Origin: a virus
Virus record (IMG/VR): IMGVR_UViG_3300046683_000606
Location: 4,570 to 68,569 of that record
Direction: 5' to 3' (one strand)
Length of the DNA stretch: 64,000 nucleotides
The position numbers and the translations under genes are program-made. The notes under the pieces were generated by a model. That model was not told where the DNA came from and made no database searches. It was given only the letters and a program-made list of their open reading frames with translations. Positions 1 to 64,000 of the stretch are shown piece after piece (within the stretch, counting starts at the first letter, position 1; the number at the start of each line of letters is the position of its first letter).

Positions 1-2
1 CT

Positions 3-1811
3 GGATTGCTTCCACCGATTCCTGAACCTTTGCCCGGTCCTGTGCCTGAAAGTGGTTCGGTTCGCGGTGGACGGTGGACAACTCCTGCCGGATTGATTCC
101 TCCGGCGCCGCCTATTGAGGGCCAATACATTCCGCCATTGGAGCGCGGGGCTGCTGACATTCCCTACGCGCACCAACCGACTCCGCCGACGGTTCCTCCA
201 GAGTTTCGCGTACAAGCTCCGCGCATGGCATCTGGAACGATTCCACCGATCGAGCCGGTTAGCAGTACCACGAACCTTCCCGGCGGTGGTGTCCGCAACG
301 CTCCATTGCTGCCTGGTCCTGCGTCGATCGCTGCGACTGCTCCTCCTCCGGTTGCTGGTAAGTTCCGAATTGAGCCGATCGTGCCAGCAACTCCCACGGT
401 CACTCGCGGAGAAATTGTCGGACGTGGCCAGCTATTCAAAGGGCCGGCACAGATTCCCCAGATTCCGCCTCTCATGCTGCCGGAAAAGGCAACTGGATTT
501 GCGGCGAACAAGTTGCCGTTCAAGGCACCTCTTGAGCCTACTGCACCGACAAAGCCGATCATGGAAGGCGCTCCACCTATTGAGAGACCGACTGGCCAGC
601 TACCTCTCAAGCCCGAAGCTGAACGTGCGGCTGCCATGAAGGAAATTAAACCGCCTTCGGCTAAAGGAAAAATCAAGCCGGTAGCGGAGCGCTTGAGTAC
701 CGAAGAGATTGCCGAAGCGGAAGGACTGCTGGCTTCCGAAGCCGGCGCAATGGCTACAGGCGACCGTCCAGGGGCTTACTTCGATGAGTCTGAACAAGGT
801 GATGTGCGTCTAGGCTCTCGCGGCGCGCAGACTAGGGGCGGAGATTGGCGCGGGGTAAAGAGTGGCCGGAGAATGTATCCGTTCATGCGGGAGAATCCCG
901 ACGTGAATCCGCAAGCGGTCCTGAAAGCGCTGCGGAATAAGGACTCTGCCGCCTACAACAAGCTAATCACGCGCGCCGATAACTTCATCAAAGGAAACTA
1001 CGAAAAACCTCCAGGGATGGGCGCTATGGACTTCCTGAAAGCACTTGAGAATCCAGACGCGGAGCCGGAGACGATCGAACCTGGCGCGGATGTATTCGCT
1101 CCTCCAGAACAAGAAGCTGCTCCAGCACCAACGGCGCCGCGTATCCCTGAAATTGGCAAAGGACAGACGGGAGTGATTCCCGGCATGGAAGAGGACGTAG
1201 CAAAACAGAACCAAGGCGCGGCCAAGGTTGCCGGCGAGAAACTGACTGCCGAAGCTAACCGGCCAAAGGACATTTCCGCGGCCGCTGGCGAGATGGAAAC
1301 CAAGTCTCCATTATTCCGCGGGACGGAAGCTAGTCCGCAACGGGAGATATTCGGCAATGCTCCGCCGGCCGCCAATGAGCCTCCGGCAACTATTGTTCCA
1401 GTCCTGAAAGAAACCGGATGGGGCTACGAAGGCAAGAACAACCTGGGCCAGTACACTATCCGCATGCCGGGTACGGAAGTGCGGATACATCTGTTCGAAC
1501 GGGAACTGAATCCGGACTTCATTAAGCGGCAAATTCTCGCGAAGGAAAAGCAATTCGGCACGCCACAAGAGAAGGCTGGCGGTGGCAACCTGGATGATTC
1601 TCTAAAAAAGGCAGGGAACGACCTGTTAGAAGCCTCAAAGCAACACAAAGCCGGAACTATGAGCGATGAAGATTACATGAATGCTCGCAGGGCGCACGAT
1701 GAGTTGCTTGCAAAATGGGAAGCTGCTCGCGGCGAGGCTCCTCCAACGGGTAAGAAATTAGAGAAGTTCCTTGCACCCACTAATCCCAAAAAAGGCGCTG
1801 TAAACTTCTAA
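3..1811 (+). CDS. 5'-truncated large Pro-rich protein, probable internal virion/ejection protein
   Basis: Frame open from window edge; Pro/Ala/Glu/Lys-rich low complexity; would follow the tail genes at the window end if the genome is circularly permuted. Confidence 0.5.
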   Translation, partial: GLLPPIPEPLPGPVPESGSVRGGRWTTPAGLIPPAPPIEGQYIPPLERGAADIPYAHQPTPPTVPPEFRVQAPRMASGTIPPIEPVSSTTNLPGGGVRNAPLLPGPASIAATAPPPVAGKFRIEPIVPATPTVTRGEIVGRGQLFKGPAQIPQIPPLMLPEKATGFAANKLPFKAPLEPTAPTKPIMEGAPPIERPTGQLPLKPEAERAAAMKEIKPPSAKGKIKPVAERLSTEEIAEAEGLLASEAGAMATGDRPGAYFDESEQGDVRLGSRGAQTRGGDWRGVKSGRRMYPFMRENPDVNPQAVLKALRNKDSAAYNKLITRADNFIKGNYEKPPGMGAMDFLKALENPDAEPETIEPGADVFAPPEQEAAPAPTAPRIPEIGKGQTGVIPGMEEDVAKQNQGAAKVAGEKLTAEANRPKDISAAAGEMETKSPLFRGTEASPQREIFGNAPPAANEPPATIVPVLKETGWGYEGKNNLGQYTIRMPGTEVRIHLFERELNPDFIKRQILAKEKQFGTPQEKAGGGNLDDSLKKAGNDLLEASKQHKAGTMSDEDYMNARRAHDELLAKWEAARGEAPPTGKKLEKFLAPTNPKKGAVNF

Positions 1812-1812
1812 G

Positions 1813-1841
1813 TTGCAATAGAACGCAGATTTGCGTATAAC
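1813..1841 (+). promoter_or_regulatory. Sigma70-type promoter of glycan operon with operator-like palindrome
   Basis: TTGCAA (1813-1818), 17 bp, TATAAC (1836-1841); spacer holds ACGC-agattt-GCGT; ATG at 1849 with no SD. Confidence 0.7.
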
Positions 1842-1848
1842 TTCCTGA

Positions 1849-3696
1849 ATGCGAATCGGGTTAGTTACCAACTTCAAAGGGCGAGGACTGGAATGCGATG
1901 CTCGCCTAATCACTCCGCTGATCGAATCTGCAGGGCATACCGTTGAACGGCTGCAGTATGACGAAAAGCACCACGGCAATTTCGACCTGCTCATATTCCT
2001 AGAAGTGGTTCCGCGGCATCTGGTACGTCTTTCCGACGCTCCACCGTGGGTTATCGTCAATCCTGAATTTCTGGTTCCGGAATACATTTCCACCATTCGC
2101 CGGTCGTTTGGACGGGTGTTTTCTAAAACTCACGAAGCGCAACGCATCTCGAAAGGACTGTTCGGAGATAGGGCGGAATATATCGGATTCCTATCCGAAG
2201 ACCGCTTCGATGAATCGATTGAAAGGCAAATGACGTTTCTGCATGTTGCGGGACACAGCAAAGCCAAAGGAACGGACGCGATTATTGATGCTTGGCGGTG
2301 GACGCGGAACGGTGAACGTCTAAAAGCCAAGTTGACGGTGATAACTGATTTCCCGCCAGAGGATGTTCCCGAAGGCGTCACGATCTTGGAGAATGTGACC
2401 GATGCGGAACTGAAACGGCTGCAGAACGAGTGTCAGTTCCATTTGCAGCCTTCGCAGACCGAAGGATGGTCGCACGTCATTCACGAAGCAATGTCGGTGA
2501 ACGCGACGATTATGACCGTAAGCGCTCCGCCGATGAACGAGATTAAAGCGGCTTACACAATTCCGTCCTGTAGCTCGACACTATTCAATTTGGTGCGGAT
2601 GTATGAAGTCTCGGCGCTGGACGTTTATCAAGCTGTGGTGGACCTGCAAAAACTAGGACGTTGGGGATTTTCTGAACGCGGTACGCCACGCAAGGAATTT
2701 CTTGATGCCGTGAACACGTTCAAGGAAGCATTCGCAGCGCAGTTGGCGACAGCCGGCCAATCCGCGGCGGTTAGGAACGCGAAAGCAAGCCGGACGATCG
2801 CCTTTATTGGCAACTTCGAAGCGGAACACTCGACAGAAAATCAAATCCTGTGGGCTTTGGAGCAAGTACTAGGCTATGAAGTCGATAAGCTGCAGGAAAA
2901 CCGTATCAGCGCAGAGGACATAGAGGATGCTGCTTTAGGAGCGCGTGCGCTGCTTTGGGTTCGCACTCCCGGCTGGCTGCAGATAACAAATGACCGTATG
3001 TTCGAAGTTCTGGAGTACCTGAAACGGCGCAAGGTGGTGACCGCTTCGATTCACCTGGATAAGTTCTGGGACATACCGGAGCGGGAAGCGCTGATCGGTA
3101 AAATTCCTTTCTGGAAGACAGATTACGTATTCACGGCGGACGGATCGCGGCAAGATGATTTCAAGGCGCGGGGAGTGAACCATATCTGGATGCGGCCAGC
3201 GGTTTCCGAAGTCTATTGCCATCCTGGGACGCCAAGAGAGGAGTACCGCTGCGATGTGGGCTTTGTCGGAGCTAAAGGCGGCTATCACTCTGAATATCCT
3301 TTCCGTCAACGGATGGTCGAGTTCCTAGAAGAGACTTACGGAAGCAGGTTCAAGCACGTTCAAGGCGTTCGCGGCCACTTGCTAAACGACGTTTACGCTT
3401 CGATGAAAGTGGTGGTCGGAGATTGCTTCGGGGCGGGGATTCCTTACTATTGGAGTGATCGGTTGCCGGAAACTTGCGGACGCTTCGGCTATTTGCTGCA
3501 CCCGACGGTAGAAGGGCTCAACGTTCCAGTTCTGCAGTACGAAGCACAGAATTTAGATTCCCTTCGCGAGTATGTTGACGCTGCTATTCAAATGCCTTGG
3601 GACGTGCGGAGAGATGCAGCCTTTAGCTGTGCCATGCACGTTCATTTGAACGACACCTGGACAATCCGCATGGCAGAGATTATGGAGCAACTGTGA
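1849..3696 (+). CDS. Two-domain glycosyltransferase (GT4-like plus CgeB/Glyco_trans_1_2-like)
   Basis: N-half has EX7E motif PSQTEGWSHVIHEAM; C-half has DVGFVG and YWSDRLPETCG motifs. Confidence 0.85.
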   Translation: MRIGLVTNFKGRGLECDARLITPLIESAGHTVERLQYDEKHHGNFDLLIFLEVVPRHLVRLSDAPPWVIVNPEFLVPEYISTIRRSFGRVFSKTHEAQRISKGLFGDRAEYIGFLSEDRFDESIERQMTFLHVAGHSKAKGTDAIIDAWRWTRNGERLKAKLTVITDFPPEDVPEGVTILENVTDAELKRLQNECQFHLQPSQTEGWSHVIHEAMSVNATIMTVSAPPMNEIKAAYTIPSCSSTLFNLVRMYEVSALDVYQAVVDLQKLGRWGFSERGTPRKEFLDAVNTFKEAFAAQLATAGQSAAVRNAKASRTIAFIGNFEAEHSTENQILWALEQVLGYEVDKLQENRISAEDIEDAALGARALLWVRTPGWLQITNDRMFEVLEYLKRRKVVTASIHLDKFWDIPEREALIGKIPFWKTDYVFTADGSRQDDFKARGVNHIWMRPAVSEVYCHPGTPREEYRCDVGFVGAKGGYHSEYPFRQRMVEFLEETYGSRFKHVQGVRGHLLNDVYASMKVVVGDCFGAGIPYYWSDRLPETCGRFGYLLHPTVEGLNVPVLQYEAQNLDSLREYVDAAIQMPWDVRRDAAFSCAMHVHLNDTWTIRMAEIMEQL

Positions 3697-4559
3697 CCAA
3701 ACTCTACATTGCCGGAGCAAACGGATTTATCGGCACTCACCTAAAGGAATACGTTCTGAAGAATACGGATTGGAAAATTTCTACCATACTAGACTCTCCG
3801 GATTACATCGTTCACCTGGCGGGACACTCGCAGATTGACAGGTCAATCAAAGACCCGGTTTTGGTTAACCGGGATATTGAAACAACGATGCAACTTCTGG
3901 AATGTGCGCGAGAGATTACGCAACTTAAAAAGTTCTTGTACTTTTCCAGCGATGAAGTGTTTGGGCCAAAGGAAGTCATTGAGGATTTTAGACCCAATGA
4001 TCGCCATAACCCATACAGTCCCTATGCTGCCGGGAAGTCGGCTTGCGAATCGCTCTGTATGGCTTGGGCCAGAACCTACAACGTTCCGACGACAATTACC
4101 CATTGCCAGAATCTTTTCGGGGAAAGACAGCCAGCGAATAAGTTTCTGCCAACCGTTGTCCGGTGCGCGCTGCGTAATGAACCTGTTCCGATTTATGCCC
4201 CTCCCAGTAGAATGCCAAACGGTTTTGGTAAAAGAGATTTCCTTCACGTTCGGGACGCTTGCTCCGCGATTATGATGCTGCTGGATCGTGGCTGGTCTCG
4301 CCAGAAATACAATATCTCGCCTGACTTTGACTACACTCCTGAATACATTGTCGGGCTGGTTTCGATAGTTCTTGAAAAGGACATAAAAACTACTGTTCGG
4401 GAATATAGTGGCGTGCGTCCAGGCTTTTTCTTGGAACATGGATTGAATGGGAACAAACTGAAAGAACTGGGATGGGAGCGTAGGGCATTGAATGAATCTA
4501 TTGAGCAAACGGTGCGCTGGCTCATTCAACCGGAGAATAGACATTGGCTCGGCCTATAA
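3693..4559 (+). CDS. NAD-dependent epimerase/dehydratase, dTDP-glucose 4,6-dehydratase-like
   Basis: GANGFIG Rossmann motif, SSDEVFG, YAAGK (YxxxK), RDFLHVRD. Confidence 0.9.
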   Translation: MTKLYIAGANGFIGTHLKEYVLKNTDWKISTILDSPDYIVHLAGHSQIDRSIKDPVLVNRDIETTMQLLECAREITQLKKFLYFSSDEVFGPKEVIEDFRPNDRHNPYSPYAAGKSACESLCMAWARTYNVPTTITHCQNLFGERQPANKFLPTVVRCALRNEPVPIYAPPSRMPNGFGKRDFLHVRDACSAIMMLLDRGWSRQKYNISPDFDYTPEYIVGLVSIVLEKDIKTTVREYSGVRPGFFLEHGLNGNKLKELGWERRALNESIEQTVRWLIQPENRHWLGL

Positions 4560-5455
4560 ACGTAGTCTGGCACGCAATGTCGAACGGGCGCGGCCTGTTC
4601 AACTGTACGGCCATGCTCAACGATATGCTGGACCTGTACGACTGCCAGCACTACGGCGGCGCGAACCAGATGCCGCATTTCTTTTCATCCGGTGACGAAG
4701 GGGCAATCGTCGTTGTCCACGGCGGCCGGGAGATAGGCGGACTCGAAAAACTGCAAAGGGACATTGACCAGCTAAATTGGTGCTTGCTCATTTTCCTGGG
4801 AGATGAAGAAGCGAGTTTCCCCGCGGAACTGGTGCAACACGAAAACATGATCGTTTGGGTGCAAGAGCCGCTACCAGGGAAACACGACTTCGCCAAACGA
4901 TTCATGGTCAACGGCTACGGCCACGAACACAACCGCTATCTCGTCAAGTGCGAGAAGGATTTGGACTGGTTTTACGGAGGCCAAGTCACGCACGAACGGC
5001 GCCGTGCGGTGGTAGATGCGTTGCGGAATGTGGATTGGGGAGGCTTCATAATCGAAACGCGGGGCTATCACCAAGGAATTTCCCTGCAGGAATACTATCG
5101 CTGCTTATGCCGCGCAAAGGTCGTTCCGTGCCCTTCCGGGCCTTTCTCTCCAGATGCCGCTAGAATTTGGGACACGTTAGAATGCGGGGGGATTCCTATT
5201 CTGGACGATGTAAGCCCTGCCAGAACGGAACCTGGATTCTGGGCGTACACACTTGGCGAGCATCCTATGCCGGTGGTAACCGACTGGTCCACGCTGCCAG
5301 CGCTGATCGAAAGTATGAAACGGGAAAATTTTGAGCGTCTTGCTGGTGAATGTCAGGTATGGTGGTTTCACTACCTACAGGGATTTACCAACTGGCTTTT
5401 GGAAGACATTGAGCAACTGACAGGAGAGCCGTGTACCAAAATCTCATCACGGTAA
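4544..5455 (+). CDS. Exostosin (GT47)-like glycosyltransferase
   Basis: YYRCLCRAKVVPCPSG...ARIWDTLECGGIPIL matches the exostosin C-terminal pattern. Confidence 0.7.
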   Translation: MARPINVVWHAMSNGRGLFNCTAMLNDMLDLYDCQHYGGANQMPHFFSSGDEGAIVVVHGGREIGGLEKLQRDIDQLNWCLLIFLGDEEASFPAELVQHENMIVWVQEPLPGKHDFAKRFMVNGYGHEHNRYLVKCEKDLDWFYGGQVTHERRRAVVDALRNVDWGGFIIETRGYHQGISLQEYYRCLCRAKVVPCPSGPFSPDAARIWDTLECGGIPILDDVSPARTEPGFWAYTLGEHPMPVVTDWSTLPALIESMKRENFERLAGECQVWWFHYLQGFTNWLLEDIEQLTGEPCTKISSR

Positions 5456-6210
5456 TTACCAGCACTTCGCCGCTTGCTTCACACCCTTCATCGGAGATAT
5501 TCGACAAGGTTTATGAAAGCACGCAATTCCATCTGCCGGGAGTCATCACGCATTTATGTTGCGACGGCGTTCGCGAACCGGAGCATGAAAATAGACGCGC
5601 CGGGTACGAAGGCTACAAGGAAAAGCTCCGTAACCGTCCATTCATTCAAATGCGGGAATGGCCTAAATCCGTCCAGCAAGGGTTCATGGTGCGCTCGGCA
5701 TTGCGGCACGTCACGACTCCTTTGGTGCTCTGGCAGGAGCATGACTACGCTTTGACTCTTGACCCGATCGACTGGGAAGGGATTATCAACGCCATTCAAC
5801 AGGATCGTGCTCGCGTCGTTCGATTCCACAACACTCCGGAGATTCACCCGCTTCACCAACACCTGATGCTTGATTGCTACGAAGGCGCCGACGGCGAGCA
5901 TGGCGGAGTAAAAGTGTCCGACCCGCCACTGGTTTGTGGCGTGCCGATGATTCGCACCATACAGTTCTGGTGCTGTCCGTTCCTGACTACGACTGAATGG
6001 CTTTCTGGGATGATGGAAGACCCGACATTGTTCACTCCAAACACGTACTGCGAGATTGAGCCGGTGATCTACGGACCAATTTCCTATAGACCCTGGCAAG
6101 ACTACAAGGTGATGGTCTACGCTCCGTCTGAACCTTCCATTCAGCGCAGTCAACATCTTGGCGGTCGCGGACACGACAATGCCGATCCAAAGAGGCCAAT
6201 GACATGGTGA
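5431..6210 (+). CDS. GT-A fold glycosyltransferase
   Basis: ITVITST start, CDG, ALRHVTTPLVLWQEHD (DxD-equivalent); operon context. Confidence 0.7.
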   Translation: MYQNLITVITSTSPLASHPSSEIFDKVYESTQFHLPGVITHLCCDGVREPEHENRRAGYEGYKEKLRNRPFIQMREWPKSVQQGFMVRSALRHVTTPLVLWQEHDYALTLDPIDWEGIINAIQQDRARVVRFHNTPEIHPLHQHLMLDCYEGADGEHGGVKVSDPPLVCGVPMIRTIQFWCCPFLTTTEWLSGMMEDPTLFTPNTYCEIEPVIYGPISYRPWQDYKVMVYAPSEPSIQRSQHLGGRGHDNADPKRPMTW

Positions 6211-6758
6211 ACCTTGAACGCGCAGAGCAGGTAACCGGATGGATGAGCCGCCCCGAAATGGAATGGCTGGCGGAACAAGCCAAGAATGGCCTGGTCGTCG
6301 AGATTGGCTGCTGGATGGGCCGCACGACGCGCGCCATGGCCGACAACAAACGCAGCGGGAATATCTTTGCCGTGGATACCTGGAAGGGCAGTGAAGAGAA
6401 CCAGGACTTCCTAAAGGACAAGCCGGAAGATTACCTATTCCAAGAGTTTTCTAAGAACCTGGCGGACCATATAGCAAGCGACCTGGTTACTCCGCTGCGT
6501 ATGGATTCCTTGAGTGCGGCATATCACTTTGCACGCTTGGGAACAAAATTTAAGTTCGTTTTTATCGATGCGTCGCATGATGAATCGGTGAGGGCCGACA
6601 TTATAGCTTGGAGGCCGCTAGTGGAGCCGGGTGGTGTTTTGGCCGGCCACGATTACGATTGGGGCTACCCTGCCGTGGTGCATGCCGTCCGCGAGCTAAT
6701 TTCAGAAACTCCTAATCAAGCTGCCGGCGGTTCTTCCATTTGGTACACGCAAATATGA
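6204..6758 (+). CDS. Class I SAM methyltransferase (Methyltransf_24-like)
   Basis: VVEIGCWMGRTT, AVDTW, FVFIDASH, PGGVLAGHDY. Confidence 0.9.
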   Translation: MVNLERAEQVTGWMSRPEMEWLAEQAKNGLVVEIGCWMGRTTRAMADNKRSGNIFAVDTWKGSEENQDFLKDKPEDYLFQEFSKNLADHIASDLVTPLRMDSLSAAYHFARLGTKFKFVFIDASHDESVRADIIAWRPLVEPGGVLAGHDYDWGYPAVVHAVRELISETPNQAAGGSSIWYTQI

Positions 6759-7561
6759 CCCGGATAAATCGCATGGTTGACGGAGTGATTGTCGGGGATG
6801 AGATTGGAAGGTACGAAGCCGGAAACAAGTTTCGGCCGGTCGAAACGATCGATTTCGTAGAACAAGCCATTAACGACCGCTGGAACATCCGCATTCCCAG
6901 ATGTATTGCCGAATATCACGGTTGGTGGGATACCTGGGAAAAAGAACGGCATCTTTCTATGGCCAAGCATCTCAAGCCGGGAATGTCGTTTTTCGATGTG
7001 GGAACGTGCGACGGTTGGGAAGCTGTAGTGTATTCCCAGATGCTTGGTGGCGCTAAGAAAATGATGTTGATCGAACCTTCGGTAGTGATGTGGCCGAATA
7101 TAAAACTCATGTGGGAGAAAAACAGGCTGGCCAAGCCACTAGCTACTTATTGCGGTTTCGCGTCGGATGTGGACAGTTCCGATAGAAGCTCAGTGAACCA
7201 TAGCCGCTGGCCAAGAGAAGCGCGTGGAGATTTTATGAAGGGCAACGCTTTTATGCTCATGGAACGGAATGAGCATGCCGCGATACCGCGCAGGAAACTA
7301 GACACATTGGCTTCGCAGACTTTTGTTCCCGACGCGATAAGCATTGATGTAGAGGGAGCGGAATTGCTGGTATTGCGGGGAGCGCAGAAAATTCTGGAGA
7401 AAAAACATCCTTTGGTCTGGGCGTCGATTCATCCGGAGTTTATCAAGAGGTTTGGACACACTCCGGATATGCTGCATGAGTTTATGACTGACTGTGGATA
7501 TTCAGGCGAATATCTTGGGAACGATCACGAAGATCACTATTTCTTTAAGGCAAAAAAATGA
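6755..7561 (+). CDS. FkbM-family methyltransferase
   Basis: FFDVGTCDG, IEP, ISIDVEGAELLVLRGA; ATGA overlap start. Confidence 0.85.
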   Translation: MTRINRMVDGVIVGDEIGRYEAGNKFRPVETIDFVEQAINDRWNIRIPRCIAEYHGWWDTWEKERHLSMAKHLKPGMSFFDVGTCDGWEAVVYSQMLGGAKKMMLIEPSVVMWPNIKLMWEKNRLAKPLATYCGFASDVDSSDRSSVNHSRWPREARGDFMKGNAFMLMERNEHAAIPRRKLDTLASQTFVPDAISIDVEGAELLVLRGAQKILEKKHPLVWASIHPEFIKRFGHTPDMLHEFMTDCGYSGEYLGNDHEDHYFFKAKK

Positions 7562-8649
7562 ACTGGCCTAGCGTCTCGATTGCTTTCCCTTGCTGGCACC
7601 GCGGAGCGCTGCTTCGGAACACTCTTGAAAGCATCCGCAAGCAGAACTATCCCGGTGAACTGGAATTGATCGTAGTGGAAGAGGACGACGACGGGCTGAC
7701 AGAAAACTTGGCAACGGAGTTCGGAGCGCGGTATATACGCAATCCGCGGCTGGAGGCTTTCCCGGTTTTTCAGTCCATTACAAAGCTCTGGAACATGTGT
7801 TTGCACGCGACCACCAATGAGATTGTGATTCTGCAGTGTGCCGAAGTGCTGCACAAGAACGACGCGATAATCCCGTTGGTAGTGCGCGTACTGGGCGGCC
7901 ACAAGATTCTGGCAACTCCACTGATCGAAGACTTGAACCAGGATGGAACGTTTGCCGGCTGGTACAACCACCCGACCGAAGGCTCACGGCCGGGATGGGT
8001 TTCTGGCGCTGGACCACACTGCTTCCGTCGCGAGGAGATGCTAGAAGTCGGCGGCTATGAGGAGTTGTTCTACGGCTACGGCGGAGAGGACAACTATCTT
8101 TTCTTCTTGCTCAAGAAAAATGGATGGAGCGTTGAATACGTGGAATCTGCCTTGTGCGGTCATCAATGGCACGAACGGACCAAGTACGAGCCAACGACCG
8201 GCTACGCTAACCGTTCGCTAATCAACATCCTGACTATGGAAGTGGACAGAGGGACGCGCGCGCCAGTTGCCAATAAAGAACCTCTCGATTTGCGCGAGAG
8301 TCCCAATGTTTCGGAACTTAACAATGTTCTGCTACGCACCAACTATTTTCCGATGAGCGACACTTTTTCAAAATGGCGTGCGGAATGGTTGCAGATTGGT
8401 ACGGAGACCCATCCTGACAACCTGTTTGTGGTGCAACGGATTGTGGCCAATGAAGGATTGGGAAAGGTCTCGGAGATTGGAGAAGCGCTTACCGAATGCG
8501 CTTGGGCCATTCTGCGGGAGACAGAGGCTAGGTTTGTGGCTGCCCTGGCTTACGGGAACTGGAAAACCAGAGCATCTTTCTGCGCCGACATTCATGCAAC
8601 TTGGGCTGCGCTTTCTCTCGACAAAGCCAAACAGCTAATGGAGAAATGA
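7558..8649 (+). CDS. GT2-family glycosyltransferase with C-terminal extension
   Basis: PSVSIAFPCWHR...LESIRKQNY...ELIVVEE; GGYEELFYGYGGED and HQWH motifs. Confidence 0.85.
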   Translation: MNWPSVSIAFPCWHRGALLRNTLESIRKQNYPGELELIVVEEDDDGLTENLATEFGARYIRNPRLEAFPVFQSITKLWNMCLHATTNEIVILQCAEVLHKNDAIIPLVVRVLGGHKILATPLIEDLNQDGTFAGWYNHPTEGSRPGWVSGAGPHCFRREEMLEVGGYEELFYGYGGEDNYLFFLLKKNGWSVEYVESALCGHQWHERTKYEPTTGYANRSLINILTMEVDRGTRAPVANKEPLDLRESPNVSELNNVLLRTNYFPMSDTFSKWRAEWLQIGTETHPDNLFVVQRIVANEGLGKVSEIGEALTECAWAILRETEARFVAALAYGNWKTRASFCADIHATWAALSLDKAKQLMEK

Positions 8650-9284
8650 TGAGGGCCGATTCTCCGGATGTGTCGATGTGGAAAGTGATAATCAATGAGC
8701 AAAACTACACTCCGAAGTCTGGTGACAGAGTCCTAGACCTGGGCGCGCACCACGGATTCTTTTCCATGTATTGCTCGGCGCGGGGAGCGCTGGTACGGGC
8801 CTTTGAGCCCGATCCTGACAACTTCATTCAACTGGAACAAAAGATTGCCATTGCCAAGAATATGGACGCTCCTCCGTTTACCGCAATCCAGGCGGCGGTA
8901 TGGAGCGAATCGGGGGAAAAACTGTTGTGGCGAGACCCGGCCGACTCCGGCGCCAATTCCATGCTTCGGGCTATGTCTGACTTTTCGATCATGGTAAAGA
9001 CAGTCAGTTTGTCGGAAGCCTTGTGCGGCAACCGATGGGACTGCGTAAAGGTGGATGTAGAGGGCGCGGAAGCGCAAATCTTCCTTACCGCAAAAGCAGA
9101 GAGTTACCGGCAGATCGCCTACCTGACAATGGAGTTGCACAACGATGTGCTGACCCAAGAGCAAAACCGGGCGCTGGTGATGAGGATGCGGAAAGAGTTT
9201 CCGCGGGTAGTCGAAACGAAACAATACTTCGAAGGGCTGCCGACGGAGTTTGCTTGCAAAGTGTTTTGTTGGGGGAGCGTATGA
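8646..9284 (+). CDS. FkbM-family methyltransferase
   Basis: VLDLGAHHGFFS, AFEPDPDNF, VKVDVEGAE, MELH; ATGA overlap start. Confidence 0.9.
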   Translation: MMRADSPDVSMWKVIINEQNYTPKSGDRVLDLGAHHGFFSMYCSARGALVRAFEPDPDNFIQLEQKIAIAKNMDAPPFTAIQAAVWSESGEKLLWRDPADSGANSMLRAMSDFSIMVKTVSLSEALCGNRWDCVKVDVEGAEAQIFLTAKAESYRQIAYLTMELHNDVLTQEQNRALVMRMRKEFPRVVETKQYFEGLPTEFACKVFCWGSV

Positions 9285-10237
9285 GAGAAGTGGTGATTGT
9301 GCCGACGTTCCGTCGCGAAGAGTTGCTTCATTGCTGTTTGAGGCGGATTCGTTCTTTCGAAGGCGATATTCCCATTCGCGTTTTTCCGGATCGCGGCACT
9401 TCCTACGGTCACTTGGTCACCACAATTTGCGATGAATTTGAGGCGGAGCAGCACATAGTTCCTATACATGATTCCTATGGAAACACGGCCAATGTGATGG
9501 ATGCCTACTTCTGGGCCTACAATAATGGCTACGATCGCGTCTTTTTTGTAGAGTCTGACGTGATGGTGCATTCTGACTTTTTCTCTTGGCATCGCGAGAT
9601 GCAGGAAGAGTTTCCAGACATTTTCTGTTCGATGGGCTGGATATTCAACCGCGAAGCACCGATCACCGATGACCTTCTTTTTCAACCCTGGTACTACAGT
9701 ATCGGGACGTGCTTTTCGCGGGAGAAACTGAAACTGATCGCCAAGCATGCGACTGAACGGTATTACTCGGATATGGTTGGATACCTGGAACGGAATTTCG
9801 AGATGCCGCACAACTTCTCAGGCGTCCACTGGGAGCAAGACGGTTTGATTCAACGAGTGCTCAACCAAGACAAGAGCCAGACGGTAGCGCCTGGGATTGC
9901 CAAGTGCTCCCACGTTGGAGCGGTCAGAAGTTATGGCGACGGCACGCAGCGGAGCTACGAAGAGTTTTTCGGCCTTAAAGATGTTCCATTTCTCGACCGG
10001 GTAAAGAAAGTTGAGGAGTTCATTGCCGACCCCTATGCTCGCATGGCTGTATTCGGACGGGCTCTGGTCGAGCGGGAAGTGGGCAGAGTGCTCCCGAAAC
10101 AGGAATTTAGCTATAGGCTTATTTTTCCCGGCGGTTGGGAAAGCACCTTCAAATCTGAACTGAAACTGGCGGCTTTACCAAAGCGAAGGATTAATTCAGT
10201 CCCTATGACGGATGAAGCTAAAATCGTGCTAGAGTAG
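9281..10237 (+). CDS. GT-A fold glycosyltransferase
   Basis: True start likely MREVVIVPTFRR (SD gggag); VFFVESDVMVHSDFF acidic motif; HVG. Confidence 0.7.
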   Translation: MREVVIVPTFRREELLHCCLRRIRSFEGDIPIRVFPDRGTSYGHLVTTICDEFEAEQHIVPIHDSYGNTANVMDAYFWAYNNGYDRVFFVESDVMVHSDFFSWHREMQEEFPDIFCSMGWIFNREAPITDDLLFQPWYYSIGTCFSREKLKLIAKHATERYYSDMVGYLERNFEMPHNFSGVHWEQDGLIQRVLNQDKSQTVAPGIAKCSHVGAVRSYGDGTQRSYEEFFGLKDVPFLDRVKKVEEFIADPYARMAVFGRALVEREVGRVLPKQEFSYRLIFPGGWESTFKSELKLAALPKRRINSVPMTDEAKIVLE

Positions 10238-10286
10238 CGAGCAATCGCAGTATCGGGCTGCGGCAAATCATTGAGAGGCAAGCCCG

Positions 10287-10973
10287 ATGCCGACGTACCC
10301 CACAGGAAGCGGCGGAAACACTCCCGTACCACTCCTTCAACCTGGAGTCCCAGGTTACGCTTTCGGTTCTCTGAACAAACGTTTCCCGACTACCCTCCTG
10401 CAGATCACCAACGTCGCGCTTACCAGCAACGTCGCCACGGTCACTGTGACCATACGCAGAGGCGCCGTTCCTATCGCTGGCAATCTGATTTCAATTACTG
10501 GGACAGCCGGAGCGAGCGGCGCATTCAACGTTTCGAACATTGCAATTTCAACAGTCTCGATCGATTCCGTTACGGGGATTGGAACGATCACTTTCCCGCT
10601 TACCCATGCCGATGTGGGGAGCGCTGCGGATGCTGGACAGGGCTACGTACCGCCGGCCGAAGTCGCGGAAACCCTGGCAGTCCAGAAAAGCCAAGCCTTT
10701 GCGATTCAGGATTCGATCGGGAGAGGATACGGAATCACTTGGGCCTACACTTGTCCGTCTGCTCCTTCGACAATTTCGATTCAGCTTGAGGGCGCGGTAA
10801 ACAACAACGACGCGGAATTTACGGCTATCGGTTCGGCAGTCACCACGACGACCGGCTACAACGAGCAAATTGCCCAACTTCCTAACCTAGTGAATTTCGT
10901 TCGCCTGAGAGTTACCGCGACGACCGGCGGAAGCGCTCCTACGATTGTCGGAAAAATCACTCTGGGGAGTTAA
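10287..10973 (+). CDS. Putative virion structural protein, paralogue A
   Basis: Beta-rich, T/S/A/G-rich, no signal peptide; near-collinear with 13710-14390 (LLQPGVxGYAFGS..FPTTLL). Confidence 0.6.
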   Translation: MPTYPTGSGGNTPVPLLQPGVPGYAFGSLNKRFPTTLLQITNVALTSNVATVTVTIRRGAVPIAGNLISITGTAGASGAFNVSNIAISTVSIDSVTGIGTITFPLTHADVGSAADAGQGYVPPAEVAETLAVQKSQAFAIQDSIGRGYGITWAYTCPSAPSTISIQLEGAVNNNDAEFTAIGSAVTTTTGYNEQIAQLPNLVNFVRLRVTATTGGSAPTIVGKITLGS

Positions 10974-13646
10974 TTGCGAAGGCTCTTATGGGTTGCCGCT
11001 CTATTTCTAAACGGTTGCGCTGGTGGTCCCTATGACGTTCATGTGCCTGGAGAACAAGGCTCAATGCCGCCAGTAATCTCTAATCTGGTCTACACGGTAA
11101 CCGATACCACTATTGTCGCTACGTGGACTACGGACACTTCCTCGGATTCAAATCTATCAGCAGGCGGTAAAGCAGCAGTAGATAATGGGTTGGCAGCAAA
11201 TTCCACTAGTCACCAAGCTATCGTAGCCGGTCTAGCTCCAAGCACGCTTTATTCCTGCATTGTGACTTCAGGAGGAACCAGCAGCTCTCCGCAGAACGTC
11301 ACAACTTCCGTGGCACATTCAACAACGCCAATTACAGTTGTTGGTTTTGGAACTGACCACGTCACCACGGCAGATGGCGACATCACCTATAATTTCCTTT
11401 CCAACGACAACATCACGTACATGATGCGTGACGATGCCAAAACTCCTCCTGGTGGCGCAGGATTTAACCAGCAGATGGATACAGTTACGAATGAATCCAC
11501 GTTGGCTCTTTCTCTTGTCAATGGAATGAGTGCTTATGGAGCTTACGCCACGGAAAATGGTACGGATGGGCCAGCCGGTCATACACTGTCGAACAAGGGA
11601 AACGGTTTATTCGGCATGGCTGGTTCGCTTTTTTGGTTTACTGGACGGCACTATATTGTCGGTTCATCACGACAGCAGTACTACGGCAACGTTATCCGTT
11701 CAGATGACCACGGTGCAACTTGGAGTAATTTCAGCGCACCAACTACGTTCAATGCCAATGGTGTTCCTTACTATCCCAACAGCGGCAGCAATTCGATAGC
11801 TCCATTCTTTTTTGGCGCGGATTCCACCTTCGGTTGGGTGACTCCGGTTAGATATGCCGGAGACGATGGCACGCTTGGATACAACACGGCTGGCAACGGA
11901 TTCAGCGGCGGGAACGCTTACGTTTATTTTGCCATTCTCAATGGTCCAAACGATGCTGCCAACAATATTTATCTGGGCCGTATTCCGCGTATTAGTTTGT
12001 TTAGTTTGGATCGCACGGCAGAACAATTCTGGATTGGACCGACTTCGCCTACCGACGCAGATTTTGTTAACGATGCGAATTGGCAGTCTGCTTCAACTGG
12101 GCTTACTTCGATCTATACGCCGGCGACTACAACCGTGGGTTGGCCGGATATTTGTTTTATTCCTACCATAAATCGCTACTTACTATTCAGTACCTACCGC
12201 CCCAGCACTGCTTCAACTTCCAACACGATTTGGAGAGTCTTGGAAGGTCCAACTCCGGCTGGGCCGTGGACTCTTGTCGGAACCATACAAAACAGTCCCA
12301 GCGGCTGGTATTGCCAGACCATCCTACATCGCACTGCTGCAAGTAATGTCTTGACCGACAACATCCCACTGACTGTCGTTTATTCCGGTGATTTCAACAA
12401 TCAGATTCCCTATTACCATCCGACCTACAGTACTTTGACGGTTTCTACATCTCCACAATCACCAGTTACCAATGTCTTTGTGCAGGCCAAGGGAACTACG
12501 GCGGCACAATCTGGCACAACGGGAACGCTTGCTTACACCTCCAATGTGACCAGTGGAAATTTGCTGGTTACTTCGTGGCGCTACAATGGCAGCGGTGCAG
12601 TGCATCTGACTTCCGTTACCAGCACACGTACCACGGGGAATTGGACCATTGTATACGACCAAAGCGATGGCGCCGCAACGCCTATTCAGGGTGGTTGGGC
12701 TTACGCTTGGGCTACCTCGACAGGCGCTTGCACTGTTACTTTGAATTTTAATACTTCGGTAGTTGGAATCGATATTTGTGTTGGTGAATGGAACGGACCC
12801 ACTACAGTACGTACAACCTCTGCCCCTCGTATAAATGTCAGTCAAAATATCCCTTTCAGTTCAAGCATACCCGTACAAGGTGGAGATTTATTGATTGGCG
12901 TGGTCACTCTGGGGGCTGCTAGTAGTCAAACACTGTCCGCGGGGAGTGGCTACGTCCAGAGAGCGCATGCCATTACTGGCGGCGTAACGGATTTCACGGC
13001 TATTGAAGATAATCTTAACGCAACTCTCGGATTTTCTACTGCAACTTTCAATGTCATTCCAAGTGGTGGCGGCATTTCGTCCACTGTGGGCATTGGAGCC
13101 TTCTACTCCCAAGGGATTATTTCGGGGAATGCCGGTGTATCCGGGGCGACCGTGGCATGGACTTCGGTAAGCTCCGGTTCGGGTTCAACCACTTCGGACG
13201 GCTCCGGCAACTATTCCACGTCAAGTTTAGCTTCCGACGTTTACACGATCACTCCGACAAAAACTGGCTACAGCTTCACTCCAACCAGCGTCCAGCAAGT
13301 GATGATTAGCGCCAACGTAAATGGCGTGAATTTCACGGCGACACACTTGCCGGTGTCCACCCCTTCGATTTCACCGAATGGAGGGAATTTTGATTCTCCT
13401 CAAACGGTAACCGTGAGCGATACGGATTCAGGGCTCGCTGGCTTTGCGATGTACTACACGACGGATGGGACTACGCCTACCACGGGTTCCACGCTTTACA
13501 CTGCACCGATCGCGGTAACCACTTCCTTGACTTTAAAAGTCTTGGCGGTGGCTACGGGCTTTCTCAATAGTGCGGTTGCTTCGGCTACTTTCAACATTGT
13601 CCGCGGCGGTGGCGGTCTCGGATACAGATTTACTTATGGCTTTTGA
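10974..13646 (+). CDS. Putative lipoprotein: FN3-like, Asp-box beta-propeller, carboxypeptidase-regulatory-like and CHB_HEX_C-like domains
   Basis: MRRLLWVAALFLNGC signal/lipobox-like; RSDDHGATW Asp-box; YTITPTKTGYSFTP; YYTTDGTTPT..STLYTAPI. Confidence 0.7.
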   Translation: MRRLLWVAALFLNGCAGGPYDVHVPGEQGSMPPVISNLVYTVTDTTIVATWTTDTSSDSNLSAGGKAAVDNGLAANSTSHQAIVAGLAPSTLYSCIVTSGGTSSSPQNVTTSVAHSTTPITVVGFGTDHVTTADGDITYNFLSNDNITYMMRDDAKTPPGGAGFNQQMDTVTNESTLALSLVNGMSAYGAYATENGTDGPAGHTLSNKGNGLFGMAGSLFWFTGRHYIVGSSRQQYYGNVIRSDDHGATWSNFSAPTTFNANGVPYYPNSGSNSIAPFFFGADSTFGWVTPVRYAGDDGTLGYNTAGNGFSGGNAYVYFAILNGPNDAANNIYLGRIPRISLFSLDRTAEQFWIGPTSPTDADFVNDANWQSASTGLTSIYTPATTTVGWPDICFIPTINRYLLFSTYRPSTASTSNTIWRVLEGPTPAGPWTLVGTIQNSPSGWYCQTILHRTAASNVLTDNIPLTVVYSGDFNNQIPYYHPTYSTLTVSTSPQSPVTNVFVQAKGTTAAQSGTTGTLAYTSNVTSGNLLVTSWRYNGSGAVHLTSVTSTRTTGNWTIVYDQSDGAATPIQGGWAYAWATSTGACTVTLNFNTSVVGIDICVGEWNGPTTVRTTSAPRINVSQNIPFSSSIPVQGGDLLIGVVTLGAASSQTLSAGSGYVQRAHAITGGVTDFTAIEDNLNATLGFSTATFNVIPSGGGISSTVGIGAFYSQGIISGNAGVSGATVAWTSVSSGSGSTTSDGSGNYSTSSLASDVYTITPTKTGYSFTPTSVQQVMISANVNGVNFTATHLPVSTPSISPNGGNFDSPQTVTVSDTDSGLAGFAMYYTTDGTTPTTGSTLYTAPIAVTTSLTLKVLAVATGFLNSAVASATFNIVRGGGGLGYRFTYGF

Positions 13647-13709
13647 ACCGTGATATAGTGCCCCACAAGCGGAATCGGGCCGCACCGAATTGTCTTGGAG
13701 CCTGATTCT

Positions 13710-14390
13710 ATGCCGCCATACGAATTTTCGCCCGGTGTGAATGAACAACCGAAACTGCTGCAGCCTGGAGTTACCGGCTACGCTTTCGGCTCTTTCGATT
13801 CGAAGTTTCCCACCACACTTCTAAAGATTCTTACCGTCGCCATTTCCAGCAACGTTGCGACGATCACGGCAACCATCCGTGAAGGGAAAGTTCCGACGGT
13901 TGGAAGTCTGATTACCATTCGCGGAACGACAACTGCCGGCGGCTCTTTCAACGTTCTCAATGTCGCGATTGCCACGGTTCTCTTTGACTCCGTGACCGGA
14001 ATCGGTGTGATTACTTTTTCTCTTGTCGATGCCGATGTGGGAGCGGTAGCCGATACGGGAATGGGCTATGTGCCCATGCCTGAAATTGGAGAGGCTTGCG
14101 CTAACGGCGCGAGCGTAGCCTTTGCCATTCAGGACATTGCCGGCCACAACGATAACGGTCTCACGGTCCAGTGGAGTACTTCCTACCCGTCTTCTCCGGC
14201 AATTATGACCGCCATCTTGCAAGGCGCTGACTTCGACGCGGACGATCAGTACATAGAAATCGATCGAAGCACTAGCCTACCGTCGGATAGCCGTTCCAGC
14301 ACGCAGACCAGATTCCGGTTTCTTCGCGTGCTGTGGCAAGACTTGGCGGGTGGAACGAATCCTACAGGTATTGTGCGAATCAACATTTGA
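13710..14390 (+). CDS. Putative virion structural protein, paralogue B
   Basis: SD ggag before ATG 13710; aligns by eye over its full length with 10287-10973. Confidence 0.6.
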   Translation: MPPYEFSPGVNEQPKLLQPGVTGYAFGSFDSKFPTTLLKILTVAISSNVATITATIREGKVPTVGSLITIRGTTTAGGSFNVLNVAIATVLFDSVTGIGVITFSLVDADVGAVADTGMGYVPMPEIGEACANGASVAFAIQDIAGHNDNGLTVQWSTSYPSSPAIMTAILQGADFDADDQYIEIDRSTSLPSDSRSSTQTRFRFLRVLWQDLAGGTNPTGIVRINI

Positions 14391-14398
14391 GGCTGACG

Positions 14399-17131
14399 AT
14401 GAAAAAGACTTTTCTCATATTGTTGTTCTTGCTTGGTGCGCTTCCCGCATTCGGCCAATACCGTCAACCGATCTCGACGCATACCAATGCTGAGGGGAAA
14501 GTTGACTACATAGACTTCCGCGTGTCCGATCTTGAAAAGCCGGAAGCCTCTCCGTCTCCGGCAGTTTCAATCCAGAAAGCGGGAATTTTCGATTTTCAAT
14601 GTACCGCTACGCCTACCAATCCTCCGACCGGCAATGATCGCTTTTACTGCGACTCTGGAACGGGGAACATGGCTTGCCTCACTTCAAGTGGAGCGAATTG
14701 TTTGCCTGGTGGTGGTGGCGGCGGTGGCTCTGGAACGGTAACCAGTGTCGGTCTTGCGGCTCCTGGCGGAATGGTGGTTTCAGGTTCTCCGGTGATTGGC
14801 GCTGGAACGCTTACCTGGGGTATGCCGGCGGGATGGAGTCTAGGAGACTTGCTGGTTGGGAATGGAGCTAATTCAGTCGCGCGCCTTGCTGCTCCGACAA
14901 CTCCCGACGGTGTTCCGGAAACGCTGATTTCAACGCCTTCGGGCGGCGCGGTGGCGCCGGCCTACGCTCTAACTGGACTGGCTGGCCGGGTAGTTTCTGG
15001 AACAACCGACACGATTCTGGCAACTGACCGTTCGCCAAAGACAGTTGAGTACACAAGTAACTCAGCGGTGGCGGTCACGGTGCCCGACCCTGGCAGCGCT
15101 GGTTTTCTTACGAATCCGGCCTTCATTACAGTTGCCGAAGGCGGCGGAGAGGTTACCTTCACTCCGCAAACGACAGCGGTCATTACTTGGTGCAATGGGG
15201 CAGTTTGTTTTCCAGGCCAAACGTCACTCGCTCTGACGACTGGACAAATCGGCAACTGGTCTTCTCCTGATGGCGGGAATTGGCTAGTACGTATAACTTC
15301 GACTGGCAGCGGTGGCGGAGCGCCAATCTTTAATAACCAGTGTCTTTCTGGCTGCGGGGTGGTGTGGACCGGCCTTCTCAATTTCACGGTATCCGCTTCA
15401 AGGTACAACATCGTAAGTACGCTGTATTCGTCTCCGCAAACGAATCTAACTCTATCGGCGGCTGACCCTTCTAACCCGCGCATTGATGTGATCGCGGTGA
15501 ATACTTCTGGCGCCGCGGTAGTGATTACCGGAACGCCGGCTGGCAGTCCTTCGGCTCCGACCGTTGACCCTCTTACCCAGTTAGCTCTTACTTTCGTTAC
15601 CGTCCCTGCAGGTTCTACGACTCCAACGATTACCAGTATCACCGTTTACGATGAGAACTTGACTCCTCCGACTGAATGGACCTGTTCTGGAACACCGGCT
15701 TTTACTTGCGGCTCGACCAACAACCCATTCCATTTGACAAAAGACGTGGAAGTGACCGGCGCGACAAGCGGTGGGAATGCCCTGTTCACCAACAGCGGCG
15801 CAATCAGCCTTGCCGGGTACACTGCACTTTCTTTCAACATCCGCAACAAGGCCGTGTGGAATAGCAACGGCTCGATTGCAATTTGTTTTTTGAATAGTTC
15901 GACGATTGTCGGCCAGTGTGTCGGTTTCAAGAATGGAGTTTTTGGATTTAACCAGACGAATCTTACCAGCTATCAACAGATCGTGATTCCCCTTGGGGCT
16001 TTCGGCCTAACTGGGAACGTGGACAGATTGCGCTTCCAATACAGCGGTGGCGGCACGGTTGGGTACTATCTCGACTGGATACAGATTCAGAGCACCCCGA
16101 CAAGCGGTGGCGGCAATTCCAATACTTTCCAGTTACAGGTAAACAGCGTCAACACTGCTGCTACTGCAAACCTGAAAGACAATGCCAGCGTAACCTTCAC
16201 GCGCACTCCGACCGCGGCCGGGATAGATGACGTGACCGCTACGGCTATCGGAGCGCCAGCGTCCGGCGCGGCTGGCGGAGCCCTGGCGGGAACCTATCCT
16301 AATCCCACTCTTTCGGGTGCAACTTCTTGCACCAATCAAGTAATAACCGCAATCAGCCAAAGCACCGCGATAGGAACCTGTTCTAGCGTCTCCAATGCCA
16401 TGCTCACTAATACAGCGACGACCGCCAACGGACAGACCTGTACCCTTGGTTCCACTTGCAACGTGAACGTTGGCGCTTCGGCACACAGCGTTGCAATCAA
16501 TCAGGGAAACGGCTCGGCTCTTACTGGCGTTGGTCCTGGCTCGACTACGGGAAAAATTCTGCAATCGGTTGCCAGTGCCGATCCTGCTTACAACGATTTC
16601 CCAGACACGAAAATTGTTCCGGCTGCGAATTGTCCCAACGCAACAGCGGGAAGCGGCTGGAGCTACGCGGCCGCCACATGGTCGGCAGCTTGCCGTGCGG
16701 GGAGTAACAACCTAGGCGGCGCTTTGCAGTTGATTCCTTCAACCGGAGGAGCGGCACAGTTCCGTTTTGAGATTCCCGCTGATTGGGATTCCGCTTCGCA
16801 GCCATTCATTCGAATCGAGTACGGTTCTGGAGCCAACACAAGCGGCACGGTCATTTGGACGGTGGCGAGCGCTTGCACTAAGGCCGACGGATCGGTTACC
16901 GATGACCCGGCCTTTGTTGCGGAGTCCGCTTTTGGCACTCAGACGATGGCTGCCGCGAGTCGCGCTTGGTCCCAGACCGGACAATTCACAGGGATAACCA
17001 GCGGGAACAACTGCGTGGCCGGAGGGGGAATGATTATCAAGCTCACGCTCTCCGGAACGGCGTCGAGCGCGATCAATGCTTATCAGGCGGTTGTGACGAC
17101 AAACAGACTTCCCGCGGTACAGGCGAATTGA
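14399..17131 (+). CDS. Tail-fibre-like protein with Sec signal peptide
   Basis: MKKTFLILLFLLGALPAFG-Q signal; fibre-type motifs GTVTSVGL..GSPV..GTL, ADPSNPRIDVI, GGALAGTYPNPTL; many Cys pairs. Confidence 0.7.
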   Translation: MKKTFLILLFLLGALPAFGQYRQPISTHTNAEGKVDYIDFRVSDLEKPEASPSPAVSIQKAGIFDFQCTATPTNPPTGNDRFYCDSGTGNMACLTSSGANCLPGGGGGGGSGTVTSVGLAAPGGMVVSGSPVIGAGTLTWGMPAGWSLGDLLVGNGANSVARLAAPTTPDGVPETLISTPSGGAVAPAYALTGLAGRVVSGTTDTILATDRSPKTVEYTSNSAVAVTVPDPGSAGFLTNPAFITVAEGGGEVTFTPQTTAVITWCNGAVCFPGQTSLALTTGQIGNWSSPDGGNWLVRITSTGSGGGAPIFNNQCLSGCGVVWTGLLNFTVSASRYNIVSTLYSSPQTNLTLSAADPSNPRIDVIAVNTSGAAVVITGTPAGSPSAPTVDPLTQLALTFVTVPAGSTTPTITSITVYDENLTPPTEWTCSGTPAFTCGSTNNPFHLTKDVEVTGATSGGNALFTNSGAISLAGYTALSFNIRNKAVWNSNGSIAICFLNSSTIVGQCVGFKNGVFGFNQTNLTSYQQIVIPLGAFGLTGNVDRLRFQYSGGGTVGYYLDWIQIQSTPTSGGGNSNTFQLQVNSVNTAATANLKDNASVTFTRTPTAAGIDDVTATAIGAPASGAAGGALAGTYPNPTLSGATSCTNQVITAISQSTAIGTCSSVSNAMLTNTATTANGQTCTLGSTCNVNVGASAHSVAINQGNGSALTGVGPGSTTGKILQSVASADPAYNDFPDTKIVPAANCPNATAGSGWSYAAATWSAACRAGSNNLGGALQLIPSTGGAAQFRFEIPADWDSASQPFIRIEYGSGANTSGTVIWTVASACTKADGSVTDDPAFVAESAFGTQTMAAASRAWSQTGQFTGITSGNNCVAGGGMIIKLTLSGTASSAINAYQAVVTTNRLPAVQAN

Positions 17132-18492
17132 TGAAAAAATATATTCTTCTCTCCATGCTTCTGCTTGGTGTTGGTCAATTACGGGCGGCGACTGGCCCTT
17201 ATACCTCCAACGAGTGTGGCAAACCTCTCCAGAACGCAGGTGGCTTCACAAGCATATCGTGTACGATGGCGAACACCGTAGCCGGCCGCGCCATTCTCAT
17301 GTATGCGTCGGGAGCGGCCACGACTGTATCCGTCACAAGTTCTCCAGAAACCCCTACTGCTTGCTTTAACGGGACGAACGCTACAAACGGTTGGCAGACA
17401 ACGGGTTGCTATCTATTTCCTTCGTCCAATCATGCGATCTTCACGATTACCGCAACATCCTCTGGGGGATTCAATCGCGTTTTATGGGTAGCGGGAAGGG
17501 AAAAAATCGGACTAACCGCTTTCGACACGCATTGCAGCGCCGGAGCCACTTCGTGTTCTTTGACTACAGCCAACGCTGGTGAATGGCTGGACTTGGGCGG
17601 AGCCGATCTTGCCAACGATCTGACTCCTCACACTGGCTTTAGCCAAGAGCAATGGGGAACCACTGATGTGGACATTAGTTCGCAAACGATTAAATTTGCT
17701 TCCTGGTCGCAGATTACAGGCGGGGCTGGAAGTACCACGGCGCAATATGATGAGGTAAATCCTTTCGGAGTTCCTTCCGTCGTGGCTATGGCCTTTACGC
17801 AAAGCAATCCGGCAAAACCAGCGGTCTATAAAGCACAAAGCTGTTATTTCAACTGGCCGAACACTACGCGCACAGGTCCGACTTGCACCCTCCACAACTA
17901 TACCGCTAACAATACAATCGTATATGGGTTCTCCGATGGATTCGATCCCATTGACATCATTTCGTGTCTCGGCACAGGTTGCAGTTGCCCTAGCAATGCT
18001 CGAAACGCTCCGCATGTCTATGCAGGTATAAACGTTCAAGCGGGTTTGTGCACTGCTTCTCAAAGTAGCAACCAATCCACTTACTCCGTAGGGATTCTCA
18101 TGCACGGCGGTTTAGGGCAAACAGTTTTCTTTATACAAGGGGCGGAATGGGTTGGACTAACGGGCGTCTTGGATGCTGGTTCGGAAACTTCCGCATTGGC
18201 GCTGACTACTTCCTATACCACTGCCGGAGCTAACGAACAAACTTTTTCGGTCTGTTACGATGCCGACACTAATCCTCTCGTACCGAATAGCGGCGAACTG
18301 CAAATAGCAGGGAGTACGGACGTGAATACGTCTTTTGTTGCCAACGACCAGCAACTTACGCAGTCCATTCTCACCGCTGCTGCCGGAAGCAACACGACCA
18401 GTTGCACTATGTCATCGGGAAGCGTTCGACCAATCATTGCAACTTTTTCAATGGGGATTACACCGGCATCTGGCTATCCGATGATTTTTTAG
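17131..18492 (+). CDS. Secreted Cys/Ser/Thr-rich protein with two tandem beta domains
   Basis: MKKYILLSMLLLGVGQLRA signal; internal duplication (EKIGLTAFD..LTTANAGE / EWVGLTGVLD..YTTAGANE). Confidence 0.65.
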   Translation: MKKYILLSMLLLGVGQLRAATGPYTSNECGKPLQNAGGFTSISCTMANTVAGRAILMYASGAATTVSVTSSPETPTACFNGTNATNGWQTTGCYLFPSSNHAIFTITATSSGGFNRVLWVAGREKIGLTAFDTHCSAGATSCSLTTANAGEWLDLGGADLANDLTPHTGFSQEQWGTTDVDISSQTIKFASWSQITGGAGSTTAQYDEVNPFGVPSVVAMAFTQSNPAKPAVYKAQSCYFNWPNTTRTGPTCTLHNYTANNTIVYGFSDGFDPIDIISCLGTGCSCPSNARNAPHVYAGINVQAGLCTASQSSNQSTYSVGILMHGGLGQTVFFIQGAEWVGLTGVLDAGSETSALALTTSYTTAGANEQTFSVCYDADTNPLVPNSGELQIAGSTDVNTSFVANDQQLTQSILTAAAGSNTTSCTMSSGSVRPIIATFSMGITPASGYPMIF

Positions 18493-18498
18493 GAAATT

Positions 18499-21400
18499 AT
18501 GAAACCACTTAGCAAATGGCTTCTGCTTACGGGCGTCCTGCTCGGCGCCGTGCTCACTTTCATGCTTCTCTGGAAGCACCAACAGCCAAAGCATCCGGTT
18601 GCTAGAACCATAGCGAAGGGTAAATTCATAGCGAAGTTGGGTTCGGGCTGGTTTGTGCGCTCGTCAACGGCTTGTCCTACAAATGGAAATGGTACTTCTT
18701 CAAGTTGCGCGGCTTCTCCTGGTGGAGCGGGAGCCTGGTCGGGATTCGCCAATATCGGTTGGGGTTCGATTCATGCCGGCGACACATTGTCAATGCAAGC
18801 CGGAGACACCTACGCGGAGCAGTTGACGATCGGCGCATCCGGAACCAGCGGAAGCCCTATCACCATCACGGTAAATGGCGTCGGGACGGCCATTATAGAC
18901 GGCGGCAACGCTCGTACTGGATTTAGTTTCAACGGCCAATCCTTCGTAAACGTGGACGGTGTGACGGGCAACGCAGCGTTCGGCGGTTCTCAGACCTACG
19001 GAATCCGTGTTATCAACATCGGCCTTCCAAACTACTGTGCCTACATAAACAACGGGGAGCAGCACGTAAAATTCCTTCACGTCGAGTGCTCCGGCAACGG
19101 GCAGAACACGGACAACGCGCATCTCAACGCTCCTCCACTACCTGATGATAACCGCGGCGGTGTTTTCGGCGGTGGTGGCGCTCATTTCGTAGAAGTCGCC
19201 TACAACTGGTTCCATACGCAGATGGCGCAATACAATCTTTCCACCTGCAGCATTTCAGGAACGACTTATACCTGCACGACGACGACGACGATCACAGACA
19301 CCCATTGGACTTCGCCTTCGGTGATTTTTGCTAGTATCGGTATTTACGGCAACACTGGAGTCAACGGTCACTGCGGCCTGATTAGCGCCAGTGGAACCAC
19401 GTTTACCTGCGAAGGCGGCGGCTCCGGTACAGGTACGGGTGGCGTGGCGGTCATGGAATGGGCGGCGACGGCGGTCACTGGATTTTTTGCTACGGGAAGT
19501 ACGAATTACAACGACAACACAACCCACGATAACTTCGCCTATGGCACGTTCAATGATGGCTTTCGCTCTAACGGAAATGGCCAGATTTATCACAACGAAG
19601 CACAAGCCGGTATGGGCTCCGGCCATAGCGATGCGACCCTGGCTCAATCCGCTCTTTACGTAGAAATATCCAGCAACTACGTCCATGACTGGAACGACCA
19701 AAATTGTTACCTGGACCAACTATCGGCAGCGTCCAGAGGGCACATTCGCATTTTCAACAATGTCTGGAACTCTCCTCACGGATTTGGCGGATGCAACGTA
19801 GACCCCGAAGGCGCTTCGGCCAACTGGGACGACATTGTGATGATTAACAACACGTCCTATTCGTCGAGAGATTATGTCGTTCGCTACGGCAACCAGGGCG
19901 GCACGGTAACCAACTTCGTATATATCAACAACATTTCCCGCGTCTCCGGTTCGGTTGGCGATCCGCCGTGGGCGGGTGGTGGCGGGATTGCCTTCGCCAG
20001 TTCCACGGCCTACAACTACAACCTGTACTCCCCTACGCTTGGAGTGCAATTTCCAATCTTGGCAAATTTCAGCGGCGGGAATAAGACACTGGCGCAACTT
20101 CGGGCACTCTCTCCACCCCGCGAACTGAATGGCAATACCTGCGACGTGACCTATGTTGGCGGTGCACTCCCGGCCGGCGCTCAACCTGCCTCTACCGACA
20201 CTTGCTCTAAAAATGCCGGTCAGAATCTCACGGCTATCTATCCATTTGCCACTGTGGATTTTAATGGAGTTACCCGGCCTCCGACTGCTGCATGGGATTC
20301 AGGCGCAATGCAGGCTTCCGGCGGCGGTGGTGGAACGCCCGTTATCGGATTTTCTCCTAACCCGGCAGCATTCGGAAACCAGATTCAGGGAACGACCAGC
20401 GCTCCTCTTACGATTACCGTTTCAAACAGCGGAACGGCCGCGCAGGTTCTTTCTACGCCTTACTGGACAATCACCGGGACGAATGCCAGTAACTTTGCCA
20501 ACGCGGGAACGGGAACCTGCGTCAACGGTGGGACTATCGCGATCAGCGGTTCTTGTACGGTGAACCTGACTTTCACTCCATCGGCTACCGGCGCACGAAC
20601 GGCTACGTTCAACATTCAAGGCACGGTCAATGCTTCGGACAACCTAACTGGCACCGGCACCCTTCCGACTATCGGTCTTGCGCCAAGCCCTGCAGCTTTC
20701 GGCAACCAGGTTGTTGGCACGCCAAGCTCGCCGTTGACGGTCACGGTTTCGAATACCGGCACGTCTACACAGACTTTAGCTAATCCGTACTTCACCATTA
20801 CCGGAACAAATTCCGCGGACTTCTCAAATCTGGGAACGGGTACATGCGCTAACGGCGGTTCTGTTCCAGCAAGCAGTTCTTGCACGATCAACCTGCGATT
20901 CACTCCCGCGGCGGCCGGCGCGCGCACAGCGACTCTAAATCTCCTAGGCACGGTCAATGCTTCTGACTCTCTGACCGGGACAGGCACGCAAGCGGCAATC
21001 AGCATCACGCCAAGCCCCGGAGCCTTCGGAAACCAGAACGTCAACACAACCAGCGGACCACTTACGCTGACGGTTACCAATACCGGGACAGCCACAGAGA
21101 CTCTAGCAACGCCTTATTTCACCCTGACCGGAACCAATTCGACCAACTTCGCCAATGCTGGTAGCGGGACATGCGCCAATGGGGGAACGATCGCTCCTTC
21201 GGCTACTTGTACGGTGAACTTGACGTTTACTCCGTCCGCGGCCGGCGCGCGCTCTGGAACCTTGAACATCCTGGGAACGGTGAATGGAACTGACGCGCTG
21301 ACCGGCACAGGTATCGCTCCCCTGGTCTCTTTGAGCCCGAATAGCATAGCCTTTGCGAACCAGACCACTAACACGTCGAGCGGGAACCAGGCTGTAACCC

Positions 21401-23934
21401 TAACCAATACAGGGACGGCAACGCTGCATATTTCCAGCATTACCTTGGTCGGAGCCAATGCCGCGGAGTTTTCAACCAATAGCAGCACATGCGGCGCGAC
21501 TCTTACCGCCGGCGCTTCCTGCTCCTTGAATGTGGTTTTTACGCCTACGACTGTGGGCAGCAAATCGGCCAATTTGACGTTCACTACTGACGCGGCAACA
21601 AGCCCGGATAGTGTGGCGCTCACTGGTACTGGAGTCGTTCCAGCGGTTCCAGTACTTAGTTTCTCTCCCAGTCCTGGCGCCTTCGGGAACCAACTGCAGA
21701 ACACGACCAGCGCGGGATTAACGATCACGGTCTCAAACATTGGTACTGGTCCAGAAGTTCTTTCAACTCCCTTCTTCACCATCACCGGAGCGAATGGCAG
21801 CGACTTCGCCCGGTCTGGAGGGACGTGCGTCAACGGCGGCGCGATTGTGGTTAGCGGCTCTTGTACGGTCATTTTGACTTTCACTCCGGCGGCTACGGGT
21901 AGCAGGACCGGAACACTCAACATTTCAGGGACGGCTAACGGCTCAAACGTCCTGACCGGGACGGGGATTCAGCCGATTATCGGGTTGTCTCCTTCACCTG
22001 TAGCCTTTGGGAATCAACTGCAAGGCACCACAAGCGCTCCCTTGACCGTAACCGTGTCCAATAGCGGTACTGGGACTGAAACGCTGGCAACGCCCTTCTT
22101 TACGATTACGGGAACCAACGCTTCAAACTTTGCGCGGAGCGGGGGAACCTGCGTCAATGCCGGCACCATCGCGCCAAGCGCTTCCTGCACCATCATCCTA
22201 ACCTTTACGCCTTCGGCTACAGGAGCCCGTAGCGCGACTTTAACGGTCCAGGGTACGGTAAACGCCACGGACTCCCTAACAGGCACCGGCACGCTCCCCG
22301 CTATTGCGCTGTCGCCTAGTCCTGTGGCCTTCAGCAATCAAAATCTGAACACTACCAGTTCACCGCTGACGGTGACCGTATCGAATACGGGTACAGCTTC
22401 CGAAGTCTTGGCGACTCCCTATTTCACGATCACCGGAACCAATTCCACAAACTTCGCGAATGCCGGGACAGGTTCATGCGCCAATGGCGGGACGGTTGCC
22501 GCAAGCTCGTCTTGCACAATCAATCTGACCTTTACCCCTTCGGCTACCGGGGCTCGTACTGGCGTCTTGAACGTCCTAGGTACGGTCAACGCCACGGCAA
22601 ACATTACCGGGACAGGGGTAGCCGCGGTCGTGTCGCTCAACCCGACTACGATCGCCTTTGGCAATCAGACGACTTCAACCTCCAGCGGGAACCATTTGGA
22701 GACTTTGACTAACACCGGCAACGGCACGCTAACCATTTCGAGTATCGCTCTGACCGGCGCGGATTCAGGACAATTCTCGACCAACGGAAGCACTTGCGGC
22801 GCGACACTGGCGGCCGCTGCTTCTTGCTCGCTTAACGTGGTATTCAGCCCGACTACGATCGGAGCGAAAGCGGCAAGCCTGACATTCTCAACAAGCGCGG
22901 CCAGTAGTCCAGACAACGTAACTCTAAGCGGAACGGGTGTTTCCGCCGGTGTCCCTGTTCTAAGTTTTTCGCCTACTCCGGCTGACTTTGGGAGTCAGGC
23001 GGTAGCAACAACTGGTCCTCCGCTGACAATCACGGTAACCAACATCGGAACGGCTGCGGAAGTCTTGAGCACGCCTTACTTTACGATCGGTGGAGCGAAC
23101 GGAACGAACTTCGCGAATACAGCGGGTGGAACTTGCGTCAACGGGGGCACTATCGCGGCCAACGGTGCTTCCTGCACGATTGTGCTGACGTTTACTCCAA
23201 CCGCGCTCGGTACTAGGTCTGGGAGCCTGACTATCGTGGGAACGGTAAATGGAACGAATCCTTTGACTGGGATCGGCACAGGCACAGGCACTCTTTCTCT
23301 CAATCCTACGAGCATCGCCTTTGGTAACCAGGACAGCGGAACGTCCAGCAATCCGCGCTCGGTCATCTTGACCAATACCGGAACCTTAACGCTGACAATT
23401 TCGAGCATTGCCTTGACCGGAACGAACGCAAATCAGTTCTCGATCGATACCAATACCTGTGGCGCGACTTTGGCGGTTTCAGCTTCCTGCTCATGGAATG
23501 TGGTGTTCTCGCCTAACTTGGTGCAAAGCAATACGGCCAGCGTAACGATAACCAGCACCGCGACGAGCAGTCCAGACAATGTCCCGCTGACCGGAACGGG
23601 CAGGAGTCCTACGCCTCCGTCTACCCCGGCGCCGGCCATTGTGATTGTGCGCGCCTTCCCAACTGGGAGCGTGCTGGTGGCAGAGAATGTAGGAGTCACG
23701 CCAAAGAACTTTCAAGTGTCCTCAACTGGTTGCTCTCAGGATGGAGTCAATTTCCAGAATCCATGCCGGTTCGCGATTAGTTGCGGAAACTGCGGAAGAC
23801 AAACCACGGCCAGATTTAACGGAACGGCGGTAAGCCAGTCTTTTTCGAAAGGAACGGTTACAGTCAGTGTGCCGATCACTCTTTTCACCATGCCGGCACT
23901 GCCGACTGAATATCAAATCTCGCTGCTGAATTGA
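18499..23934 (+). CDS. Membrane-anchored or secreted beta-helix protein with ten ASH/choice-of-anchor-D-like Ig repeats
   Basis: N-terminal hydrophobic segment; AGDTL..YAEQL and Asn-rich beta-helix; DFNGVTRP...WDSGA motif; ten ~108-aa repeats. Confidence 0.8.
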   Translation: MKPLSKWLLLTGVLLGAVLTFMLLWKHQQPKHPVARTIAKGKFIAKLGSGWFVRSSTACPTNGNGTSSSCAASPGGAGAWSGFANIGWGSIHAGDTLSMQAGDTYAEQLTIGASGTSGSPITITVNGVGTAIIDGGNARTGFSFNGQSFVNVDGVTGNAAFGGSQTYGIRVINIGLPNYCAYINNGEQHVKFLHVECSGNGQNTDNAHLNAPPLPDDNRGGVFGGGGAHFVEVAYNWFHTQMAQYNLSTCSISGTTYTCTTTTTITDTHWTSPSVIFASIGIYGNTGVNGHCGLISASGTTFTCEGGGSGTGTGGVAVMEWAATAVTGFFATGSTNYNDNTTHDNFAYGTFNDGFRSNGNGQIYHNEAQAGMGSGHSDATLAQSALYVEISSNYVHDWNDQNCYLDQLSAASRGHIRIFNNVWNSPHGFGGCNVDPEGASANWDDIVMINNTSYSSRDYVVRYGNQGGTVTNFVYINNISRVSGSVGDPPWAGGGGIAFASSTAYNYNLYSPTLGVQFPILANFSGGNKTLAQLRALSPPRELNGNTCDVTYVGGALPAGAQPASTDTCSKNAGQNLTAIYPFATVDFNGVTRPPTAAWDSGAMQASGGGGGTPVIGFSPNPAAFGNQIQGTTSAPLTITVSNSGTAAQVLSTPYWTITGTNASNFANAGTGTCVNGGTIAISGSCTVNLTFTPSATGARTATFNIQGTVNASDNLTGTGTLPTIGLAPSPAAFGNQVVGTPSSPLTVTVSNTGTSTQTLANPYFTITGTNSADFSNLGTGTCANGGSVPASSSCTINLRFTPAAAGARTATLNLLGTVNASDSLTGTGTQAAISITPSPGAFGNQNVNTTSGPLTLTVTNTGTATETLATPYFTLTGTNSTNFANAGSGTCANGGTIAPSATCTVNLTFTPSAAGARSGTLNILGTVNGTDALTGTGIAPLVSLSPNSIAFANQTTNTSSGNQAVTLTNTGTATLHISSITLVGANAAEFSTNSSTCGATLTAGASCSLNVVFTPTTVGSKSANLTFTTDAATSPDSVALTGTGVVPAVPVLSFSPSPGAFGNQLQNTTSAGLTITVSNIGTGPEVLSTPFFTITGANGSDFARSGGTCVNGGAIVVSGSCTVILTFTPAATGSRTGTLNISGTANGSNVLTGTGIQPIIGLSPSPVAFGNQLQGTTSAPLTVTVSNSGTGTETLATPFFTITGTNASNFARSGGTCVNAGTIAPSASCTIILTFTPSATGARSATLTVQGTVNATDSLTGTGTLPAIALSPSPVAFSNQNLNTTSSPLTVTVSNTGTASEVLATPYFTITGTNSTNFANAGTGSCANGGTVAASSSCTINLTFTPSATGARTGVLNVLGTVNATANITGTGVAAVVSLNPTTIAFGNQTTSTSSGNHLETLTNTGNGTLTISSIALTGADSGQFSTNGSTCGATLAAAASCSLNVVFSPTTIGAKAASLTFSTSAASSPDNVTLSGTGVSAGVPVLSFSPTPADFGSQAVATTGPPLTITVTNIGTAAEVLSTPYFTIGGANGTNFANTAGGTCVNGGTIAANGASCTIVLTFTPTALGTRSGSLTIVGTVNGTNPLTGIGTGTGTLSLNPTSIAFGNQDSGTSSNPRSVILTNTGTLTLTISSIALTGTNANQFSIDTNTCGATLAVSASCSWNVVFSPNLVQSNTASVTITSTATSSPDNVPLTGTGRSPTPPSTPAPAIVIVRAFPTGSVLVAENVGVTPKNFQVSSTGCSQDGVNFQNPCRFAISCGNCGRQTTARFNGTAVSQSFSKGTVTVSVPITLFTMPALPTEYQISLLN
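20332..23601 (+). repeat. Ten tandem Ig-like coding repeats, order AAAB-AAAB-AB
   Basis: Each unit: SP..AFGNQ...TVSNTG...C...SC...FTP...LTGTG; type A has STP(Y/F)FTITG, type B has ISSI.L.G and SPD.V. Confidence 0.9.
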
Positions 23935-23940
23935 GGATGA

Positions 23941-24309
23941 ATGGACGCCAACATTGTAATGACGCAAGTGACCATGAGTACTTTGTTTGCCGGTGCTCTG
24001 GCATTTGCAAAATCAAAAGCATGGGTTCCTTTCTTTAACAAACATTCAGCCACGATCAACCACGTATTTCTGGGAGTGACTTCTCTAGGCTCGGCTCTGG
24101 GTATTCACGCGCTTTGGAATGGAACGGACCATTCTCTGCTCATTGTCGGATTGTCTCCGTTGACAATCGCGCACGGCATTTGGGAGTGGACAAAGCAGTG
24201 GTGTCTGCAATACTTGGTTCAACGCGGTGCGTTCGGTCCGGTTTCCATCCCTGGCGATGCTCCGGCCGTTCCTTCTACTCCGGTAAAGGCGGGAGAGACG
24301 AAGGACTGA
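23941..24309 (+). CDS. Small multi-pass membrane protein, holin candidate
   Basis: Two to three hydrophobic segments, charged C-terminus, end of late operon. Confidence 0.45.
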   Translation: MDANIVMTQVTMSTLFAGALAFAKSKAWVPFFNKHSATINHVFLGVTSLGSALGIHALWNGTDHSLLIVGLSPLTIAHGIWEWTKQWCLQYLVQRGAFGPVSIPGDAPAVPSTPVKAGETKD

Positions 24310-24327
24310 GAACCTGGAGGCCCGGAC

Positions 24328-24615
24328 GTGAATGGAAAGTTGAACCATGAAGACACGCCCGAAGGCCAGCTAGCCGCGGTCGCGGTGCTACTAGCGACCA
24401 GAATGAAAGACAATCACATAAAGAATGGCAATGGACCTTCTGAACCGGATGTAGCGGATCTGAAAGAAGTGTTGCGGCCGTTTGTCCATCGGCTGCTTAT
24501 CAAAGCGCGACTAGACGAATCGGAAAGAATTGTGGACTTTAAGCTAGAGCGCAGAGCGGACCTGGTTCGCCAGTTGTATATCTTGGAAGCGCAAATCCCC
24601 AAGGAACTCCGTTGA
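24328..24615 (+). CDS. Hypothetical protein
   Basis: SD ggagg upstream of GTG; coupled to next gene. Confidence 0.6.
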   Translation: MNGKLNHEDTPEGQLAAVAVLLATRMKDNHIKNGNGPSEPDVADLKEVLRPFVHRLLIKARLDESERIVDFKLERRADLVRQLYILEAQIPKELR

Positions 24616-24836
24616 GCGAGTGGAAAGTTACGGTAGTCATTTTTGCTTTGGGCATCGTTTTCGCGGGAATCAGGACTTATTTCCAAGTACGACAACTGCG
24701 AATGGACTTGAACGGACTGGGCGGTAAGGTTCGCCGGCAACACTCTCACCAACAGACGATTGCTTTGCTGCTAATCGCTATGACCGATGATCGAGCGGAG
24801 CGGGTCAGACTTGTGGGACTACTGAAAGAAGATTAA
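24612..24836 (+). CDS. Small membrane protein (N-terminal TM plus coiled coil), lysis-related candidate
   Basis: VTVVIFALGIVFAGI hydrophobic helix; TTGA overlap. Confidence 0.5.
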   Translation: MSEWKVTVVIFALGIVFAGIRTYFQVRQLRMDLNGLGGKVRRQHSHQQTIALLLIAMTDDRAERVRLVGLLKED

Positions 24837-24856
24837 AAGAAGGGGCTTACGCCCCT
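24834..24856 (-). terminator. Intrinsic terminator at convergence point
   Basis: aggggc-ttac-gcccct hairpin (24841-24856) followed on the minus strand by tctttta. Confidence 0.6.
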
Positions 24857-25137
24857 CCTCCGTTTAATGCGTCCAGTACTCGGCTCTTGAGCGCGTTGTC
24901 GAGCATGGCTTTTACTTCGGCGGGTGCTTCCTGTAGATTGGCGCATGCACGGCATTCGATCTTTAGTCCGGAGTTCCGTATATCATTACGTGTCTTGCGG
25001 TCGGCGCTTTCCCAGAACGCTCGCAAGTAACGATAGACTGCAAGGTGCGGCGTACCAGCGTTGATGCGTCCGCGTCTTGCAGTCCTTGGTCCTAGCCTCC
25101 GGTCGGTATAGTCGATGCTTACCCAGAACGTTTTCAT
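24847..25137 (-). CDS. Hypothetical protein, moron-like
   Basis: SD gaggag before MKTFWVS; own extended -10 TGaTACACT (25167-25175, minus) and downstream terminator. Confidence 0.65.
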   Translation of the reverse strand: MKTFWVSIDYTDRRLGPRTARRGRINAGTPHLAVYRYLRAFWESADRKTRNDIRNSGLKIECRACANLQEAPAEVKAMLDNALKSRVLDALNGGGA

Positions 25138-25340
25138 TGTGAGCGGTCTCCTCTGACCGTTCGCGCAGTGTATCAAATGGTACTTTCTGGTTTTTGTTAA
25201 CACGTAGTTTTCACTGGGCAGCTTTTCGCCTGTGAGTCCCTTAAACCGATTTAACGATTTTCGAAAATATCACTAGGAGCCACAACACAGGCGATTTCTC
25301 ATTTTATTTTGCGAAATGGATTAATTTTCGTAGGCCAAAC

Positions 25341-25766
25341 TTAGATTGGCCGGTAGAATCTCAGCCGTCCGATGTTGAGACTGTTAACGTAGTCAGATTC
25401 TTTTCCCCACGCCTTCGGCCATCCCATGCTCGTATCGTGGTAGAACGTGGCGCCGTCCGTATTGTCCGGCTCATCTCCTACCAGGACAGCCGAAGCCGCC
25501 GACAAGCAATCTATCCAAGCGGGAGTCGCTTCATCTTCCGGCCACACTTCGGAGTTAGGATCGTTCGCGTTGAAAGAAGAAAACTGCCAAGGCTTGAGAA
25601 TCACACTGGCTACGTCGTGGCCCCACCATCCCGGCTGATTGACGCGGTTTCTAATTACATGACACACAGCGCGTTTGCCGTAGAGCGTTTCTCCGCGCGC
25701 TTCGCGATAACAGCACAAAGCCATTAGAGCAACATCGGAAAGCTCTCCGTAGGGTTGGGATTCCAT
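25341..25766 (-). CDS. Cell wall hydrolase, SleB/Hydrolase_2 family (endolysin candidate)
   Basis: YREARGE, AVCHVIRNRV, QFSSFN, TDGATFYH, IGRLRFY; SD aaggagg. Confidence 0.9.
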   Translation of the reverse strand: MESQPYGELSDVALMALCCYREARGETLYGKRAVCHVIRNRVNQPGWWGHDVASVILKPWQFSSFNANDPNSEVWPEDEATPAWIDCLSAASAVLVGDEPDNTDGATFYHDTSMGWPKAWGKESDYVNSLNIGRLRFYRPI

Positions 25767-25783
25767 ACACCCTCCTTCCAATT

Positions 25784-25822
25784 AAAAAGGCAAGCGCCGG
25801 GGTTGGGTAAGCGCTTGCCTTT
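25784..25822 (-). terminator. Hairpin terminator/attenuator upstream of the hydrolase gene
   Basis: 12-bp perfect stem aaaggcaagcgc/gcgcttgccttt with T-run on minus strand. Confidence 0.65.
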
Positions 25823-25851
25823 GGCGGTGCGGCACTACTGGGGAAAAGCGT

Positions 25852-26649
25852 TCACCACTTTCCTAAATGTTGAATCCAAGAATCCTGCACAATATCAGCG
25901 TTGGCTGCGTCGGAGTAGCGGAGCCAGAAATTTCCATAGTTTGCCCACTTGGAGCCCCACGAATTGCGGACCAGGAAACTACCTCCGTTTATGTTGTCGT
26001 CGTATCCGATTCCCAATACTTCATGGCCTCCCAAAACTTTCTCGCGGGTGTCGGGACTCCACACACCGTTTGCTGCAATGGCTTCGAAGGACTGATAGAC
26101 AAGAAAGCCTATGCGGAAGTTGTATCCGGAAGCGATACACGACTTCATATCGTCAACGGTGGTGAGCCGGTGGTACTGGCCGGTCACATACTTCTTGGCG
26201 GAGTCTAATTGCTCCTGTGTCGGCGCCGTCGTGAAGTCTCCGGCAATGTAAGGCATCTCGGAGCGCAGCGCACAACCGAATTTGTTGAGTGCCATGCAGG
26301 AAGTACGCCCGTAACTGCCGGCGTCTCCTTCTGCAAGTGAGCCGTCAAGCAATCTCTCCACATAATAGATGAATGACGGTGAATACATTCCTTCCGTGCC
26401 TGGGGATACGACTTGGCCGCGACGATCGATCTCCTTCCAGTGAAGGTACTCGCGGTCTGCGGCTGCAGCGTGCGCGGTGCAAGAGCCTTCGTTTCCTTGG
26501 TCCAGTACCGGCCCCATTAGGTCCAGGTTATCGGTGGCTGTAGCGGTAGCGGTCAAGAGCGGCGCGCGGCCTACGCCAAAGTCGCGGAAGTCTGGGGCAT
26601 CCTTGCGGTAGCCGTAGCGTCTTCCTGCCGGTGATAGTTCAAGTGGCAT
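25852..26649 (-). CDS. Papain-like cysteine peptidase (family C1A)
   Basis: DQGNEGSCTAHA (Gln, catalytic Cys), GGHEV (His), RNSWG (Asn). Confidence 0.92.
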   Translation of the reverse strand: MPLELSPAGRRYGYRKDAPDFRDFGVGRAPLLTATATATDNLDLMGPVLDQGNEGSCTAHAAAADREYLHWKEIDRRGQVVSPGTEGMYSPSFIYYVERLLDGSLAEGDAGSYGRTSCMALNKFGCALRSEMPYIAGDFTTAPTQEQLDSAKKYVTGQYHRLTTVDDMKSCIASGYNFRIGFLVYQSFEAIAANGVWSPDTREKVLGGHEVLGIGYDDNINGGSFLVRNSWGSKWANYGNFWLRYSDAANADIVQDSWIQHLGKW

Positions 26650-26659
26650 CGGTTATCCC

Positions 26660-27274
26660 CTAGAGAATCGCCTTGGTTGGAACTTTCACATCTGCCGGTG
26701 CGGACTTGAGTACCGCGTCGAAGTCTTTCTTGAACGCTGCCGCATTGCGTTCCTTGGCGATGATCGTAACCGTAGTGCTGGACACTTTCACCGGACCTGC
26801 GAGTTTATCCCGCGTAACTTTCATGGTCATGGATGGCGGCAAGCGATTCATAAAAGCGGCGATTGTTGACAGAACGACTTGAGCAAGGCCGGTGATGATT
26901 GAGAGTAAGCCGCCAGAAACATTCAGCGCTTCTAGGAACGTGGTGAAGTTGTCCACGATAGCCTTGAACGCTTCTTCGACCTTGGCTAGAGCTCCGGCCG
27001 GCGGTGGCGTAGCGGACTGGTATTCCTTTACGGCCGCGGTGAGCGCAGCAAAGCCAGCTTCGATCAGAGAGATGATCGCCTGGACTGCCGGCGAGATAAC
27101 GACGCCATTGCCGGTAAGCACGGTCAGAATGGAATTAAGCGCAGCTTCACCTACGGGAACCCAAGAGAGAATATCGGAGAACACATTGCAACCGGAGATG
27201 AGCAGCGAACTACCGCCAGCGGCAAGAAACAAAACAAGTGAGGATATACGTGCGGTGAAGGTGCGTCGATTCAT
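26660..27274 (-). CDS. Putative Tat-exported lipoprotein
   Basis: MNRRTF twin-arginine motif, hydrophobic core, ISGC lipobox; SD aaggag. Confidence 0.65.
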   Translation of the reverse strand: MNRRTFTARISSLVLFLAAGGSSLLISGCNVFSDILSWVPVGEAALNSILTVLTGNGVVISPAVQAIISLIEAGFAALTAAVKEYQSATPPPAGALAKVEEAFKAIVDNFTTFLEALNVSGGLLSIITGLAQVVLSTIAAFMNRLPPSMTMKVTRDKLAGPVKVSSTTVTIIAKERNAAAFKKDFDAVLKSAPADVKVPTKAIL

Positions 27275-27525
27275 TGATTCTCCTTTTTGGTCGCGGAAAC
27301 TGTACCACAAGTCTCGCCTTCTCTTACTTCGATTCCTTTGGATTTCGGTGTAGCGATGATGAACACGCCAATGTTCGGATGGTTGTCACGAACGTTCTTG
27401 AGTAGCGCGTTGGCCAGTTCATAACTGAATTTCTTGCCATCACAGACAAACAGATAGGAATGATCGGGCTTGAGTTCATAGCCTTTGACCAGGGCGGCGA
27501 GCGGTTTGTAGTCTTCTACTTTCAT
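27271..27525 (-). CDS. Hypothetical protein
   Basis: MKVEDYKPL start overlapping upstream stop (ATGA). Confidence 0.6.
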   Translation of the reverse strand: MKVEDYKPLAALVKGYELKPDHSYLFVCDGKKFSYELANALLKNVRDNHPNIGVFIIATPKSKGIEVREGETCGTVSATKKENQ

Positions 27526-27749
27526 TTTTTGTTGCTGCGAAACTCGGCGGCCTTCGGGCAAACACTCCAATGCGCTTCTAGTTTCTGCGATTCGTCGTCT
27601 TCGGTTCCTGGGATAGCGGACATTGGCAGCTTCTTCCCGCGTGGCGTCAAGAACCATTGCATTTCGGCGCCACACCCGCGACATGCTGAGGAGCCAGTGT
27701 ACTTGTAGCCTAGGCTCTCCAGGCCGTCGCGAGTGTCTGGAAAAGGCAT
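27522..27749 (-). CDS. Small zinc-binding protein
   Basis: CRGCGAEMQW..TPRGKKLP..HWSVCP pattern common in phage early regions. Confidence 0.7.
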   Translation of the reverse strand: MPFPDTRDGLESLGYKYTGSSACRGCGAEMQWFLTPRGKKLPMSAIPGTEDDESQKLEAHWSVCPKAAEFRSNKK

Positions 27750-28120
27750 TACTCTTTTTCTTTCTTGATGCGGACCTTCACGGTTTCTTTTTCGTGGACC
27801 ATTTTTACTTCCACGCCATCGTGATTGTAGGATTCTTTTTTGTGTTTCTTCATTAGGGAGAGAAGTACATCTTTGGTTTCAACTTCTGAACTGGTCAGCT
27901 TCATCCGATCATCGCGGATGTTGGCATACTCTCTAGCCGCGTCCTCTAGCTCCTCGATCTCCGGGTCTTCCATGCCGGGAAGTCTACTGGTCTTGCCGCG
28001 CTTCTTGTTTGCTTCGGAGAGCAGTTCCGGCTTGTGATCGTCCTCTTTCGGTCCGATTCCTTTGCGTCCGGTTTGCTTTGGCTTGTGCTTCGGGAGATAG
28101 TCCTCTACTTTTTTTGCCAA
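27749..28120 (-). CDS. Charged hypothetical protein
   Basis: SD aggagg before TTG 28120; LPGM motif followed by a coiled coil. Confidence 0.65.
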   Translation of the reverse strand: MAKKVEDYLPKHKPKQTGRKGIGPKEDDHKPELLSEANKKRGKTSRLPGMEDPEIEELEDAAREYANIRDDRMKLTSSEVETKDVLLSLMKKHKKESYNHDGVEVKMVHEKETVKVRIKKEKE

Positions 28121-28184
28121 TGAGATTCCTCCTAGGTGGAACGGGAGACCGCAAGTTAGCGTACTGAAGTGTCGGAGGTCAAGG

Positions 28185-28424
28185 CTATTCTGCCAATGCT
28201 CCTGCCCACGGTTCATCTTCCCATCTACGTTGTGCAAGAAAAGTGCTCGCGTACGGGATATATATACCACCGCTTATTTGCCACTGCAGAGTTTGTTTCC
28301 AAAGCCCTAAGCCATGAACGGCCGATATTTTTTCACTTGTGCTCATTTTGCGCCAAAGTTTCTCGGCCTTCATTCTTCCGACCTTTCTGGGGTAAATTTT
28401 CCAGAAACTCTCAAAGTCACTCAT
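28185..28424 (-). CDS. Stand-alone C-terminal-type domain of phage replication initiators
   Basis: FESFWKIYPRKVG..KAEKLW...YIPYASTFLAQRRWEDE; SD aaggag. Confidence 0.75.
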   Translation of the reverse strand: MSDFESFWKIYPRKVGRMKAEKLWRKMSTSEKISAVHGLGLWKQTLQWQISGGIYIPYASTFLAQRRWEDEPWAGALAE

Positions 28425-28799
28425 AAGGTAAACCCTCTCCTTCCCGCATTCTCCATAGCGGGTGACTCAACTGCATGGGAATAGTTGGCCTACACTCGCT
28501 ATCGGTTCCCGCTGTTGCCGAAAGGTTGTGTAACCTGACCAATGAGGCACAAATAAAAATTGCCCACTTGCGGTCGCCTGTTGACAGGGTGGATCAGAGC
28601 AGGACTTAGATAGTGAGCGGAAAAATAGCCCTTCATTTGCGCAAAAGCGCCAAGAGTGACGGCCCCAGACTTGGAAAGATGCGGGAAATGTTCGCCCATT
28701 TGCCGATGGTCTTTCTCGAATTTGAAGGGTGAGCTTACCGGCGACCATCGGCAGATAATCTTACCGATAGAGCCCACCCTACGAATCCGTGATTTATTT

Positions 28800-28997
28800 C
28801 TACCTCATACTTCGGTTGCGTGCAAGAAATTCTTTTTCAGCCATTCGTACCGTCCGCCGGGAAACTTCCGGCTCGATCGCGCAGACTGGACACTTCTTGG
28901 TGTCGAAGAAGACTAGCCTAGGATGGCTTCTGCACATATTGGGCAGTTTACGTTCGTGGATCATTTCGGCTAGGTCTGCGGAGCGCTTCTCGTTCAC
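28800..28997 (-). CDS. Small Cys/His (zinc-binding) protein
   Basis: CRSH...CPVC; ATGA-type coupling. Confidence 0.55.
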   Translation of the reverse strand: MNEKRSADLAEMIHERKLPNMCRSHPRLVFFDTKKCPVCAIEPEVSRRTVRMAEKEFLARNRSMR

Positions 28998-30079
28998 TTC
29001 TTTTCCTCTGGTTGCGGTGGCGCTGGCTGGCGGTCGGCAAGGTCGCTTAATTCACTGGCAAGGCGCTTTACCCGCACTGCGAGCAGACCATACCCCATCG
29101 AATCCAAGTCCTTGCCAGTTGTGTTTAGTTCTGCGATTATTCGCACCACTTGGCCAATTTGCGGCGTGCGCTCTGCGGGTGGCTGGCCAATGCGCTGAAT
29201 CGCTTGCAATGCCATGCCTAGCTCCGTATTCTCAGGGTCTTTGTCCCACAGCTTCCAAATCGCGTTGTAGGCAACGTCCAAAGGATTCTGCGGCGTGCGC
29301 TCTGCGGTTGCTGCGGCCAGCGCGGCTTTTGCCACTAATGCTGCTTCCTGGCATCGGTCGCAACAGGAATTTGCTGCAATGGAGCGTAAAGCGGTTTCGT
29401 ACACTCGCAGCGCCTCACTCCCACGCGGCTCAGGTTGCGCCCCAGTAGTTGTTCCAAGAATGTATGTCTGTCCATCGTAGCCATTTACGGTACGTGGACC
29501 GATTTTCGGTTGCTGCCATTCCTTGCGCTCGTCAGTCATGGGCTGCCTCTCTTTCGCAGCAGCTAAGGCTCTATCCCAATTCAAAATTGTTGTAGCTGGA
29601 GTGAATTTCAAGTATTCGTCTCGTATCGCCTGTCCCGCTTCCAGCAGCGGCAAGAGTCGGCGCTCCAGAATCTCAAGCAGGTAGTTGAAAAATGCCTGAT
29701 TGGTATTGCTGTCGGGTTTTACGTACTCCCGCGCCACGCTCGCCAGCAACTCTTTCATCTCGCTCATTCCCTTCGCCTCCAGCGCTGCCCGTATCCCCCT
29801 CAACCTGTCCACCCATCCCTGGATGGTGTGCTGGGAGAGTGCATTGTCGCTATCTGCAAGCGCTCCCATCCACACATGACACCGCCCACAGTAAGAGACT
29901 CCATCTACATCGTAAGAATTGTCATCATATTCACCGTGCTCGTAGGCCGTCCCGGTTTTGTGCAGAACTTTTCGGCAATCAACGCCATGTCGGGTATATA
30001 GCCTCACCGGCGCTCGCTCGTCTCCGGCCTCGGCTAGAATGGAGTCAATCACTGCGATTACGTCGCTGTCTGCTCTCAT
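28994..30079 (-). CDS. Mosaic hypothetical protein
   Basis: Long ORF with internal SD+ATG sites and repeated AERTPQ linkers. Confidence 0.65.
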   Translation of the reverse strand: MRADSDVIAVIDSILAEAGDERAPVRLYTRHGVDCRKVLHKTGTAYEHGEYDDNSYDVDGVSYCGRCHVWMGALADSDNALSQHTIQGWVDRLRGIRAALEAKGMSEMKELLASVAREYVKPDSNTNQAFFNYLLEILERRLLPLLEAGQAIRDEYLKFTPATTILNWDRALAAAKERQPMTDERKEWQQPKIGPRTVNGYDGQTYILGTTTGAQPEPRGSEALRVYETALRSIAANSCCDRCQEAALVAKAALAAATAERTPQNPLDVAYNAIWKLWDKDPENTELGMALQAIQRIGQPPAERTPQIGQVVRIIAELNTTGKDLDSMGYGLLAVRVKRLASELSDLADRQPAPPQPEEKK

Positions 30080-30288
30080 GGTTTCCATCCGTCAACTTCT
30101 TCGCCTAGAAGAAATCCGCCAGTAGCCTTAATTTCGCGTGTCACATATTCGGCTACAAACTTCCGCAAACAAGTGTTGTGATAGAAGAAATTCTCTTCCA
30201 TGTGGTACATGTAATCCTGCCAAAATCGTATTTTCTCGCCACACATCGTGCAAACTTTCACTGCGATTACGTCAGGATCGGCTTTCAT
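30076..30288 (-). CDS. Small zinc-finger-like protein
   Basis: CTMCGEKI...HNTC; SD aaggag. Confidence 0.65.
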   Translation of the reverse strand: MKADPDVIAVKVCTMCGEKIRFWQDYMYHMEENFFYHNTCLRKFVAEYVTREIKATGGFLLGEEVDGWKP

Positions 30289-30467
30289 GGGCGCTCCTTT
30301 TTCACTGTGTTGCGCTGAATTGGCAATGGGCGCACATCTTGGTAACAACGCTTTGCTTCCTTGCGTGTGCGAAATAAATCTGCCTTGAGTACGCCATGAT
30401 AGTAGTCAGGGTCTTGGTAGAAATGAATTTTGCCATCTGAAAAACCTACCCAAAGTTTACGTTTCAT
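30285..30467 (-). CDS. Hypothetical protein
   Basis: SD aaggag; ATGA coupling on both sides. Confidence 0.6.
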   Translation of the reverse strand: MKRKLWVGFSDGKIHFYQDPDYYHGVLKADLFRTRKEAKRCYQDVRPLPIQRNTVKKERP

Positions 30468-31009
30468 GGGCGACGGCTCCTTTTAGGCAGACACGCGCTC
30501 AAATAACTGTCTACCAATGCCATGCAGTGTTCCCTGCGTTCGGGCTCCCATCGGTATTCAATCGACATAAAACCAACAAATTCGATAAGTAACGAGCGCT
30601 TTTTTTCGGTCGCGCTTGGCTTTGGCTTTTGTTCTGGGAGGATTCCGCCAAGCCAGCGATATTCGGTCGGTGCTTTAGTCGTCACTCGTCTTCGTTCTAC
30701 GTCGAGTCTTCCGCATCTTTCTTTTCGCAAGTCTCGGCAAGTGGATGAAACGGATGTTTGTCTTCCCCTGACTACCGGCGCCAGTCTTTGCACCGACCAC
30801 CATTCGTGACTGGTCCCTAGGACATACTTAACCCTGTCTTGCAGTACTTTCATGTGCTCACAGGCATAGTGCGGGTCAGTACTGAGTGGCGTCGAGTCCC
30901 TGCTTGTTTCTTCTTCCTCTGGCTCTGGCGGTTTGCGGCGCGGCCGTTCTTTGGCACGTTCCGGAATAGATGCAAACAGATTCTTTTGCGCTGGTTTGGG
31001 TTTAGTCAT
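30464..31009 (-). CDS. Putative winged-helix DNA-binding protein
   Basis: WWSVQRLA...TSVSSTCRDLRK...VERRR...EYR pattern. Confidence 0.55.
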   Translation of the reverse strand: MTKPKPAQKNLFASIPERAKERPRRKPPEPEEEETSRDSTPLSTDPHYACEHMKVLQDRVKYVLGTSHEWWSVQRLAPVVRGRQTSVSSTCRDLRKERCGRLDVERRRVTTKAPTEYRWLGGILPEQKPKPSATEKKRSLLIEFVGFMSIEYRWEPERREHCMALVDSYLSACLPKRSRRP

Positions 31010-31248
31010 AGGTCAAAAGCCTCGCGGCATCTTGAGGAGCACCAATCCATTCTGAGCGGCTTGTCGCATTCGCATTCGACGGCCATAACCGTTTCGCATT
31101 GTTGGCAGATGTGGTTGTGCGGTCCTGTATCCTCCAAGAAATTTTCAATGGCGTTCTGAATCTCCTCTGCCAGTTGTTCCAGTTTTTCTTTCTTGCCGTC
31201 CGGCAGAAAATACTCTGCTAGGTCGTAACATTTCTGGTCGTGGCTCAT
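31006..31248 (-). CDS. Cys-rich small protein
   Basis: CQQC, CEC, WCSSRC. Confidence 0.6.
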   Translation of the reverse strand: MSHDQKCYDLAEYFLPDGKKEKLEQLAEEIQNAIENFLEDTGPHNHICQQCETVMAVECECDKPLRMDWCSSRCREAFDL

Positions 31249-31249
31249 C

Positions 31250-31627
31250 TCAATTCCACCTAATCCGGTCGTGATGCAAGGCGGAGTGTCCGCTCTTACA
31301 ACCAAACGTGGTGCAGTCCAGGCAGTCACAGTGTCTTTTGCCGTGTATCCAGTGGCCGTCTTCCCAAGAAACCTGATGGCCTTCTTCGCACACTCCGCAA
31401 AGAGCCGGATGCTCGGTATATACCGCTTCGATCTTGCCTTCGCCGTCCCGTTCTACGTGGACCTTGCCGCCTTGCCGTTCGAATACCTGAATGCGCCGTT
31501 CTACGTGCGCTTGCACGCCATACAAAAATTCGTGGCCTTCCTTGTTAAAATACGTGTCGGTGTGCCGGCGGGAGCGCAAGGGTTTCCGCGGCTTCTTCAC
31601 TCGGACAGGTTTTGGAAAGTAAAGCAT
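31250..31627 (-). CDS. Degenerate HNH-like/zinc-binding protein
   Basis: Basic N-terminus, RIQVFERQGG, CGVC, H..H, C..C..H...H. Confidence 0.45.
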   Translation of the reverse strand: MLYFPKPVRVKKPRKPLRSRRHTDTYFNKEGHEFLYGVQAHVERRIQVFERQGGKVHVERDGEGKIEAVYTEHPALCGVCEEGHQVSWEDGHWIHGKRHCDCLDCTTFGCKSGHSALHHDRIRWN

Positions 31628-32085
31628 TACTCCCCCTTCCCTGCCCAATTCCGTATGGCCTCTTTGGGCAGGTCTGCGAAGCAACTATTCAAAAACTCTA
31701 CCAGGTCTTCGCTCGTTTTTAGTCCAGCGGCGCTCGCTATATGGCCTACAGTTTCGCACCAGGAGTCCGCCAGAGACCTTGGAACGCGATACCGAAGGAT
31801 TGTGTCAGGTTCCGTGTTTCGTGCCTTCCTAGAGGCTGCGTAGGCCGATAGCGTCGGTCCCTGGCCCATTTTAGTGATGGCTTCCTCGGTCCATCCTTGC
31901 TCGCGTTTGTGGTGAATGGCTTCTATCTTGCGTTTGAGTGCTGCTTTGGTGGCTGCGGTGGCTCTGGCCAGTATCTCCGCTTCGCGGTCTATGTGATCGG
32001 GAGCGCAAGCGTAGGCAACGGACACAATCGCGCTCCAGGCGCTACCATGCGCCGCGATGTAGGCTTGCATGGAGTTTGGTGTCAT
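31627..32085 (-). CDS. Hypothetical protein
   Basis: Coupled ORF in leftward operon. Confidence 0.6.
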   Translation of the reverse strand: MTPNSMQAYIAAHGSAWSAIVSVAYACAPDHIDREAEILARATAATKAALKRKIEAIHHKREQGWTEEAITKMGQGPTLSAYAASRKARNTEPDTILRYRVPRSLADSWCETVGHIASAAGLKTSEDLVEFLNSCFADLPKEAIRNWAGKGE

Positions 32086-33662
32086 GGCTGAAACAGGTTT
32101 CCGGCCGCACCTGGCTCGCGGTCGCGGTTGAGGATCGGCACTTTGTTGTGCTCAAATTCGACGCGGCCTATGCGCTTTAGCCCGGTGATGTTGGTGTATT
32201 GGCCTTTGGTCTGAAAGAATACTTCTGCTTCTTTGCCTTTGCCTTTGTCCAGATAGCCGTATATATCCTTATCCCAACATCCGGCTTCGCGTTTGGCGCC
32301 TTCGGGCGTTTTGATGGTGACCATTGCAAAAGACTTCTCGCCTTTGAGCGTAACGAATACGCGCTCAATGGTTCCTTTTACGATGAACGGCTCGGCGCCG
32401 GGGCTCTGTGATTTCCCGGCGCTGGCCGTTGTGGTTTTAGGGGTCTCCTTTCGTTCAGTCTTTCCCTTCGGGGGAAGGTCTTTGGGGAAAATCTCTACAA
32501 TGCGATAGTTCAACTGTTTGCCCATCGCGTGAATGGTCGAAACGTCGGTCGGCAGGATGTGCCACCAATCGTCTTTCCATGTGGCAGTGCAATGCTTCTG
32601 AATTAGTTCAACTAGGTCGCCAATGTCGCCGCGTATGATCGTGCCTTGATCGGCGCTGTGGACTAACTCTATGGTTCCACGCGGTTTAGCTTCTTCATGC
32701 TTGCTGTCAAGTGGCGCAACTTGCGGCGGTTCCTGTTTTATGTCCATCTTGGTCTCTGCCAATTCCTTGTCGGCTGCTTCGACGCGCGCAAGCGCTGCCT
32801 CGGCCATCTTTGCTTTGTCTGAGCCCGGTTCGTGGCCGTGCCCAAGTTTCTCGTCCAGTACTTCCGCTTGACGCGCTTTGCCAAGCTGTCTGTTGGCTTC
32901 GTAGGTGACTGCTCTCCCTGATGCCGTGAATCCGTTGGCGTCGGTGATGATTCGGCCTTCTGGTGTGTATTCCTGATCTGCCTGAACCATTTCAGCGTCG
33001 GTGTAAATATCGGACAGGTCGGGATAGCCTTTCCTGATCGCTAGAGCTTCGGCACACTTGGCGAGCATGTGACGCGGCATGCGATTGTAGAAGTCTGCTT
33101 TTGTTTCGCTCAGGTCTCGCGGTGCAAACTCATCCCAGTAAGCTACTCCAACGATGGGATGCTCCAAACCCTTCTTCCAAAGGCGCACGGTGGCGCTCTC
33201 TGGTATCGGTCTTCCGGCTGGAGTCTTAGTACCAGACATTACAAACGTCGGCTCATCGGCTCCGCCAAAGTCCCTGTGGTGCCGTCCAGCGAGCGCGCGC
33301 AACCCGTCAATCCCCATCTGAATAGTCATCTGGCGCCCGGCAATCCAGATTCCTTTTTCGTCCTGGTGATGTTTCGAAACGTTGCGGAACACGGCGTAAA
33401 TCTGTTTAGTGATCGGGTCGAGCTTGTGTTTCTTGCAGGTCCATAGGAACAAAGCAAACTCGTCGTTATCGGCGCCCTTGCACACTGTACGCTTCAATAG
33501 TTCAATCTCATCACTGCTAAGCTGCCGTTCGCGGTTCCGTTGGACGATTACCGGACGTGGCAAGGAGACCGTTGGAACGATTGCCGTTGTATTAAAACGG
33601 CGTTGGTTCTTCCGGCTCACTGGTTTCGAACGTCTTACGATCTTTCTTTTCGTCTTCGGCAT
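32082..33662 (-). CDS. bet: Bet/RecT-family ssDNA annealing protein with long C-terminal extension
   Basis: GADNDEFALFL..C...LDPITKQIY, IQMGIDGLRALA, MPRHMLAKCAEALAIRKGYP..LSDIYTDAEM; SD gaggag before 33662. Confidence 0.88.
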   Translation of the reverse strand: MPKTKRKIVRRSKPVSRKNQRRFNTTAIVPTVSLPRPVIVQRNRERQLSSDEIELLKRTVCKGADNDEFALFLWTCKKHKLDPITKQIYAVFRNVSKHHQDEKGIWIAGRQMTIQMGIDGLRALAGRHHRDFGGADEPTFVMSGTKTPAGRPIPESATVRLWKKGLEHPIVGVAYWDEFAPRDLSETKADFYNRMPRHMLAKCAEALAIRKGYPDLSDIYTDAEMVQADQEYTPEGRIITDANGFTASGRAVTYEANRQLGKARQAEVLDEKLGHGHEPGSDKAKMAEAALARVEAADKELAETKMDIKQEPPQVAPLDSKHEEAKPRGTIELVHSADQGTIIRGDIGDLVELIQKHCTATWKDDWWHILPTDVSTIHAMGKQLNYRIVEIFPKDLPPKGKTERKETPKTTTASAGKSQSPGAEPFIVKGTIERVFVTLKGEKSFAMVTIKTPEGAKREAGCWDKDIYGYLDKGKGKEAEVFFQTKGQYTNITGLKRIGRVEFEHNKVPILNRDREPGAAGNLFQP

Positions 33663-33900
33663 CGGGCTCCTCAATTCGTGTGCAACGGAAAGCTGGTTTG
33701 ATCTGCTTGAGAAAGTGTGAACCTTTAGACTCGGCTTTTTGGAATGCTTCCCAGTCTGCGGCCGTAAACGGCGTGTAGGGGTACACCCGTTCTTTTTCTC
33801 CGGCCTTCTTCGACGCAAAGGCGAGTTCCAGCGTTTTGGTCGTGGCGTTATACGCTACTCCGCATAGGCCGGTCTTACTGGTGATTGGTGTCCGGTTCAT
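33592..33900 (-). CDS. KTSC domain protein
   Basis: VAYNATTKTLELAF...Y.Y...WEAFQKAESKGSHFLKQIK. Confidence 0.85.
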   Translation of the reverse strand: MNRTPITSKTGLCGVAYNATTKTLELAFASKKAGEKERVYPYTPFTAADWEAFQKAESKGSHFLKQIKPAFRCTRIEEPDAEDEKKDRKTFETSEPEEPTPF

Positions 33901-34703
33901 ATTCTGTCCTCGTCCCATGCGCGGATACCTGGGACGGTAAGCTGCATGGCTTTCGAACTTTTTGTTTCGCGTGCTTGTCTGCTCAATTCCTGGTCGTTGC
34001 CCATGATGTACTTCCGCAAGTCGGTGCGTCCGCCAATATAGGCTTTCAGTACCGCGTCGAAGTCCGTAAACTCTGCGAAGTACTGAACACGTCCGCGAGT
34101 GCCGGCAATCTTCGGCGTGTTGGCTTGCACCTTTACATCTTGAACGTTGGCGGCCATTGCTGCCGCGTCTCTTGCTGCCTGTTCTTTCTGTTCGCGTTCG
34201 CGCTGCTCGGATTCCTTACGCATCTTCTCCGCTTCGCGCTTGTTCAAGTCTCCGGCCTTCTGCGCTTCCTTGATTTCCTTTTCGCGTTTCTTGCGATCTG
34301 CTTCGGCTTGCGCTTCTTGCTGCTTGCGGAGTTCGGCGGCATCGGCTTCGGCTTGGCGGCGGCGATCTTCATTAATGCGGCGCTCCTCCGCTTCGGCTGC
34401 GAGTCGTTCCTGGCGCTTAAAGTCTGCCATCGGAGTAGAAACCATATTGCGAATCTCCTCCGCACCATTCAAATACTTCTGCATCTCCTGGCGGACACTC
34501 TCAAGATTGCGGCGCGCAAACTCGACAAACGGGTTTAGCTTGTTTTTCACGTCCTTTTGATAGTTGGTGATCGTGGTGAGTAGTCGTCCGGCTTTCTCGT
34601 AGTCGTCCGGCGTCTTGACCATGATTCCTTTGGCTTCTTCGCGGAGTGTGGCAAGTCCCGTTTCGAGCGGTTGCGTCTCCGTTTTTGCAATCTGCGTTTC
34701 CAT
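33897..34703 (-). CDS. Coiled-coil phage protein
   Basis: VKTPDDYEKA start, long E/R/K/A helix, C-terminal VPGIR; SD ggagg. Confidence 0.75.
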   Translation of the reverse strand: METQIAKTETQPLETGLATLREEAKGIMVKTPDDYEKAGRLLTTITNYQKDVKNKLNPFVEFARRNLESVRQEMQKYLNGAEEIRNMVSTPMADFKRQERLAAEAEERRINEDRRRQAEADAAELRKQQEAQAEADRKKREKEIKEAQKAGDLNKREAEKMRKESEQREREQKEQAARDAAAMAANVQDVKVQANTPKIAGTRGRVQYFAEFTDFDAVLKAYIGGRTDLRKYIMGNDQELSRQARETKSSKAMQLTVPGIRAWDEDRI

Positions 34704-34716
34704 ACTTCCTCCCGAT

Positions 34717-35073
34717 TTATAAAAATTCTTCGCGTAACTGGTATGTCTTGCGTTTCCCGCGTGGTCCGCGTTTCGCCCATCCGTGTAGGATTACTTCGCC
34801 TCCGGAGTCCTTCCACGTTTGCAACTCTGGAATGGCCAGCAATTTATCCTTGTGTTTCGCAAAGTCTGTACTGCAACACTGAACAAGAGCGATCTGCCCC
34901 GGCTGGTGGTCACCGTCCAACTGTCTGCATGCCAGTAAATCTCCAATTCCAAAGGCGTCTATGCGTTTCCCGAATGGCATATTCGGATGCTTGATAAACT
35001 TCTCCACTATACAAACGGTCCACCCGTTATCTCGCAAGTGTTTCAGGCTGCGTTGTACGGGTTTCGACGCCAT
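34717..35073 (-). CDS. PD-(D/E)XK nuclease, resolvase-like
   Basis: LRDNGWTVCIVEK, DAFGIGDLLA, LVQC. Confidence 0.7.
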   Translation of the reverse strand: MASKPVQRSLKHLRDNGWTVCIVEKFIKHPNMPFGKRIDAFGIGDLLACRQLDGDHQPGQIALVQCCSTDFAKHKDKLLAIPELQTWKDSGGEVILHGWAKRGPRGKRKTYQLREEFL

Positions 35074-35074
35074 T

Positions 35075-35299
35075 TCAAGTCATCCAAAGAACTGCGGCAA
35101 CTACGGCTAGGGTTATTACGACCTTCACGGCGAACCAGGCGAGCGCTTTAACGAGTTTCACATTGGCGGCGCGGTCCTGCTTCCGTTCGCGAGCGTAGAA
35201 TGCGCGCATCGCGTCCTGTTCGCGCTGATCTTCAATGTCCAGCGCTTTGATGCAGACTTCTACATCCTGACGGCTCGGTACGTTCAAACTAGGCTTCAC
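35075..35299 (-). CDS. Small C-terminally anchored membrane protein
   Basis: SD ggagg before GTG; hydrophobic C-terminus. Confidence 0.6.
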   Translation of the reverse strand: MKPSLNVPSRQDVEVCIKALDIEDQREQDAMRAFYARERKQDRAANVKLVKALAWFAVKVVITLAVVAAVLWMT

Positions 35300-35747
35300 G
35301 TTTCCTCCGAAGGATTGGGCGGATGACTGCAAATACTAAACCAGCAAACAGAAAAGCGATTGTGGAAGATTCTGGCGTTGTAATAGGAACGTCGCCAAAG
35401 TCGATGGATGTGGGAGTGATCGAGACCGTCACATTGGGATTTATCGCTATGCGGGATTGCGTCCACACAACTGGCTCCGCTTTCTCGTCGGTTATTTCAG
35501 TTGGTCCACCTGGCCAAACGTAAAGCCCGATAGCTTTGAGTACTGCATTGATTGAAAGCTGTAGGGAGTCGGCGTTCGCGGCTATCTGCGCGTTTAACAG
35601 GTTTCCGGCCAGGTCTAGGTCAACGCCTGGGGCGAGCGGTAACACGGTGCTCGCGTCCAGTTCTGCGGCAACCTGCGTGATTGTGTCTGCGTGTGCTGTG
35701 GCCGCACAAAAGAAAGCTGCGGCGATTGCTAGGTTACGTAGTTGCAT
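35289..35747 (-). CDS. PEP-CTERM-type surface-sorted protein
   Basis: Signal MQLRNLAIAAAFFCAATAHA-DTI; C-terminus TPESST-IAFLFAGLVFAVI-RPILRRKR; SD aggagg. Confidence 0.75.
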   Translation of the reverse strand: MQLRNLAIAAAFFCAATAHADTITQVAAELDASTVLPLAPGVDLDLAGNLLNAQIAANADSLQLSINAVLKAIGLYVWPGGPTEITDEKAEPVVWTQSRIAINPNVTVSITPTSIDFGDVPITTPESSTIAFLFAGLVFAVIRPILRRKREA

Positions 35748-36018
35748 TTTTGTTTGCCTCCTCATAGGCTCGGCGTAATAAAATCTGTAACGGATCGGTC
35801 TCTGCTGCGTGTTCCCTGCATCCGCACTCACCGTCAATCTGGATTCCTTCCACTTCAATGCTGCGGTCATGCTCGCATCCGTTTTTGCTGTGGTCGCTAA
35901 TCGGGTGGAAGCACTCTCCACATTCAACTGGTTCCTGCTCGCGCGTTTTCCAGTTGAGGTATTCGGTCGGGTCTTGCTTGCGTTCCAGTGCTAGTTCTAC
36001 TGCTCTGTCGTAGCTCAT
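35734..36018 (-). CDS. Cys/His-rich small protein
   Basis: CGECFHPISDH...C...CGC; first gene behind leftward promoter. Confidence 0.7.
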   Translation of the reverse strand: MSYDRAVELALERKQDPTEYLNWKTREQEPVECGECFHPISDHSKNGCEHDRSIEVEGIQIDGECGCREHAAETDPLQILLRRAYEEANKNATT

Positions 36019-36038
36019 ATTTCCCCCTCAATTCCTGC

Positions 36039-36107
36039 ATGGTACGCTGATTTGCGGACAAGTCAAGTTAAATCTTGCTTGCGTGTCCGCTTATTTGCGT
36101 GTATAAA
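36039..36107. promoter_or_regulatory. Divergent promoters, each with an operator-like palindrome
   Basis: Leftward TTGACT(36066-61)-16-TACCAT; rightward TTGCGT(36079-84)-17-TATAAA; TACGC-N6-GCGGA and TCCGC-N6-GCGTG in the spacers. Confidence 0.75.
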
Positions 36108-36113
36108 ACTCCT

Positions 36114-36326
36114 ATGGATGAATCTCAAGTGCTGGCCAGACTGACTAAGTACTCTAAGCGTTACAAGAACATTCGCGAGGCTGCGGCATCTCTCGGCATC
36201 TCTAAAACGTACATGGGTGATATTCTGCGCGGCCGTCGGCCGGTTCCGGATTCAGTCTTGGCCGCTATCGGTTTGGAGCGCGTTACCGGATACCGGCGCG
36301 TTGTCGCCTACAAGTCTGCGGATTGA
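36114..36326 (+). CDS. Small Cro/XRE-like HTH regulator
   Basis: IREAAASLGISKTYMGDILRGRR HTH; sole rightward gene in the early region. Confidence 0.85.
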   Translation: MDESQVLARLTKYSKRYKNIREAAASLGISKTYMGDILRGRRPVPDSVLAAIGLERVTGYRRVVAYKSAD

Positions 36327-36734
36327 ATTGTTTGAGGAGTAGGTACGCGCCTCCAGCGTAGCAATGTGAAACACACGGCCGGGCTGCTCTCCCTGATCGG
36401 CGTATGGTGCGGTCAATGATTCAATCTTCCAATAGTTCTTGGTCCGGCCTAGAACGCGGCCGGTAAATTCATGCTGGCGGCCGGAGTTCGTAAAGCGTGC
36501 TATCACTAGGTCGCCCGTTTGGTAGTGGTCCAAGGTCGGATGCATCTCTTTGCGTACTTCACCTGCGAGCGTGCTTCTGCTTATCACTGGCGTATTCTCC
36601 TCTCGTCTAAATTCTCCGAATAGGGTTTCCCCTAGGCGTTTCATTGCTGCTTGGCGTGCGCGTTTGGACATATGACCGGAGGGCGATGATAGTGCTATCG
36701 CGTCTCCGGTCGAGAATGGTTTGCGGTCATTCAT
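36252..36734 (-). CDS. Hypothetical protein
   Basis: ORF converging on and overlapping the HTH gene by 75 nt. Confidence 0.6.
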   Translation of the reverse strand: MNDRKPFSTGDAIALSSPSGHMSKRARQAAMKRLGETLFGEFRREENTPVISRSTLAGEVRKEMHPTLDHYQTGDLVIARFTNSGRQHEFTGRVLGRTKNYWKIESLTAPYADQGEQPGRVFHIATLEARTYSSNNSIRRLVGDNAPVSGNALQTDSGQD

Positions 36735-36900
36735 TGGCTAACTTTTCTTCGGTTCCGGTGAATCCTTTGCAATGGGTATCAATGAACTGTGATTTGTCAT
36801 GGTTGAGTTCGATTAGGTCGTTTATAACGCGGCGCTGCTGTTTAATGCGTATGCCGAGCAGTGAGACAACGATAAGCAAAATAATGAGCATGGCTCGCAT
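36727..36900 (-). CDS. Small membrane-anchored protein (57 aa, not in ORF track)
   Basis: MRAMLIILLIVVSLLGIRIK...; fills gap in operon. Confidence 0.5.
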   Translation of the reverse strand: MRAMLIILLIVVSLLGIRIKQQRRVINDLIELNHDKSQFIDTHCKGFTGTEEKLANE

Positions 36901-36904
36901 GTGG

Positions 36905-37192
36905 TTAGGCTCGCATCCTTTCTCTGATTTCTGGCTTGGCGTACCATTCGCGGCAAATGGCCGCGTAGGTTTGGCAGCATAGGCAGTACTGCTCCTCTGG
37001 CAATTTCATCTCCACGCAGTCGGTGCCAGCGTCGGCTGCATCGCAAGTGTCGGGCACGTCTACCGGCCAACGTGCTTCGAAAAACTCCGCGAATATCTGG
37101 GTACGGTGTGACCGGAGTTGCGCGATCGTCTCCGCTGCGGTCAAGTTGTTGCTAGTCAGTACTTCGGGCTCGGTCGTGATTTCGTTTTTCAT
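36905..37192 (-). CDS. Cys-rich hypothetical protein
   Basis: Coupled ORF; YCLCC. Confidence 0.6.
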   Translation of the reverse strand: MKNEITTEPEVLTSNNLTAAETIAQLRSHRTQIFAEFFEARWPVDVPDTCDAADAGTDCVEMKLPEEQYCLCCQTYAAICREWYAKPEIRERMRA

Positions 37193-37443
37193 GATTTCCT
37201 CTCATAGAACCAAACAGCGTAAGTACGAGAAACGACGCCATATTCGCAAGCCATTCCTACCATTGCGCGGCCATCTGGGTTATATCCTGCCTGTTCTACG
37301 TCTGCGCGAACAAAGGAAAGTAATTCTTGCTCTGAGTCCACGCGCTTGCTCGCCAAAACATTCATGTAAAGCCCTGCCATGGCGTTTATTGGGTTACAGA
37401 AACGCGGTTTTTCTTCATAAGAAAGTGTTGGTTTGAATGGCAT
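37189..37443 (-). CDS. Hypothetical protein
   Basis: SD-like gaggaagg; coupled ORF. Confidence 0.6.
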   Translation of the reverse strand: MPFKPTLSYEEKPRFCNPINAMAGLYMNVLASKRVDSEQELLSFVRADVEQAGYNPDGRAMVGMACEYGVVSRTYAVWFYERKS

Positions 37444-37448
37444 GGGCG

Positions 37449-37727
37449 TTAGTCCTTCCTCTGGCAGTCTTCGAGATATTGGGCGTGATTGTAGTCGAGT
37501 GCGCTTGACAAGTCTTCGGCTTCTGGGTCGTCATGGTCGTCTAACCTGTGGCCGTGGTCCTGAATGTTGGTCAGTTCGGTCCATAGGTGCGTCTGTACGT
37601 GGTTTGTAAACGCTTCGGCTATTTCGCTTGGGGTTGCGTCGGGTAACAGTTTGCGGAGCGCTGACTGTGCGAGTGTTAGCGCGTCGTCAAGTATTGCGAG
37701 CGTGCGGTCATCATCGCGGAGTGTCAT
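37449..37727 (-). CDS. Acidic hypothetical protein
   Basis: Asp/Glu-rich ORF in operon. Confidence 0.6.
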   Translation of the reverse strand: MTLRDDDRTLAILDDALTLAQSALRKLLPDATPSEIAEAFTNHVQTHLWTELTNIQDHGHRLDDHDDPEAEDLSSALDYNHAQYLEDCQRKD

Positions 37728-37728
37728 G

Positions 37729-38022
37729 TTATACCTTCCCTTCTGCGGCCGCGATTGCGGCGCGTGCTTGTTCCAGCGTCAATCCTTCGGCGCCGTGCCA
37801 GTCCGGTATTCCAATGCCTTCTAACTGTTGAATTAAATCCAGCATGGCGGCTAGCAGGTCCGGCGCCGCTGCGATTAGGCGCGCGTTGGCTTCGCTGTTG
37901 CCGTATGGATAGTTGTCCACTCTGGCTATAACGCGGCCGTCTTTGATCTGACCGGCGCCTACCCATCCCGTACCAGCAAACCACGGTCCTGGCGTGTGTT
38001 GTGTGTTCATGGCGTTTTCCAT
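37729..38022 (-). CDS. Common phage early protein (HTPGPW...ANARLIAAAPDLL type)
   Basis: Recognisable motif pair. Confidence 0.8.
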   Translation of the reverse strand: MENAMNTQHTPGPWFAGTGWVGAGQIKDGRVIARVDNYPYGNSEANARLIAAAPDLLAAMLDLIQQLEGIGIPDWHGAEGLTLEQARAAIAAAEGKV

Positions 38023-38033
38023 TTCGAAGGAAG

Positions 38034-38052
38034 GGGAGAGAAAAACTCTCCC
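38034..38052 (-). terminator. Hairpin after DUF932 gene
   Basis: gggagag-aaaaa-ctctccc; weak U-tract. Confidence 0.4.
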
Positions 38053-38058
38053 CAGTCC

Positions 38059-39138
38059 TTAGAAAGTGGCCTCCATTAGCTTACCGGCGGCGCGATCTAG
38101 TTCTGTCCGGCCATCGGCGTATTTGATCGTCTGAGAAAAGCGCGTGAGACCTTGCACCATTCCCCAAACGGTGTTACGTGGTCCGTCCTGGGCAACGTTG
38201 ACGGCATCATAACCCGCGTCTATGGCTTTGCGGGTCAGTCCAGGGATACGCTTCCCAAAGAGCGCGTCAAGTACTTGCTCTTTGTTGGCGCCAATGATGC
38301 GCGTTTTGGAAGCTGCGATTTGTGCTTCAAGGTCCGAGGTTGATTCTTCGGCGTACCGGCGGACGGCGGCAAAGTAATGTGACCATTTGCTGCGAGCGTT
38401 TCCAACGTGGCGTACGCTGATTTCTACGACCTTGGACGCGCCCCATATGATGTGATTCCCGCACATTTCGCGGTACAGGAAGCGGGTTAACTTGAGTGCT
38501 GAGGCTCCAACTTCGGAGTTTTGCACGATTACACCTTTGTAAACGGCGCCGTCGCTGCCGCGTTCGGTTACGGTCAAGTCTGAATTGCGAAGGAAGGCGA
38601 ACATATCATGATCGGAAGCGTACAGGGCTGGAAAGTCGTCCTCTTTGCAGCGAATATCCGGCATGGCCGGTGCCCATCCCTGCGATTCCAATCCCAAGAG
38701 CCGTTCGGCTACTTCATAATTCCAAATGCGCGAATAGTCGTCGGTCACAATCGAACGGAGTAGCAGTCCGCCGTTCTCGTGGAACATCAAATTGGCTACT
38801 GCGTTGGCGGCGCCATTCTGCAAGCGTGCGGCCAGTCCGTAGTTAAGGTTCTGGCAAGCGAGGGTAGCGGGGAGTTCGCGCAAGTAGGATGCCGGTGCTT
38901 CGAGTCGGGCGCAAAGCTGGCCAAACGCCCAATGCGTGAGCTTCGCGGGTACTCCGGCCTTGCCTACCAGTTGCACATCACCGTCCACGTTCTCAACGCG
39001 CAAGTCTGCGAAGGGCATGCGCTTTTCTTTGGCAATGTCAGCGTAGTGCTTGGTTGCGTCGTACAGCGATTGCAAGTCGGCGAAGCGTTCATCTGCTGGC
39101 CGTGTGCTCCATTGTTTATTTGCTGCAAAGAGTTCCAT
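38059..39138 (-). CDS. DUF932-like protein
   Basis: QWSTRPADERF, LTHWAFGQLC, LYASDHDMFAFL, NSEVG, CGNHIIWG, TVWGMVQGLT. Confidence 0.75.
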   Translation of the reverse strand: MELFAANKQWSTRPADERFADLQSLYDATKHYADIAKEKRMPFADLRVENVDGDVQLVGKAGVPAKLTHWAFGQLCARLEAPASYLRELPATLACQNLNYGLAARLQNGAANAVANLMFHENGGLLLRSIVTDDYSRIWNYEVAERLLGLESQGWAPAMPDIRCKEDDFPALYASDHDMFAFLRNSDLTVTERGSDGAVYKGVIVQNSEVGASALKLTRFLYREMCGNHIIWGASKVVEISVRHVGNARSKWSHYFAAVRRYAEESTSDLEAQIAASKTRIIGANKEQVLDALFGKRIPGLTRKAIDAGYDAVNVAQDGPRNTVWGMVQGLTRFSQTIKYADGRTELDRAAGKLMEATF

Positions 39139-39240
39139 TTGCTTTATCCTTTTGCCCGACCGTGAGTTGGCTCTCCACTGTGGGCGATTGACCGTTAGGC
39201 GGTCAGGGATTGGAGCGTTTCTGCTCCGCACCCAAACGGT

Positions 39241-39420
39241 CTAACTGTTATGTTCTTCGAAGGTATCCCATACGATTTTGCGTTGTGCATCGGCCAGTGT
39301 GCGGAGTGTTTGATTCCGCGCGATGGCATCCTGACAGTTGCCGTTGCCACGTTCAGAGCGGATGTGGGAAGCGGCGCGTTGTAAAATGTTGATTGCCCGT
39401 GTATAGGTTTCGTAGTCCAT
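39241..39420 (-). CDS. Hypothetical protein (59 aa, not in ORF track)
   Basis: SD aaggag; MDYETYTRAINILQRAA... Confidence 0.6.
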   Translation of the reverse strand: MDYETYTRAINILQRAASHIRSERGNGNCQDAIARNQTLRTLADAQRKIVWDTFEEHNS

Positions 39421-39422
39421 TT

Positions 39423-39551
39423 TTAACTCCTTCCCAGTCTCGAAGCGATAACGCGAACAAACGAAACAAAGATAACGAGAATCACCAATGCCGGAGCGTT
39501 GGCGTCTAGCATGCGGCTAATTGCTTGGGCGGCGGTCTGTAGGGCGTCCAT
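39423..39551 (-). CDS. Small membrane peptide (42 aa, not in ORF track)
   Basis: MDALQTAAQ...ALVILVIFVSFVRVI. Confidence 0.45.
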   Translation of the reverse strand: MDALQTAAQAISRMLDANAPALVILVIFVSFVRVIASRLGRS

Positions 39552-39553
39552 GG

Positions 39554-39853
39554 TTACGCCTTCCTTTCCAGGTCAACGCGAGTAATACCGGCGTCGAACG
39601 GTTGCGGATCGGTGCGGTAGCAATTCTGAAAAGCGGTTGCGTGCCATTCCAGGTATTCGGAGTATTTCCGAAGTTCAAACCCGTAAATAGCGTGCAAGTC
39701 CAGCACGGTCGCATTGCGGGTCTGTCCATCGTCTGATATGCTGACGCGCTTTCCGCCTACGCAATAATCGTTAGAGTTAAAAGCGCGCGAAATGAAGCGG
39801 ACAACATTAGGACTGCAAACGTGTCCGTGATAACCACATTGTTGGCGGTCCAT
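39554..39853 (-). CDS. Hypothetical protein
   Basis: TAATG coupling with upstream gene. Confidence 0.55.
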   Translation of the reverse strand: MDRQQCGYHGHVCSPNVVRFISRAFNSNDYCVGGKRVSISDDGQTRNATVLDLHAIYGFELRKYSEYLEWHATAFQNCYRTDPQPFDAGITRVDLERKA

Positions 39854-40656
39854 TAGAACACCACATCCTGCTTGGCAGTCTTCGGGAATCCAGGGCGGGA
39901 AAACGGCCGGTCAAATGATGGAACGTGGCGCGGTGTCGGCTTGGGCAGTTCCGCAATAATGTCCATGATGGACACCTGCTCGCCACGCATTGCGCGGTCA
40001 TAGGTGGAGTCTTTCGGCGGTGGCAGTGGTTTAACCGGCTTTACCGGCGAGGGGAATTTAGAATCGGGGAACGTGTAAGTTTTCGGCGGTTCGGGAGTCT
40101 CGCGTACCAGTTCACAATTCTCGTCAAGCGTGAAAGTCTCAATCGTGGCTTCGGGGGAAAACTTCTCAATCTGCCGGTTAACATGCACGGCGGTTGAGTG
40201 GTCCAGCAATTCGGCTTCGTCGGTGTCTTCTTCACCGGCATACGGGATATTTTCCGGCGTGGCGTCGGGCTCTGGCAGTTCAAGCGGCGCGGTGGGCGTC
40301 GGGACGCGCACGTACTGTTTTGAGATGTGGGCGTCAATCACATTTCCGCGAATGTCCACCGCTTCCGTCTGCGATACGTGGAATACGGTCACAGTCCAGG
40401 GACGGCGCTCCTCACGGCCGTTCTTGCCAGTCTTGGTGATAAAGGTGAGACACTTCACGCCATGTTCACCTTTGCGAACCTGGCGGCCGTTCGCCTTCCA
40501 TGCGTTGTACGAGAATACGTTAACGCGGGGAATGATCTGATCTTCTGGGATTCCCTTCGCCATAAAGCCGCGAATGATCGGCGCATAATTCGAAAGGGAT
40601 TGACCGGATACTGCGCGGGTGAGTGCTTCTTGCTGGATTGCTGCTGAGGTGGCCAT
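39853..40656 (-). CDS. ArdC-like N-terminal ssDNA-binding domain protein
   Basis: SYNAWKANGRQVRKGEHG...VFHVSQTE; Pro/acidic tail in place of the metalloprotease domain. Confidence 0.8.
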   Translation of the reverse strand: MATSAAIQQEALTRAVSGQSLSNYAPIIRGFMAKGIPEDQIIPRVNVFSYNAWKANGRQVRKGEHGVKCLTFITKTGKNGREERRPWTVTVFHVSQTEAVDIRGNVIDAHISKQYVRVPTPTAPLELPEPDATPENIPYAGEEDTDEAELLDHSTAVHVNRQIEKFSPEATIETFTLDENCELVRETPEPPKTYTFPDSKFPSPVKPVKPLPPPKDSTYDRAMRGEQVSIMDIIAELPKPTPRHVPSFDRPFSRPGFPKTAKQDVVF

Positions 40657-40717
40657 TTCTGCTCCTGTGCCCTACCGTAGCTTGGCTGCTCACTGTGGGC
40701 TTGTTTGTTGCGTTTTG

Positions 40718-40885
40718 CTACTGTACTGCCTTCTTACAAGTAAAGAGCTTGCGTTTGAGAATTTCGATTGCTCGGCTAAGTGCTTGCCATTCTTGATGCT
40801 TCCATCCGTCGCCAATACCGGCTTGAATCTCTACTCCCGCGGAGATTAAAGCTAGAATTTGAGCTCTTGTTAATTCAATTTGCAT
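40718..40885 (-). CDS. Hypothetical protein
   Basis: MQIELTRAQILALISAG; overlaps upstream stop. Confidence 0.5.
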   Translation of the reverse strand: MQIELTRAQILALISAGVEIQAGIGDGWKHQEWQALSRAIEILKRKLFTCKKAVQ

Positions 40886-41063
40886 TGTGGTCCCATTTGG
40901 CATCATTCTTTCCGGCGGCATATCCCTTGGCATAGTCAAATGCGCCAAACGGTTTCGTGGCCGATGGGGCGTCTATGTAGCGTTGTTCTCTGCCTGCGTA
41001 TCCATCTTGATAGCCGGAACGATAACTGAGGGAAACACGTTCTAGTGTTTTATTACTTATCAC
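40875..41063 (-). CDS. Small protein with Y..GY.DG repeats
   Basis: YRSGYQDGYAG / YAKGYAAGKND; SD aggagagg. Confidence 0.65.
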   Translation of the reverse strand: MISNKTLERVSLSYRSGYQDGYAGREQRYIDAPSATKPFGAFDYAKGYAAGKNDAKWDHNAN

Positions 41064-41118
41064 TGGCGAGCCTCTCCTGCCTACTGAGCCCTTGCGTCGG
41101 GCATCCGTGGCAAGAGCA

Positions 41119-41147
41119 ACAGTACGCTAAACTGCGGACAACGTCAA
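41119..41147 (-). promoter_or_regulatory. Leftward early promoter with operator
   Basis: TTGACG-17-TACTGT; near copy of 36042-36067 (gtacgct.a..tgcggaca..gtcaag). Confidence 0.75.
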
Positions 41148-41212
41148 GCAAATTCGTATGAGTAAACGAAATTAATTTAAGTTTGTGAGTACTGATGCTA
41201 GAATCGCGGCAT

Positions 41213-41830
41213 ATGAAGGGCGGGAAAAAGACTTATGTCCGTTCTGATGCTCAAAGAAGATTTGAGGTCTTCGCCCGTCAATACGTCATTCATAACTTCG
41301 ACGGTCCTAGGGCTGCTATTGCTGCTGGATACTCTCCTAAGACTGCTGGCGTCACTGCTTCTCAACTTCTAACAAAGCCTAAGATTAAGGGGCTGATCGC
41401 CAAGTTTTCAGCCCCAGCAATAAAAAAACACGACATTTCGATTGAAAGAACGTTAGAAGAAATTGCGCGTTGCGCGTTCATTGATCCCAGGAAGTTATTC
41501 CGGGCTGACGGTTCACTGCTGCCGGTCCAGGAACTAGACGCTGATACGGCCGCATGTATTGCGGGGATTGAACAAACGGGCAAGCGTACGAAGCGCGTCA
41601 AGCTGACTGACAAGCTGCGCGCGCTAGATATGTTGGGACGGTTTCATAAGATATTCGCTGAGGATCGGACTACAGTTGATATGGGCGTGCGCGTGATTGT
41701 TGTGGATGCTCCCAGGCCACCGCGTCTAGTAGGCTCCGGTCCTGCTACGGCGTCGAACGGTAACGGACATAATGGGAATGGCCACCATAACGGAAACGGC
41801 CATAAGCCCGACCAGGATGGCGACGAATAG
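41213..41830 (+). CDS. terS: Terminase small subunit
   Basis: FARQYV..FDGPRAAIAAGYSPKTA...ASQLL, EEIARCAFIDPRKLF, DKLRALDMLGR. Confidence 0.92.
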   Translation: MKGGKKTYVRSDAQRRFEVFARQYVIHNFDGPRAAIAAGYSPKTAGVTASQLLTKPKIKGLIAKFSAPAIKKHDISIERTLEEIARCAFIDPRKLFRADGSLLPVQELDADTAACIAGIEQTGKRTKRVKLTDKLRALDMLGRFHKIFAEDRTTVDMGVRVIVVDAPRPPRLVGSGPATASNGNGHNGNGHHNGNGHKPDQDGDE

Positions 41831-41931
41831 CGTATTACTGCGGTCCTACCACTGTCTTACAATCCCAGTGTCTTACGCGAGCGCGACAATATACTTGCAC
41901 CTATTGTCTTACCGGGGTAAGATGCTGCCCG

Positions 41932-42435
41932 ATGGAAACCGTAACGATACGAGTATTCGAAACTGATTTAATAGCGTGGAAGCGCAAGTCGAATCTTCGC
42001 GGGTTGTCGGTGTCAGAATGGATTCGGCGCCAGTGCAATGAAGCACAAACTATTTCGGAGCAGGTAAACGGTCCCGGTCCGGAGAGTGAGCGAAGCAATG
42101 GAAGTGAGACTAATCAAAACGTGTCACGGGCTCCGCGAGATTCGTCTACTCGACGGCGCGTTGCTTCCGCCGGACGGCGGAGTAGTCCACCAGGAACATA
42201 CAGCTACCCAAGGCGAGTTGATTCCAGTCCGGTTGAGGATGGGAATAGGGGATCAGTTGAGACAACTACTGCGGTCGTCGTTCCTTCCGTGGTGGCAGAA
42301 TCCGTTCCAGTCCAAAAAGTAATCCATACGGCCACATCTAACCGGCTAACCTGCCTTTGTAATACCTGCACGCTTTACCGCAAGAATAATTCCCTGCCTA
42401 TAGGCGGGTTGCCTAAGAAAGAAAAGGCGCGATGA
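41932..42435 (+). CDS. Ribbon-helix-helix protein with disordered tail
   Basis: TVTIRV...WKRK....GLSVSEWIRRQC; own promoter TTGCAC(41895)-17-TAAGAT. Confidence 0.65.
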   Translation: METVTIRVFETDLIAWKRKSNLRGLSVSEWIRRQCNEAQTISEQVNGPGPESERSNGSETNQNVSRAPRDSSTRRRVASAGRRSSPPGTYSYPRRVDSSPVEDGNRGSVETTTAVVVPSVVAESVPVQKVIHTATSNRLTCLCNTCTLYRKNNSLPIGGLPKKEKAR

Positions 42436-42569
42436 CTGACGATGAAAGAAAAGTGTGGTTAGAAAATCTGCGTAGCGATCTATGGCAATTAATCGCGGGA
42501 GTAGAACTAACCCAAGCCGAGGGCGAAGTACTGATTCAAGAGATACGTTTGAGAATGAGGCGGCCGTGA
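42432..42569 (+). CDS. Hypothetical protein (45 aa)
   Basis: ATGA and GTGA coupling at both ends. Confidence 0.5.
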   Translation: MTDDERKVWLENLRSDLWQLIAGVELTQAEGEVLIQEIRLRMRRP

Positions 42570-42805
42570 GCGATCTAGACCTGGATCAGCTTGTTCATAC
42601 TCCCGAAGGCCGGTTAATGCTGGAAGTCCTGCAAGGCCGTCGGCTGCCACTAATGGTGTGCATTCAGGATAGGGGCGAAGTCGTGTTCTGGTATCCGCCG
42701 AAAATCCTCAATAACCTAATGACCGATGGTGAGCGTTTGATTGAGTGGACTAGGTTGCTTGAGGAGCATGCGGCGCGGATGCTGGATCAGGTTCCCAAAC
42801 AATGA
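42566..42805 (+). CDS. Hypothetical protein
   Basis: GTG start with gagg SD. Confidence 0.55.
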   Translation: MSDLDLDQLVHTPEGRLMLEVLQGRRLPLMVCIQDRGEVVFWYPPKILNNLMTDGERLIEWTRLLEEHAARMLDQVPKQ

Positions 42806-42957
42806 AGTGGAAGCATTGTTCTCGCTGTGATGCGGTGCGCGGTCCGTGTAATCCTGTCAAAACTGGGTGGCGTCGTGGTCCTATTGGCGGGAAAGTGTAT
42901 ACGTTATGTCCTGAATGCACGGCGGCGCTGCTCAAGCTGTTTAGGCTCCAGCGATGA
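42802..42957 (+). CDS. Small zinc-ribbon protein (51 aa)
   Basis: CSRC...LCPEC; ATGA coupling. Confidence 0.55.
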   Translation: MKWKHCSRCDAVRGPCNPVKTGWRRGPIGGKVYTLCPECTAALLKLFRLQR

Positions 42958-43056
42958 AACGTGTAGCGGTATGGCTTGCCTACTCTTTAGGCGTGGTAAC
43001 AGGTTTCGGTGCTGGAGTATGCTTCGCGTCCTGGATGCTGAATCAATGGTGAGAGT

Positions 43057-43422
43057 ATGAAGCGTAGCGCAACTGGCGAGCGGTTATGGCGTGAGTTTCG
43101 GGTGCGGGTAGTTATTCCAGGCACGAAGGATATAGTCTGGCGTTTGCATCCGCCGGCGAAGCGGGGATACTCTGCGGCCGATCTCGATAAGATGCTCGAC
43201 CAGGTTGCGGAGTATTTAGAGAAACGGTTTCCTTCGATAGAGTTTCGTATGGTGGAACTGGCGCCGAATGTCTGTAATTTTATTTATGCTGGAAGGAAGG
43301 CAGGTACAGGCAATGCGAACCGAGGAGCAGCGCAAGTACATGCGGGAATACATGCGTCGCTGGTTATCGCTACCGAAGAACTACGCCAAGCACCGAGCCC
43401 ACTACTGCTCTATACCGAATGA
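43057..43422 (+). CDS. Hypothetical protein
   Basis: ORF whose C-terminus overlaps the HNH gene. Confidence 0.55.
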   Translation: MKRSATGERLWREFRVRVVIPGTKDIVWRLHPPAKRGYSAADLDKMLDQVAEYLEKRFPSIEFRMVELAPNVCNFIYAGRKAGTGNANRGAAQVHAGIHASLVIATEELRQAPSPLLLYTE

Positions 43423-43648
43423 GGTTAGGGCAGCGTATCAAGAAAAATGGCGATTAAAAAATCTGGCGAAAGCGGCTGCCCAGGCAAAACTGCATAGGGC
43501 TGTGGAATCTGGGAGACTTGTCCGACCTGAGAAGTGCGAGCGCTGCGGAAAGATTTGCAAACCGCAAGCACACCATCCAAACTACAAACGCGCGCTGAGA
43601 GTTGAATGGCTTTGCTCCTTATGTCATGGGTGCGAAAGAAGGAAATAG
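43313..43648 (+). CDS. HNH-type endonuclease
   Basis: CERCG...QAHHPNY...VEWLCSLCH. Confidence 0.8.
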   Translation: MRTEEQRKYMREYMRRWLSLPKNYAKHRAHYCSIPNEVRAAYQEKWRLKNLAKAAAQAKLHRAVESGRLVRPEKCERCGKICKPQAHHPNYKRALRVEWLCSLCHGCERRK

Positions 43649-43649
43649 A

Positions 43650-43961
43650 ATGTCAGAACCAGTCAAGAATCCTTGTCCGAGTAATGCGGTGGCTTCGGAG
43701 ATTGCGCGGGAAGTGTGCGCGAAGTCCGGCCATTCGATAGCGTCACTTTCGAACGGTCATCAAGTCGGGCCGCAAGGTATAGTTCCAATGGCCATAACCG
43801 TCTGCACCAAGTGCGGTATTGGGTTGAATGAGATACGCGAGGGAACTGACCGGGCATTCAATATGGCGGTCGCCGAAGGCGTCAAGCAAGCGGTGGCTGC
43901 GTTGCATCCTCCTCCGATGCCGGTGCCCGATGCTAAAGTACCAGTTACGGAACCGGCTTAA
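43650..43961 (+). CDS. Hypothetical zinc-binding protein
   Basis: C...GH...CTKCG; SD aagga. Confidence 0.55.
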   Translation: MSEPVKNPCPSNAVASEIAREVCAKSGHSIASLSNGHQVGPQGIVPMAITVCTKCGIGLNEIREGTDRAFNMAVAEGVKQAVAALHPPPMPVPDAKVPVTEPA

Positions 43962-44005
43962 TCTGATATTCTCCCGTTGTTTGCTGAAGTTCAACGGGGA
44001 TAGAC

Positions 44006-44113
44006 AATCGTTCGGGGGGTTAGTTTGGGACGTTGCAGACTGCATGCCCTAGGTGGTTTGACCATCGCGTGCTTTCCATGTTCCTCTGAGGGCTAATCTC
44101 CTGAGCGGTTTTT
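44006..44113 (+). other. Long G-U-rich RNA hairpin upstream of terL
   Basis: 44006-44026 pairs fully with 44090-44110 using G-U; nested inner stems; ends in T-run. Confidence 0.6.
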
Positions 44114-44129
44114 CTGGTAGTATCCTGCC

Positions 44130-45821
44130 GTGAGTCCTGCCGCAATCTCTGAACCTGTAGACGACGGTCAACGTAGTACTTCTTCGTTTTATCAACCGTG
44201 GCCACATCAAATTGCTTTTCACTGCTCTCCGGCAAAGTATCGGTTACAGGTCGGCGGGTTTGGTTCTGGCAAGTCGCGGCCGCTGTTGATGGAAGCAATC
44301 TTTCACTGCTTAGAGTATCCTGGCTCGAATAGCATCCTCCTGCGTAAGACAATTCCTGATCTAAAACGGACGGTGATCGACAAGTTTCTGGCGGATGTGC
44401 CGCGCTGGATGTACCAGTTCTACCATCAAGGCGACCACATTGTTTATTTCCATCCGCAACCGGAATTGGACGGGAAGGGCAAGCCAACTGGTAAGATGCT
44501 GCAAAGCAAGTTGTTTTTTGGGGCATGCGAGCGCGAGGCGGATGTAGGCAAATATCTTTCGACGGAGTACGTCTTTATCGGGTTTGAGGAGTTGGGAGAG
44601 TTTTCATTTGCCATTTGGGATGCGTTGGCTGGCCGCAATCGCTGCCCGATCCCTGGAACACGTCCAACGATGGGCGGCGCCACTAACCCGATGGGTGTTG
44701 GCTGGTCATGGATTAAGAAGCTGTGGAAGGATAAAAAACCGTTTCAAGGAATGGATGCGGAGAAATACGACGCTGCGGACTATGAGTACTTTCATTCGAC
44801 GGTGGACAATAACCCGCTGTACGCGAACAACAAGGAATATATAGCGCAACTGGAACGGTCACCGCTGCGGGATAAAATCCGCTGGGGCAAAATGGATTCG
44901 GTTTCCGGTCAATTCTTCGAGAACTGGGAGCCGGTCAGACATTGTAGAGCAGCGAGCGATTTCACTTTCGAGGACTGGCAACCGGTTTGGGTGGGATGGG
45001 ACTACGGTTTCGGCCACTATGCCGGAATTGTTTTTTTCACTAAAGCGATTCTGAAACCTAATCTCAAGTTTGGATGGGACAAGCCACGGCGGGTCAATGT
45101 GGCCATTAAAGAGTTGGTTATGTCCGGTGCTGCCGATGGCCAATCGCAAGGCGCTACTCCGGAGGAGCAAGCTAAAGCGCTGATTGCGTGCATCCCGCGA
45201 GTACAGATGCGGTCGCATAAAACCGGAGAAGATTTTGAAATGGAAGATACCTTCTCGTATGAGGAGCAGGAACGGGACAACGAGTACGGGTATAAGTGGG
45301 ATGTGGACTCGATCCACTTTTCCTGGGAAAGATTTAATAGGACGGTGAGTAATCGCACGGTGGCCGATGAAGTTGGGGAATTATTGCAGCGTGCGGGTTT
45401 GCCTTTGCCTACACGGTCAAACACGGATCGAGTGGCCGGATGGCAAAAGATTTATGATTTGCTGGACACCGATGAGTTCTTTGTATTACAAAACGAGTGC
45501 CCAACATTGGCCGAAGCGATACCCTTGTTAGTGAGAGGCGATGGGATAACCTGTTCGGCTGAGGATGTGGTCAAGCCAAAAGGACTAAGTTTGAATGACG
45601 ATATTGCCGAAGCGTGCCGGTACGGGATTGCGGGAACATTGTTAGATGCTTCCGATGTTCCTGAGTCGGTCAAGCTGCGCGAAAGATTACAGGCAATTAA
45701 AGACCCCATGGCCAGAGCAGCAGCAGCGTATAGGGATTACAACTTGAAACAAGCAGCGCTCAAGAGACCGCCAAAGCCTATATCGGTTCCAAGCTGGTAC
45801 AACAAATTGAGGCCGCAATGA
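44130..45821 (+). CDS. terL: Terminase large subunit
   Basis: YQPWPHQ, Walker A GGFGSGKS, Walker B FIGFEE, ATNP, nuclease VGWDYG, DDIAEACRY. Confidence 0.95.
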   Translation: MSPAAISEPVDDGQRSTSSFYQPWPHQIAFHCSPAKYRLQVGGFGSGKSRPLLMEAIFHCLEYPGSNSILLRKTIPDLKRTVIDKFLADVPRWMYQFYHQGDHIVYFHPQPELDGKGKPTGKMLQSKLFFGACEREADVGKYLSTEYVFIGFEELGEFSFAIWDALAGRNRCPIPGTRPTMGGATNPMGVGWSWIKKLWKDKKPFQGMDAEKYDAADYEYFHSTVDNNPLYANNKEYIAQLERSPLRDKIRWGKMDSVSGQFFENWEPVRHCRAASDFTFEDWQPVWVGWDYGFGHYAGIVFFTKAILKPNLKFGWDKPRRVNVAIKELVMSGAADGQSQGATPEEQAKALIACIPRVQMRSHKTGEDFEMEDTFSYEEQERDNEYGYKWDVDSIHFSWERFNRTVSNRTVADEVGELLQRAGLPLPTRSNTDRVAGWQKIYDLLDTDEFFVLQNECPTLAEAIPLLVRGDGITCSAEDVVKPKGLSLNDDIAEACRYGIAGTLLDASDVPESVKLRERLQAIKDPMARAAAAYRDYNLKQAALKRPPKPISVPSWYNKLRPQ

Positions 45822-46033
45822 AGAACATCAGGCAAGAGGTAACGTTTGATTGCGGCTGCCGTTTTGTGAATGGCGGTGCCGTTGCACTCTGCGAGCGTGG
45901 GCGGGTTGAAGGTGGGTGCCTAGTCCATTTGGATGACTTGGACCTAGCACGCGAACGTGCGCGCTTGTCCGTGCTGGAGCTAACCGAAAAAGATGTGAGA
46001 CTTCTGCGAGCCATGAAGATTGAGGCGCCCTAG
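45818..46033 (+). CDS. Small Cys-containing protein
   Basis: FDCGC...C...C..H; ATGA coupling. Confidence 0.55.
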   Translation: MKNIRQEVTFDCGCRFVNGGAVALCERGRVEGGCLVHLDDLDLARERARLSVLELTEKDVRLLRAMKIEAP

Positions 46034-46426
46034 ATGACCTGGTATCGTTCAAAATATGTCCAGTTTCTTGAATCGGAATTGGACGCTATGCGTAAGCGGC
46101 ATGCCGAGGACGTAGCAACCTTAAAAAATCTTCACGCCGAAGAAATGAATCGGTGTATTGTAGAGGCCAATCGGGGATGGGCGGAAGCGGATCGCTTGCG
46201 GCAATTCCTGATTCCAGGTATTCCTCAAACTGTCCGCACGGCTCCTGAACCACAAGCAGATAATTCTCCCGTCGAAGAAAAGGAACTGGAGCACGGCACT
46301 CCGTACCAACGGTTGCTCGCGAAACGGCAGAAAGAAATTCAGGCGGCCTACGAGCAAGCCGAAGCAAAAGAAAAGATCAGGTTCGAAGCAGCAAAAGCAG
46401 CAGAGGCGGCTACAGCGCCGTCCTAG
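46034..46426 (+). CDS. Helical hypothetical protein
   Basis: SD gagg; abuts previous stop. Confidence 0.65.
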   Translation: MTWYRSKYVQFLESELDAMRKRHAEDVATLKNLHAEEMNRCIVEANRGWAEADRLRQFLIPGIPQTVRTAPEPQADNSPVEEKELEHGTPYQRLLAKRQKEIQAAYEQAEAKEKIRFEAAKAAEAATAPS

Positions 46427-46437
46427 GAGAAAACGAA

Positions 46438-46866
46438 ATGGGAGTTTACGCAAACGACGGAACGCCTCACCACTCAATGAGCCGGGCACGGATGCACGAA
46501 GAGACACAAGCCAGTAAGCCTAAAGCAATGCCCGACAAGAAACCGACGGACGGAGTGCAAAAAGAATCTTCCTCCGAATCGATTGAGGATGTGGTAGGCA
46601 AGCACGGTCCAGCGCACGAAATGCACTACACTCACGACAAGGCCAGCAATAAGCATAAAGTTAATTCCAAGCACGGCGAAGAAGGCCACGAACACAATTC
46701 GGAGCACGATACTCCTGAAGATGCCATGGACCACATGCACAAGGCCGCCGGCGCGCAGGACGACGAAGAGAATGAGGACGAAGAGTTTGGCGAGGAAGCT
46801 GGCGAAGAAATGCCGGAAATGCAGCAAGCCTCATCCGGTCGTCACGGCCACATCCCAGGACTATAA
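46438..46866 (+). CDS. His/Glu-rich protein
   Basis: SD aggag; HGPAHEMHYTH...HGEEGHEHNSEH...DHMH. Confidence 0.75.
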   Translation: MGVYANDGTPHHSMSRARMHEETQASKPKAMPDKKPTDGVQKESSSESIEDVVGKHGPAHEMHYTHDKASNKHKVNSKHGEEGHEHNSEHDTPEDAMDHMHKAAGAQDDEENEDEEFGEEAGEEMPEMQQASSGRHGHIPGL

Positions 46867-47043
46867 ATGCCGGCAAAAGAAATCATGCCGCTATTCCGAG
46901 CAGGGAAACTCCATTCGGGGAGCGGCGGCATTGTGAAGAAACCCAAACAAGCAAAAGCAATTTTGCTTTCTTATCTCCGCAAGGAAGGCCACGACATTCC
47001 CGAAAAGAAATCAACCGGATTCCATAGCAAGAAGGCGAGGTAG
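46867..47043 (+). CDS. DUF6496-like small basic protein (58 aa, not in ORF track)
   Basis: MPAKEIMPLFRAGKLHSGSGGIVKKPKQAKAILLSYLRKEG. Confidence 0.75.
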   Translation: MPAKEIMPLFRAGKLHSGSGGIVKKPKQAKAILLSYLRKEGHDIPEKKSTGFHSKKAR

Positions 47044-47045
47044 GA

Positions 47046-47375
47046 ATGATTCGAATTGATGCTGGCGGTAGCATGCTGACGGAAGGAATCTCCGAACTTG
47101 CCTTGCAAGAACTAAAGGCAGTCAACGAGGAAAACTATCCTAAGCCTTGGGAAGTGATTCTATATCCGGAACACATGCAACTCATGGCCAGATTGAAACA
47201 ACTTGTTTTCCTTCCCACTGATTCTCAAGTTAAATATAACTACCCGCGTGTCCAGTTTCACGGAATGACCGTCATACAAGACCTGAACTTTTCCAAAGAT
47301 ATGATCGAGATGCGCGATGCCAGGGGAAAATCTCTCGCGGTGATCGTGAATCTTTCTTTGCCGTCTTATGGATAA
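47046..47375 (+). CDS. Hypothetical protein
   Basis: ORF filling operon; start may be 47074. Confidence 0.55.
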   Translation: MIRIDAGGSMLTEGISELALQELKAVNEENYPKPWEVILYPEHMQLMARLKQLVFLPTDSQVKYNYPRVQFHGMTVIQDLNFSKDMIEMRDARGKSLAVIVNLSLPSYG

Positions 47376-47550
47376 AATATCGAAAGAGGCGGCAAAGTAT
47401 ACGGCGGTGGCCAAGATGAACCAGCATTGCCGGGATTGCCGACACTTCATCGTGCCGCATTCCTGTGAACGGGTGATCGGAGCTATCGCGGTAGGCGGAT
47501 GGTGTAAACTCTGGGCCGAGAAACATTCTTTGGCAAGGAAGGTGAAGTGA
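47368..47550 (+). CDS. High-potential iron-sulfur protein (HiPIP) homologue
   Basis: KISKEAAKY...CRDCRHF....C..V.G.I...GWCKLW: four Cys ligands plus conserved Y/F/W. Confidence 0.8.
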   Translation: MDKISKEAAKYTAVAKMNQHCRDCRHFIVPHSCERVIGAIAVGGWCKLWAEKHSLARKVK

Positions 47551-47939
47551 TGCTTGAATCCTGTCCTACATGCGGATATGTCGATCGAGGCGCGGCGCTC
47601 CGCGTAGCGCTGGCCGATGCCAAGAAAGAATTTCCAGCTACACTCGACTTTTTCGACTTTGGCGATGGCATTATCACCATGCCGATGCCCGACCCTTCCG
47701 GTAACGGCTATCTGACCAAGAGCCTGTCCATCCTGATCGAAGCCGATCCGCTCAATCCGGTTCCCGAAGATAGACTTGGCAAAGTGCTGGCATTTTCTTA
47801 TCACCTTCGCTTTGGTTCTAGGGGCGAAGAGGTTTACAAAGAAGTTCTGAACGCCGCGCTAAAAGCCTTTGAACGTTTCGAAAAAGAAGCTGTTCGCATT
47901 AAAGCGGGAGACCGTTTTCCATCTCCAATAGAAGTGTAA
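47547..47939 (+). CDS. Hypothetical protein with CPTCG
   Basis: SD gaaggt; coupled ORF. Confidence 0.6.
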   Translation: MMLESCPTCGYVDRGAALRVALADAKKEFPATLDFFDFGDGIITMPMPDPSGNGYLTKSLSILIEADPLNPVPEDRLGKVLAFSYHLRFGSRGEEVYKEVLNAALKAFERFEKEAVRIKAGDRFPSPIEV

Positions 47940-47971
47940 CTCGCAGCACAATCGGGTGATTGCGGGGAGTA

Positions 47972-50437
47972 TTGGCAACTGACGTTTTAGAGAAAACAGA
48001 TGCAACCGACCAGTCTGCCGACCAGTATAAAGCTGGTGTGCTGGCCGGCATTGAATTTGCCGCGGTCGGAGACTTCACCAAGATCGATTTAACTGCCGCT
48101 GAAAAGAATGCTTTCAAGGAACTGGTCACTAAGGCCAGCAAGAGAGACTATCCCGCCCGGTTGATCGAAGTCATCCAAGCCTGGGAAGCGGCTCTCTTCT
48201 ATCGTGGGTTTCAGTTCCTCTTGCCGCGTGTTGGTGGCGGATGGGAAATTCCCGGCGAATCAACCGGCTATGGTCCGTCCATGCAAATGGACTTGTCGCT
48301 GCTCCCGACCAACATCTATTCCAGTTACGCGCAAATTATTATTTCCTCCCTGACCCGCGCCGTGCCCAATGTACGTTTCGAACCGCAAGATGCCGACAAC
48401 GATGCACAGATTACCGCGACGGAAGCGGCCGACAAGTTTGTAAAAGTGGTGGCGCGCAACAATGACCTGACGATGGTCCAGACCGACGCTTGCCGGTATT
48501 TCTGGACCGATGGCCGCGCGCTCTACTACACCCGATTCATTAAAGATGGCCAAAGGTTTGGTTGGGAAGAAGACGACGAAAACGACACAATCGTACCGGA
48601 AGATGAACCGCCGACCGATGTTGTGGACCAGATGGTAGCCGAAGAGGAGCAAACGGAAGTTGGCGGAGAGGGAGAAGCCAAACAAGAAGTCAAGCAGCGC
48701 ACTCCGCGAGGCCAGGAAGTCAGAACGGCGCACGGCAAACTGGAAGTCAAACTTACGCCGATGATGGCCAACTGCCTGGAGGAAGTGGACGTATTGCAGT
48801 ATGAAACCGAAGTCAGTATGTCCCGCGCCAAAGGCACTTTCCCCTGGTGCTCTGACGAAATCAAAAGCGGAGCGAATGGAATTACCGAAGGCGAAATCGC
48901 CAAGCTCGCTCGCCAGAACGTCAAGCTGGGCATGCAGTCCACTTATATCACTTCGGACTCGATAGCCGACGATTGCACCATTCAACGCAACTGGTTCCGT
49001 CCGAATGTGTTGATGGACGTTAAAGATAAAGATGTGCGCGATAGTTTGCTCGGCAAGTTTCCCGATGGCGCTCTGGTAGTGTATGCCGGCGAGACGCTGT
49101 GCTTTGCGCGCAATGAGTCTATGGATGATTCCTGGGCTTTGGGGCAAGCCTATTCCGGCGATGGCCAGAATAGAAATGCCATGGGCACTTCGCTCATGCC
49201 GCTACAAAAAAGGCTAAATAACTGGTTGGATTTGATGAATGACTCGTTCGTTAGAGCCATTCCTAAAAAGTGGTTTCACAACAAAGCATTCAGCGCAGAA
49301 GCGCTCCGCCAGCAAACCAATCTACCCGGTGACTCTGGAACCTACAAGCCGATACCGGGCATGACCGCGGACCAACTGGTATTCGTAGAACCGGCCGTGC
49401 AAATGTCTCCCGCATTGCCGGAGTTTATTAATTCCTACAAGGGCGAATTTGCGGAACTGGTGACTGGAGGGTATCCCGCTCTAGCCGGCGGCGATACCGG
49501 AGCCAACGATACCAAAGGCGGAATCGCCATTCAGCGCGATCAGGCGTTAGGGAGAATCGGTCCTACTTGGCACGTCATTCAGAACATGGAAGCGACCGCT
49601 TCACGCCAAGCGGTACGGTGGGGAGCGCGGTGCCGCGATAAAAGTATCAATGAACGGATACCCGGCGGCGATGCTATCCGCCTTGAAATCAACGACCTGA
49701 AAGCGAATATCCTGTGTTTCCCAGAAGCCAACGAAAGTTTTCCGGAAACGTATGTCCAGAAACAGAATCGGTTGATGGGGCTGCTCGATGGCTCGGCCAA
49801 GAATCCTGCTCTGCAGGAAGTGTTCTTTAATGCCGCCAACTTGGTTTTCCTCAAACGTATGGTGGCGCTTGACGAACTCTACATTCCGCAAGTGGCTTCC
49901 TTTGAGAAACAGGAAGGCGAAATCGAACTGCTGCTCAAGACTACGCCCGTTCCCAATCCGCAACTGGTTGAGGCCGAACAAAAGATCAATACGCTAAAAT
50001 CCGATCCGCGCATTGATCCGGCACAGTTGCAGCAAGCCGAAGCGCAACTAGCCGCTGCTCCGCAGCAAATGCTTACTTCCATGCCGGTAGCGGATTATGA
50101 GGATCACGACACGGAAGCAATGGCGTGCTGGAAGTATATGAACTCTCCCGAAGGCCGCAAGGCGAAACAAGCCAATCGCAAAGGATTTGAGAACGTGGAA
50201 TTGCATTGGCAAGCGCACGTAGCCGCCGCTCAAGCAAAGGCTGCTGCTAATGCTCCGCCACCGCCGATGAAGCCTGTAAGCAAGAGTGTGAACTACAAGG
50301 ATATTCCCGACCCGGCCGAAGCCGATCAGTTGTTGGTCGAAGCGGGAATTAAACCAACGCCCAAACCTCCAGGCGCTTTGACCCCCGCGGCGCATGCCAT
50401 GCTGCCTGAACCACAACCGCCTGTACCCGTTCAATGA
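47972..50437 (+). CDS. Portal protein
   Basis: Size and position between terL and scaffold; helical, P22-like layout (LMPLQKRLN, ELVTG, GIAIQRDQA, Gln-rich tail); SD ggggag before TTG. Confidence 0.8.
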   Translation: MATDVLEKTDATDQSADQYKAGVLAGIEFAAVGDFTKIDLTAAEKNAFKELVTKASKRDYPARLIEVIQAWEAALFYRGFQFLLPRVGGGWEIPGESTGYGPSMQMDLSLLPTNIYSSYAQIIISSLTRAVPNVRFEPQDADNDAQITATEAADKFVKVVARNNDLTMVQTDACRYFWTDGRALYYTRFIKDGQRFGWEEDDENDTIVPEDEPPTDVVDQMVAEEEQTEVGGEGEAKQEVKQRTPRGQEVRTAHGKLEVKLTPMMANCLEEVDVLQYETEVSMSRAKGTFPWCSDEIKSGANGITEGEIAKLARQNVKLGMQSTYITSDSIADDCTIQRNWFRPNVLMDVKDKDVRDSLLGKFPDGALVVYAGETLCFARNESMDDSWALGQAYSGDGQNRNAMGTSLMPLQKRLNNWLDLMNDSFVRAIPKKWFHNKAFSAEALRQQTNLPGDSGTYKPIPGMTADQLVFVEPAVQMSPALPEFINSYKGEFAELVTGGYPALAGGDTGANDTKGGIAIQRDQALGRIGPTWHVIQNMEATASRQAVRWGARCRDKSINERIPGGDAIRLEINDLKANILCFPEANESFPETYVQKQNRLMGLLDGSAKNPALQEVFFNAANLVFLKRMVALDELYIPQVASFEKQEGEIELLLKTTPVPNPQLVEAEQKINTLKSDPRIDPAQLQQAEAQLAAAPQQMLTSMPVADYEDHDTEAMACWKYMNSPEGRKAKQANRKGFENVELHWQAHVAAAQAKAAANAPPPPMKPVSKSVNYKDIPDPAEADQLLVEAGIKPTPKPPGALTPAAHAMLPEPQPPVPVQ

Positions 50438-50484
50438 GTTTTGTTGTATAGTCTGCCAATCGGTAAATCGGGAGGAAACTTGAA

Positions 50485-51834
50485 ATGGAAGAAATCGGAA
50501 CGCTTACAGCCCCTTCGACTGAAATTGCTCCAGTAGAAACGACTCCGGAAGTTGCAACCCCAGAAATTCAAACGGATGAAGGAACTCCGGAAACCGCTAC
50601 TCCGGAAACTGAAGTCGGAGAGGCTACGGAGGAAGCGTTACCGGGAGACCCTGGCGAAGGTGAGGGAATCGAAACCGATGCGCGCCGGTTCGATCAGCAA
50701 ACTAAAGACACTATCTCCTCTCTAAAGAATCTTGCCAAGCAGTCCACCGACCCGAAACAAGCCGCTTCGCTCAATGCTGCCGCTAAAGCTCTGGCTCGGT
50801 CATTCTTCGGGCGCCAAGCGTATGAAAAAGAATTTCCTACCGTGCAAGCTGCGCGGCAAGCCAAAGCCACGATCGACGCTCTGGGCGGACAGGAAGGCAT
50901 CACCGACCTGCAAAACAAGGTCAGCGACTACGACGCGGAAAGCGAACAATTTGCCAATGGCGACCGCGAACTGATTGAGAAGTTGAATAGAAGCAACCCG
51001 GAAAGCGTAGTCAAAGCCGGCGAAAACATTATCGATATTCTGACCGAAACGCGGAATGCCGCTGCGCTTGACCGTTTGCTGATGAAACCGATCGTCGATC
51101 GGATGGATAGCGTCGGATTCGGCAATGCCCTGGTCGGAATTGCCAAGTTGCTTGAAACTGGTAAAGGCCAGGAAGCCTACGACAAGCTGAATGAACTGGG
51201 AGACTGGTACACCAAGCTCAAAGGCGAATCGGCAAAATTGGCCAGTACCCGCGTCACCAAAGACCCGCGAGAACAAGAATTTGCCCAACGCGAACAAAAA
51301 CTGGCGGAACGGGAAAAAGAGACGGAAACGCGGCTCCTGAGCAATGAAGTTACCCGAATCAATAACGGAGCCTTGAGCCGAACTCTCGATCCCTTCTTCA
51401 AAGAACTGCGAATGGAGACCGAAGGGCGCAAGGAATTTACCCAACAGGTGATGAACAAAGTTTGGGACAAGATGCGCGAAGACAAAGTGTATATGCGCGA
51501 TGCAGCCAACATTCGCCGTAAAGGGAATGCGGATGAAACTGCCCGGTTTATCAGCGCCAAGTTTGCCGAATTTCTTCCGGAAGTTTTTAAGAATCACCGC
51601 AACCGGCTCTATCCCAATCTCTCGCGGACTGCTCCGGTAACGCCTAAGACTAATGGTCAACCGTCAACCAACGGCAAGCCGGTAGTAAAGGCTGTGACCG
51701 CTTTTCCCGGTCAACCGACTAAGGTTGCGGAAGCTCCGGCATTTGAGGATGTGGACTGGACCAAAACTCCCGATAGCCTCTGGTTCACCGGCAAGGCGTA
51801 TCTCAAGAACGGCAAGTACGTTAGCTACCACTGA
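50485..51834 (+). CDS. Scaffolding protein
   Basis: Acidic E/T/P N-terminus, helical body, between portal and capsid. Confidence 0.65.
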   Translation: MEEIGTLTAPSTEIAPVETTPEVATPEIQTDEGTPETATPETEVGEATEEALPGDPGEGEGIETDARRFDQQTKDTISSLKNLAKQSTDPKQAASLNAAAKALARSFFGRQAYEKEFPTVQAARQAKATIDALGGQEGITDLQNKVSDYDAESEQFANGDRELIEKLNRSNPESVVKAGENIIDILTETRNAAALDRLLMKPIVDRMDSVGFGNALVGIAKLLETGKGQEAYDKLNELGDWYTKLKGESAKLASTRVTKDPREQEFAQREQKLAEREKETETRLLSNEVTRINNGALSRTLDPFFKELRMETEGRKEFTQQVMNKVWDKMREDKVYMRDAANIRRKGNADETARFISAKFAEFLPEVFKNHRNRLYPNLSRTAPVTPKTNGQPSTNGKPVVKAVTAFPGQPTKVAEAPAFEDVDWTKTPDSLWFTGKAYLKNGKYVSYH

Positions 51835-51897
51835 GTATAAAAGGGTACAGACATTCTACCTGGGCCATCCATAGACTGATCGGTTAGGAGGAACGAA

Positions 51898-52062
51898 ATG
51901 ACTGAGAGAAACAATGCTCCACTAAGGATAATCTTTGTCGTGCTGGCGCTTGTGATGTTCGCTATCGCAGGATTCGGATGGCCGGCGCCGGTTGAACCGT
52001 ACCGCGTCAAATTCATTGGTATCGGTTTGTTTTTTTGGGTATTGTCCACATTCTTCGGATAG
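51898..52062 (+). CDS. Two-TM small membrane protein (54 aa, not in ORF track)
   Basis: Strong SD aggagg; IIFVVLALVMFAIAGFGW and FIGIGLFFWVLSTFFG. Confidence 0.7.
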   Translation: MTERNNAPLRIIFVVLALVMFAIAGFGWPAPVEPYRVKFIGIGLFFWVLSTFFG

Positions 52063-52073
52063 AATGAGCGACC

Positions 52074-52568
52074 GTGAATAAAAAGAAACCACACAACGGC
52101 AAAAAGCAACTTGACCGCATCGAGAAAAAAGAAGATAAAGAACTGAAGAAAATCGGGAAGCTGGAGCATGAAGTAGAGGAAATTGAACAGGCTCTCAAAA
52201 AGCCTAAGAAGAAAGCCCTTCGGAAAATCAATTATAAACAAGTAGGAGAAAAGCAAATGCCAACCGATTTCTCGATTGTTGCAGGAACTAGCGGAGTCTT
52301 TAGCGCTGTATTGACTCCTCCAGGTGGCGCGCAAGCGCCTGGTACGGTGCCGCAATGGGTAGCCAGCGATTCATCCGTTGTGCTCACACCGACTTCTGAC
52401 GGAATCAAAGTCGAAGCTGCCGTTCCCGCTGGATTTAGCGGAACCACTTTCGACTTGAGCCTTTCCGCCGTGTCGTCCGATTCCGGAGTGGGTACAGTCT
52501 CTAAGACCCATACCATTACCGTGAGCGCGGCTCCGCTCACCGCGATTGACTTCGGCCAGGATAGCTAG
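52074..52568 (+). CDS. Ig-like domain protein with Lys-rich N-terminal extension (internal start 52257)
   Basis: VPQWVASDSSVVLTP Big-2-like motif; SD aggag before ATG 52257. Confidence 0.6.
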   Translation: MNKKKPHNGKKQLDRIEKKEDKELKKIGKLEHEVEEIEQALKKPKKKALRKINYKQVGEKQMPTDFSIVAGTSGVFSAVLTPPGGAQAPGTVPQWVASDSSVVLTPTSDGIKVEAAVPAGFSGTTFDLSLSAVSSDSGVGTVSKTHTITVSAAPLTAIDFGQDS

Positions 52569-52585
52569 ACTGTCCCGCGCCTATG

Positions 52586-52637
52586 AATCGGAACCTGCTT
52601 CGGACGTTATGACTCCGATGTGGGTTCCGGTTTTTTT
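52586..52637 (+). terminator. Long intrinsic terminator
   Basis: aatcggaacctgc..tcgga / tccga..gtgggttccggtt stem then T-run. Confidence 0.8.
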
Positions 52638-52638
52638 A

Positions 52639-52668
52639 TTGACATTCGAATCACATCCCTAGTAGCCT
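52639..52668 (+). promoter_or_regulatory. Candidate capsid promoter
   Basis: Perfect TTGACA at 52639-52644, 18 bp, TAGCCT. Confidence 0.5.
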
Positions 52669-52834
52669 CACAAGCGTTGAGCGATGTACTGGGCGCAAGT
52701 CCCAGAAAAAAATAGATACCTTCGCAAAACAATCCAAACGTATATCGGGACGCTGTAATTCTCTGCGATTGACTTCGCTTGAGGATCGCTGACGCTGCGT
52801 ACTTCGCGTCAAGCTGAAACTGAGGTATACGTGT

Positions 52835-54175
52835 ATGCCAACTTCTCCTCTACAAGAGGCGGCGGTACAAGGCGTCGAAATCGAAGCCTTTGCCAAAGGT
52901 ATTCCGAATTACGTTTTTAAGGGCCACACTCTTTACAACTTCATCAAGAAAGGCGCAAAGACTTATCCGACTGCAGTCACTACGGCCGCCGGCGGTACTT
53001 CCCGTCCAGCATTCCGTATTCCGATCAGGGTTCAATCCGGCGCCGCAATCTTCCAGGCAACCGGAGACGGTGACGCTCTCAACCGCGGCACTGGTTCACT
53101 GTGGGTTTCTGGCGACATAACGGTTGTCGGAACATTCGCAGGGAACGAAATTACGTACCTTGCTCGGATCGCCACGCAGGGGCCAAAGCGCGGTCTCATC
53201 TCCCTCAAAGCGGAAGAGTTGAAAAACTCCTTCGACTCCTACATGCAGGGACTTGATTCCCAGTTCCTTTCCGATGGCAGCGGCGCAATCGTCCAGATTC
53301 CCGCAACCGCAACGGTCAACAACAACACCGGCACAGGCAATTCCACTTCGTCCATCATCGGACTGGGCGGACAAGCAAACCAGTTCCAAGAGCAGCAAGT
53401 GGTGCAGTTCTTCGCTGCCGAAGGCGGTTCGCCGCGCTCCGGAACTGCAATCGTGTCCTACGTCGATGGCGCGGCCGATACCGTGTATTTTTCGACCACA
53501 CTGCCGTCTGGAACCGCTGCTGGCGACTTCGTGATGATTCAGGGCTCGTCCGGGGCGCTCAACTCCGGAATCGCGGGTATCTACACCTATCAGGTGGCCG
53601 CAACCACCGGAACGGTGCTGAACCTTTCCCGCGCAACCTATCCAGGGCAACTCTCCACTCCGACAATCAACAAGGGCGGTCAGCCGGTCAATACGACTGA
53701 CCCGTACAAGGTCCAGATTTTAATTCGCCGCGGCTTGGGCGATGACAATGAACATGCCAAGGACTTCGAATGGGTGATGGGAGCCGATCAGGAATTGGCT
53801 ATCAGCCAACTCTATACCGGCGTCCTGCAACAGAACTACGTTCCACCGGGCGACAAGGCTTTGGATATGACCAAGCCTTTTATGACCGATCACTGGAACG
53901 GCCGGCCAATGCACGTTTCCTACAAGGCCAAACAGGGCAGAATTGACGCGATTTGCCCTGAGACTTGGGGGATTTGCGAAACGGTTGAGCCTTCGCTGTA
54001 CGACTTTGGAGACGGCGTAACCACCATGCCGGTTCCGGCGAACGACGGTACTGGAACCACAACGTACCGGACCAGTTCGATCTTTTACTACCACTCGTTC
54101 CTGAACGTGTTCAATTCGAACATGAAGGCTGCGTGCGTTCTTACGAACTGCGCGGTGCCTTCGGTCACGTCTTAA
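52835..54175 (+). CDS. Major capsid protein
   Basis: 446 aa after scaffold, SD gaggt, followed by hairpin; FRIPIRVQ, LDSQFLSDGSG, C-terminal beta pattern of HK97-fold capsids. Confidence 0.8.
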   Translation: MPTSPLQEAAVQGVEIEAFAKGIPNYVFKGHTLYNFIKKGAKTYPTAVTTAAGGTSRPAFRIPIRVQSGAAIFQATGDGDALNRGTGSLWVSGDITVVGTFAGNEITYLARIATQGPKRGLISLKAEELKNSFDSYMQGLDSQFLSDGSGAIVQIPATATVNNNTGTGNSTSSIIGLGGQANQFQEQQVVQFFAAEGGSPRSGTAIVSYVDGAADTVYFSTTLPSGTAAGDFVMIQGSSGALNSGIAGIYTYQVAATTGTVLNLSRATYPGQLSTPTINKGGQPVNTTDPYKVQILIRRGLGDDNEHAKDFEWVMGADQELAISQLYTGVLQQNYVPPGDKALDMTKPFMTDHWNGRPMHVSYKAKQGRIDAICPETWGICETVEPSLYDFGDGVTTMPVPANDGTGTTTYRTSSIFYYHSFLNVFNSNMKAACVLTNCAVPSVTS

Positions 54176-54181
54176 TTTCAC

Positions 54182-54212
54182 TAGGGGCGGCTTAACCGCT
54201 GCCCCTATTTCT
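54182..54212 (+). terminator. Terminator after capsid gene
   Basis: taggggcgg-cttaa-ccgctgccccta imperfect stem then tttct. Confidence 0.6.
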
Positions 54213-54226
54213 AAATCGGGGGAAAC

Positions 54227-54565
54227 ATGCAAGCTCAAGTAGCTGAAAAGAAATACGTTATTATTCCGCGCGAGAAGTGGGTAGTTATCAAGAAGTTCCT
54301 TCGCGGGGAGCAAGTTACCGATGAAGGCGTCATCATTCCTGAAACAAAGGATGATCGCTCGCAAAGAGGAGTCGTTTTTGCACTATCCAACTGCGCGGGA
54401 CGCGACCGGGAAGGGAATCCGATTCCTTGGGACATTGAGGTAGGCGATGTGGTGATCTTCACCAACTACCCGATGGACATTCCAGCGGTAGAAGAGTTGA
54501 CCGGCGAAAAGGATTTGGTACTGGTACAGGCCGATGAAGTGTTTGGCAAGGCCGTAGAAGCATGA
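54227..54565 (+). CDS. groES: GroES-like co-chaperonin
   Basis: IIPREKWVVIK, TDEGVIIPET, RGVVFAL, GNPIPWDIEVGDVVIF, LVQADEVFG. Confidence 0.85.
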   Translation: MQAQVAEKKYVIIPREKWVVIKKFLRGEQVTDEGVIIPETKDDRSQRGVVFALSNCAGRDREGNPIPWDIEVGDVVIFTNYPMDIPAVEELTGEKDLVLVQADEVFGKAVEA

Positions 54566-55347
54566 AGGCGGAAGGCCACGAAAGGCGTCAATGTCCGGCA
54601 GAGTTTCAAGACAGATTGACTCGCATGTTTGGCCGGAACCAGTTTGGCGACCCTCATTTCAAAATCGTTTGGGGCCAATCGGAATTTATCCGCATGGGCA
54701 ACTTGTGGCGCGACCGCTTTGGAAACGAGCACCGCGCTTATCGGGACGTGTATCAGTGCCACGGAACTCCTTGTTGGGTAATCATGCGCTGGAAACAGCC
54801 GATGCACTATGGAGACCCGGAAACGTACTACCAGACGACTTGGGACACTTTCAGCGGCATGTATATCCTTGGCGAGTACCCTTGGCGCGGCCGCTACGAA
54901 ATTGTGCAACCGCTGATGCACCGCGAACTATCCGCAGGACGTTTGGTAACCGAATGGATTCCTTCGCTCAATCCGCATACCGGAATCATGGAAACCGTGC
55001 CGGTCAGAAAACGTGTGGACCAGAAACTAATCATCCACCACATGCCGCTTTCGCACATCCTGATCGATTCGCTGATCCCGCTGTTTGTGAAGTTGCAAGC
55101 GCTCTCCCGCGACGAATTAAAAGCCATGCACCAAGCGAATCGCAAAGCGCAACAGCGCAAGGAAGTAGAGGAAATGGCCGACGCGATGGAAGCGAATATG
55201 CCAGCTTACTTCGGTCCGGTCTCGTATTCGCGGCAAGGCTGCCGCACGTCATTGCTCGATCGCAAGATGGAACAAATCGAAAAAGTTTGGAAACGGGAAT
55301 TAAAAGCAGGGAAGAGATTCACTAAAGGGTTTCAGGTAGCACACTGA
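54562..55347 (+). CDS. Conserved-looking phage protein
   Basis: ATGA coupling; aromatic-rich N-domain, helical tail. Confidence 0.7.
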   Translation: MKAEGHERRQCPAEFQDRLTRMFGRNQFGDPHFKIVWGQSEFIRMGNLWRDRFGNEHRAYRDVYQCHGTPCWVIMRWKQPMHYGDPETYYQTTWDTFSGMYILGEYPWRGRYEIVQPLMHRELSAGRLVTEWIPSLNPHTGIMETVPVRKRVDQKLIIHHMPLSHILIDSLIPLFVKLQALSRDELKAMHQANRKAQQRKEVEEMADAMEANMPAYFGPVSYSRQGCRTSLLDRKMEQIEKVWKRELKAGKRFTKGFQVAH

Positions 55348-55376
55348 AAAATTCGAATATCGGGAGGAAGTGAAAC

Positions 55377-56201
55377 ATGGCTAGTGGATTCGTAACAACA
55401 GGATTGCCGCCGAATGCCAGCATTAAAAGAAGCATGAAAATGCAGGTTGGGAGTCTGGACAACGATCTGGAAGCAACAAGTCTGCAGACGCAAGATAACC
55501 TGCAAACCAAGCCGCCGCTCTACATTTACAACATCTGCGAACTGTCGCACGTCCGCAATCAACCGCCGGAATTTCCAGGGTTCACCGTCGAACCTTGCCC
55601 CAAGGGAGAGAAATTTTCGGTCAAGGTTTTTCAAGGCATTGTCAACGAACGCTACATGAAGCCCGGAACGTCTGAGTTTTATTACAAGCAGGTGGACGGC
55701 CGGAAGTACGCAACCAGTTTGCTCAATCCAGACTGCTTTCCAGGGACAGACTTCGAAGCACAGTTGATCGAAGGGCAGACCGGAAACAACGATATGACCG
55801 GAATGAACATGAACGCCCTGGGCGTGTTCTGGTCTCCACTCGCTCCGGACGACCCGAAGCTGGAAGCACAGATAAAGAAATTCCGCGCCAGAGTCGATCG
55901 CACCATGGATGCCCTGGTCAAAGAAGGCAATCGCCTGAATGCTTCCGGAAAGCTCGGAGACATTTCAGCGATGATGCACTTCGCGATGGATTACTTCGGC
56001 CTACAGGCAACTTGGCACATGAGCCACCGTCATAAGACGGAATGCCCGAATTGCGGCGAACTGGTTTTGGAAGGCGTGGCATACCACAAGAACGGAAGCG
56101 GCGATGATTGCATTATCGATTACGACCGCTACGCTCAAGTGGTGATGCGGAAGGCTACCGTACAGGAAACGAAACCTGCGCGTACCCGCTCGACACGCTA
56201 A
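55377..56201 (+). CDS. Hypothetical protein with CPNCG
   Basis: SD ggagg; CPNC...H...C. Confidence 0.7.
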   Translation: MASGFVTTGLPPNASIKRSMKMQVGSLDNDLEATSLQTQDNLQTKPPLYIYNICELSHVRNQPPEFPGFTVEPCPKGEKFSVKVFQGIVNERYMKPGTSEFYYKQVDGRKYATSLLNPDCFPGTDFEAQLIEGQTGNNDMTGMNMNALGVFWSPLAPDDPKLEAQIKKFRARVDRTMDALVKEGNRLNASGKLGDISAMMHFAMDYFGLQATWHMSHRHKTECPNCGELVLEGVAYHKNGSGDDCIIDYDRYAQVVMRKATVQETKPARTRSTR

Positions 56202-56206
56202 ACGAT

Positions 56207-56281
56207 CTTTCTAGGGGGGTGCTTGCTTTCCTTGCGGTTACCCGATTCCGCGAGCGCCCGGTACGCGCTCCCCTAAGAAAG
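56207..56281 (+). other. Intergenic long hairpin
   Basis: ctttc-taggggggtgc pairs with gcgctccccta-agaaag; inner cttgcgg/ccgcgag stem. Confidence 0.55.
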
Positions 56282-56301
56282 TTTGAAAGAGAAAGGCATG
56301 A

Positions 56302-57123
56302 ATGCCAAGCATCCCGCAACTCGGTTTTCCGGTCATGGACGAAGTGATGCAACTGGTCCGTTCGCTGGTCAACGATACTTTTCCTGGGATTTTGGGAGCG
56401 CAAGGCAGAATCTTCACCAACAACGCGCAATTCACTATTCCGCTGTTTAATTCGGCTTACCGCAAACTGCAACGCAAACTGCGAACCGAAGGCGCGACAT
56501 TCCCAATCAAGGATAACGTCCAACTGCTGAACCTGACTCCGGTGGTCGCGCAAAATACCAACGTCCAGACCTACGTCGATTTTAACGGCTACTTCGACGG
56601 TACGACCATGCACGACACTCCGAAGCTGCCTAGTGATCTTCTGCAGCCGTATGTCGTCGAGGAGCAAACGGTAGGCACTGGATTCCCGTTTGTTCCGATG
56701 GCTCAACCGGCCGAAGGGCTCCCGTCGGTGCTGCAAGGCTCCATGCTAGAAATGTGGGAATGGCGGAACTACAAGATTTATATGGTCGGCTCGATCGTTA
56801 CCAAGAATCTGCGTATCCGCTATCAGTATTCGAATGTGCCGCTGAACGTTCCTGCAGCCGATTTTGACGTGACTTCGGTTCCGATAATCGATTGTCAGGA
56901 TGCTCTGGCGAACTACATTGCGGCCATGTTTGGAAGGGCGCGCGGAGCCAATCCTCAAGCGGTCGCGGCGCTCGAAGCTGCCGGCGATGACGCCATGAAC
57001 GATATGGCTTTTGAGTATGTTCGCCGCGCTCAAACGGTCACTTACCGTCGTCCGGCTTACGGTAGCGGCGGCTCAAACGATGGTGGCAATGGAACGCTTG
57101 GCCAGACCGGATGGGGCGCTTAA
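56302..57123 (+). CDS. Head-tail adaptor protein
   Basis: VRSLVND, FNSAYRKLQ, LPSDLL, LRIRY, DALANYIAA layout of podoviral adaptors; position. Confidence 0.65.
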   Translation: MPSIPQLGFPVMDEVMQLVRSLVNDTFPGILGAQGRIFTNNAQFTIPLFNSAYRKLQRKLRTEGATFPIKDNVQLLNLTPVVAQNTNVQTYVDFNGYFDGTTMHDTPKLPSDLLQPYVVEEQTVGTGFPFVPMAQPAEGLPSVLQGSMLEMWEWRNYKIYMVGSIVTKNLRIRYQYSNVPLNVPAADFDVTSVPIIDCQDALANYIAAMFGRARGANPQAVAALEAAGDDAMNDMAFEYVRRAQTVTYRRPAYGSGGSNDGGNGTLGQTGWGA

Positions 57124-58133
57124 TGCCGACTTACTACAGATTCGATGGCGTGGTGCGTAGTCCGCAAGGCGAAGCGGTTCCCGGCGTCCTGGTTTATGTG
57201 TGTACGCAGCCGGCGACTACGAGTACTATTCCGCCTACTCCGCTGGCAACGATCTATGCCGATTCAGTTGGAACGGCTCTGGCTAATCCGGTTGTCGTCG
57301 ATGGCAATGGAAACTTCTTTTTCTATGCGGCGACCGGAACGTACACGATTCTTTATTTCGATCCGAACGGCCGGGTACAAACTACCGTCTTTCTCGATCA
57401 GCTTATCGTCACTCCAGGCGCGGGAACGGTTACCAGTATCGCTCTTACCATGCCGGCGGAGTTTAGCGTTGCTGGCTCTCCGGTTGCTACCAATGGCGTT
57501 TTCGCAGTTAGCAAAAACAATCAGAATGCCGGCACGGTTTATGCCGGTCCTGCTTCCGGTCCTGCCGCGGCGCCAACGTTTCAATCTCTGGCCACACTTA
57601 TTACTGCGCTCGGACTTGGTACGGGCACGGTAACCAGCGTTGATGCTTCGATTACCGGAAGCACTTTATTGTCTCTATCGGTAAGCGGAAATCCGATCGT
57701 CACTAGCGGGACGCTCGTTTTTACGGTCAACTTCGCGAATCAAGCGGCCAACAAATTCCTTGCTGGTCCGGCATCCGGCGGTACTGGTCCGGTTACCGCT
57801 CGCCCTGTAGTTGCCGCGGACATTTTTGGGATTACTGCGGTTGCCTTTAGCGCGACTCCGGTATTCGACGCAAGCACTTTTGCCATTCCGACTTTCACCA
57901 TCACTTTAACGGGAAACAACAGTTCAAGCTCGATCACCAATCCGACTGCGGGACAAATCATCACGTTCATCATCACCCAGGACGGAACTGGCGGCCACTC
58001 GTTTGTATGGCCGGCGAACGTGAAGGGCGAATCGAATATCGGACCTGACGCTAATTCGGTCAGCACACAGAGTTTCGTCTACACAGGCAGCGCTTGGCGT
58101 GCAACCGGGCCTGGTTCTGTCAATGCTTCGTAG
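57123..58133 (+). CDS. Tail fibre/fibre-attachment protein
   Basis: LATIYAD....LANPVVVDGNGNFFFY; two GTVTS..GSP..G..NQ.A...AGPASG repeats; ITQDGTGGHSFVWP. Confidence 0.7.
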   Translation: MPTYYRFDGVVRSPQGEAVPGVLVYVCTQPATTSTIPPTPLATIYADSVGTALANPVVVDGNGNFFFYAATGTYTILYFDPNGRVQTTVFLDQLIVTPGAGTVTSIALTMPAEFSVAGSPVATNGVFAVSKNNQNAGTVYAGPASGPAAAPTFQSLATLITALGLGTGTVTSVDASITGSTLLSLSVSGNPIVTSGTLVFTVNFANQAANKFLAGPASGGTGPVTARPVVAADIFGITAVAFSATPVFDASTFAIPTFTITLTGNNSSSSITNPTAGQIITFIITQDGTGGHSFVWPANVKGESNIGPDANSVSTQSFVYTGSAWRATGPGSVNAS

Positions 58134-58222
58134 ATGAATGTTCGCGACGTGAGGCCAAACACGGTTCCATACAAAGAAATGGCCGCGGCGCTAAGGCGCC
58201 GATAGGTGGGGAGGAAACAAGA

Positions 58223-58600
58223 ATGTCTCTAGCGATTACAGTTCAAGCCGGCTATGTGGTGGACAACACCCAGAAGAAAGTCATTATCAGCGGTCGTTTG
58301 CTGATTACCGGAACGGGAAACTATCCTGTCGGCGGCTTGCCGCTAGACTCCGTTCTGCTGGCACTTCCGGAATCGACCACCAACTCCGGTGTCCGTCGTT
58401 GCATTCTGACTTCGGATGTTGGGAGTGGATATATCTGGCAGCGTATTCCCGCTACCGGAAAGATGATGGGTTTGCAGGTTCCGCCTACCGGATCGCTGAC
58501 AACTGCCGCTCCGTTGCAACAGTTGCCAAGCACGGTGAGCGACCTCACTCTGCAAAACGAAGCTATCAATTTCCAGGTGGAGATGTTGCGGAACGCTTAA
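58223..58600 (+). CDS. Small virion (decoration-like) protein
   Basis: SD ggagg; YPVGGLPL, SGY motifs. Confidence 0.55.
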   Translation: MSLAITVQAGYVVDNTQKKVIISGRLLITGTGNYPVGGLPLDSVLLALPESTTNSGVRRCILTSDVGSGYIWQRIPATGKMMGLQVPPTGSLTTAAPLQQLPSTVSDLTLQNEAINFQVEMLRNA

Positions 58601-58621
58601 TTTTGAATCCCAAAGAGGAGG

Positions 58622-58656
58622 ACGGGACTGCGGTAATGCCCGTAGTCCCGTTTTTT
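58622..58656 (+). terminator. Intrinsic terminator-like hairpin
   Basis: acgggactgcgg-taatgc-ccgtagtcccgt then T-run. Confidence 0.75.
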
Positions 58657-58660
58657 CTAT

Positions 58661-61600
58661 ATCTTTAACGCTCTCGATCCAAACGTTCAAGTTCCGCTAA
58701 ATCTTTTTGGCGGTCTCTACACAGAGGCAGACCCGACCTCTTTGCCCGAAGGCGCCAGTCCGCGTGTGATTAATTGCGACTTTGACCTGGGTTCGGTATT
58801 CCAGCGGCCGGGAAAAGAAAGCGCATTTATCTATGACACGTTCCATTTACTCAATCCTGCGTTTACGCAGTCCGCGGGGGATGGCGAACCTTGGAGCGCT
58901 GGCAGCGTAACTCTGAACAATGCAACTCCTGGCGGTCCAGCTAGGGCTGTTCATGTTGCAACAAGCAATGACGCCCACGCTGGAGCAAGTTCCTACACCA
59001 TTACCTGCAGTTTCGGTCAAAGTGGTCCTCTCGTTCTTACTTATGCGGCGGTGGTACAGGGACTCCTTGGAATTTTTCCATCCATTACCGGCATTACCGA
59101 TTCTCTGGGAAATACTTGGCAAGCAATTCAACCGGCAACGCCTTATCTCACATCCAGCAACGACCCAACTAGTTCAGTCAGTTGGGCAATGTACGGATTT
59201 TCTTTTCCTGCCGGCATTCCCAATGGCTTCCAGGTATTCGTAACTCTTTCGGCTCCTCTGAATGCCGGGGCTTCATCGGGAGGATTGCTTGCGCTAACAA
59301 ATTGTTCGTCTATCGATAAGTTTTCATACCACTTGAGCATTGGTCCCGGTGTCGGTGGCGGGAGCATATCTGGAGCGTCAATCACCACGACGCAACCCAC
59401 AATCATTGTGGCTATTTGCGGGGATTGCGCCGCCACTAATCCACCTTCAACAACCGGATATTTTAACGATGGCGGCACGCCGGGATTGCAGGGCGTTTAT
59501 TATGCAGGGGGGATTTTTGGTCCTGGCAATCAGCCGGCAGGAATACACAATCCAGTTTGGTTTAGTCACCAAGAAGCTCTTGTACAAATTCCCTTGGAAG
59601 TGGTTTCGCTTATTCCTTCTGCGTCGAGTCCTGGCTTTCCCGATTCGCAAATCTTGGAATCGCTTAATTTCGGTCCGGCCATTCCTGCGAACTCCAATCC
59701 TTTGACTCCGGCCGCTTGCGGGTGCGGATGCACCGCGGATGGTCAACTGCCTATCTTTGGTTTGGAAGTCCTGATTACTGGAAGTCAGACCGATCTTTCG
59801 CCGGATGCGGTGATTACCGTGCAACTGCAGTTACCAGATGGAACGCTTTCGCCAACTACCTTCACGATTCAACTTCCGTCCAGTCCGGGGACGGTTGTCG
59901 TTGGAAGTCCAACGGAATTGTGGGGCTTAACTCTCTCGACTTCGCTTATCAGCGACCCGAATTTTCAGGTGAATCTCGTTGCGTCTACAACCGGCGGAGA
60001 GTTGGTTACGTTCACCGCGACGGTCCAGCTAAAGGTTTTCACAACTCCCAATCCGCCTCCGGACATAAATTACCTCAAAACTTTCGCGCAGATTGACGGT
60101 GACTTGTACTCGTTGATGCTTGGCAGCGATGGCGTGATGTACCAAGAGGATGTAGTCAACAATCCGAATGTGCTTACCCCGGTCTATACGGCAATCGAGC
60201 CAAACACGTTCGCTGAATCGGCTACGATCGATGACCGCGAATTTATTGCCCTGTCCAATCTATTGAACGGTACGGACATTCCCTACACCTATGATGGGCA
60301 GAATTTCGACCGGCTATCGCAAGTCGGTCCAGGCGCTCCGCCAACGGCTTCTACTTCGACGGCCACGATCGACATTGTGAGCATCACGCAGCCAACGGCT
60401 AAGAGCGACCCTGAACAACCTGGCCAACTTTCGGGAATCCTTTGGTCGAACGGTCCTGGCTCAACGGCTCCCGGCAACGTCCTGACGGTCTATTACGCTA
60501 GGGTGAGCGCGCAACCCCTAGCCGATCCCGACCTGCAACCTGGCGTGGGTGTTGAACTGGCTGGAATCGACGTTCCCGGTCCAAACAACGATTTTAACGG
60601 TCAGACGGTAGACGGCGATTATTTGGTGGTGAGCATCGGGCAAGGCGTTCCACCGGGCGCCCAATTTGAGCGCTGGTACTTCACGGTCACCATGCCGTCA
60701 ACGCAAAGTGTAAATCAAGCGGACCATGAGGAAGGCCACGGACCTTTTGGAACCTATCAGGTCACTACGGCTACACTCACCACTTCGGCGCAAGTGCCTA
60801 ATCTCGAAGTCGGAAACTCTTTGGGCATTTCTGGAACTGGCGGGGCTCCGCCGGCCGGTTATGATGGCACTTGGGTAGTCCAGAAAACTCCGAACGCTTC
60901 ACAGTTGCAAATTACCAGTACTTCGCTGACCGGGAATATCGCGACATTTGGCTTCAACCTGATTACCGGAACGAATCCGGTTGTCGGTCAAGCCGTTACC
61001 GTCTCCGGCACGCTAAACGGCAACGGCATCTTTAACGTGGTGAACGCGGTTATCTCTTCCACTTCGCCGGGAGTCTTTAGCGTTCCGCTCAACAATGCCG
61101 ACATTCCTTCGTCTTCTGAAAGTGGCGCGGGAGTTATTTTCGGGACGATCTTCGTATTCGACCCGCTGAAAGTAGTGGGAAACCGGACGGGCGGCCAACT
61201 GGTCACTATCGGCATCGTGTCTGCCGGCATCCGCAAAGTCTGCTATTCGTTCCTAACCCGCAACGGGTATATGACGGCGCCAAGCCCGATTCTGACTTTT
61301 GACGTGCCTTCGGGAGCTTCGACACTTACGATCGGTAACCTGGCTTCTGGTCCGGATGACGTGGTAGCGAGAGTGGTGCATCTGACGGCAGCCAATGGCG
61401 GAAACTTCTACAACATTCCAATCGACGTGATTGTGATAAGCAACGGTCTGCCGGTCACCAACACTTCGACGTACCTCAAAGACAACACTTCACGCAGTAT
61501 CAATTTGAGTTTTTCTGATGGCGTGCTGCTGGCCGCAACTTCGATCGATACGCAAGGCAACAACCTTTTTGCGACCCTGGAACTGGGAAGCAGTCTGGGA

Positions 61601-63304
61601 ATTATCGAATACGCTTCACGCGCTTTCGCCATTGGCGAGCAAAACAAGGTTCCTAATTTCTTGAACTGGTCTTTTGATGGTGGGTATCTGGAAGTGCCTC
61701 CCGCGGCTCCGGGCATTCCGCTTGGATGGACTCCGACCGCCGGCGGTACTCTGGTCAATTCTCCACTCTTCGGTTTCGCTTACCAGATTGCGAACGCTAC
61801 CGGGAGCACGCAAGCCACGTATGGAATGATTACGCAGCCGGCATTCGTGGATGAATTTCTGGTGCCGATTATCAATGCTTCGACAAAATACAGCGTGCGG
61901 ATCACCGCTGCGGTTGCGGCGGCAACAACCGGCAATCTGGTCGTAGACCTTTACAGTCCCAGTTCCGGATTGGCGCTTGGAACGTTCTCCGTGCCTCTGG
62001 CATCGCTCGGAACCACGATGGACATATTTACCGGGACGCTGCTGACTACGGTTCTCAAGCCCGTTCCAAAGGATTTGATTCTGCGAGTCTACGCTGCGGC
62101 GATTCTGAACGGCGCCGCGGTCACAATCGATCGCGTGGAAGTGTTTCCTACGGAGCAGCCGGTACTCTCAACGCAGATCACCGGAAGCTACGTCAACAAC
62201 TTCGAAGCGTTTGACGAAAGTGGCGAAGGCGGGATTGTAGACACGGCCGGAGAAAACCAACAGCCCGTTCGAAGCGCTTTTGTGATGTTTGACACGCTGT
62301 ATATCGTCAAAAGCGGTTCGCTGCTTTCAACGCAGGACAATTCGCTTACTGAACCTTCCGGATGGAGCATTCGCAATGTCTCCGCTTCGGTGGGAACTCC
62401 CTCTCTTTATGGCGTAACAACAGGAATCGATGAGCCAAACACCGGAGAGGCTTGGGCCATCATTGCCGGACAGGGCGGCGGGTACATTTTCAATGGTGGA
62501 CAGCCGGTAAAGATCACCGAAGAGATTCAACTGCTCTGGAATCTTATCAACTGGCGCTACGGGCATACGCTTTGGGTGAAAAACGACGTTAAGAATCGCC
62601 GGATTCTCTTTGGCGTGCCTCTGAAAACTCCTAATCAGTGGTTGCCGACCGGAATTATTCCCGATGACCAGAATCCGACCACTCCCAACGTGATTCTGAT
62701 GTGCAATTACCGCCAGTTGAACACCGGGGAACAACTGGAAAGCAAAGTTGGCGTGCATGTGTCCTATGCCGGCCGGTTGATCGCTTCGGAACAAACCCGC
62801 AAATGGTCTATCTGGACAATCAAGGCTCCGGCTGCGGCTTTCTTGCGTAGGCCAGACAATACCGATGAACTTTTCCTTGGAAATTCAGACGGCAACGGGA
62901 AAGTATTCGAATTGGTGGACGGCCTAGCTCAAGACGATTGCTCGGCCATGACCCAGATTTACATTACCTATGGATTTGTGACCGACGATGGAGGGCAAGC
63001 CCTGAAAATCGGTTCCATGCGGAATGTCTACACTTATGCGGTGACCCGCGTGGACGGCGCTGGCAATTTGAATCTGCGGACATATCCAAACGACCTGCTT
63101 TCGCCATTTGCTCAAGATTTACTGCCGCGGCTGACTCTGCCGATGATGGCCGCCGGAGATATTGAGGTTCCGCTGAACGAAACGGCAAATCGCTTGTTTT
63201 TTGAGTACAAAACGGATGAAATTGGAGCCAATTTCGACTTGAGCCGGTTGTTGGTGATAACGCAAGAAGACCCTTGGAGTCCGGTGCGCGGAGTGAATTA
63301 CTAA
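58661..63304 (+). CDS. Tail nozzle/stabilisation protein with inserted domains; start codon uncertain
   Basis: N-terminal LFGGL..EADPTSLPEGASP..INCDF and C-terminal propeller-like region (DTLYIVK, YIFNGGQPVKITEEI); frame opens at 58646, first TTG only at 58742. Confidence 0.7.
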   Translation: MFNALDPNVQVPLNLFGGLYTEADPTSLPEGASPRVINCDFDLGSVFQRPGKESAFIYDTFHLLNPAFTQSAGDGEPWSAGSVTLNNATPGGPARAVHVATSNDAHAGASSYTITCSFGQSGPLVLTYAAVVQGLLGIFPSITGITDSLGNTWQAIQPATPYLTSSNDPTSSVSWAMYGFSFPAGIPNGFQVFVTLSAPLNAGASSGGLLALTNCSSIDKFSYHLSIGPGVGGGSISGASITTTQPTIIVAICGDCAATNPPSTTGYFNDGGTPGLQGVYYAGGIFGPGNQPAGIHNPVWFSHQEALVQIPLEVVSLIPSASSPGFPDSQILESLNFGPAIPANSNPLTPAACGCGCTADGQLPIFGLEVLITGSQTDLSPDAVITVQLQLPDGTLSPTTFTIQLPSSPGTVVVGSPTELWGLTLSTSLISDPNFQVNLVASTTGGELVTFTATVQLKVFTTPNPPPDINYLKTFAQIDGDLYSLMLGSDGVMYQEDVVNNPNVLTPVYTAIEPNTFAESATIDDREFIALSNLLNGTDIPYTYDGQNFDRLSQVGPGAPPTASTSTATIDIVSITQPTAKSDPEQPGQLSGILWSNGPGSTAPGNVLTVYYARVSAQPLADPDLQPGVGVELAGIDVPGPNNDFNGQTVDGDYLVVSIGQGVPPGAQFERWYFTVTMPSTQSVNQADHEEGHGPFGTYQVTTATLTTSAQVPNLEVGNSLGISGTGGAPPAGYDGTWVVQKTPNASQLQITSTSLTGNIATFGFNLITGTNPVVGQAVTVSGTLNGNGIFNVVNAVISSTSPGVFSVPLNNADIPSSSESGAGVIFGTIFVFDPLKVVGNRTGGQLVTIGIVSAGIRKVCYSFLTRNGYMTAPSPILTFDVPSGASTLTIGNLASGPDDVVARVVHLTAANGGNFYNIPIDVIVISNGLPVTNTSTYLKDNTSRSINLSFSDGVLLAATSIDTQGNNLFATLELGSSLGIIEYASRAFAIGEQNKVPNFLNWSFDGGYLEVPPAAPGIPLGWTPTAGGTLVNSPLFGFAYQIANATGSTQATYGMITQPAFVDEFLVPIINASTKYSVRITAAVAAATTGNLVVDLYSPSSGLALGTFSVPLASLGTTMDIFTGTLLTTVLKPVPKDLILRVYAAAILNGAAVTIDRVEVFPTEQPVLSTQITGSYVNNFEAFDESGEGGIVDTAGENQQPVRSAFVMFDTLYIVKSGSLLSTQDNSLTEPSGWSIRNVSASVGTPSLYGVTTGIDEPNTGEAWAIIAGQGGGYIFNGGQPVKITEEIQLLWNLINWRYGHTLWVKNDVKNRRILFGVPLKTPNQWLPTGIIPDDQNPTTPNVILMCNYRQLNTGEQLESKVGVHVSYAGRLIASEQTRKWSIWTIKAPAAAFLRRPDNTDELFLGNSDGNGKVFELVDGLAQDDCSAMTQIYITYGFVTDDGGQALKIGSMRNVYTYAVTRVDGAGNLNLRTYPNDLLSPFAQDLLPRLTLPMMAAGDIEVPLNETANRLFFEYKTDEIGANFDLSRLLVITQEDPWSPVRGVNY

Positions 63305-63305
63305 A

Positions 63306-63917
63306 GTGGCCAAAACGAATCCTTCCGCTTTGGACATACAGAAAGAGATTGCCTTCTTGCGTAAACAGGATGGCGGCCAGTGGATTGAGTCCGCTTTACA
63401 GCGAATCGAAGACGCGGTAAACAATATCGGCAAGAATGGAGCGATTCCCCCGAAAGGGCTTTTGCCTCCGCCTCCTACGGTGCAAGCAGTCACCGTAAAA
63501 ACGAATGGAAACGGTTTGGTGCATGCCGTCATTAACGATTCAAACCCGATCGACAAGAATCTGCACTATTTCGTGGAATACGATACTGACCCGGCCTTTC
63601 CGCAACCGCACGTCGCTCACCTTGGCGCTTCGCGGCAGATGGCTCCGGTTACACTCCCCGCAACCGACGATGACGGCAATCCACAAAACTTCTATTTTCG
63701 GGCATACTCGCAATACCCTGGTGGAGCGCCGGGACAAGTCGTACACTTTGGCGGGGAAACTCCGACTCCCGTAGCACCTGGCGGAACACAACAAATGACT
63801 TTGCTTCCCAGTACCGGAAGCGGTACAGCGCAAAATTCAGGACAGCAAGGCGGTTCTGGATTCGGAAAGATTATCAATCGGCCGTCTGCCGGACCAAAGA
63901 GGGCAATCAGCGCGTGA
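63306..63917 (+). CDS. Putative virion protein, FN3-like
   Basis: YFVEYDTDPAF, FYFRAYSQY. Confidence 0.6.
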   Translation: MAKTNPSALDIQKEIAFLRKQDGGQWIESALQRIEDAVNNIGKNGAIPPKGLLPPPPTVQAVTVKTNGNGLVHAVINDSNPIDKNLHYFVEYDTDPAFPQPHVAHLGASRQMAPVTLPATDDDGNPQNFYFRAYSQYPGGAPGQVVHFGGETPTPVAPGGTQQMTLLPSTGSGTAQNSGQQGGSGFGKIINRPSAGPKRAISA

Positions 63918-64000
63918 TTCGCACTTTCGAAGAAAGAGACCTTATCGCACTCGCGGAGATTCATGCCGAAAATGGTCTGCCGCCAAACTGCATGCCTGAC
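63914..64000 (+). CDS. 3'-truncated protein, GNAT-like N-terminus
   Basis: GTGA overlap; MIRTFEERDLIALAEIH. Confidence 0.45.
   Translation, partial: MIRTFEERDLIALAEIHAENGLPPNCMPD

What the first reader, a model, noticed from the sequence alone, without database searches (positions are those of the whole stretch)
10974..23934. Exported, disulfide-rich fibre-like proteins in a phage structural region
Seen: four large genes begin with export signals (lipobox-like LNGC at 10974, Sec-type signals at 14399 and 17131, TM anchor at 18499), and three are rich in paired Cys. The 14399 protein shares the GTVTS..GSPV..G repeat (about 14726-14820) with the signal-less fibre at 57123 and carries GGALAGTYPNPTL. 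Established: tailed-phage virions assemble in the cytoplasm, and fibres normally lack signal peptides and disulfides. Inference: either receptor-binding appendages fold in the periplasm and join virions at lysis, or the phage builds an adhesin coat on the infected cell from fibre parts. With the adjacent glycan operon this is the best candidate for an undescribed system.
Basis: partly seen in the sequence, partly recalled or inferred. Interest (0 to 1): 0.82.

Follow-up and report, generated by a model that had tools for sequence, protein, structure and literature searches.

The report
Phage fibre-like proteins with export signals
An uncultured 68-kb tailed phage encodes four consecutive large late proteins, built from the kinds of parts phages use to recognise and digest the host surface, that carry bacterial secretion signals and paired cysteines, so they very probably work outside the cytoplasm where the virus particle is built.

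Summary
Genes at 10974, 14399, 17131 and 18499 begin with a lipoprotein signal, two Sec-type signals and a 19-residue membrane anchor. No head or tail protein of the genome does.

The signals are conserved:
- 16 of 16 aligned relatives of the 14399 protein have a signal ending small-x-small|Q.
- Relatives of the 17131 protein that keep their N-terminus have one too.
- The lipoprotein leader of the 10974 protein recurs almost unchanged on relatives only 45% identical.
- In 17 of 18 signal-bearing proteins of this phage group the mature part has an even number of Cys, against 11 of 20 signal-less neighbours.

The 14399 family has a conserved N-terminal 640 residues and mosaic C-termini, as receptor-binding proteins do. 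The 10974 core looks like a DUF4185 glycosidase propeller. The 18499 protein has ten choice-of-anchor D domains.

Export is well supported. Where the proteins end up is not shown. My best reading (0.45) is that they bind or cut host surface glycan from the envelope. The rival (0.25) is that they are virion fibres joining particles at lysis.

This scan has noted the same pattern on other DNA many times. I found no paper describing it.

The parts
10287..10973 (+). A: 228-aa signal-less protein heading the block; jelly-roll with an inserted beta-barrel
   Evidence: AF2 mean pLDDT 84.9. VIA-align: XepA C-domain Z 11.2 (rmsd 2.2, 96 aligned) and YomS Z 10.8. The barrel (residues 36-120) is homologous to residues 720-798 of the 1520-aa nozzle-like protein, hhalign probability 94.6%, E 6.9e-8. 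245 homologues, none on a contig longer than about 68 kb.
10974..11063 (+). 90-nt leader of B: lipoprotein signal plus linker, absent from the closest relative
   Evidence: Alignment with L002 shows an exact 90-nt insertion or deletion between the stop of A and the ATG of B. The same leader and linker occur on P0215, P0216, P0229 and P0253, whose bodies are about 45% identical to B.
10974..13646 (+). B: 890-aa lipoprotein-type protein: Fn3-like, DUF4185-like propeller, beta-sandwich, CarboxypepD_reg, CHB_HEX_C
   Evidence: Pfam. Atlas structure search TM 0.75/0.84 to DUF4185 clusters. C-terminal modules are shared with signal-less proteins after A-like genes in L003, L007, L010 and L012.
13710..14390 (+). 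C: paralogue of A (46% identity), always directly upstream of D-type genes
   Evidence: BLASTP E 2e-61. A C-type gene precedes the D-type gene in the window, L002, L003, L038 and L039, 5 of 5 loci with a D N-terminus.
14399..17131 (+). D: 910-aa Sec-signal, Cys-paired, fibre-like protein with a conserved N-terminal 640 aa and a mosaic C-terminus
   Evidence: 16 of 16 have a signal with Q at +1; invariant C68, C84, C93, C265, C429, C437, C496, C507. The central domain 313-565 is shared with both signal-bearing and signal-less fibre-like proteins.
14726..14794 (+). Fibre repeat unit of D shared with the signal-less fibre at 57111
   Evidence: BLASTP 13/23 identical, E 0.002. phmmer links D 93-225 to the signal-less fibre L005 8565-9236 at E 3.5e-7.
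17131..18492 (+). E: 453-aa Sec-signal protein with 14 Cys and no known domain; its start overlaps D's stop by 1 nt
   Evidence: 38 representative relatives, of which 20 are flagged with signals; most of the rest are N-terminally truncated.
18499..23934 (+). F: 1811-aa protein with an N-terminal anchor (residues 7-25), a 570-aa N-domain of unverified fold, 10 choice-of-anchor D Ig-like domains and a Cys-rich end
   Evidence: NCBIfam NF012200, 10 stretches, E 1.4e-167. Pfam ASH/Cep192_D4. Transmembrane scan. Homologues in L005, L038 and L039 have cleavable signals instead.
23941..24309 (+). 122-aa moderately hydrophobic protein ending the late operon (possible holin, not supported by my scan)
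   Evidence: No family hit. No 19-residue segment at KD 1.6 or more. A 65%-identical homologue follows the F-like gene in L038.
57111..58133 (+). Signal-less 340-aa fibre next to the nozzle-like gene; 1 Cys
   Evidence: Weak PHROG tail-fibre hit, E 0.0011. Shares the repeat with D.
60899..61135 (+). Beta-barrel in the 1520-aa nozzle-like protein homologous to the barrel of A and C
   Evidence: hhalign probability 94.6%, E 6.9e-8, 38% identity over 79 columns.

Best explanation
B, D, E and F are genuine late phage proteins that leave the cytoplasm by the host Sec pathway. B is then lipid-anchored, F is membrane-anchored or, in relatives, cleaved, and D and E are cleaved and soluble. D, E and F fold with disulfide bonds in the envelope.

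They are assembled from the module types that phages use on virions to bind and cut surface polysaccharide: fibre repeats, mosaic tips, a DUF4185-like glycosidase and Ig-like stalks. Here these modules are delivered to the infected cell's own envelope.

The most likely job is to bind or degrade the host's surface glycan or receptor from within, late in infection. That would keep progeny from being trapped on the lysing cell, its debris and its matrix, and would keep further phages from adsorbing.

Shown: the signals, their conservation, the Cys signature, the modular make-up and the late-operon position. Inferred: the final location, the target and the benefit.
For: Signals confined to these four consecutive genes:
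- No head or tail protein of the genome carries one.

Signals conserved:
- 16 of 16 D relatives.
- 20 of 38 E representatives, with most of the rest truncated.
- B's leader is conserved on bodies 45% identical.
- F homologues have an anchor or a cleavable signal in L003, L005, L038 and L039.

Cys signature:
- Even mature Cys count in 17 of 18 signal-bearing proteins against 11 of 20 signal-less ones.
- Median Cys 2.24% against 0.76%; Mann-Whitney p 6e-6, rows not independent.

Anchors and route:
- A lipid anchor on B and a 19-residue anchor on F would hold these two at a membrane, which fits envelope residence and not virion incorporation.
- B's signal is optional among close relatives: L002 lacks it and most of the 81 relatives lack it. 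This fits an enzyme whose delivery route can change.

Context:
- B's core resembles DUF4185 propellers.
- The genes are tightly packed at the end of the late operon with no excess of promoter-like sites: 5 against 10.0 +/- 2.6 in shuffles.
- The phage has a signal-less fibre beside the nozzle gene that can serve as the virion's own receptor binder.
- The same genome carries an early PEP-CTERM-type exported protein (first-reader note e1-6181851, not tested) and a nine-gene glycan operon. A wider programme aimed at the envelope is therefore plausible.

Precedents read:
- PBSX XepA is made late, is exported and is absent from particles (PMC6834076, passages).
- Porphyromonas phages carry signal-peptide genes read as envelope modifiers (PMC10367356, passages).
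- 5% of prophage CAZymes have signal peptides (PMC13507307, passages).
Against: - No experiment or trained predictor supports the location.
- D and E have no enzyme or known binding domain.
- A C-type paralogue of the virion-like protein A sits directly upstream of every D-type gene (5 of 5 loci). That is what a virion adaptor and its fibre would look like.
- In L038 and L039 every large protein between the A/C-like gene and the end of the operon carries a signal. Those phages therefore show no signal-less spike in this block.
- Late expression suits exclusion of other phages poorly.
- About 13 kb (19% of the genome) is a heavy investment for an accessory function.
- F's flanking charges do not clearly favour an N-in orientation.
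Confidence: 0.45

Rival explanations
1. D, and perhaps E and the cleaved F forms, are true virion receptor-binding fibres. They are exported, disulfide-folded in the periplasm, and attach to cytoplasmically built particles through A/C-type proteins only when the inner membrane is breached at lysis.
For: - D has the classic receptor-binding layout: a conserved N-terminal 640 aa and swapped C-termini.
- It shares a fibre repeat with signal-less fibres.
- Structural neighbours of its central domain are mostly viral tail proteins, TM 0.38-0.56.
- C-type and D-type genes are adjacent in 5 of 5 loci.
- The barrel of A/C is shared with the nozzle-like protein.
- L038 and L039 have only signal-bearing large proteins in the block.
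- L005 places a signal-less fibre stub directly before, and overlapping, a signal-bearing protein that carries D's C-terminal domain.
Against: - No such assembly route is known for tailed phages: my seven literature searches found none.
- B's lipid anchor and F's transmembrane anchor would keep them on membranes.
- B works with or without a signal in near-identical contexts.
- The phage has a signal-less fibre at the nozzle.
- A's best fold match is XepA, a protein reported absent from particles (PMC6834076).
Confidence: 0.25
2. They are secreted carbohydrate-active or matrix-remodelling auxiliary proteins. They feed or reshape the infected cell's surroundings and have no role in adsorption, exclusion or release.
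For: - B has a DUF4185-like propeller with CHB_HEX_C and CarboxypepD_reg modules.
- Some B relatives carry an arabinofuranosidase domain.
- Signal peptides occur on 3261 of 64,678 prophage CAZymes (PMC13507307, passages).
- F's repeats are typical of bacterial surface proteins.
Against: - D and E show no enzyme signature.
- D evolves like a receptor binder.
- The genes are translationally coupled to virion-like A/C genes and sit at the fibre position next to the lysis genes.
- The B core is rare in the Acidobacteriota genomes sampled, 3 of 401, and D's N-terminus was found in no bacterial genome. They are therefore not ordinary host metabolism genes.
Confidence: 0.15
3. The signals are artefacts of start-codon choice or chance hydrophobic N-termini, and the proteins are ordinary cytoplasmic fibres.
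For: - B's leader is left out of the source's own gene call (P0206).
- B's body is Cys-poor with an odd count.
- B's start is TTG.
Against: - D, E and F start at ATG with Shine-Dalgarno-like sequences.
- The signals are conserved across relatives while their sequences drift.
- B's leader is conserved as protein on bodies 45% identical.
- The Cys parity contrast holds.
Confidence: 0.03

Closest known systems
Bdellovibrio bacteriovorus MAT (mosaic adhesive trimer) fibres (Caulton et al. 2024, PMC10769870; passages read)
   Same: MATs are phage-tail-fibre-like proteins with a signal peptide, a conserved beta-rich domain directly after it, and chimeric tips, some with disulfides. D has a signal, a conserved Cys-paired N-domain, a fibre repeat and mosaic C-termini.
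   Different: MATs are encoded by a predatory bacterium and displayed on its own surface to bind prey. D is in a phage late operon beside virion-like genes. Homology of D to MAT domains was not tested. D's trimer state is unknown because the AF2 model was poor.
Signal-peptide genes of Porphyromonas gingivalis phages obeying the Bacteroidetes Q rule (Matrishin et al. 2023, PMC10367356; passages read)
   Same: These are phage genes of unknown function with SPase I signals that expose an N-terminal Gln, read as envelope modifiers. D has Q at +1 in 16 of 16 relatives.
   Different: No fibre-like architecture, Cys pairing or tail-block position is named there. Those are temperate phages of Bacteroidota. 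Here the host is unknown, with hints of Acidobacteriota.
PBSX XepA / SPbeta YomS (Freitag-Pohl et al. 2019, PMC6834076; abstract and passages read)
   Same: XepA is a late protein encoded between the tail genes and the holin, reported as exported and absent from particles. The jelly-roll of A matches the XepA C-domain and YomS best (Z 11.2 and 10.8).
   Different: XepA has no signal peptide and comes from a monoderm host. The match concerns A and C, not B-F. Fold likeness alone does not show shared function.
Receptor-blocking lipoproteins of T5-like and lambdoid phages (Llp, Cor; recalled, no paper read)
   Same: These are phage-encoded lipoproteins, encoded near receptor-binding genes, that act on the infected cell's receptor to stop superinfection and loss of progeny on debris. 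This is the logic I propose for B.
   Different: They are small proteins without enzyme or fibre modules. B is 890 aa with a glycosidase-like core.
Podovirus tailspikes and fibres with a conserved anchor and swapped distal modules (recalled)
   Same: They occupy the end of the structural operon, evolve as mosaics and carry depolymerase-type domains.
   Different: Known ones lack signal peptides and assemble in the cytoplasm.

Membership tests
Sec / signal peptidase I signal peptide | Positively charged n-region, hydrophobic h-region of about 7-15 residues, small residues at -3 and -1 | tested here: met
   D and E by inspection. 16 of 16 D relatives. 20 of 38 E representatives flagged, most others truncated. 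D and E have no 19-residue TM-length segment.
Sec / signal peptidase I signal peptide | Call by a trained predictor (SignalP, DeepTMHMM) or experimental cleavage | not testable with these tools
   No such tool was available. My rule is a crude hydropathy and charge filter.
Lipoprotein (signal peptidase II) signal | Lipobox ending in Cys after a short hydrophobic region | tested here: inconclusive
   The window has L-N-G-C; Asn at -2 is unusual (consensus recalled). Relatives have L-A-G-C, L-S-G-C and V-T-S-C with the same linker.
Virion receptor-binding fibre or tailspike | Conserved proximal part with mosaic distal part | tested here: met
   D family alignment. B's C-terminal modules are shared with other block proteins.
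Virion receptor-binding fibre or tailspike | Sequence or fold likeness to known fibre modules | tested here: inconclusive
   Repeat E 0.002. phmmer 3.5e-7 to a signal-less fibre. PHROG head or unknown hits only. Atlas TM 0.38-0.56. The AF2 model was too poor to search with.
Virion receptor-binding fibre or tailspike | Made without export signal and present in the particle | tested here: not met
   The first half (no export signal) is not met: all four carry signals or anchors. Presence in particles is not testable here.
Bdellovibrio MAT fibres | Signal peptide followed by a conserved beta-rich domain, fibre and chimeric tip | tested here: inconclusive
   The architecture is analogous in D. Homology to MAT domains was not tested. 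D is encoded by a phage, not by a predator.
DUF4185 (reported glycoside hydrolase family; function recalled) | Pfam PF13810 match | tested here: not met
   No hit on B at E <= 0.01. 6 of 81 relatives carry a precomputed PF13810.
DUF4185 (reported glycoside hydrolase family; function recalled) | Propeller fold like DUF4185 members | tested here: met
   Atlas structure search: TM 0.75 by query and 0.84 by target over 333 residues. Feature score 0.88, below the 0.9 level. Both sides are predicted models. Catalytic residues were not tested.
choice-of-anchor D domain proteins | NF012200 domain repeats | tested here: met
   10 stretches, E 1.4e-167.
choice-of-anchor D domain proteins | C-terminal sorting signal (PEP-CTERM, LPXTG, T9SS; recalled) | not tested
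   None is evident by eye at the end of F, and no tool call was made for it.
T5 Llp / Cor receptor-blocking lipoproteins | Small lipoprotein that binds the phage's own receptor | tested here: not met
   B is 890 aa with enzyme-like modules. Receptor binding is not testable.
XepA / YomS | Beta-sandwich fold of the XepA C-domain | tested here: inconclusive
   A model: Z 11.2 and 10.8, above the 7-8 background the tool states. No sequence similarity was tested. The pentamer state is unknown.

The most novel reading that the evidence does not exclude
In this phage group the host-recognition fibres (D-type, with E and the cleaved F forms) are exported by Sec, oxidatively folded in the periplasm, and bound to finished particles through the C-type adaptor only when the holin opens the inner membrane. 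This would be a two-compartment assembly route not described for tailed phages. The dual forms of B (with and without leader) would be a snapshot of a spike moving between the two routes.
Probability: 0.22. Interest if true: 0.9.

Novelty: new variant of a known kind. Interest (0 to 1): 0.62.

Why it matters
Tailed-phage particles are taken to be built wholly in the cytoplasm, and receptor-binding proteins are annotated on that assumption.

Here a whole family of fibre-like proteins is adapted to the oxidising envelope, with conserved signals, invariant Cys pairs and even Cys counts. One of two things follows:
- Phages re-use their adsorption modules as exported effectors that edit the infected cell's surface. 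That would be a new class of phage-host interaction in soil bacteria.
- Some virions are finished outside the cytoplasm.

Either way, host-range prediction and "tail fibre" annotation in soil viromes would need to take export into account. The exported, disulfide-stabilised glycan binders and glycosidases may also be useful reagents.

Tried and rejected
Structure of D: AF2 with a 16-row alignment gave mean pLDDT 47.7, so no fold search was made with it.

Complex of C with D residues 22-170: no verdict (ipSAE 0.00, controls not run). It counts neither way.

PDB sequence searches: nothing usable came from B, D, E, the F N-domain or the B-family profile.

Family searches:
- Pfam at E <= 5 gave nothing for E or the F N-domain, and only a weak DUF4815 hit (0.045) for D.
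- The beta-helix reading of the F N-domain therefore rests on my reading of the sequence alone and is unverified.
- NCBIfam named only F's repeats.

Cultured phages:
- tblastn of A, the B core, the F N-domain and the portal found nothing.
- D had one weak Flavobacterium phage hit.
- TerL was 24% identical to Arthrobacter phages.
- No cultured relative or host can therefore be named.

Own promoters (moron reading): promoter-like and terminator-like sites are not in excess.

Read-through or frameshift joining A to B: A and B are in the same frame in the window, L002 and L006, but not in L003, L007 or L010. Rejected.

Dual start for B: the internal ATG 11064 is kept in all four leader-bearing relatives. 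It has only a moderate Shine-Dalgarno-like context, read. This is possible but untested.

Prophage or host link:
- The A family matched 1 of 401 Acidobacteriota genomes, and only in part.
- The B profile matched 111 of 401, but nearly all through the common C-terminal Ig-like part.
- Host hints conflict. Bryobacteraceae and Acidobacteria names appear on some relatives. Against that, Q at +1 is described as a Bacteroidota trait (PMC10367356).

Holin call for 23941-24309: my transmembrane scan does not support it.

Literature: seven searches found no paper describing Sec signals on tailed-phage fibre-like proteins. Supplements were not opened. Those of PMC10367356 and PMC11924767 may list signal-bearing genes that I could not see.
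Full report
CONTEXT

The window is bases 4570-68569 of a 68,569-bp IMG/VR virus record that CheckV rates as complete. The late genes run on the + strand in this order:
- small and large terminase (41195 and 44130);
- an 825-aa portal-sized protein;
- a 446-aa capsid-sized protein;
- a 340-aa fibre (57111);
- a 1520-aa nozzle-like protein (58742).

They continue across the record's ends into 594-aa and 1111-aa Cys-free proteins. Next comes a nine-gene glycosyltransferase, methyltransferase and epimerase operon (1849-10237). The block in question follows: A (10287), B (10974), C (13710), D (14399), E (17131), F (18499) and a 122-aa protein (23941).

A cell-wall hydrolase (Hydrolase_2), a papain-like peptidase and a lipoprotein lie convergently on the minus strand (25341-27310). 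No tRNA was found. I found no integrase among the proteins searched.

THE OBSERVATION

- All have Shine-Dalgarno-like sequences at a suitable distance.
- D's stop and E's start share a base.
- The gaps between E and F, and between F and the next gene, are 6 nt each.
- In a whole-genome control no head, tail or internal protein has such an N-terminus.
- A stricter rule flagged only D among 38 + strand ORFs of at least 150 aa. The rule is therefore specific, though it misses true cases.
- D and E have hydrophobic runs too short for a membrane span, while F has a 19-residue one.

THE SIGNALS ARE REAL CODING FEATURES

D family (84 relatives):
- The 16 that keep the N-terminus all have a signal whose sequence drifts.
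- The n-h-c form, a Pro at -5 and a Gln at +1 are invariant.
- Eight Cys are invariant and more are nearly so.

E family (38 representatives at 50% clustering):
- 20 are flagged.
- Most unflagged ones start inside the protein, or show a signal after a mis-called start.

F:
- The L003 homologue has a Gly-rich anchor.
- The L005, L038 and L039 homologues have classical cleavable signals.

B is different:
- The closest relative (L002; its A is 97% identical) lacks exactly the 90 nt that encode the leader.
- Most of the 81 relatives start at the Met that follows the leader.
- Yet the same lipobox and linker recur on four relatives whose bodies are about 45% identical, and about twenty others carry SPase I-type signals.
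- Export of B is therefore a recurrent, selected, but optional state.

CYS SIGNATURE

I compared proteins of the fibre blocks of the window and eight related loci (L002, L003, L005, L010, L012, L038, L039 for the signal-bearing rows; L006, L007, L009 and L013 add signal-less rows).
- The mature parts of 17 of 18 signal-bearing proteins have an even number of Cys. B is the exception.
- Only 11 of 20 signal-less ones do.
- Median Cys content is 2.24% against 0.76%.
- The rows include orthologues. I count about ten separate families, all even.
- An excess of even counts is a known mark of exported, disulfide-bonded proteins (recalled; no paper read).
- Disulfides alone would not prove export, because a cultured myophage has a disulfide-linked tail (PMC10811340, title and listing).

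WHAT THE PROTEINS ARE MADE OF

B:
- Fn3-like start, then a propeller that the ESM Atlas places with DUF4185 clusters (TM 0.75/0.84).
- Then a beta-sandwich, CarboxypepD_reg and CHB_HEX_C.
- Its C-terminal modules recur in signal-less proteins that follow A-like genes in other phages.

D:
- A Cys-paired N-domain (22-100), a Gly run and a fibre repeat shared with signal-less fibres.
- A 250-aa central domain (313-565) found in many signal-bearing and signal-less fibre-like proteins. Its predicted-structure neighbours are mostly viral tail proteins at modest TM.
- Mosaic C-termini.
- The C-terminal domain (722-910) was seen only on signal-bearing proteins.

E has no recognisable domain.

F has ten choice-of-anchor D domains, each with one Cys pair.

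A and C:
- Signal-less and Cys-poor.
- They fold as a jelly-roll with an inserted barrel (pLDDT 84.9).
- The best matches are the XepA C-domain and YomS (Z 11.2 and 10.8), then phage cement proteins (Z 8-9).
- The barrel is homologous to part of the nozzle-like protein.

THE PHAGE GROUP

The A family has 245 relatives on contigs of up to about 68 kb. In all ten related loci the A-like gene follows the glycan genes, and a variable large protein comes next.
- That protein is signal-less in L003, L006, L007, L008/L009, L010/L011, L012 and L013.
- A C-type paralogue precedes every D-type gene (window, L002, L003, L038, L039).
- In L038 and L039 it is the only A/C gene, and every large protein after it carries a signal.
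- L005 interleaves signal-less fibre stubs with signal-bearing fibre proteins.
- Smaller signal-bearing proteins close the block in L010/L011 and L012.
- No cultured phage is related.

WEIGHING THE READINGS

Export is the part I regard as established short of experiment.

For the destination, these points favour action at the envelope:
- the membrane anchors on B and F;
- the optional nature of B's signal;
- the presence of a signal-less fibre at the nozzle;
- the XepA precedent, a late exported protein absent from particles (PMC6834076).

These points favour virion fibres that join particles at lysis:
- the strict C-D pairing;
- D's anchor-plus-mosaic-tip layout;
- the loci with only signal-bearing spikes.

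I put the readings at 0.45 and 0.25, a purely metabolic or matrix role at 0.15, and artefact at 0.03.

KNOWN WORK AND NOVELTY

Nearest in print:
- Bdellovibrio MAT fibres: Sec signal, conserved N-domain and chimeric tips, but cellular (PMC10769870).
- Signal-peptide genes of Porphyromonas phages (PMC10367356).
- XepA (PMC6834076).
- The 5% of prophage CAZymes with signals (PMC13507307).

None of these describes fibre-like, Cys-paired, signal-bearing proteins in a tailed-phage tail block. The paper on cultured acidobacterial phages does not mention signal peptides (PMC11924767; abstract and a term search).

Within this scan the pattern has been noted many times on other DNA: 391 notes hold the search words, and look-alikes of D occur in three other genomes. 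Later checks there priced the virion-route reading at 6 to 30 in 100. These are AI notes, and I took from them only leads to papers.

I class this finding as a new variant of a known kind: exported phage proteins that act on the envelope, here built from receptor-binding modules. The two-compartment assembly reading stays open as the bold case.

Noticed in passing
window 63754-63880 and genome 1-127 (outside the window): A 127-bp exact direct repeat lies at the start of the record and 120 bp before its end. This suggests terminal redundancy or a circularly permuted assembly, although the source calls the record linear.
   Followed up: partly
window 10974-11063 versus L002 10688: The source's own gene call for B starts at the internal ATG and drops the lipoprotein leader (P0206). 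Automatic annotation therefore hides this signal, and the same may be true elsewhere.
   Followed up: yes
window 14459-14461 (D residue 20-21) and relatives: Gln follows the predicted cleavage site in 16 of 16 D relatives and in many signal-bearing B relatives. This is the 'Q rule' described for Bacteroidota (PMC10367356). The few organism names on relatives point instead to Acidobacteriota, so the host phylum is unresolved.
   Followed up: partly
window 26660-27310 (-), 25852-26649 (-), 25341-25781 (-): The lysis region pairs a SleB-type cell-wall hydrolase with a papain-family peptidase and a 216-aa protein. That protein's internal start gives a lipobox (I-S-G-C) and two further hydrophobic segments, so it is spanin-like but atypical.
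   Followed up: partly
L005 16639-19041: An 800-aa signal-bearing protein made of many copies of a roughly 60-aa fibre repeat follows a 133-aa signal-less fibre stub. This is a cleaner example of a signal-less stub followed by an exported fibre than anything in the window.
   Followed up: no
L014 (Bryobacteraceae MAG contig, 12 kb): A terminase-like gene is followed within 1 kb by two signal-bearing proteins, one with D's central domain. It may be a small phage-derived element.
   Followed up: no
window 60899-61135: The nozzle-like protein contains a copy of the beta-barrel of A and C. The module has therefore been duplicated between a large tail protein and the small block-heading proteins.
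   Followed up: yes
window 18574-18636 (F residues 26-46): The stretch after F's anchor is strongly basic (5 K/R, no D/E) while the N-flank has 2 K/R. The L003 homologue has a Gly-rich, weakly hydrophobic anchor, reminiscent of signal-arrest-release domains (recalled).
   Followed up: no
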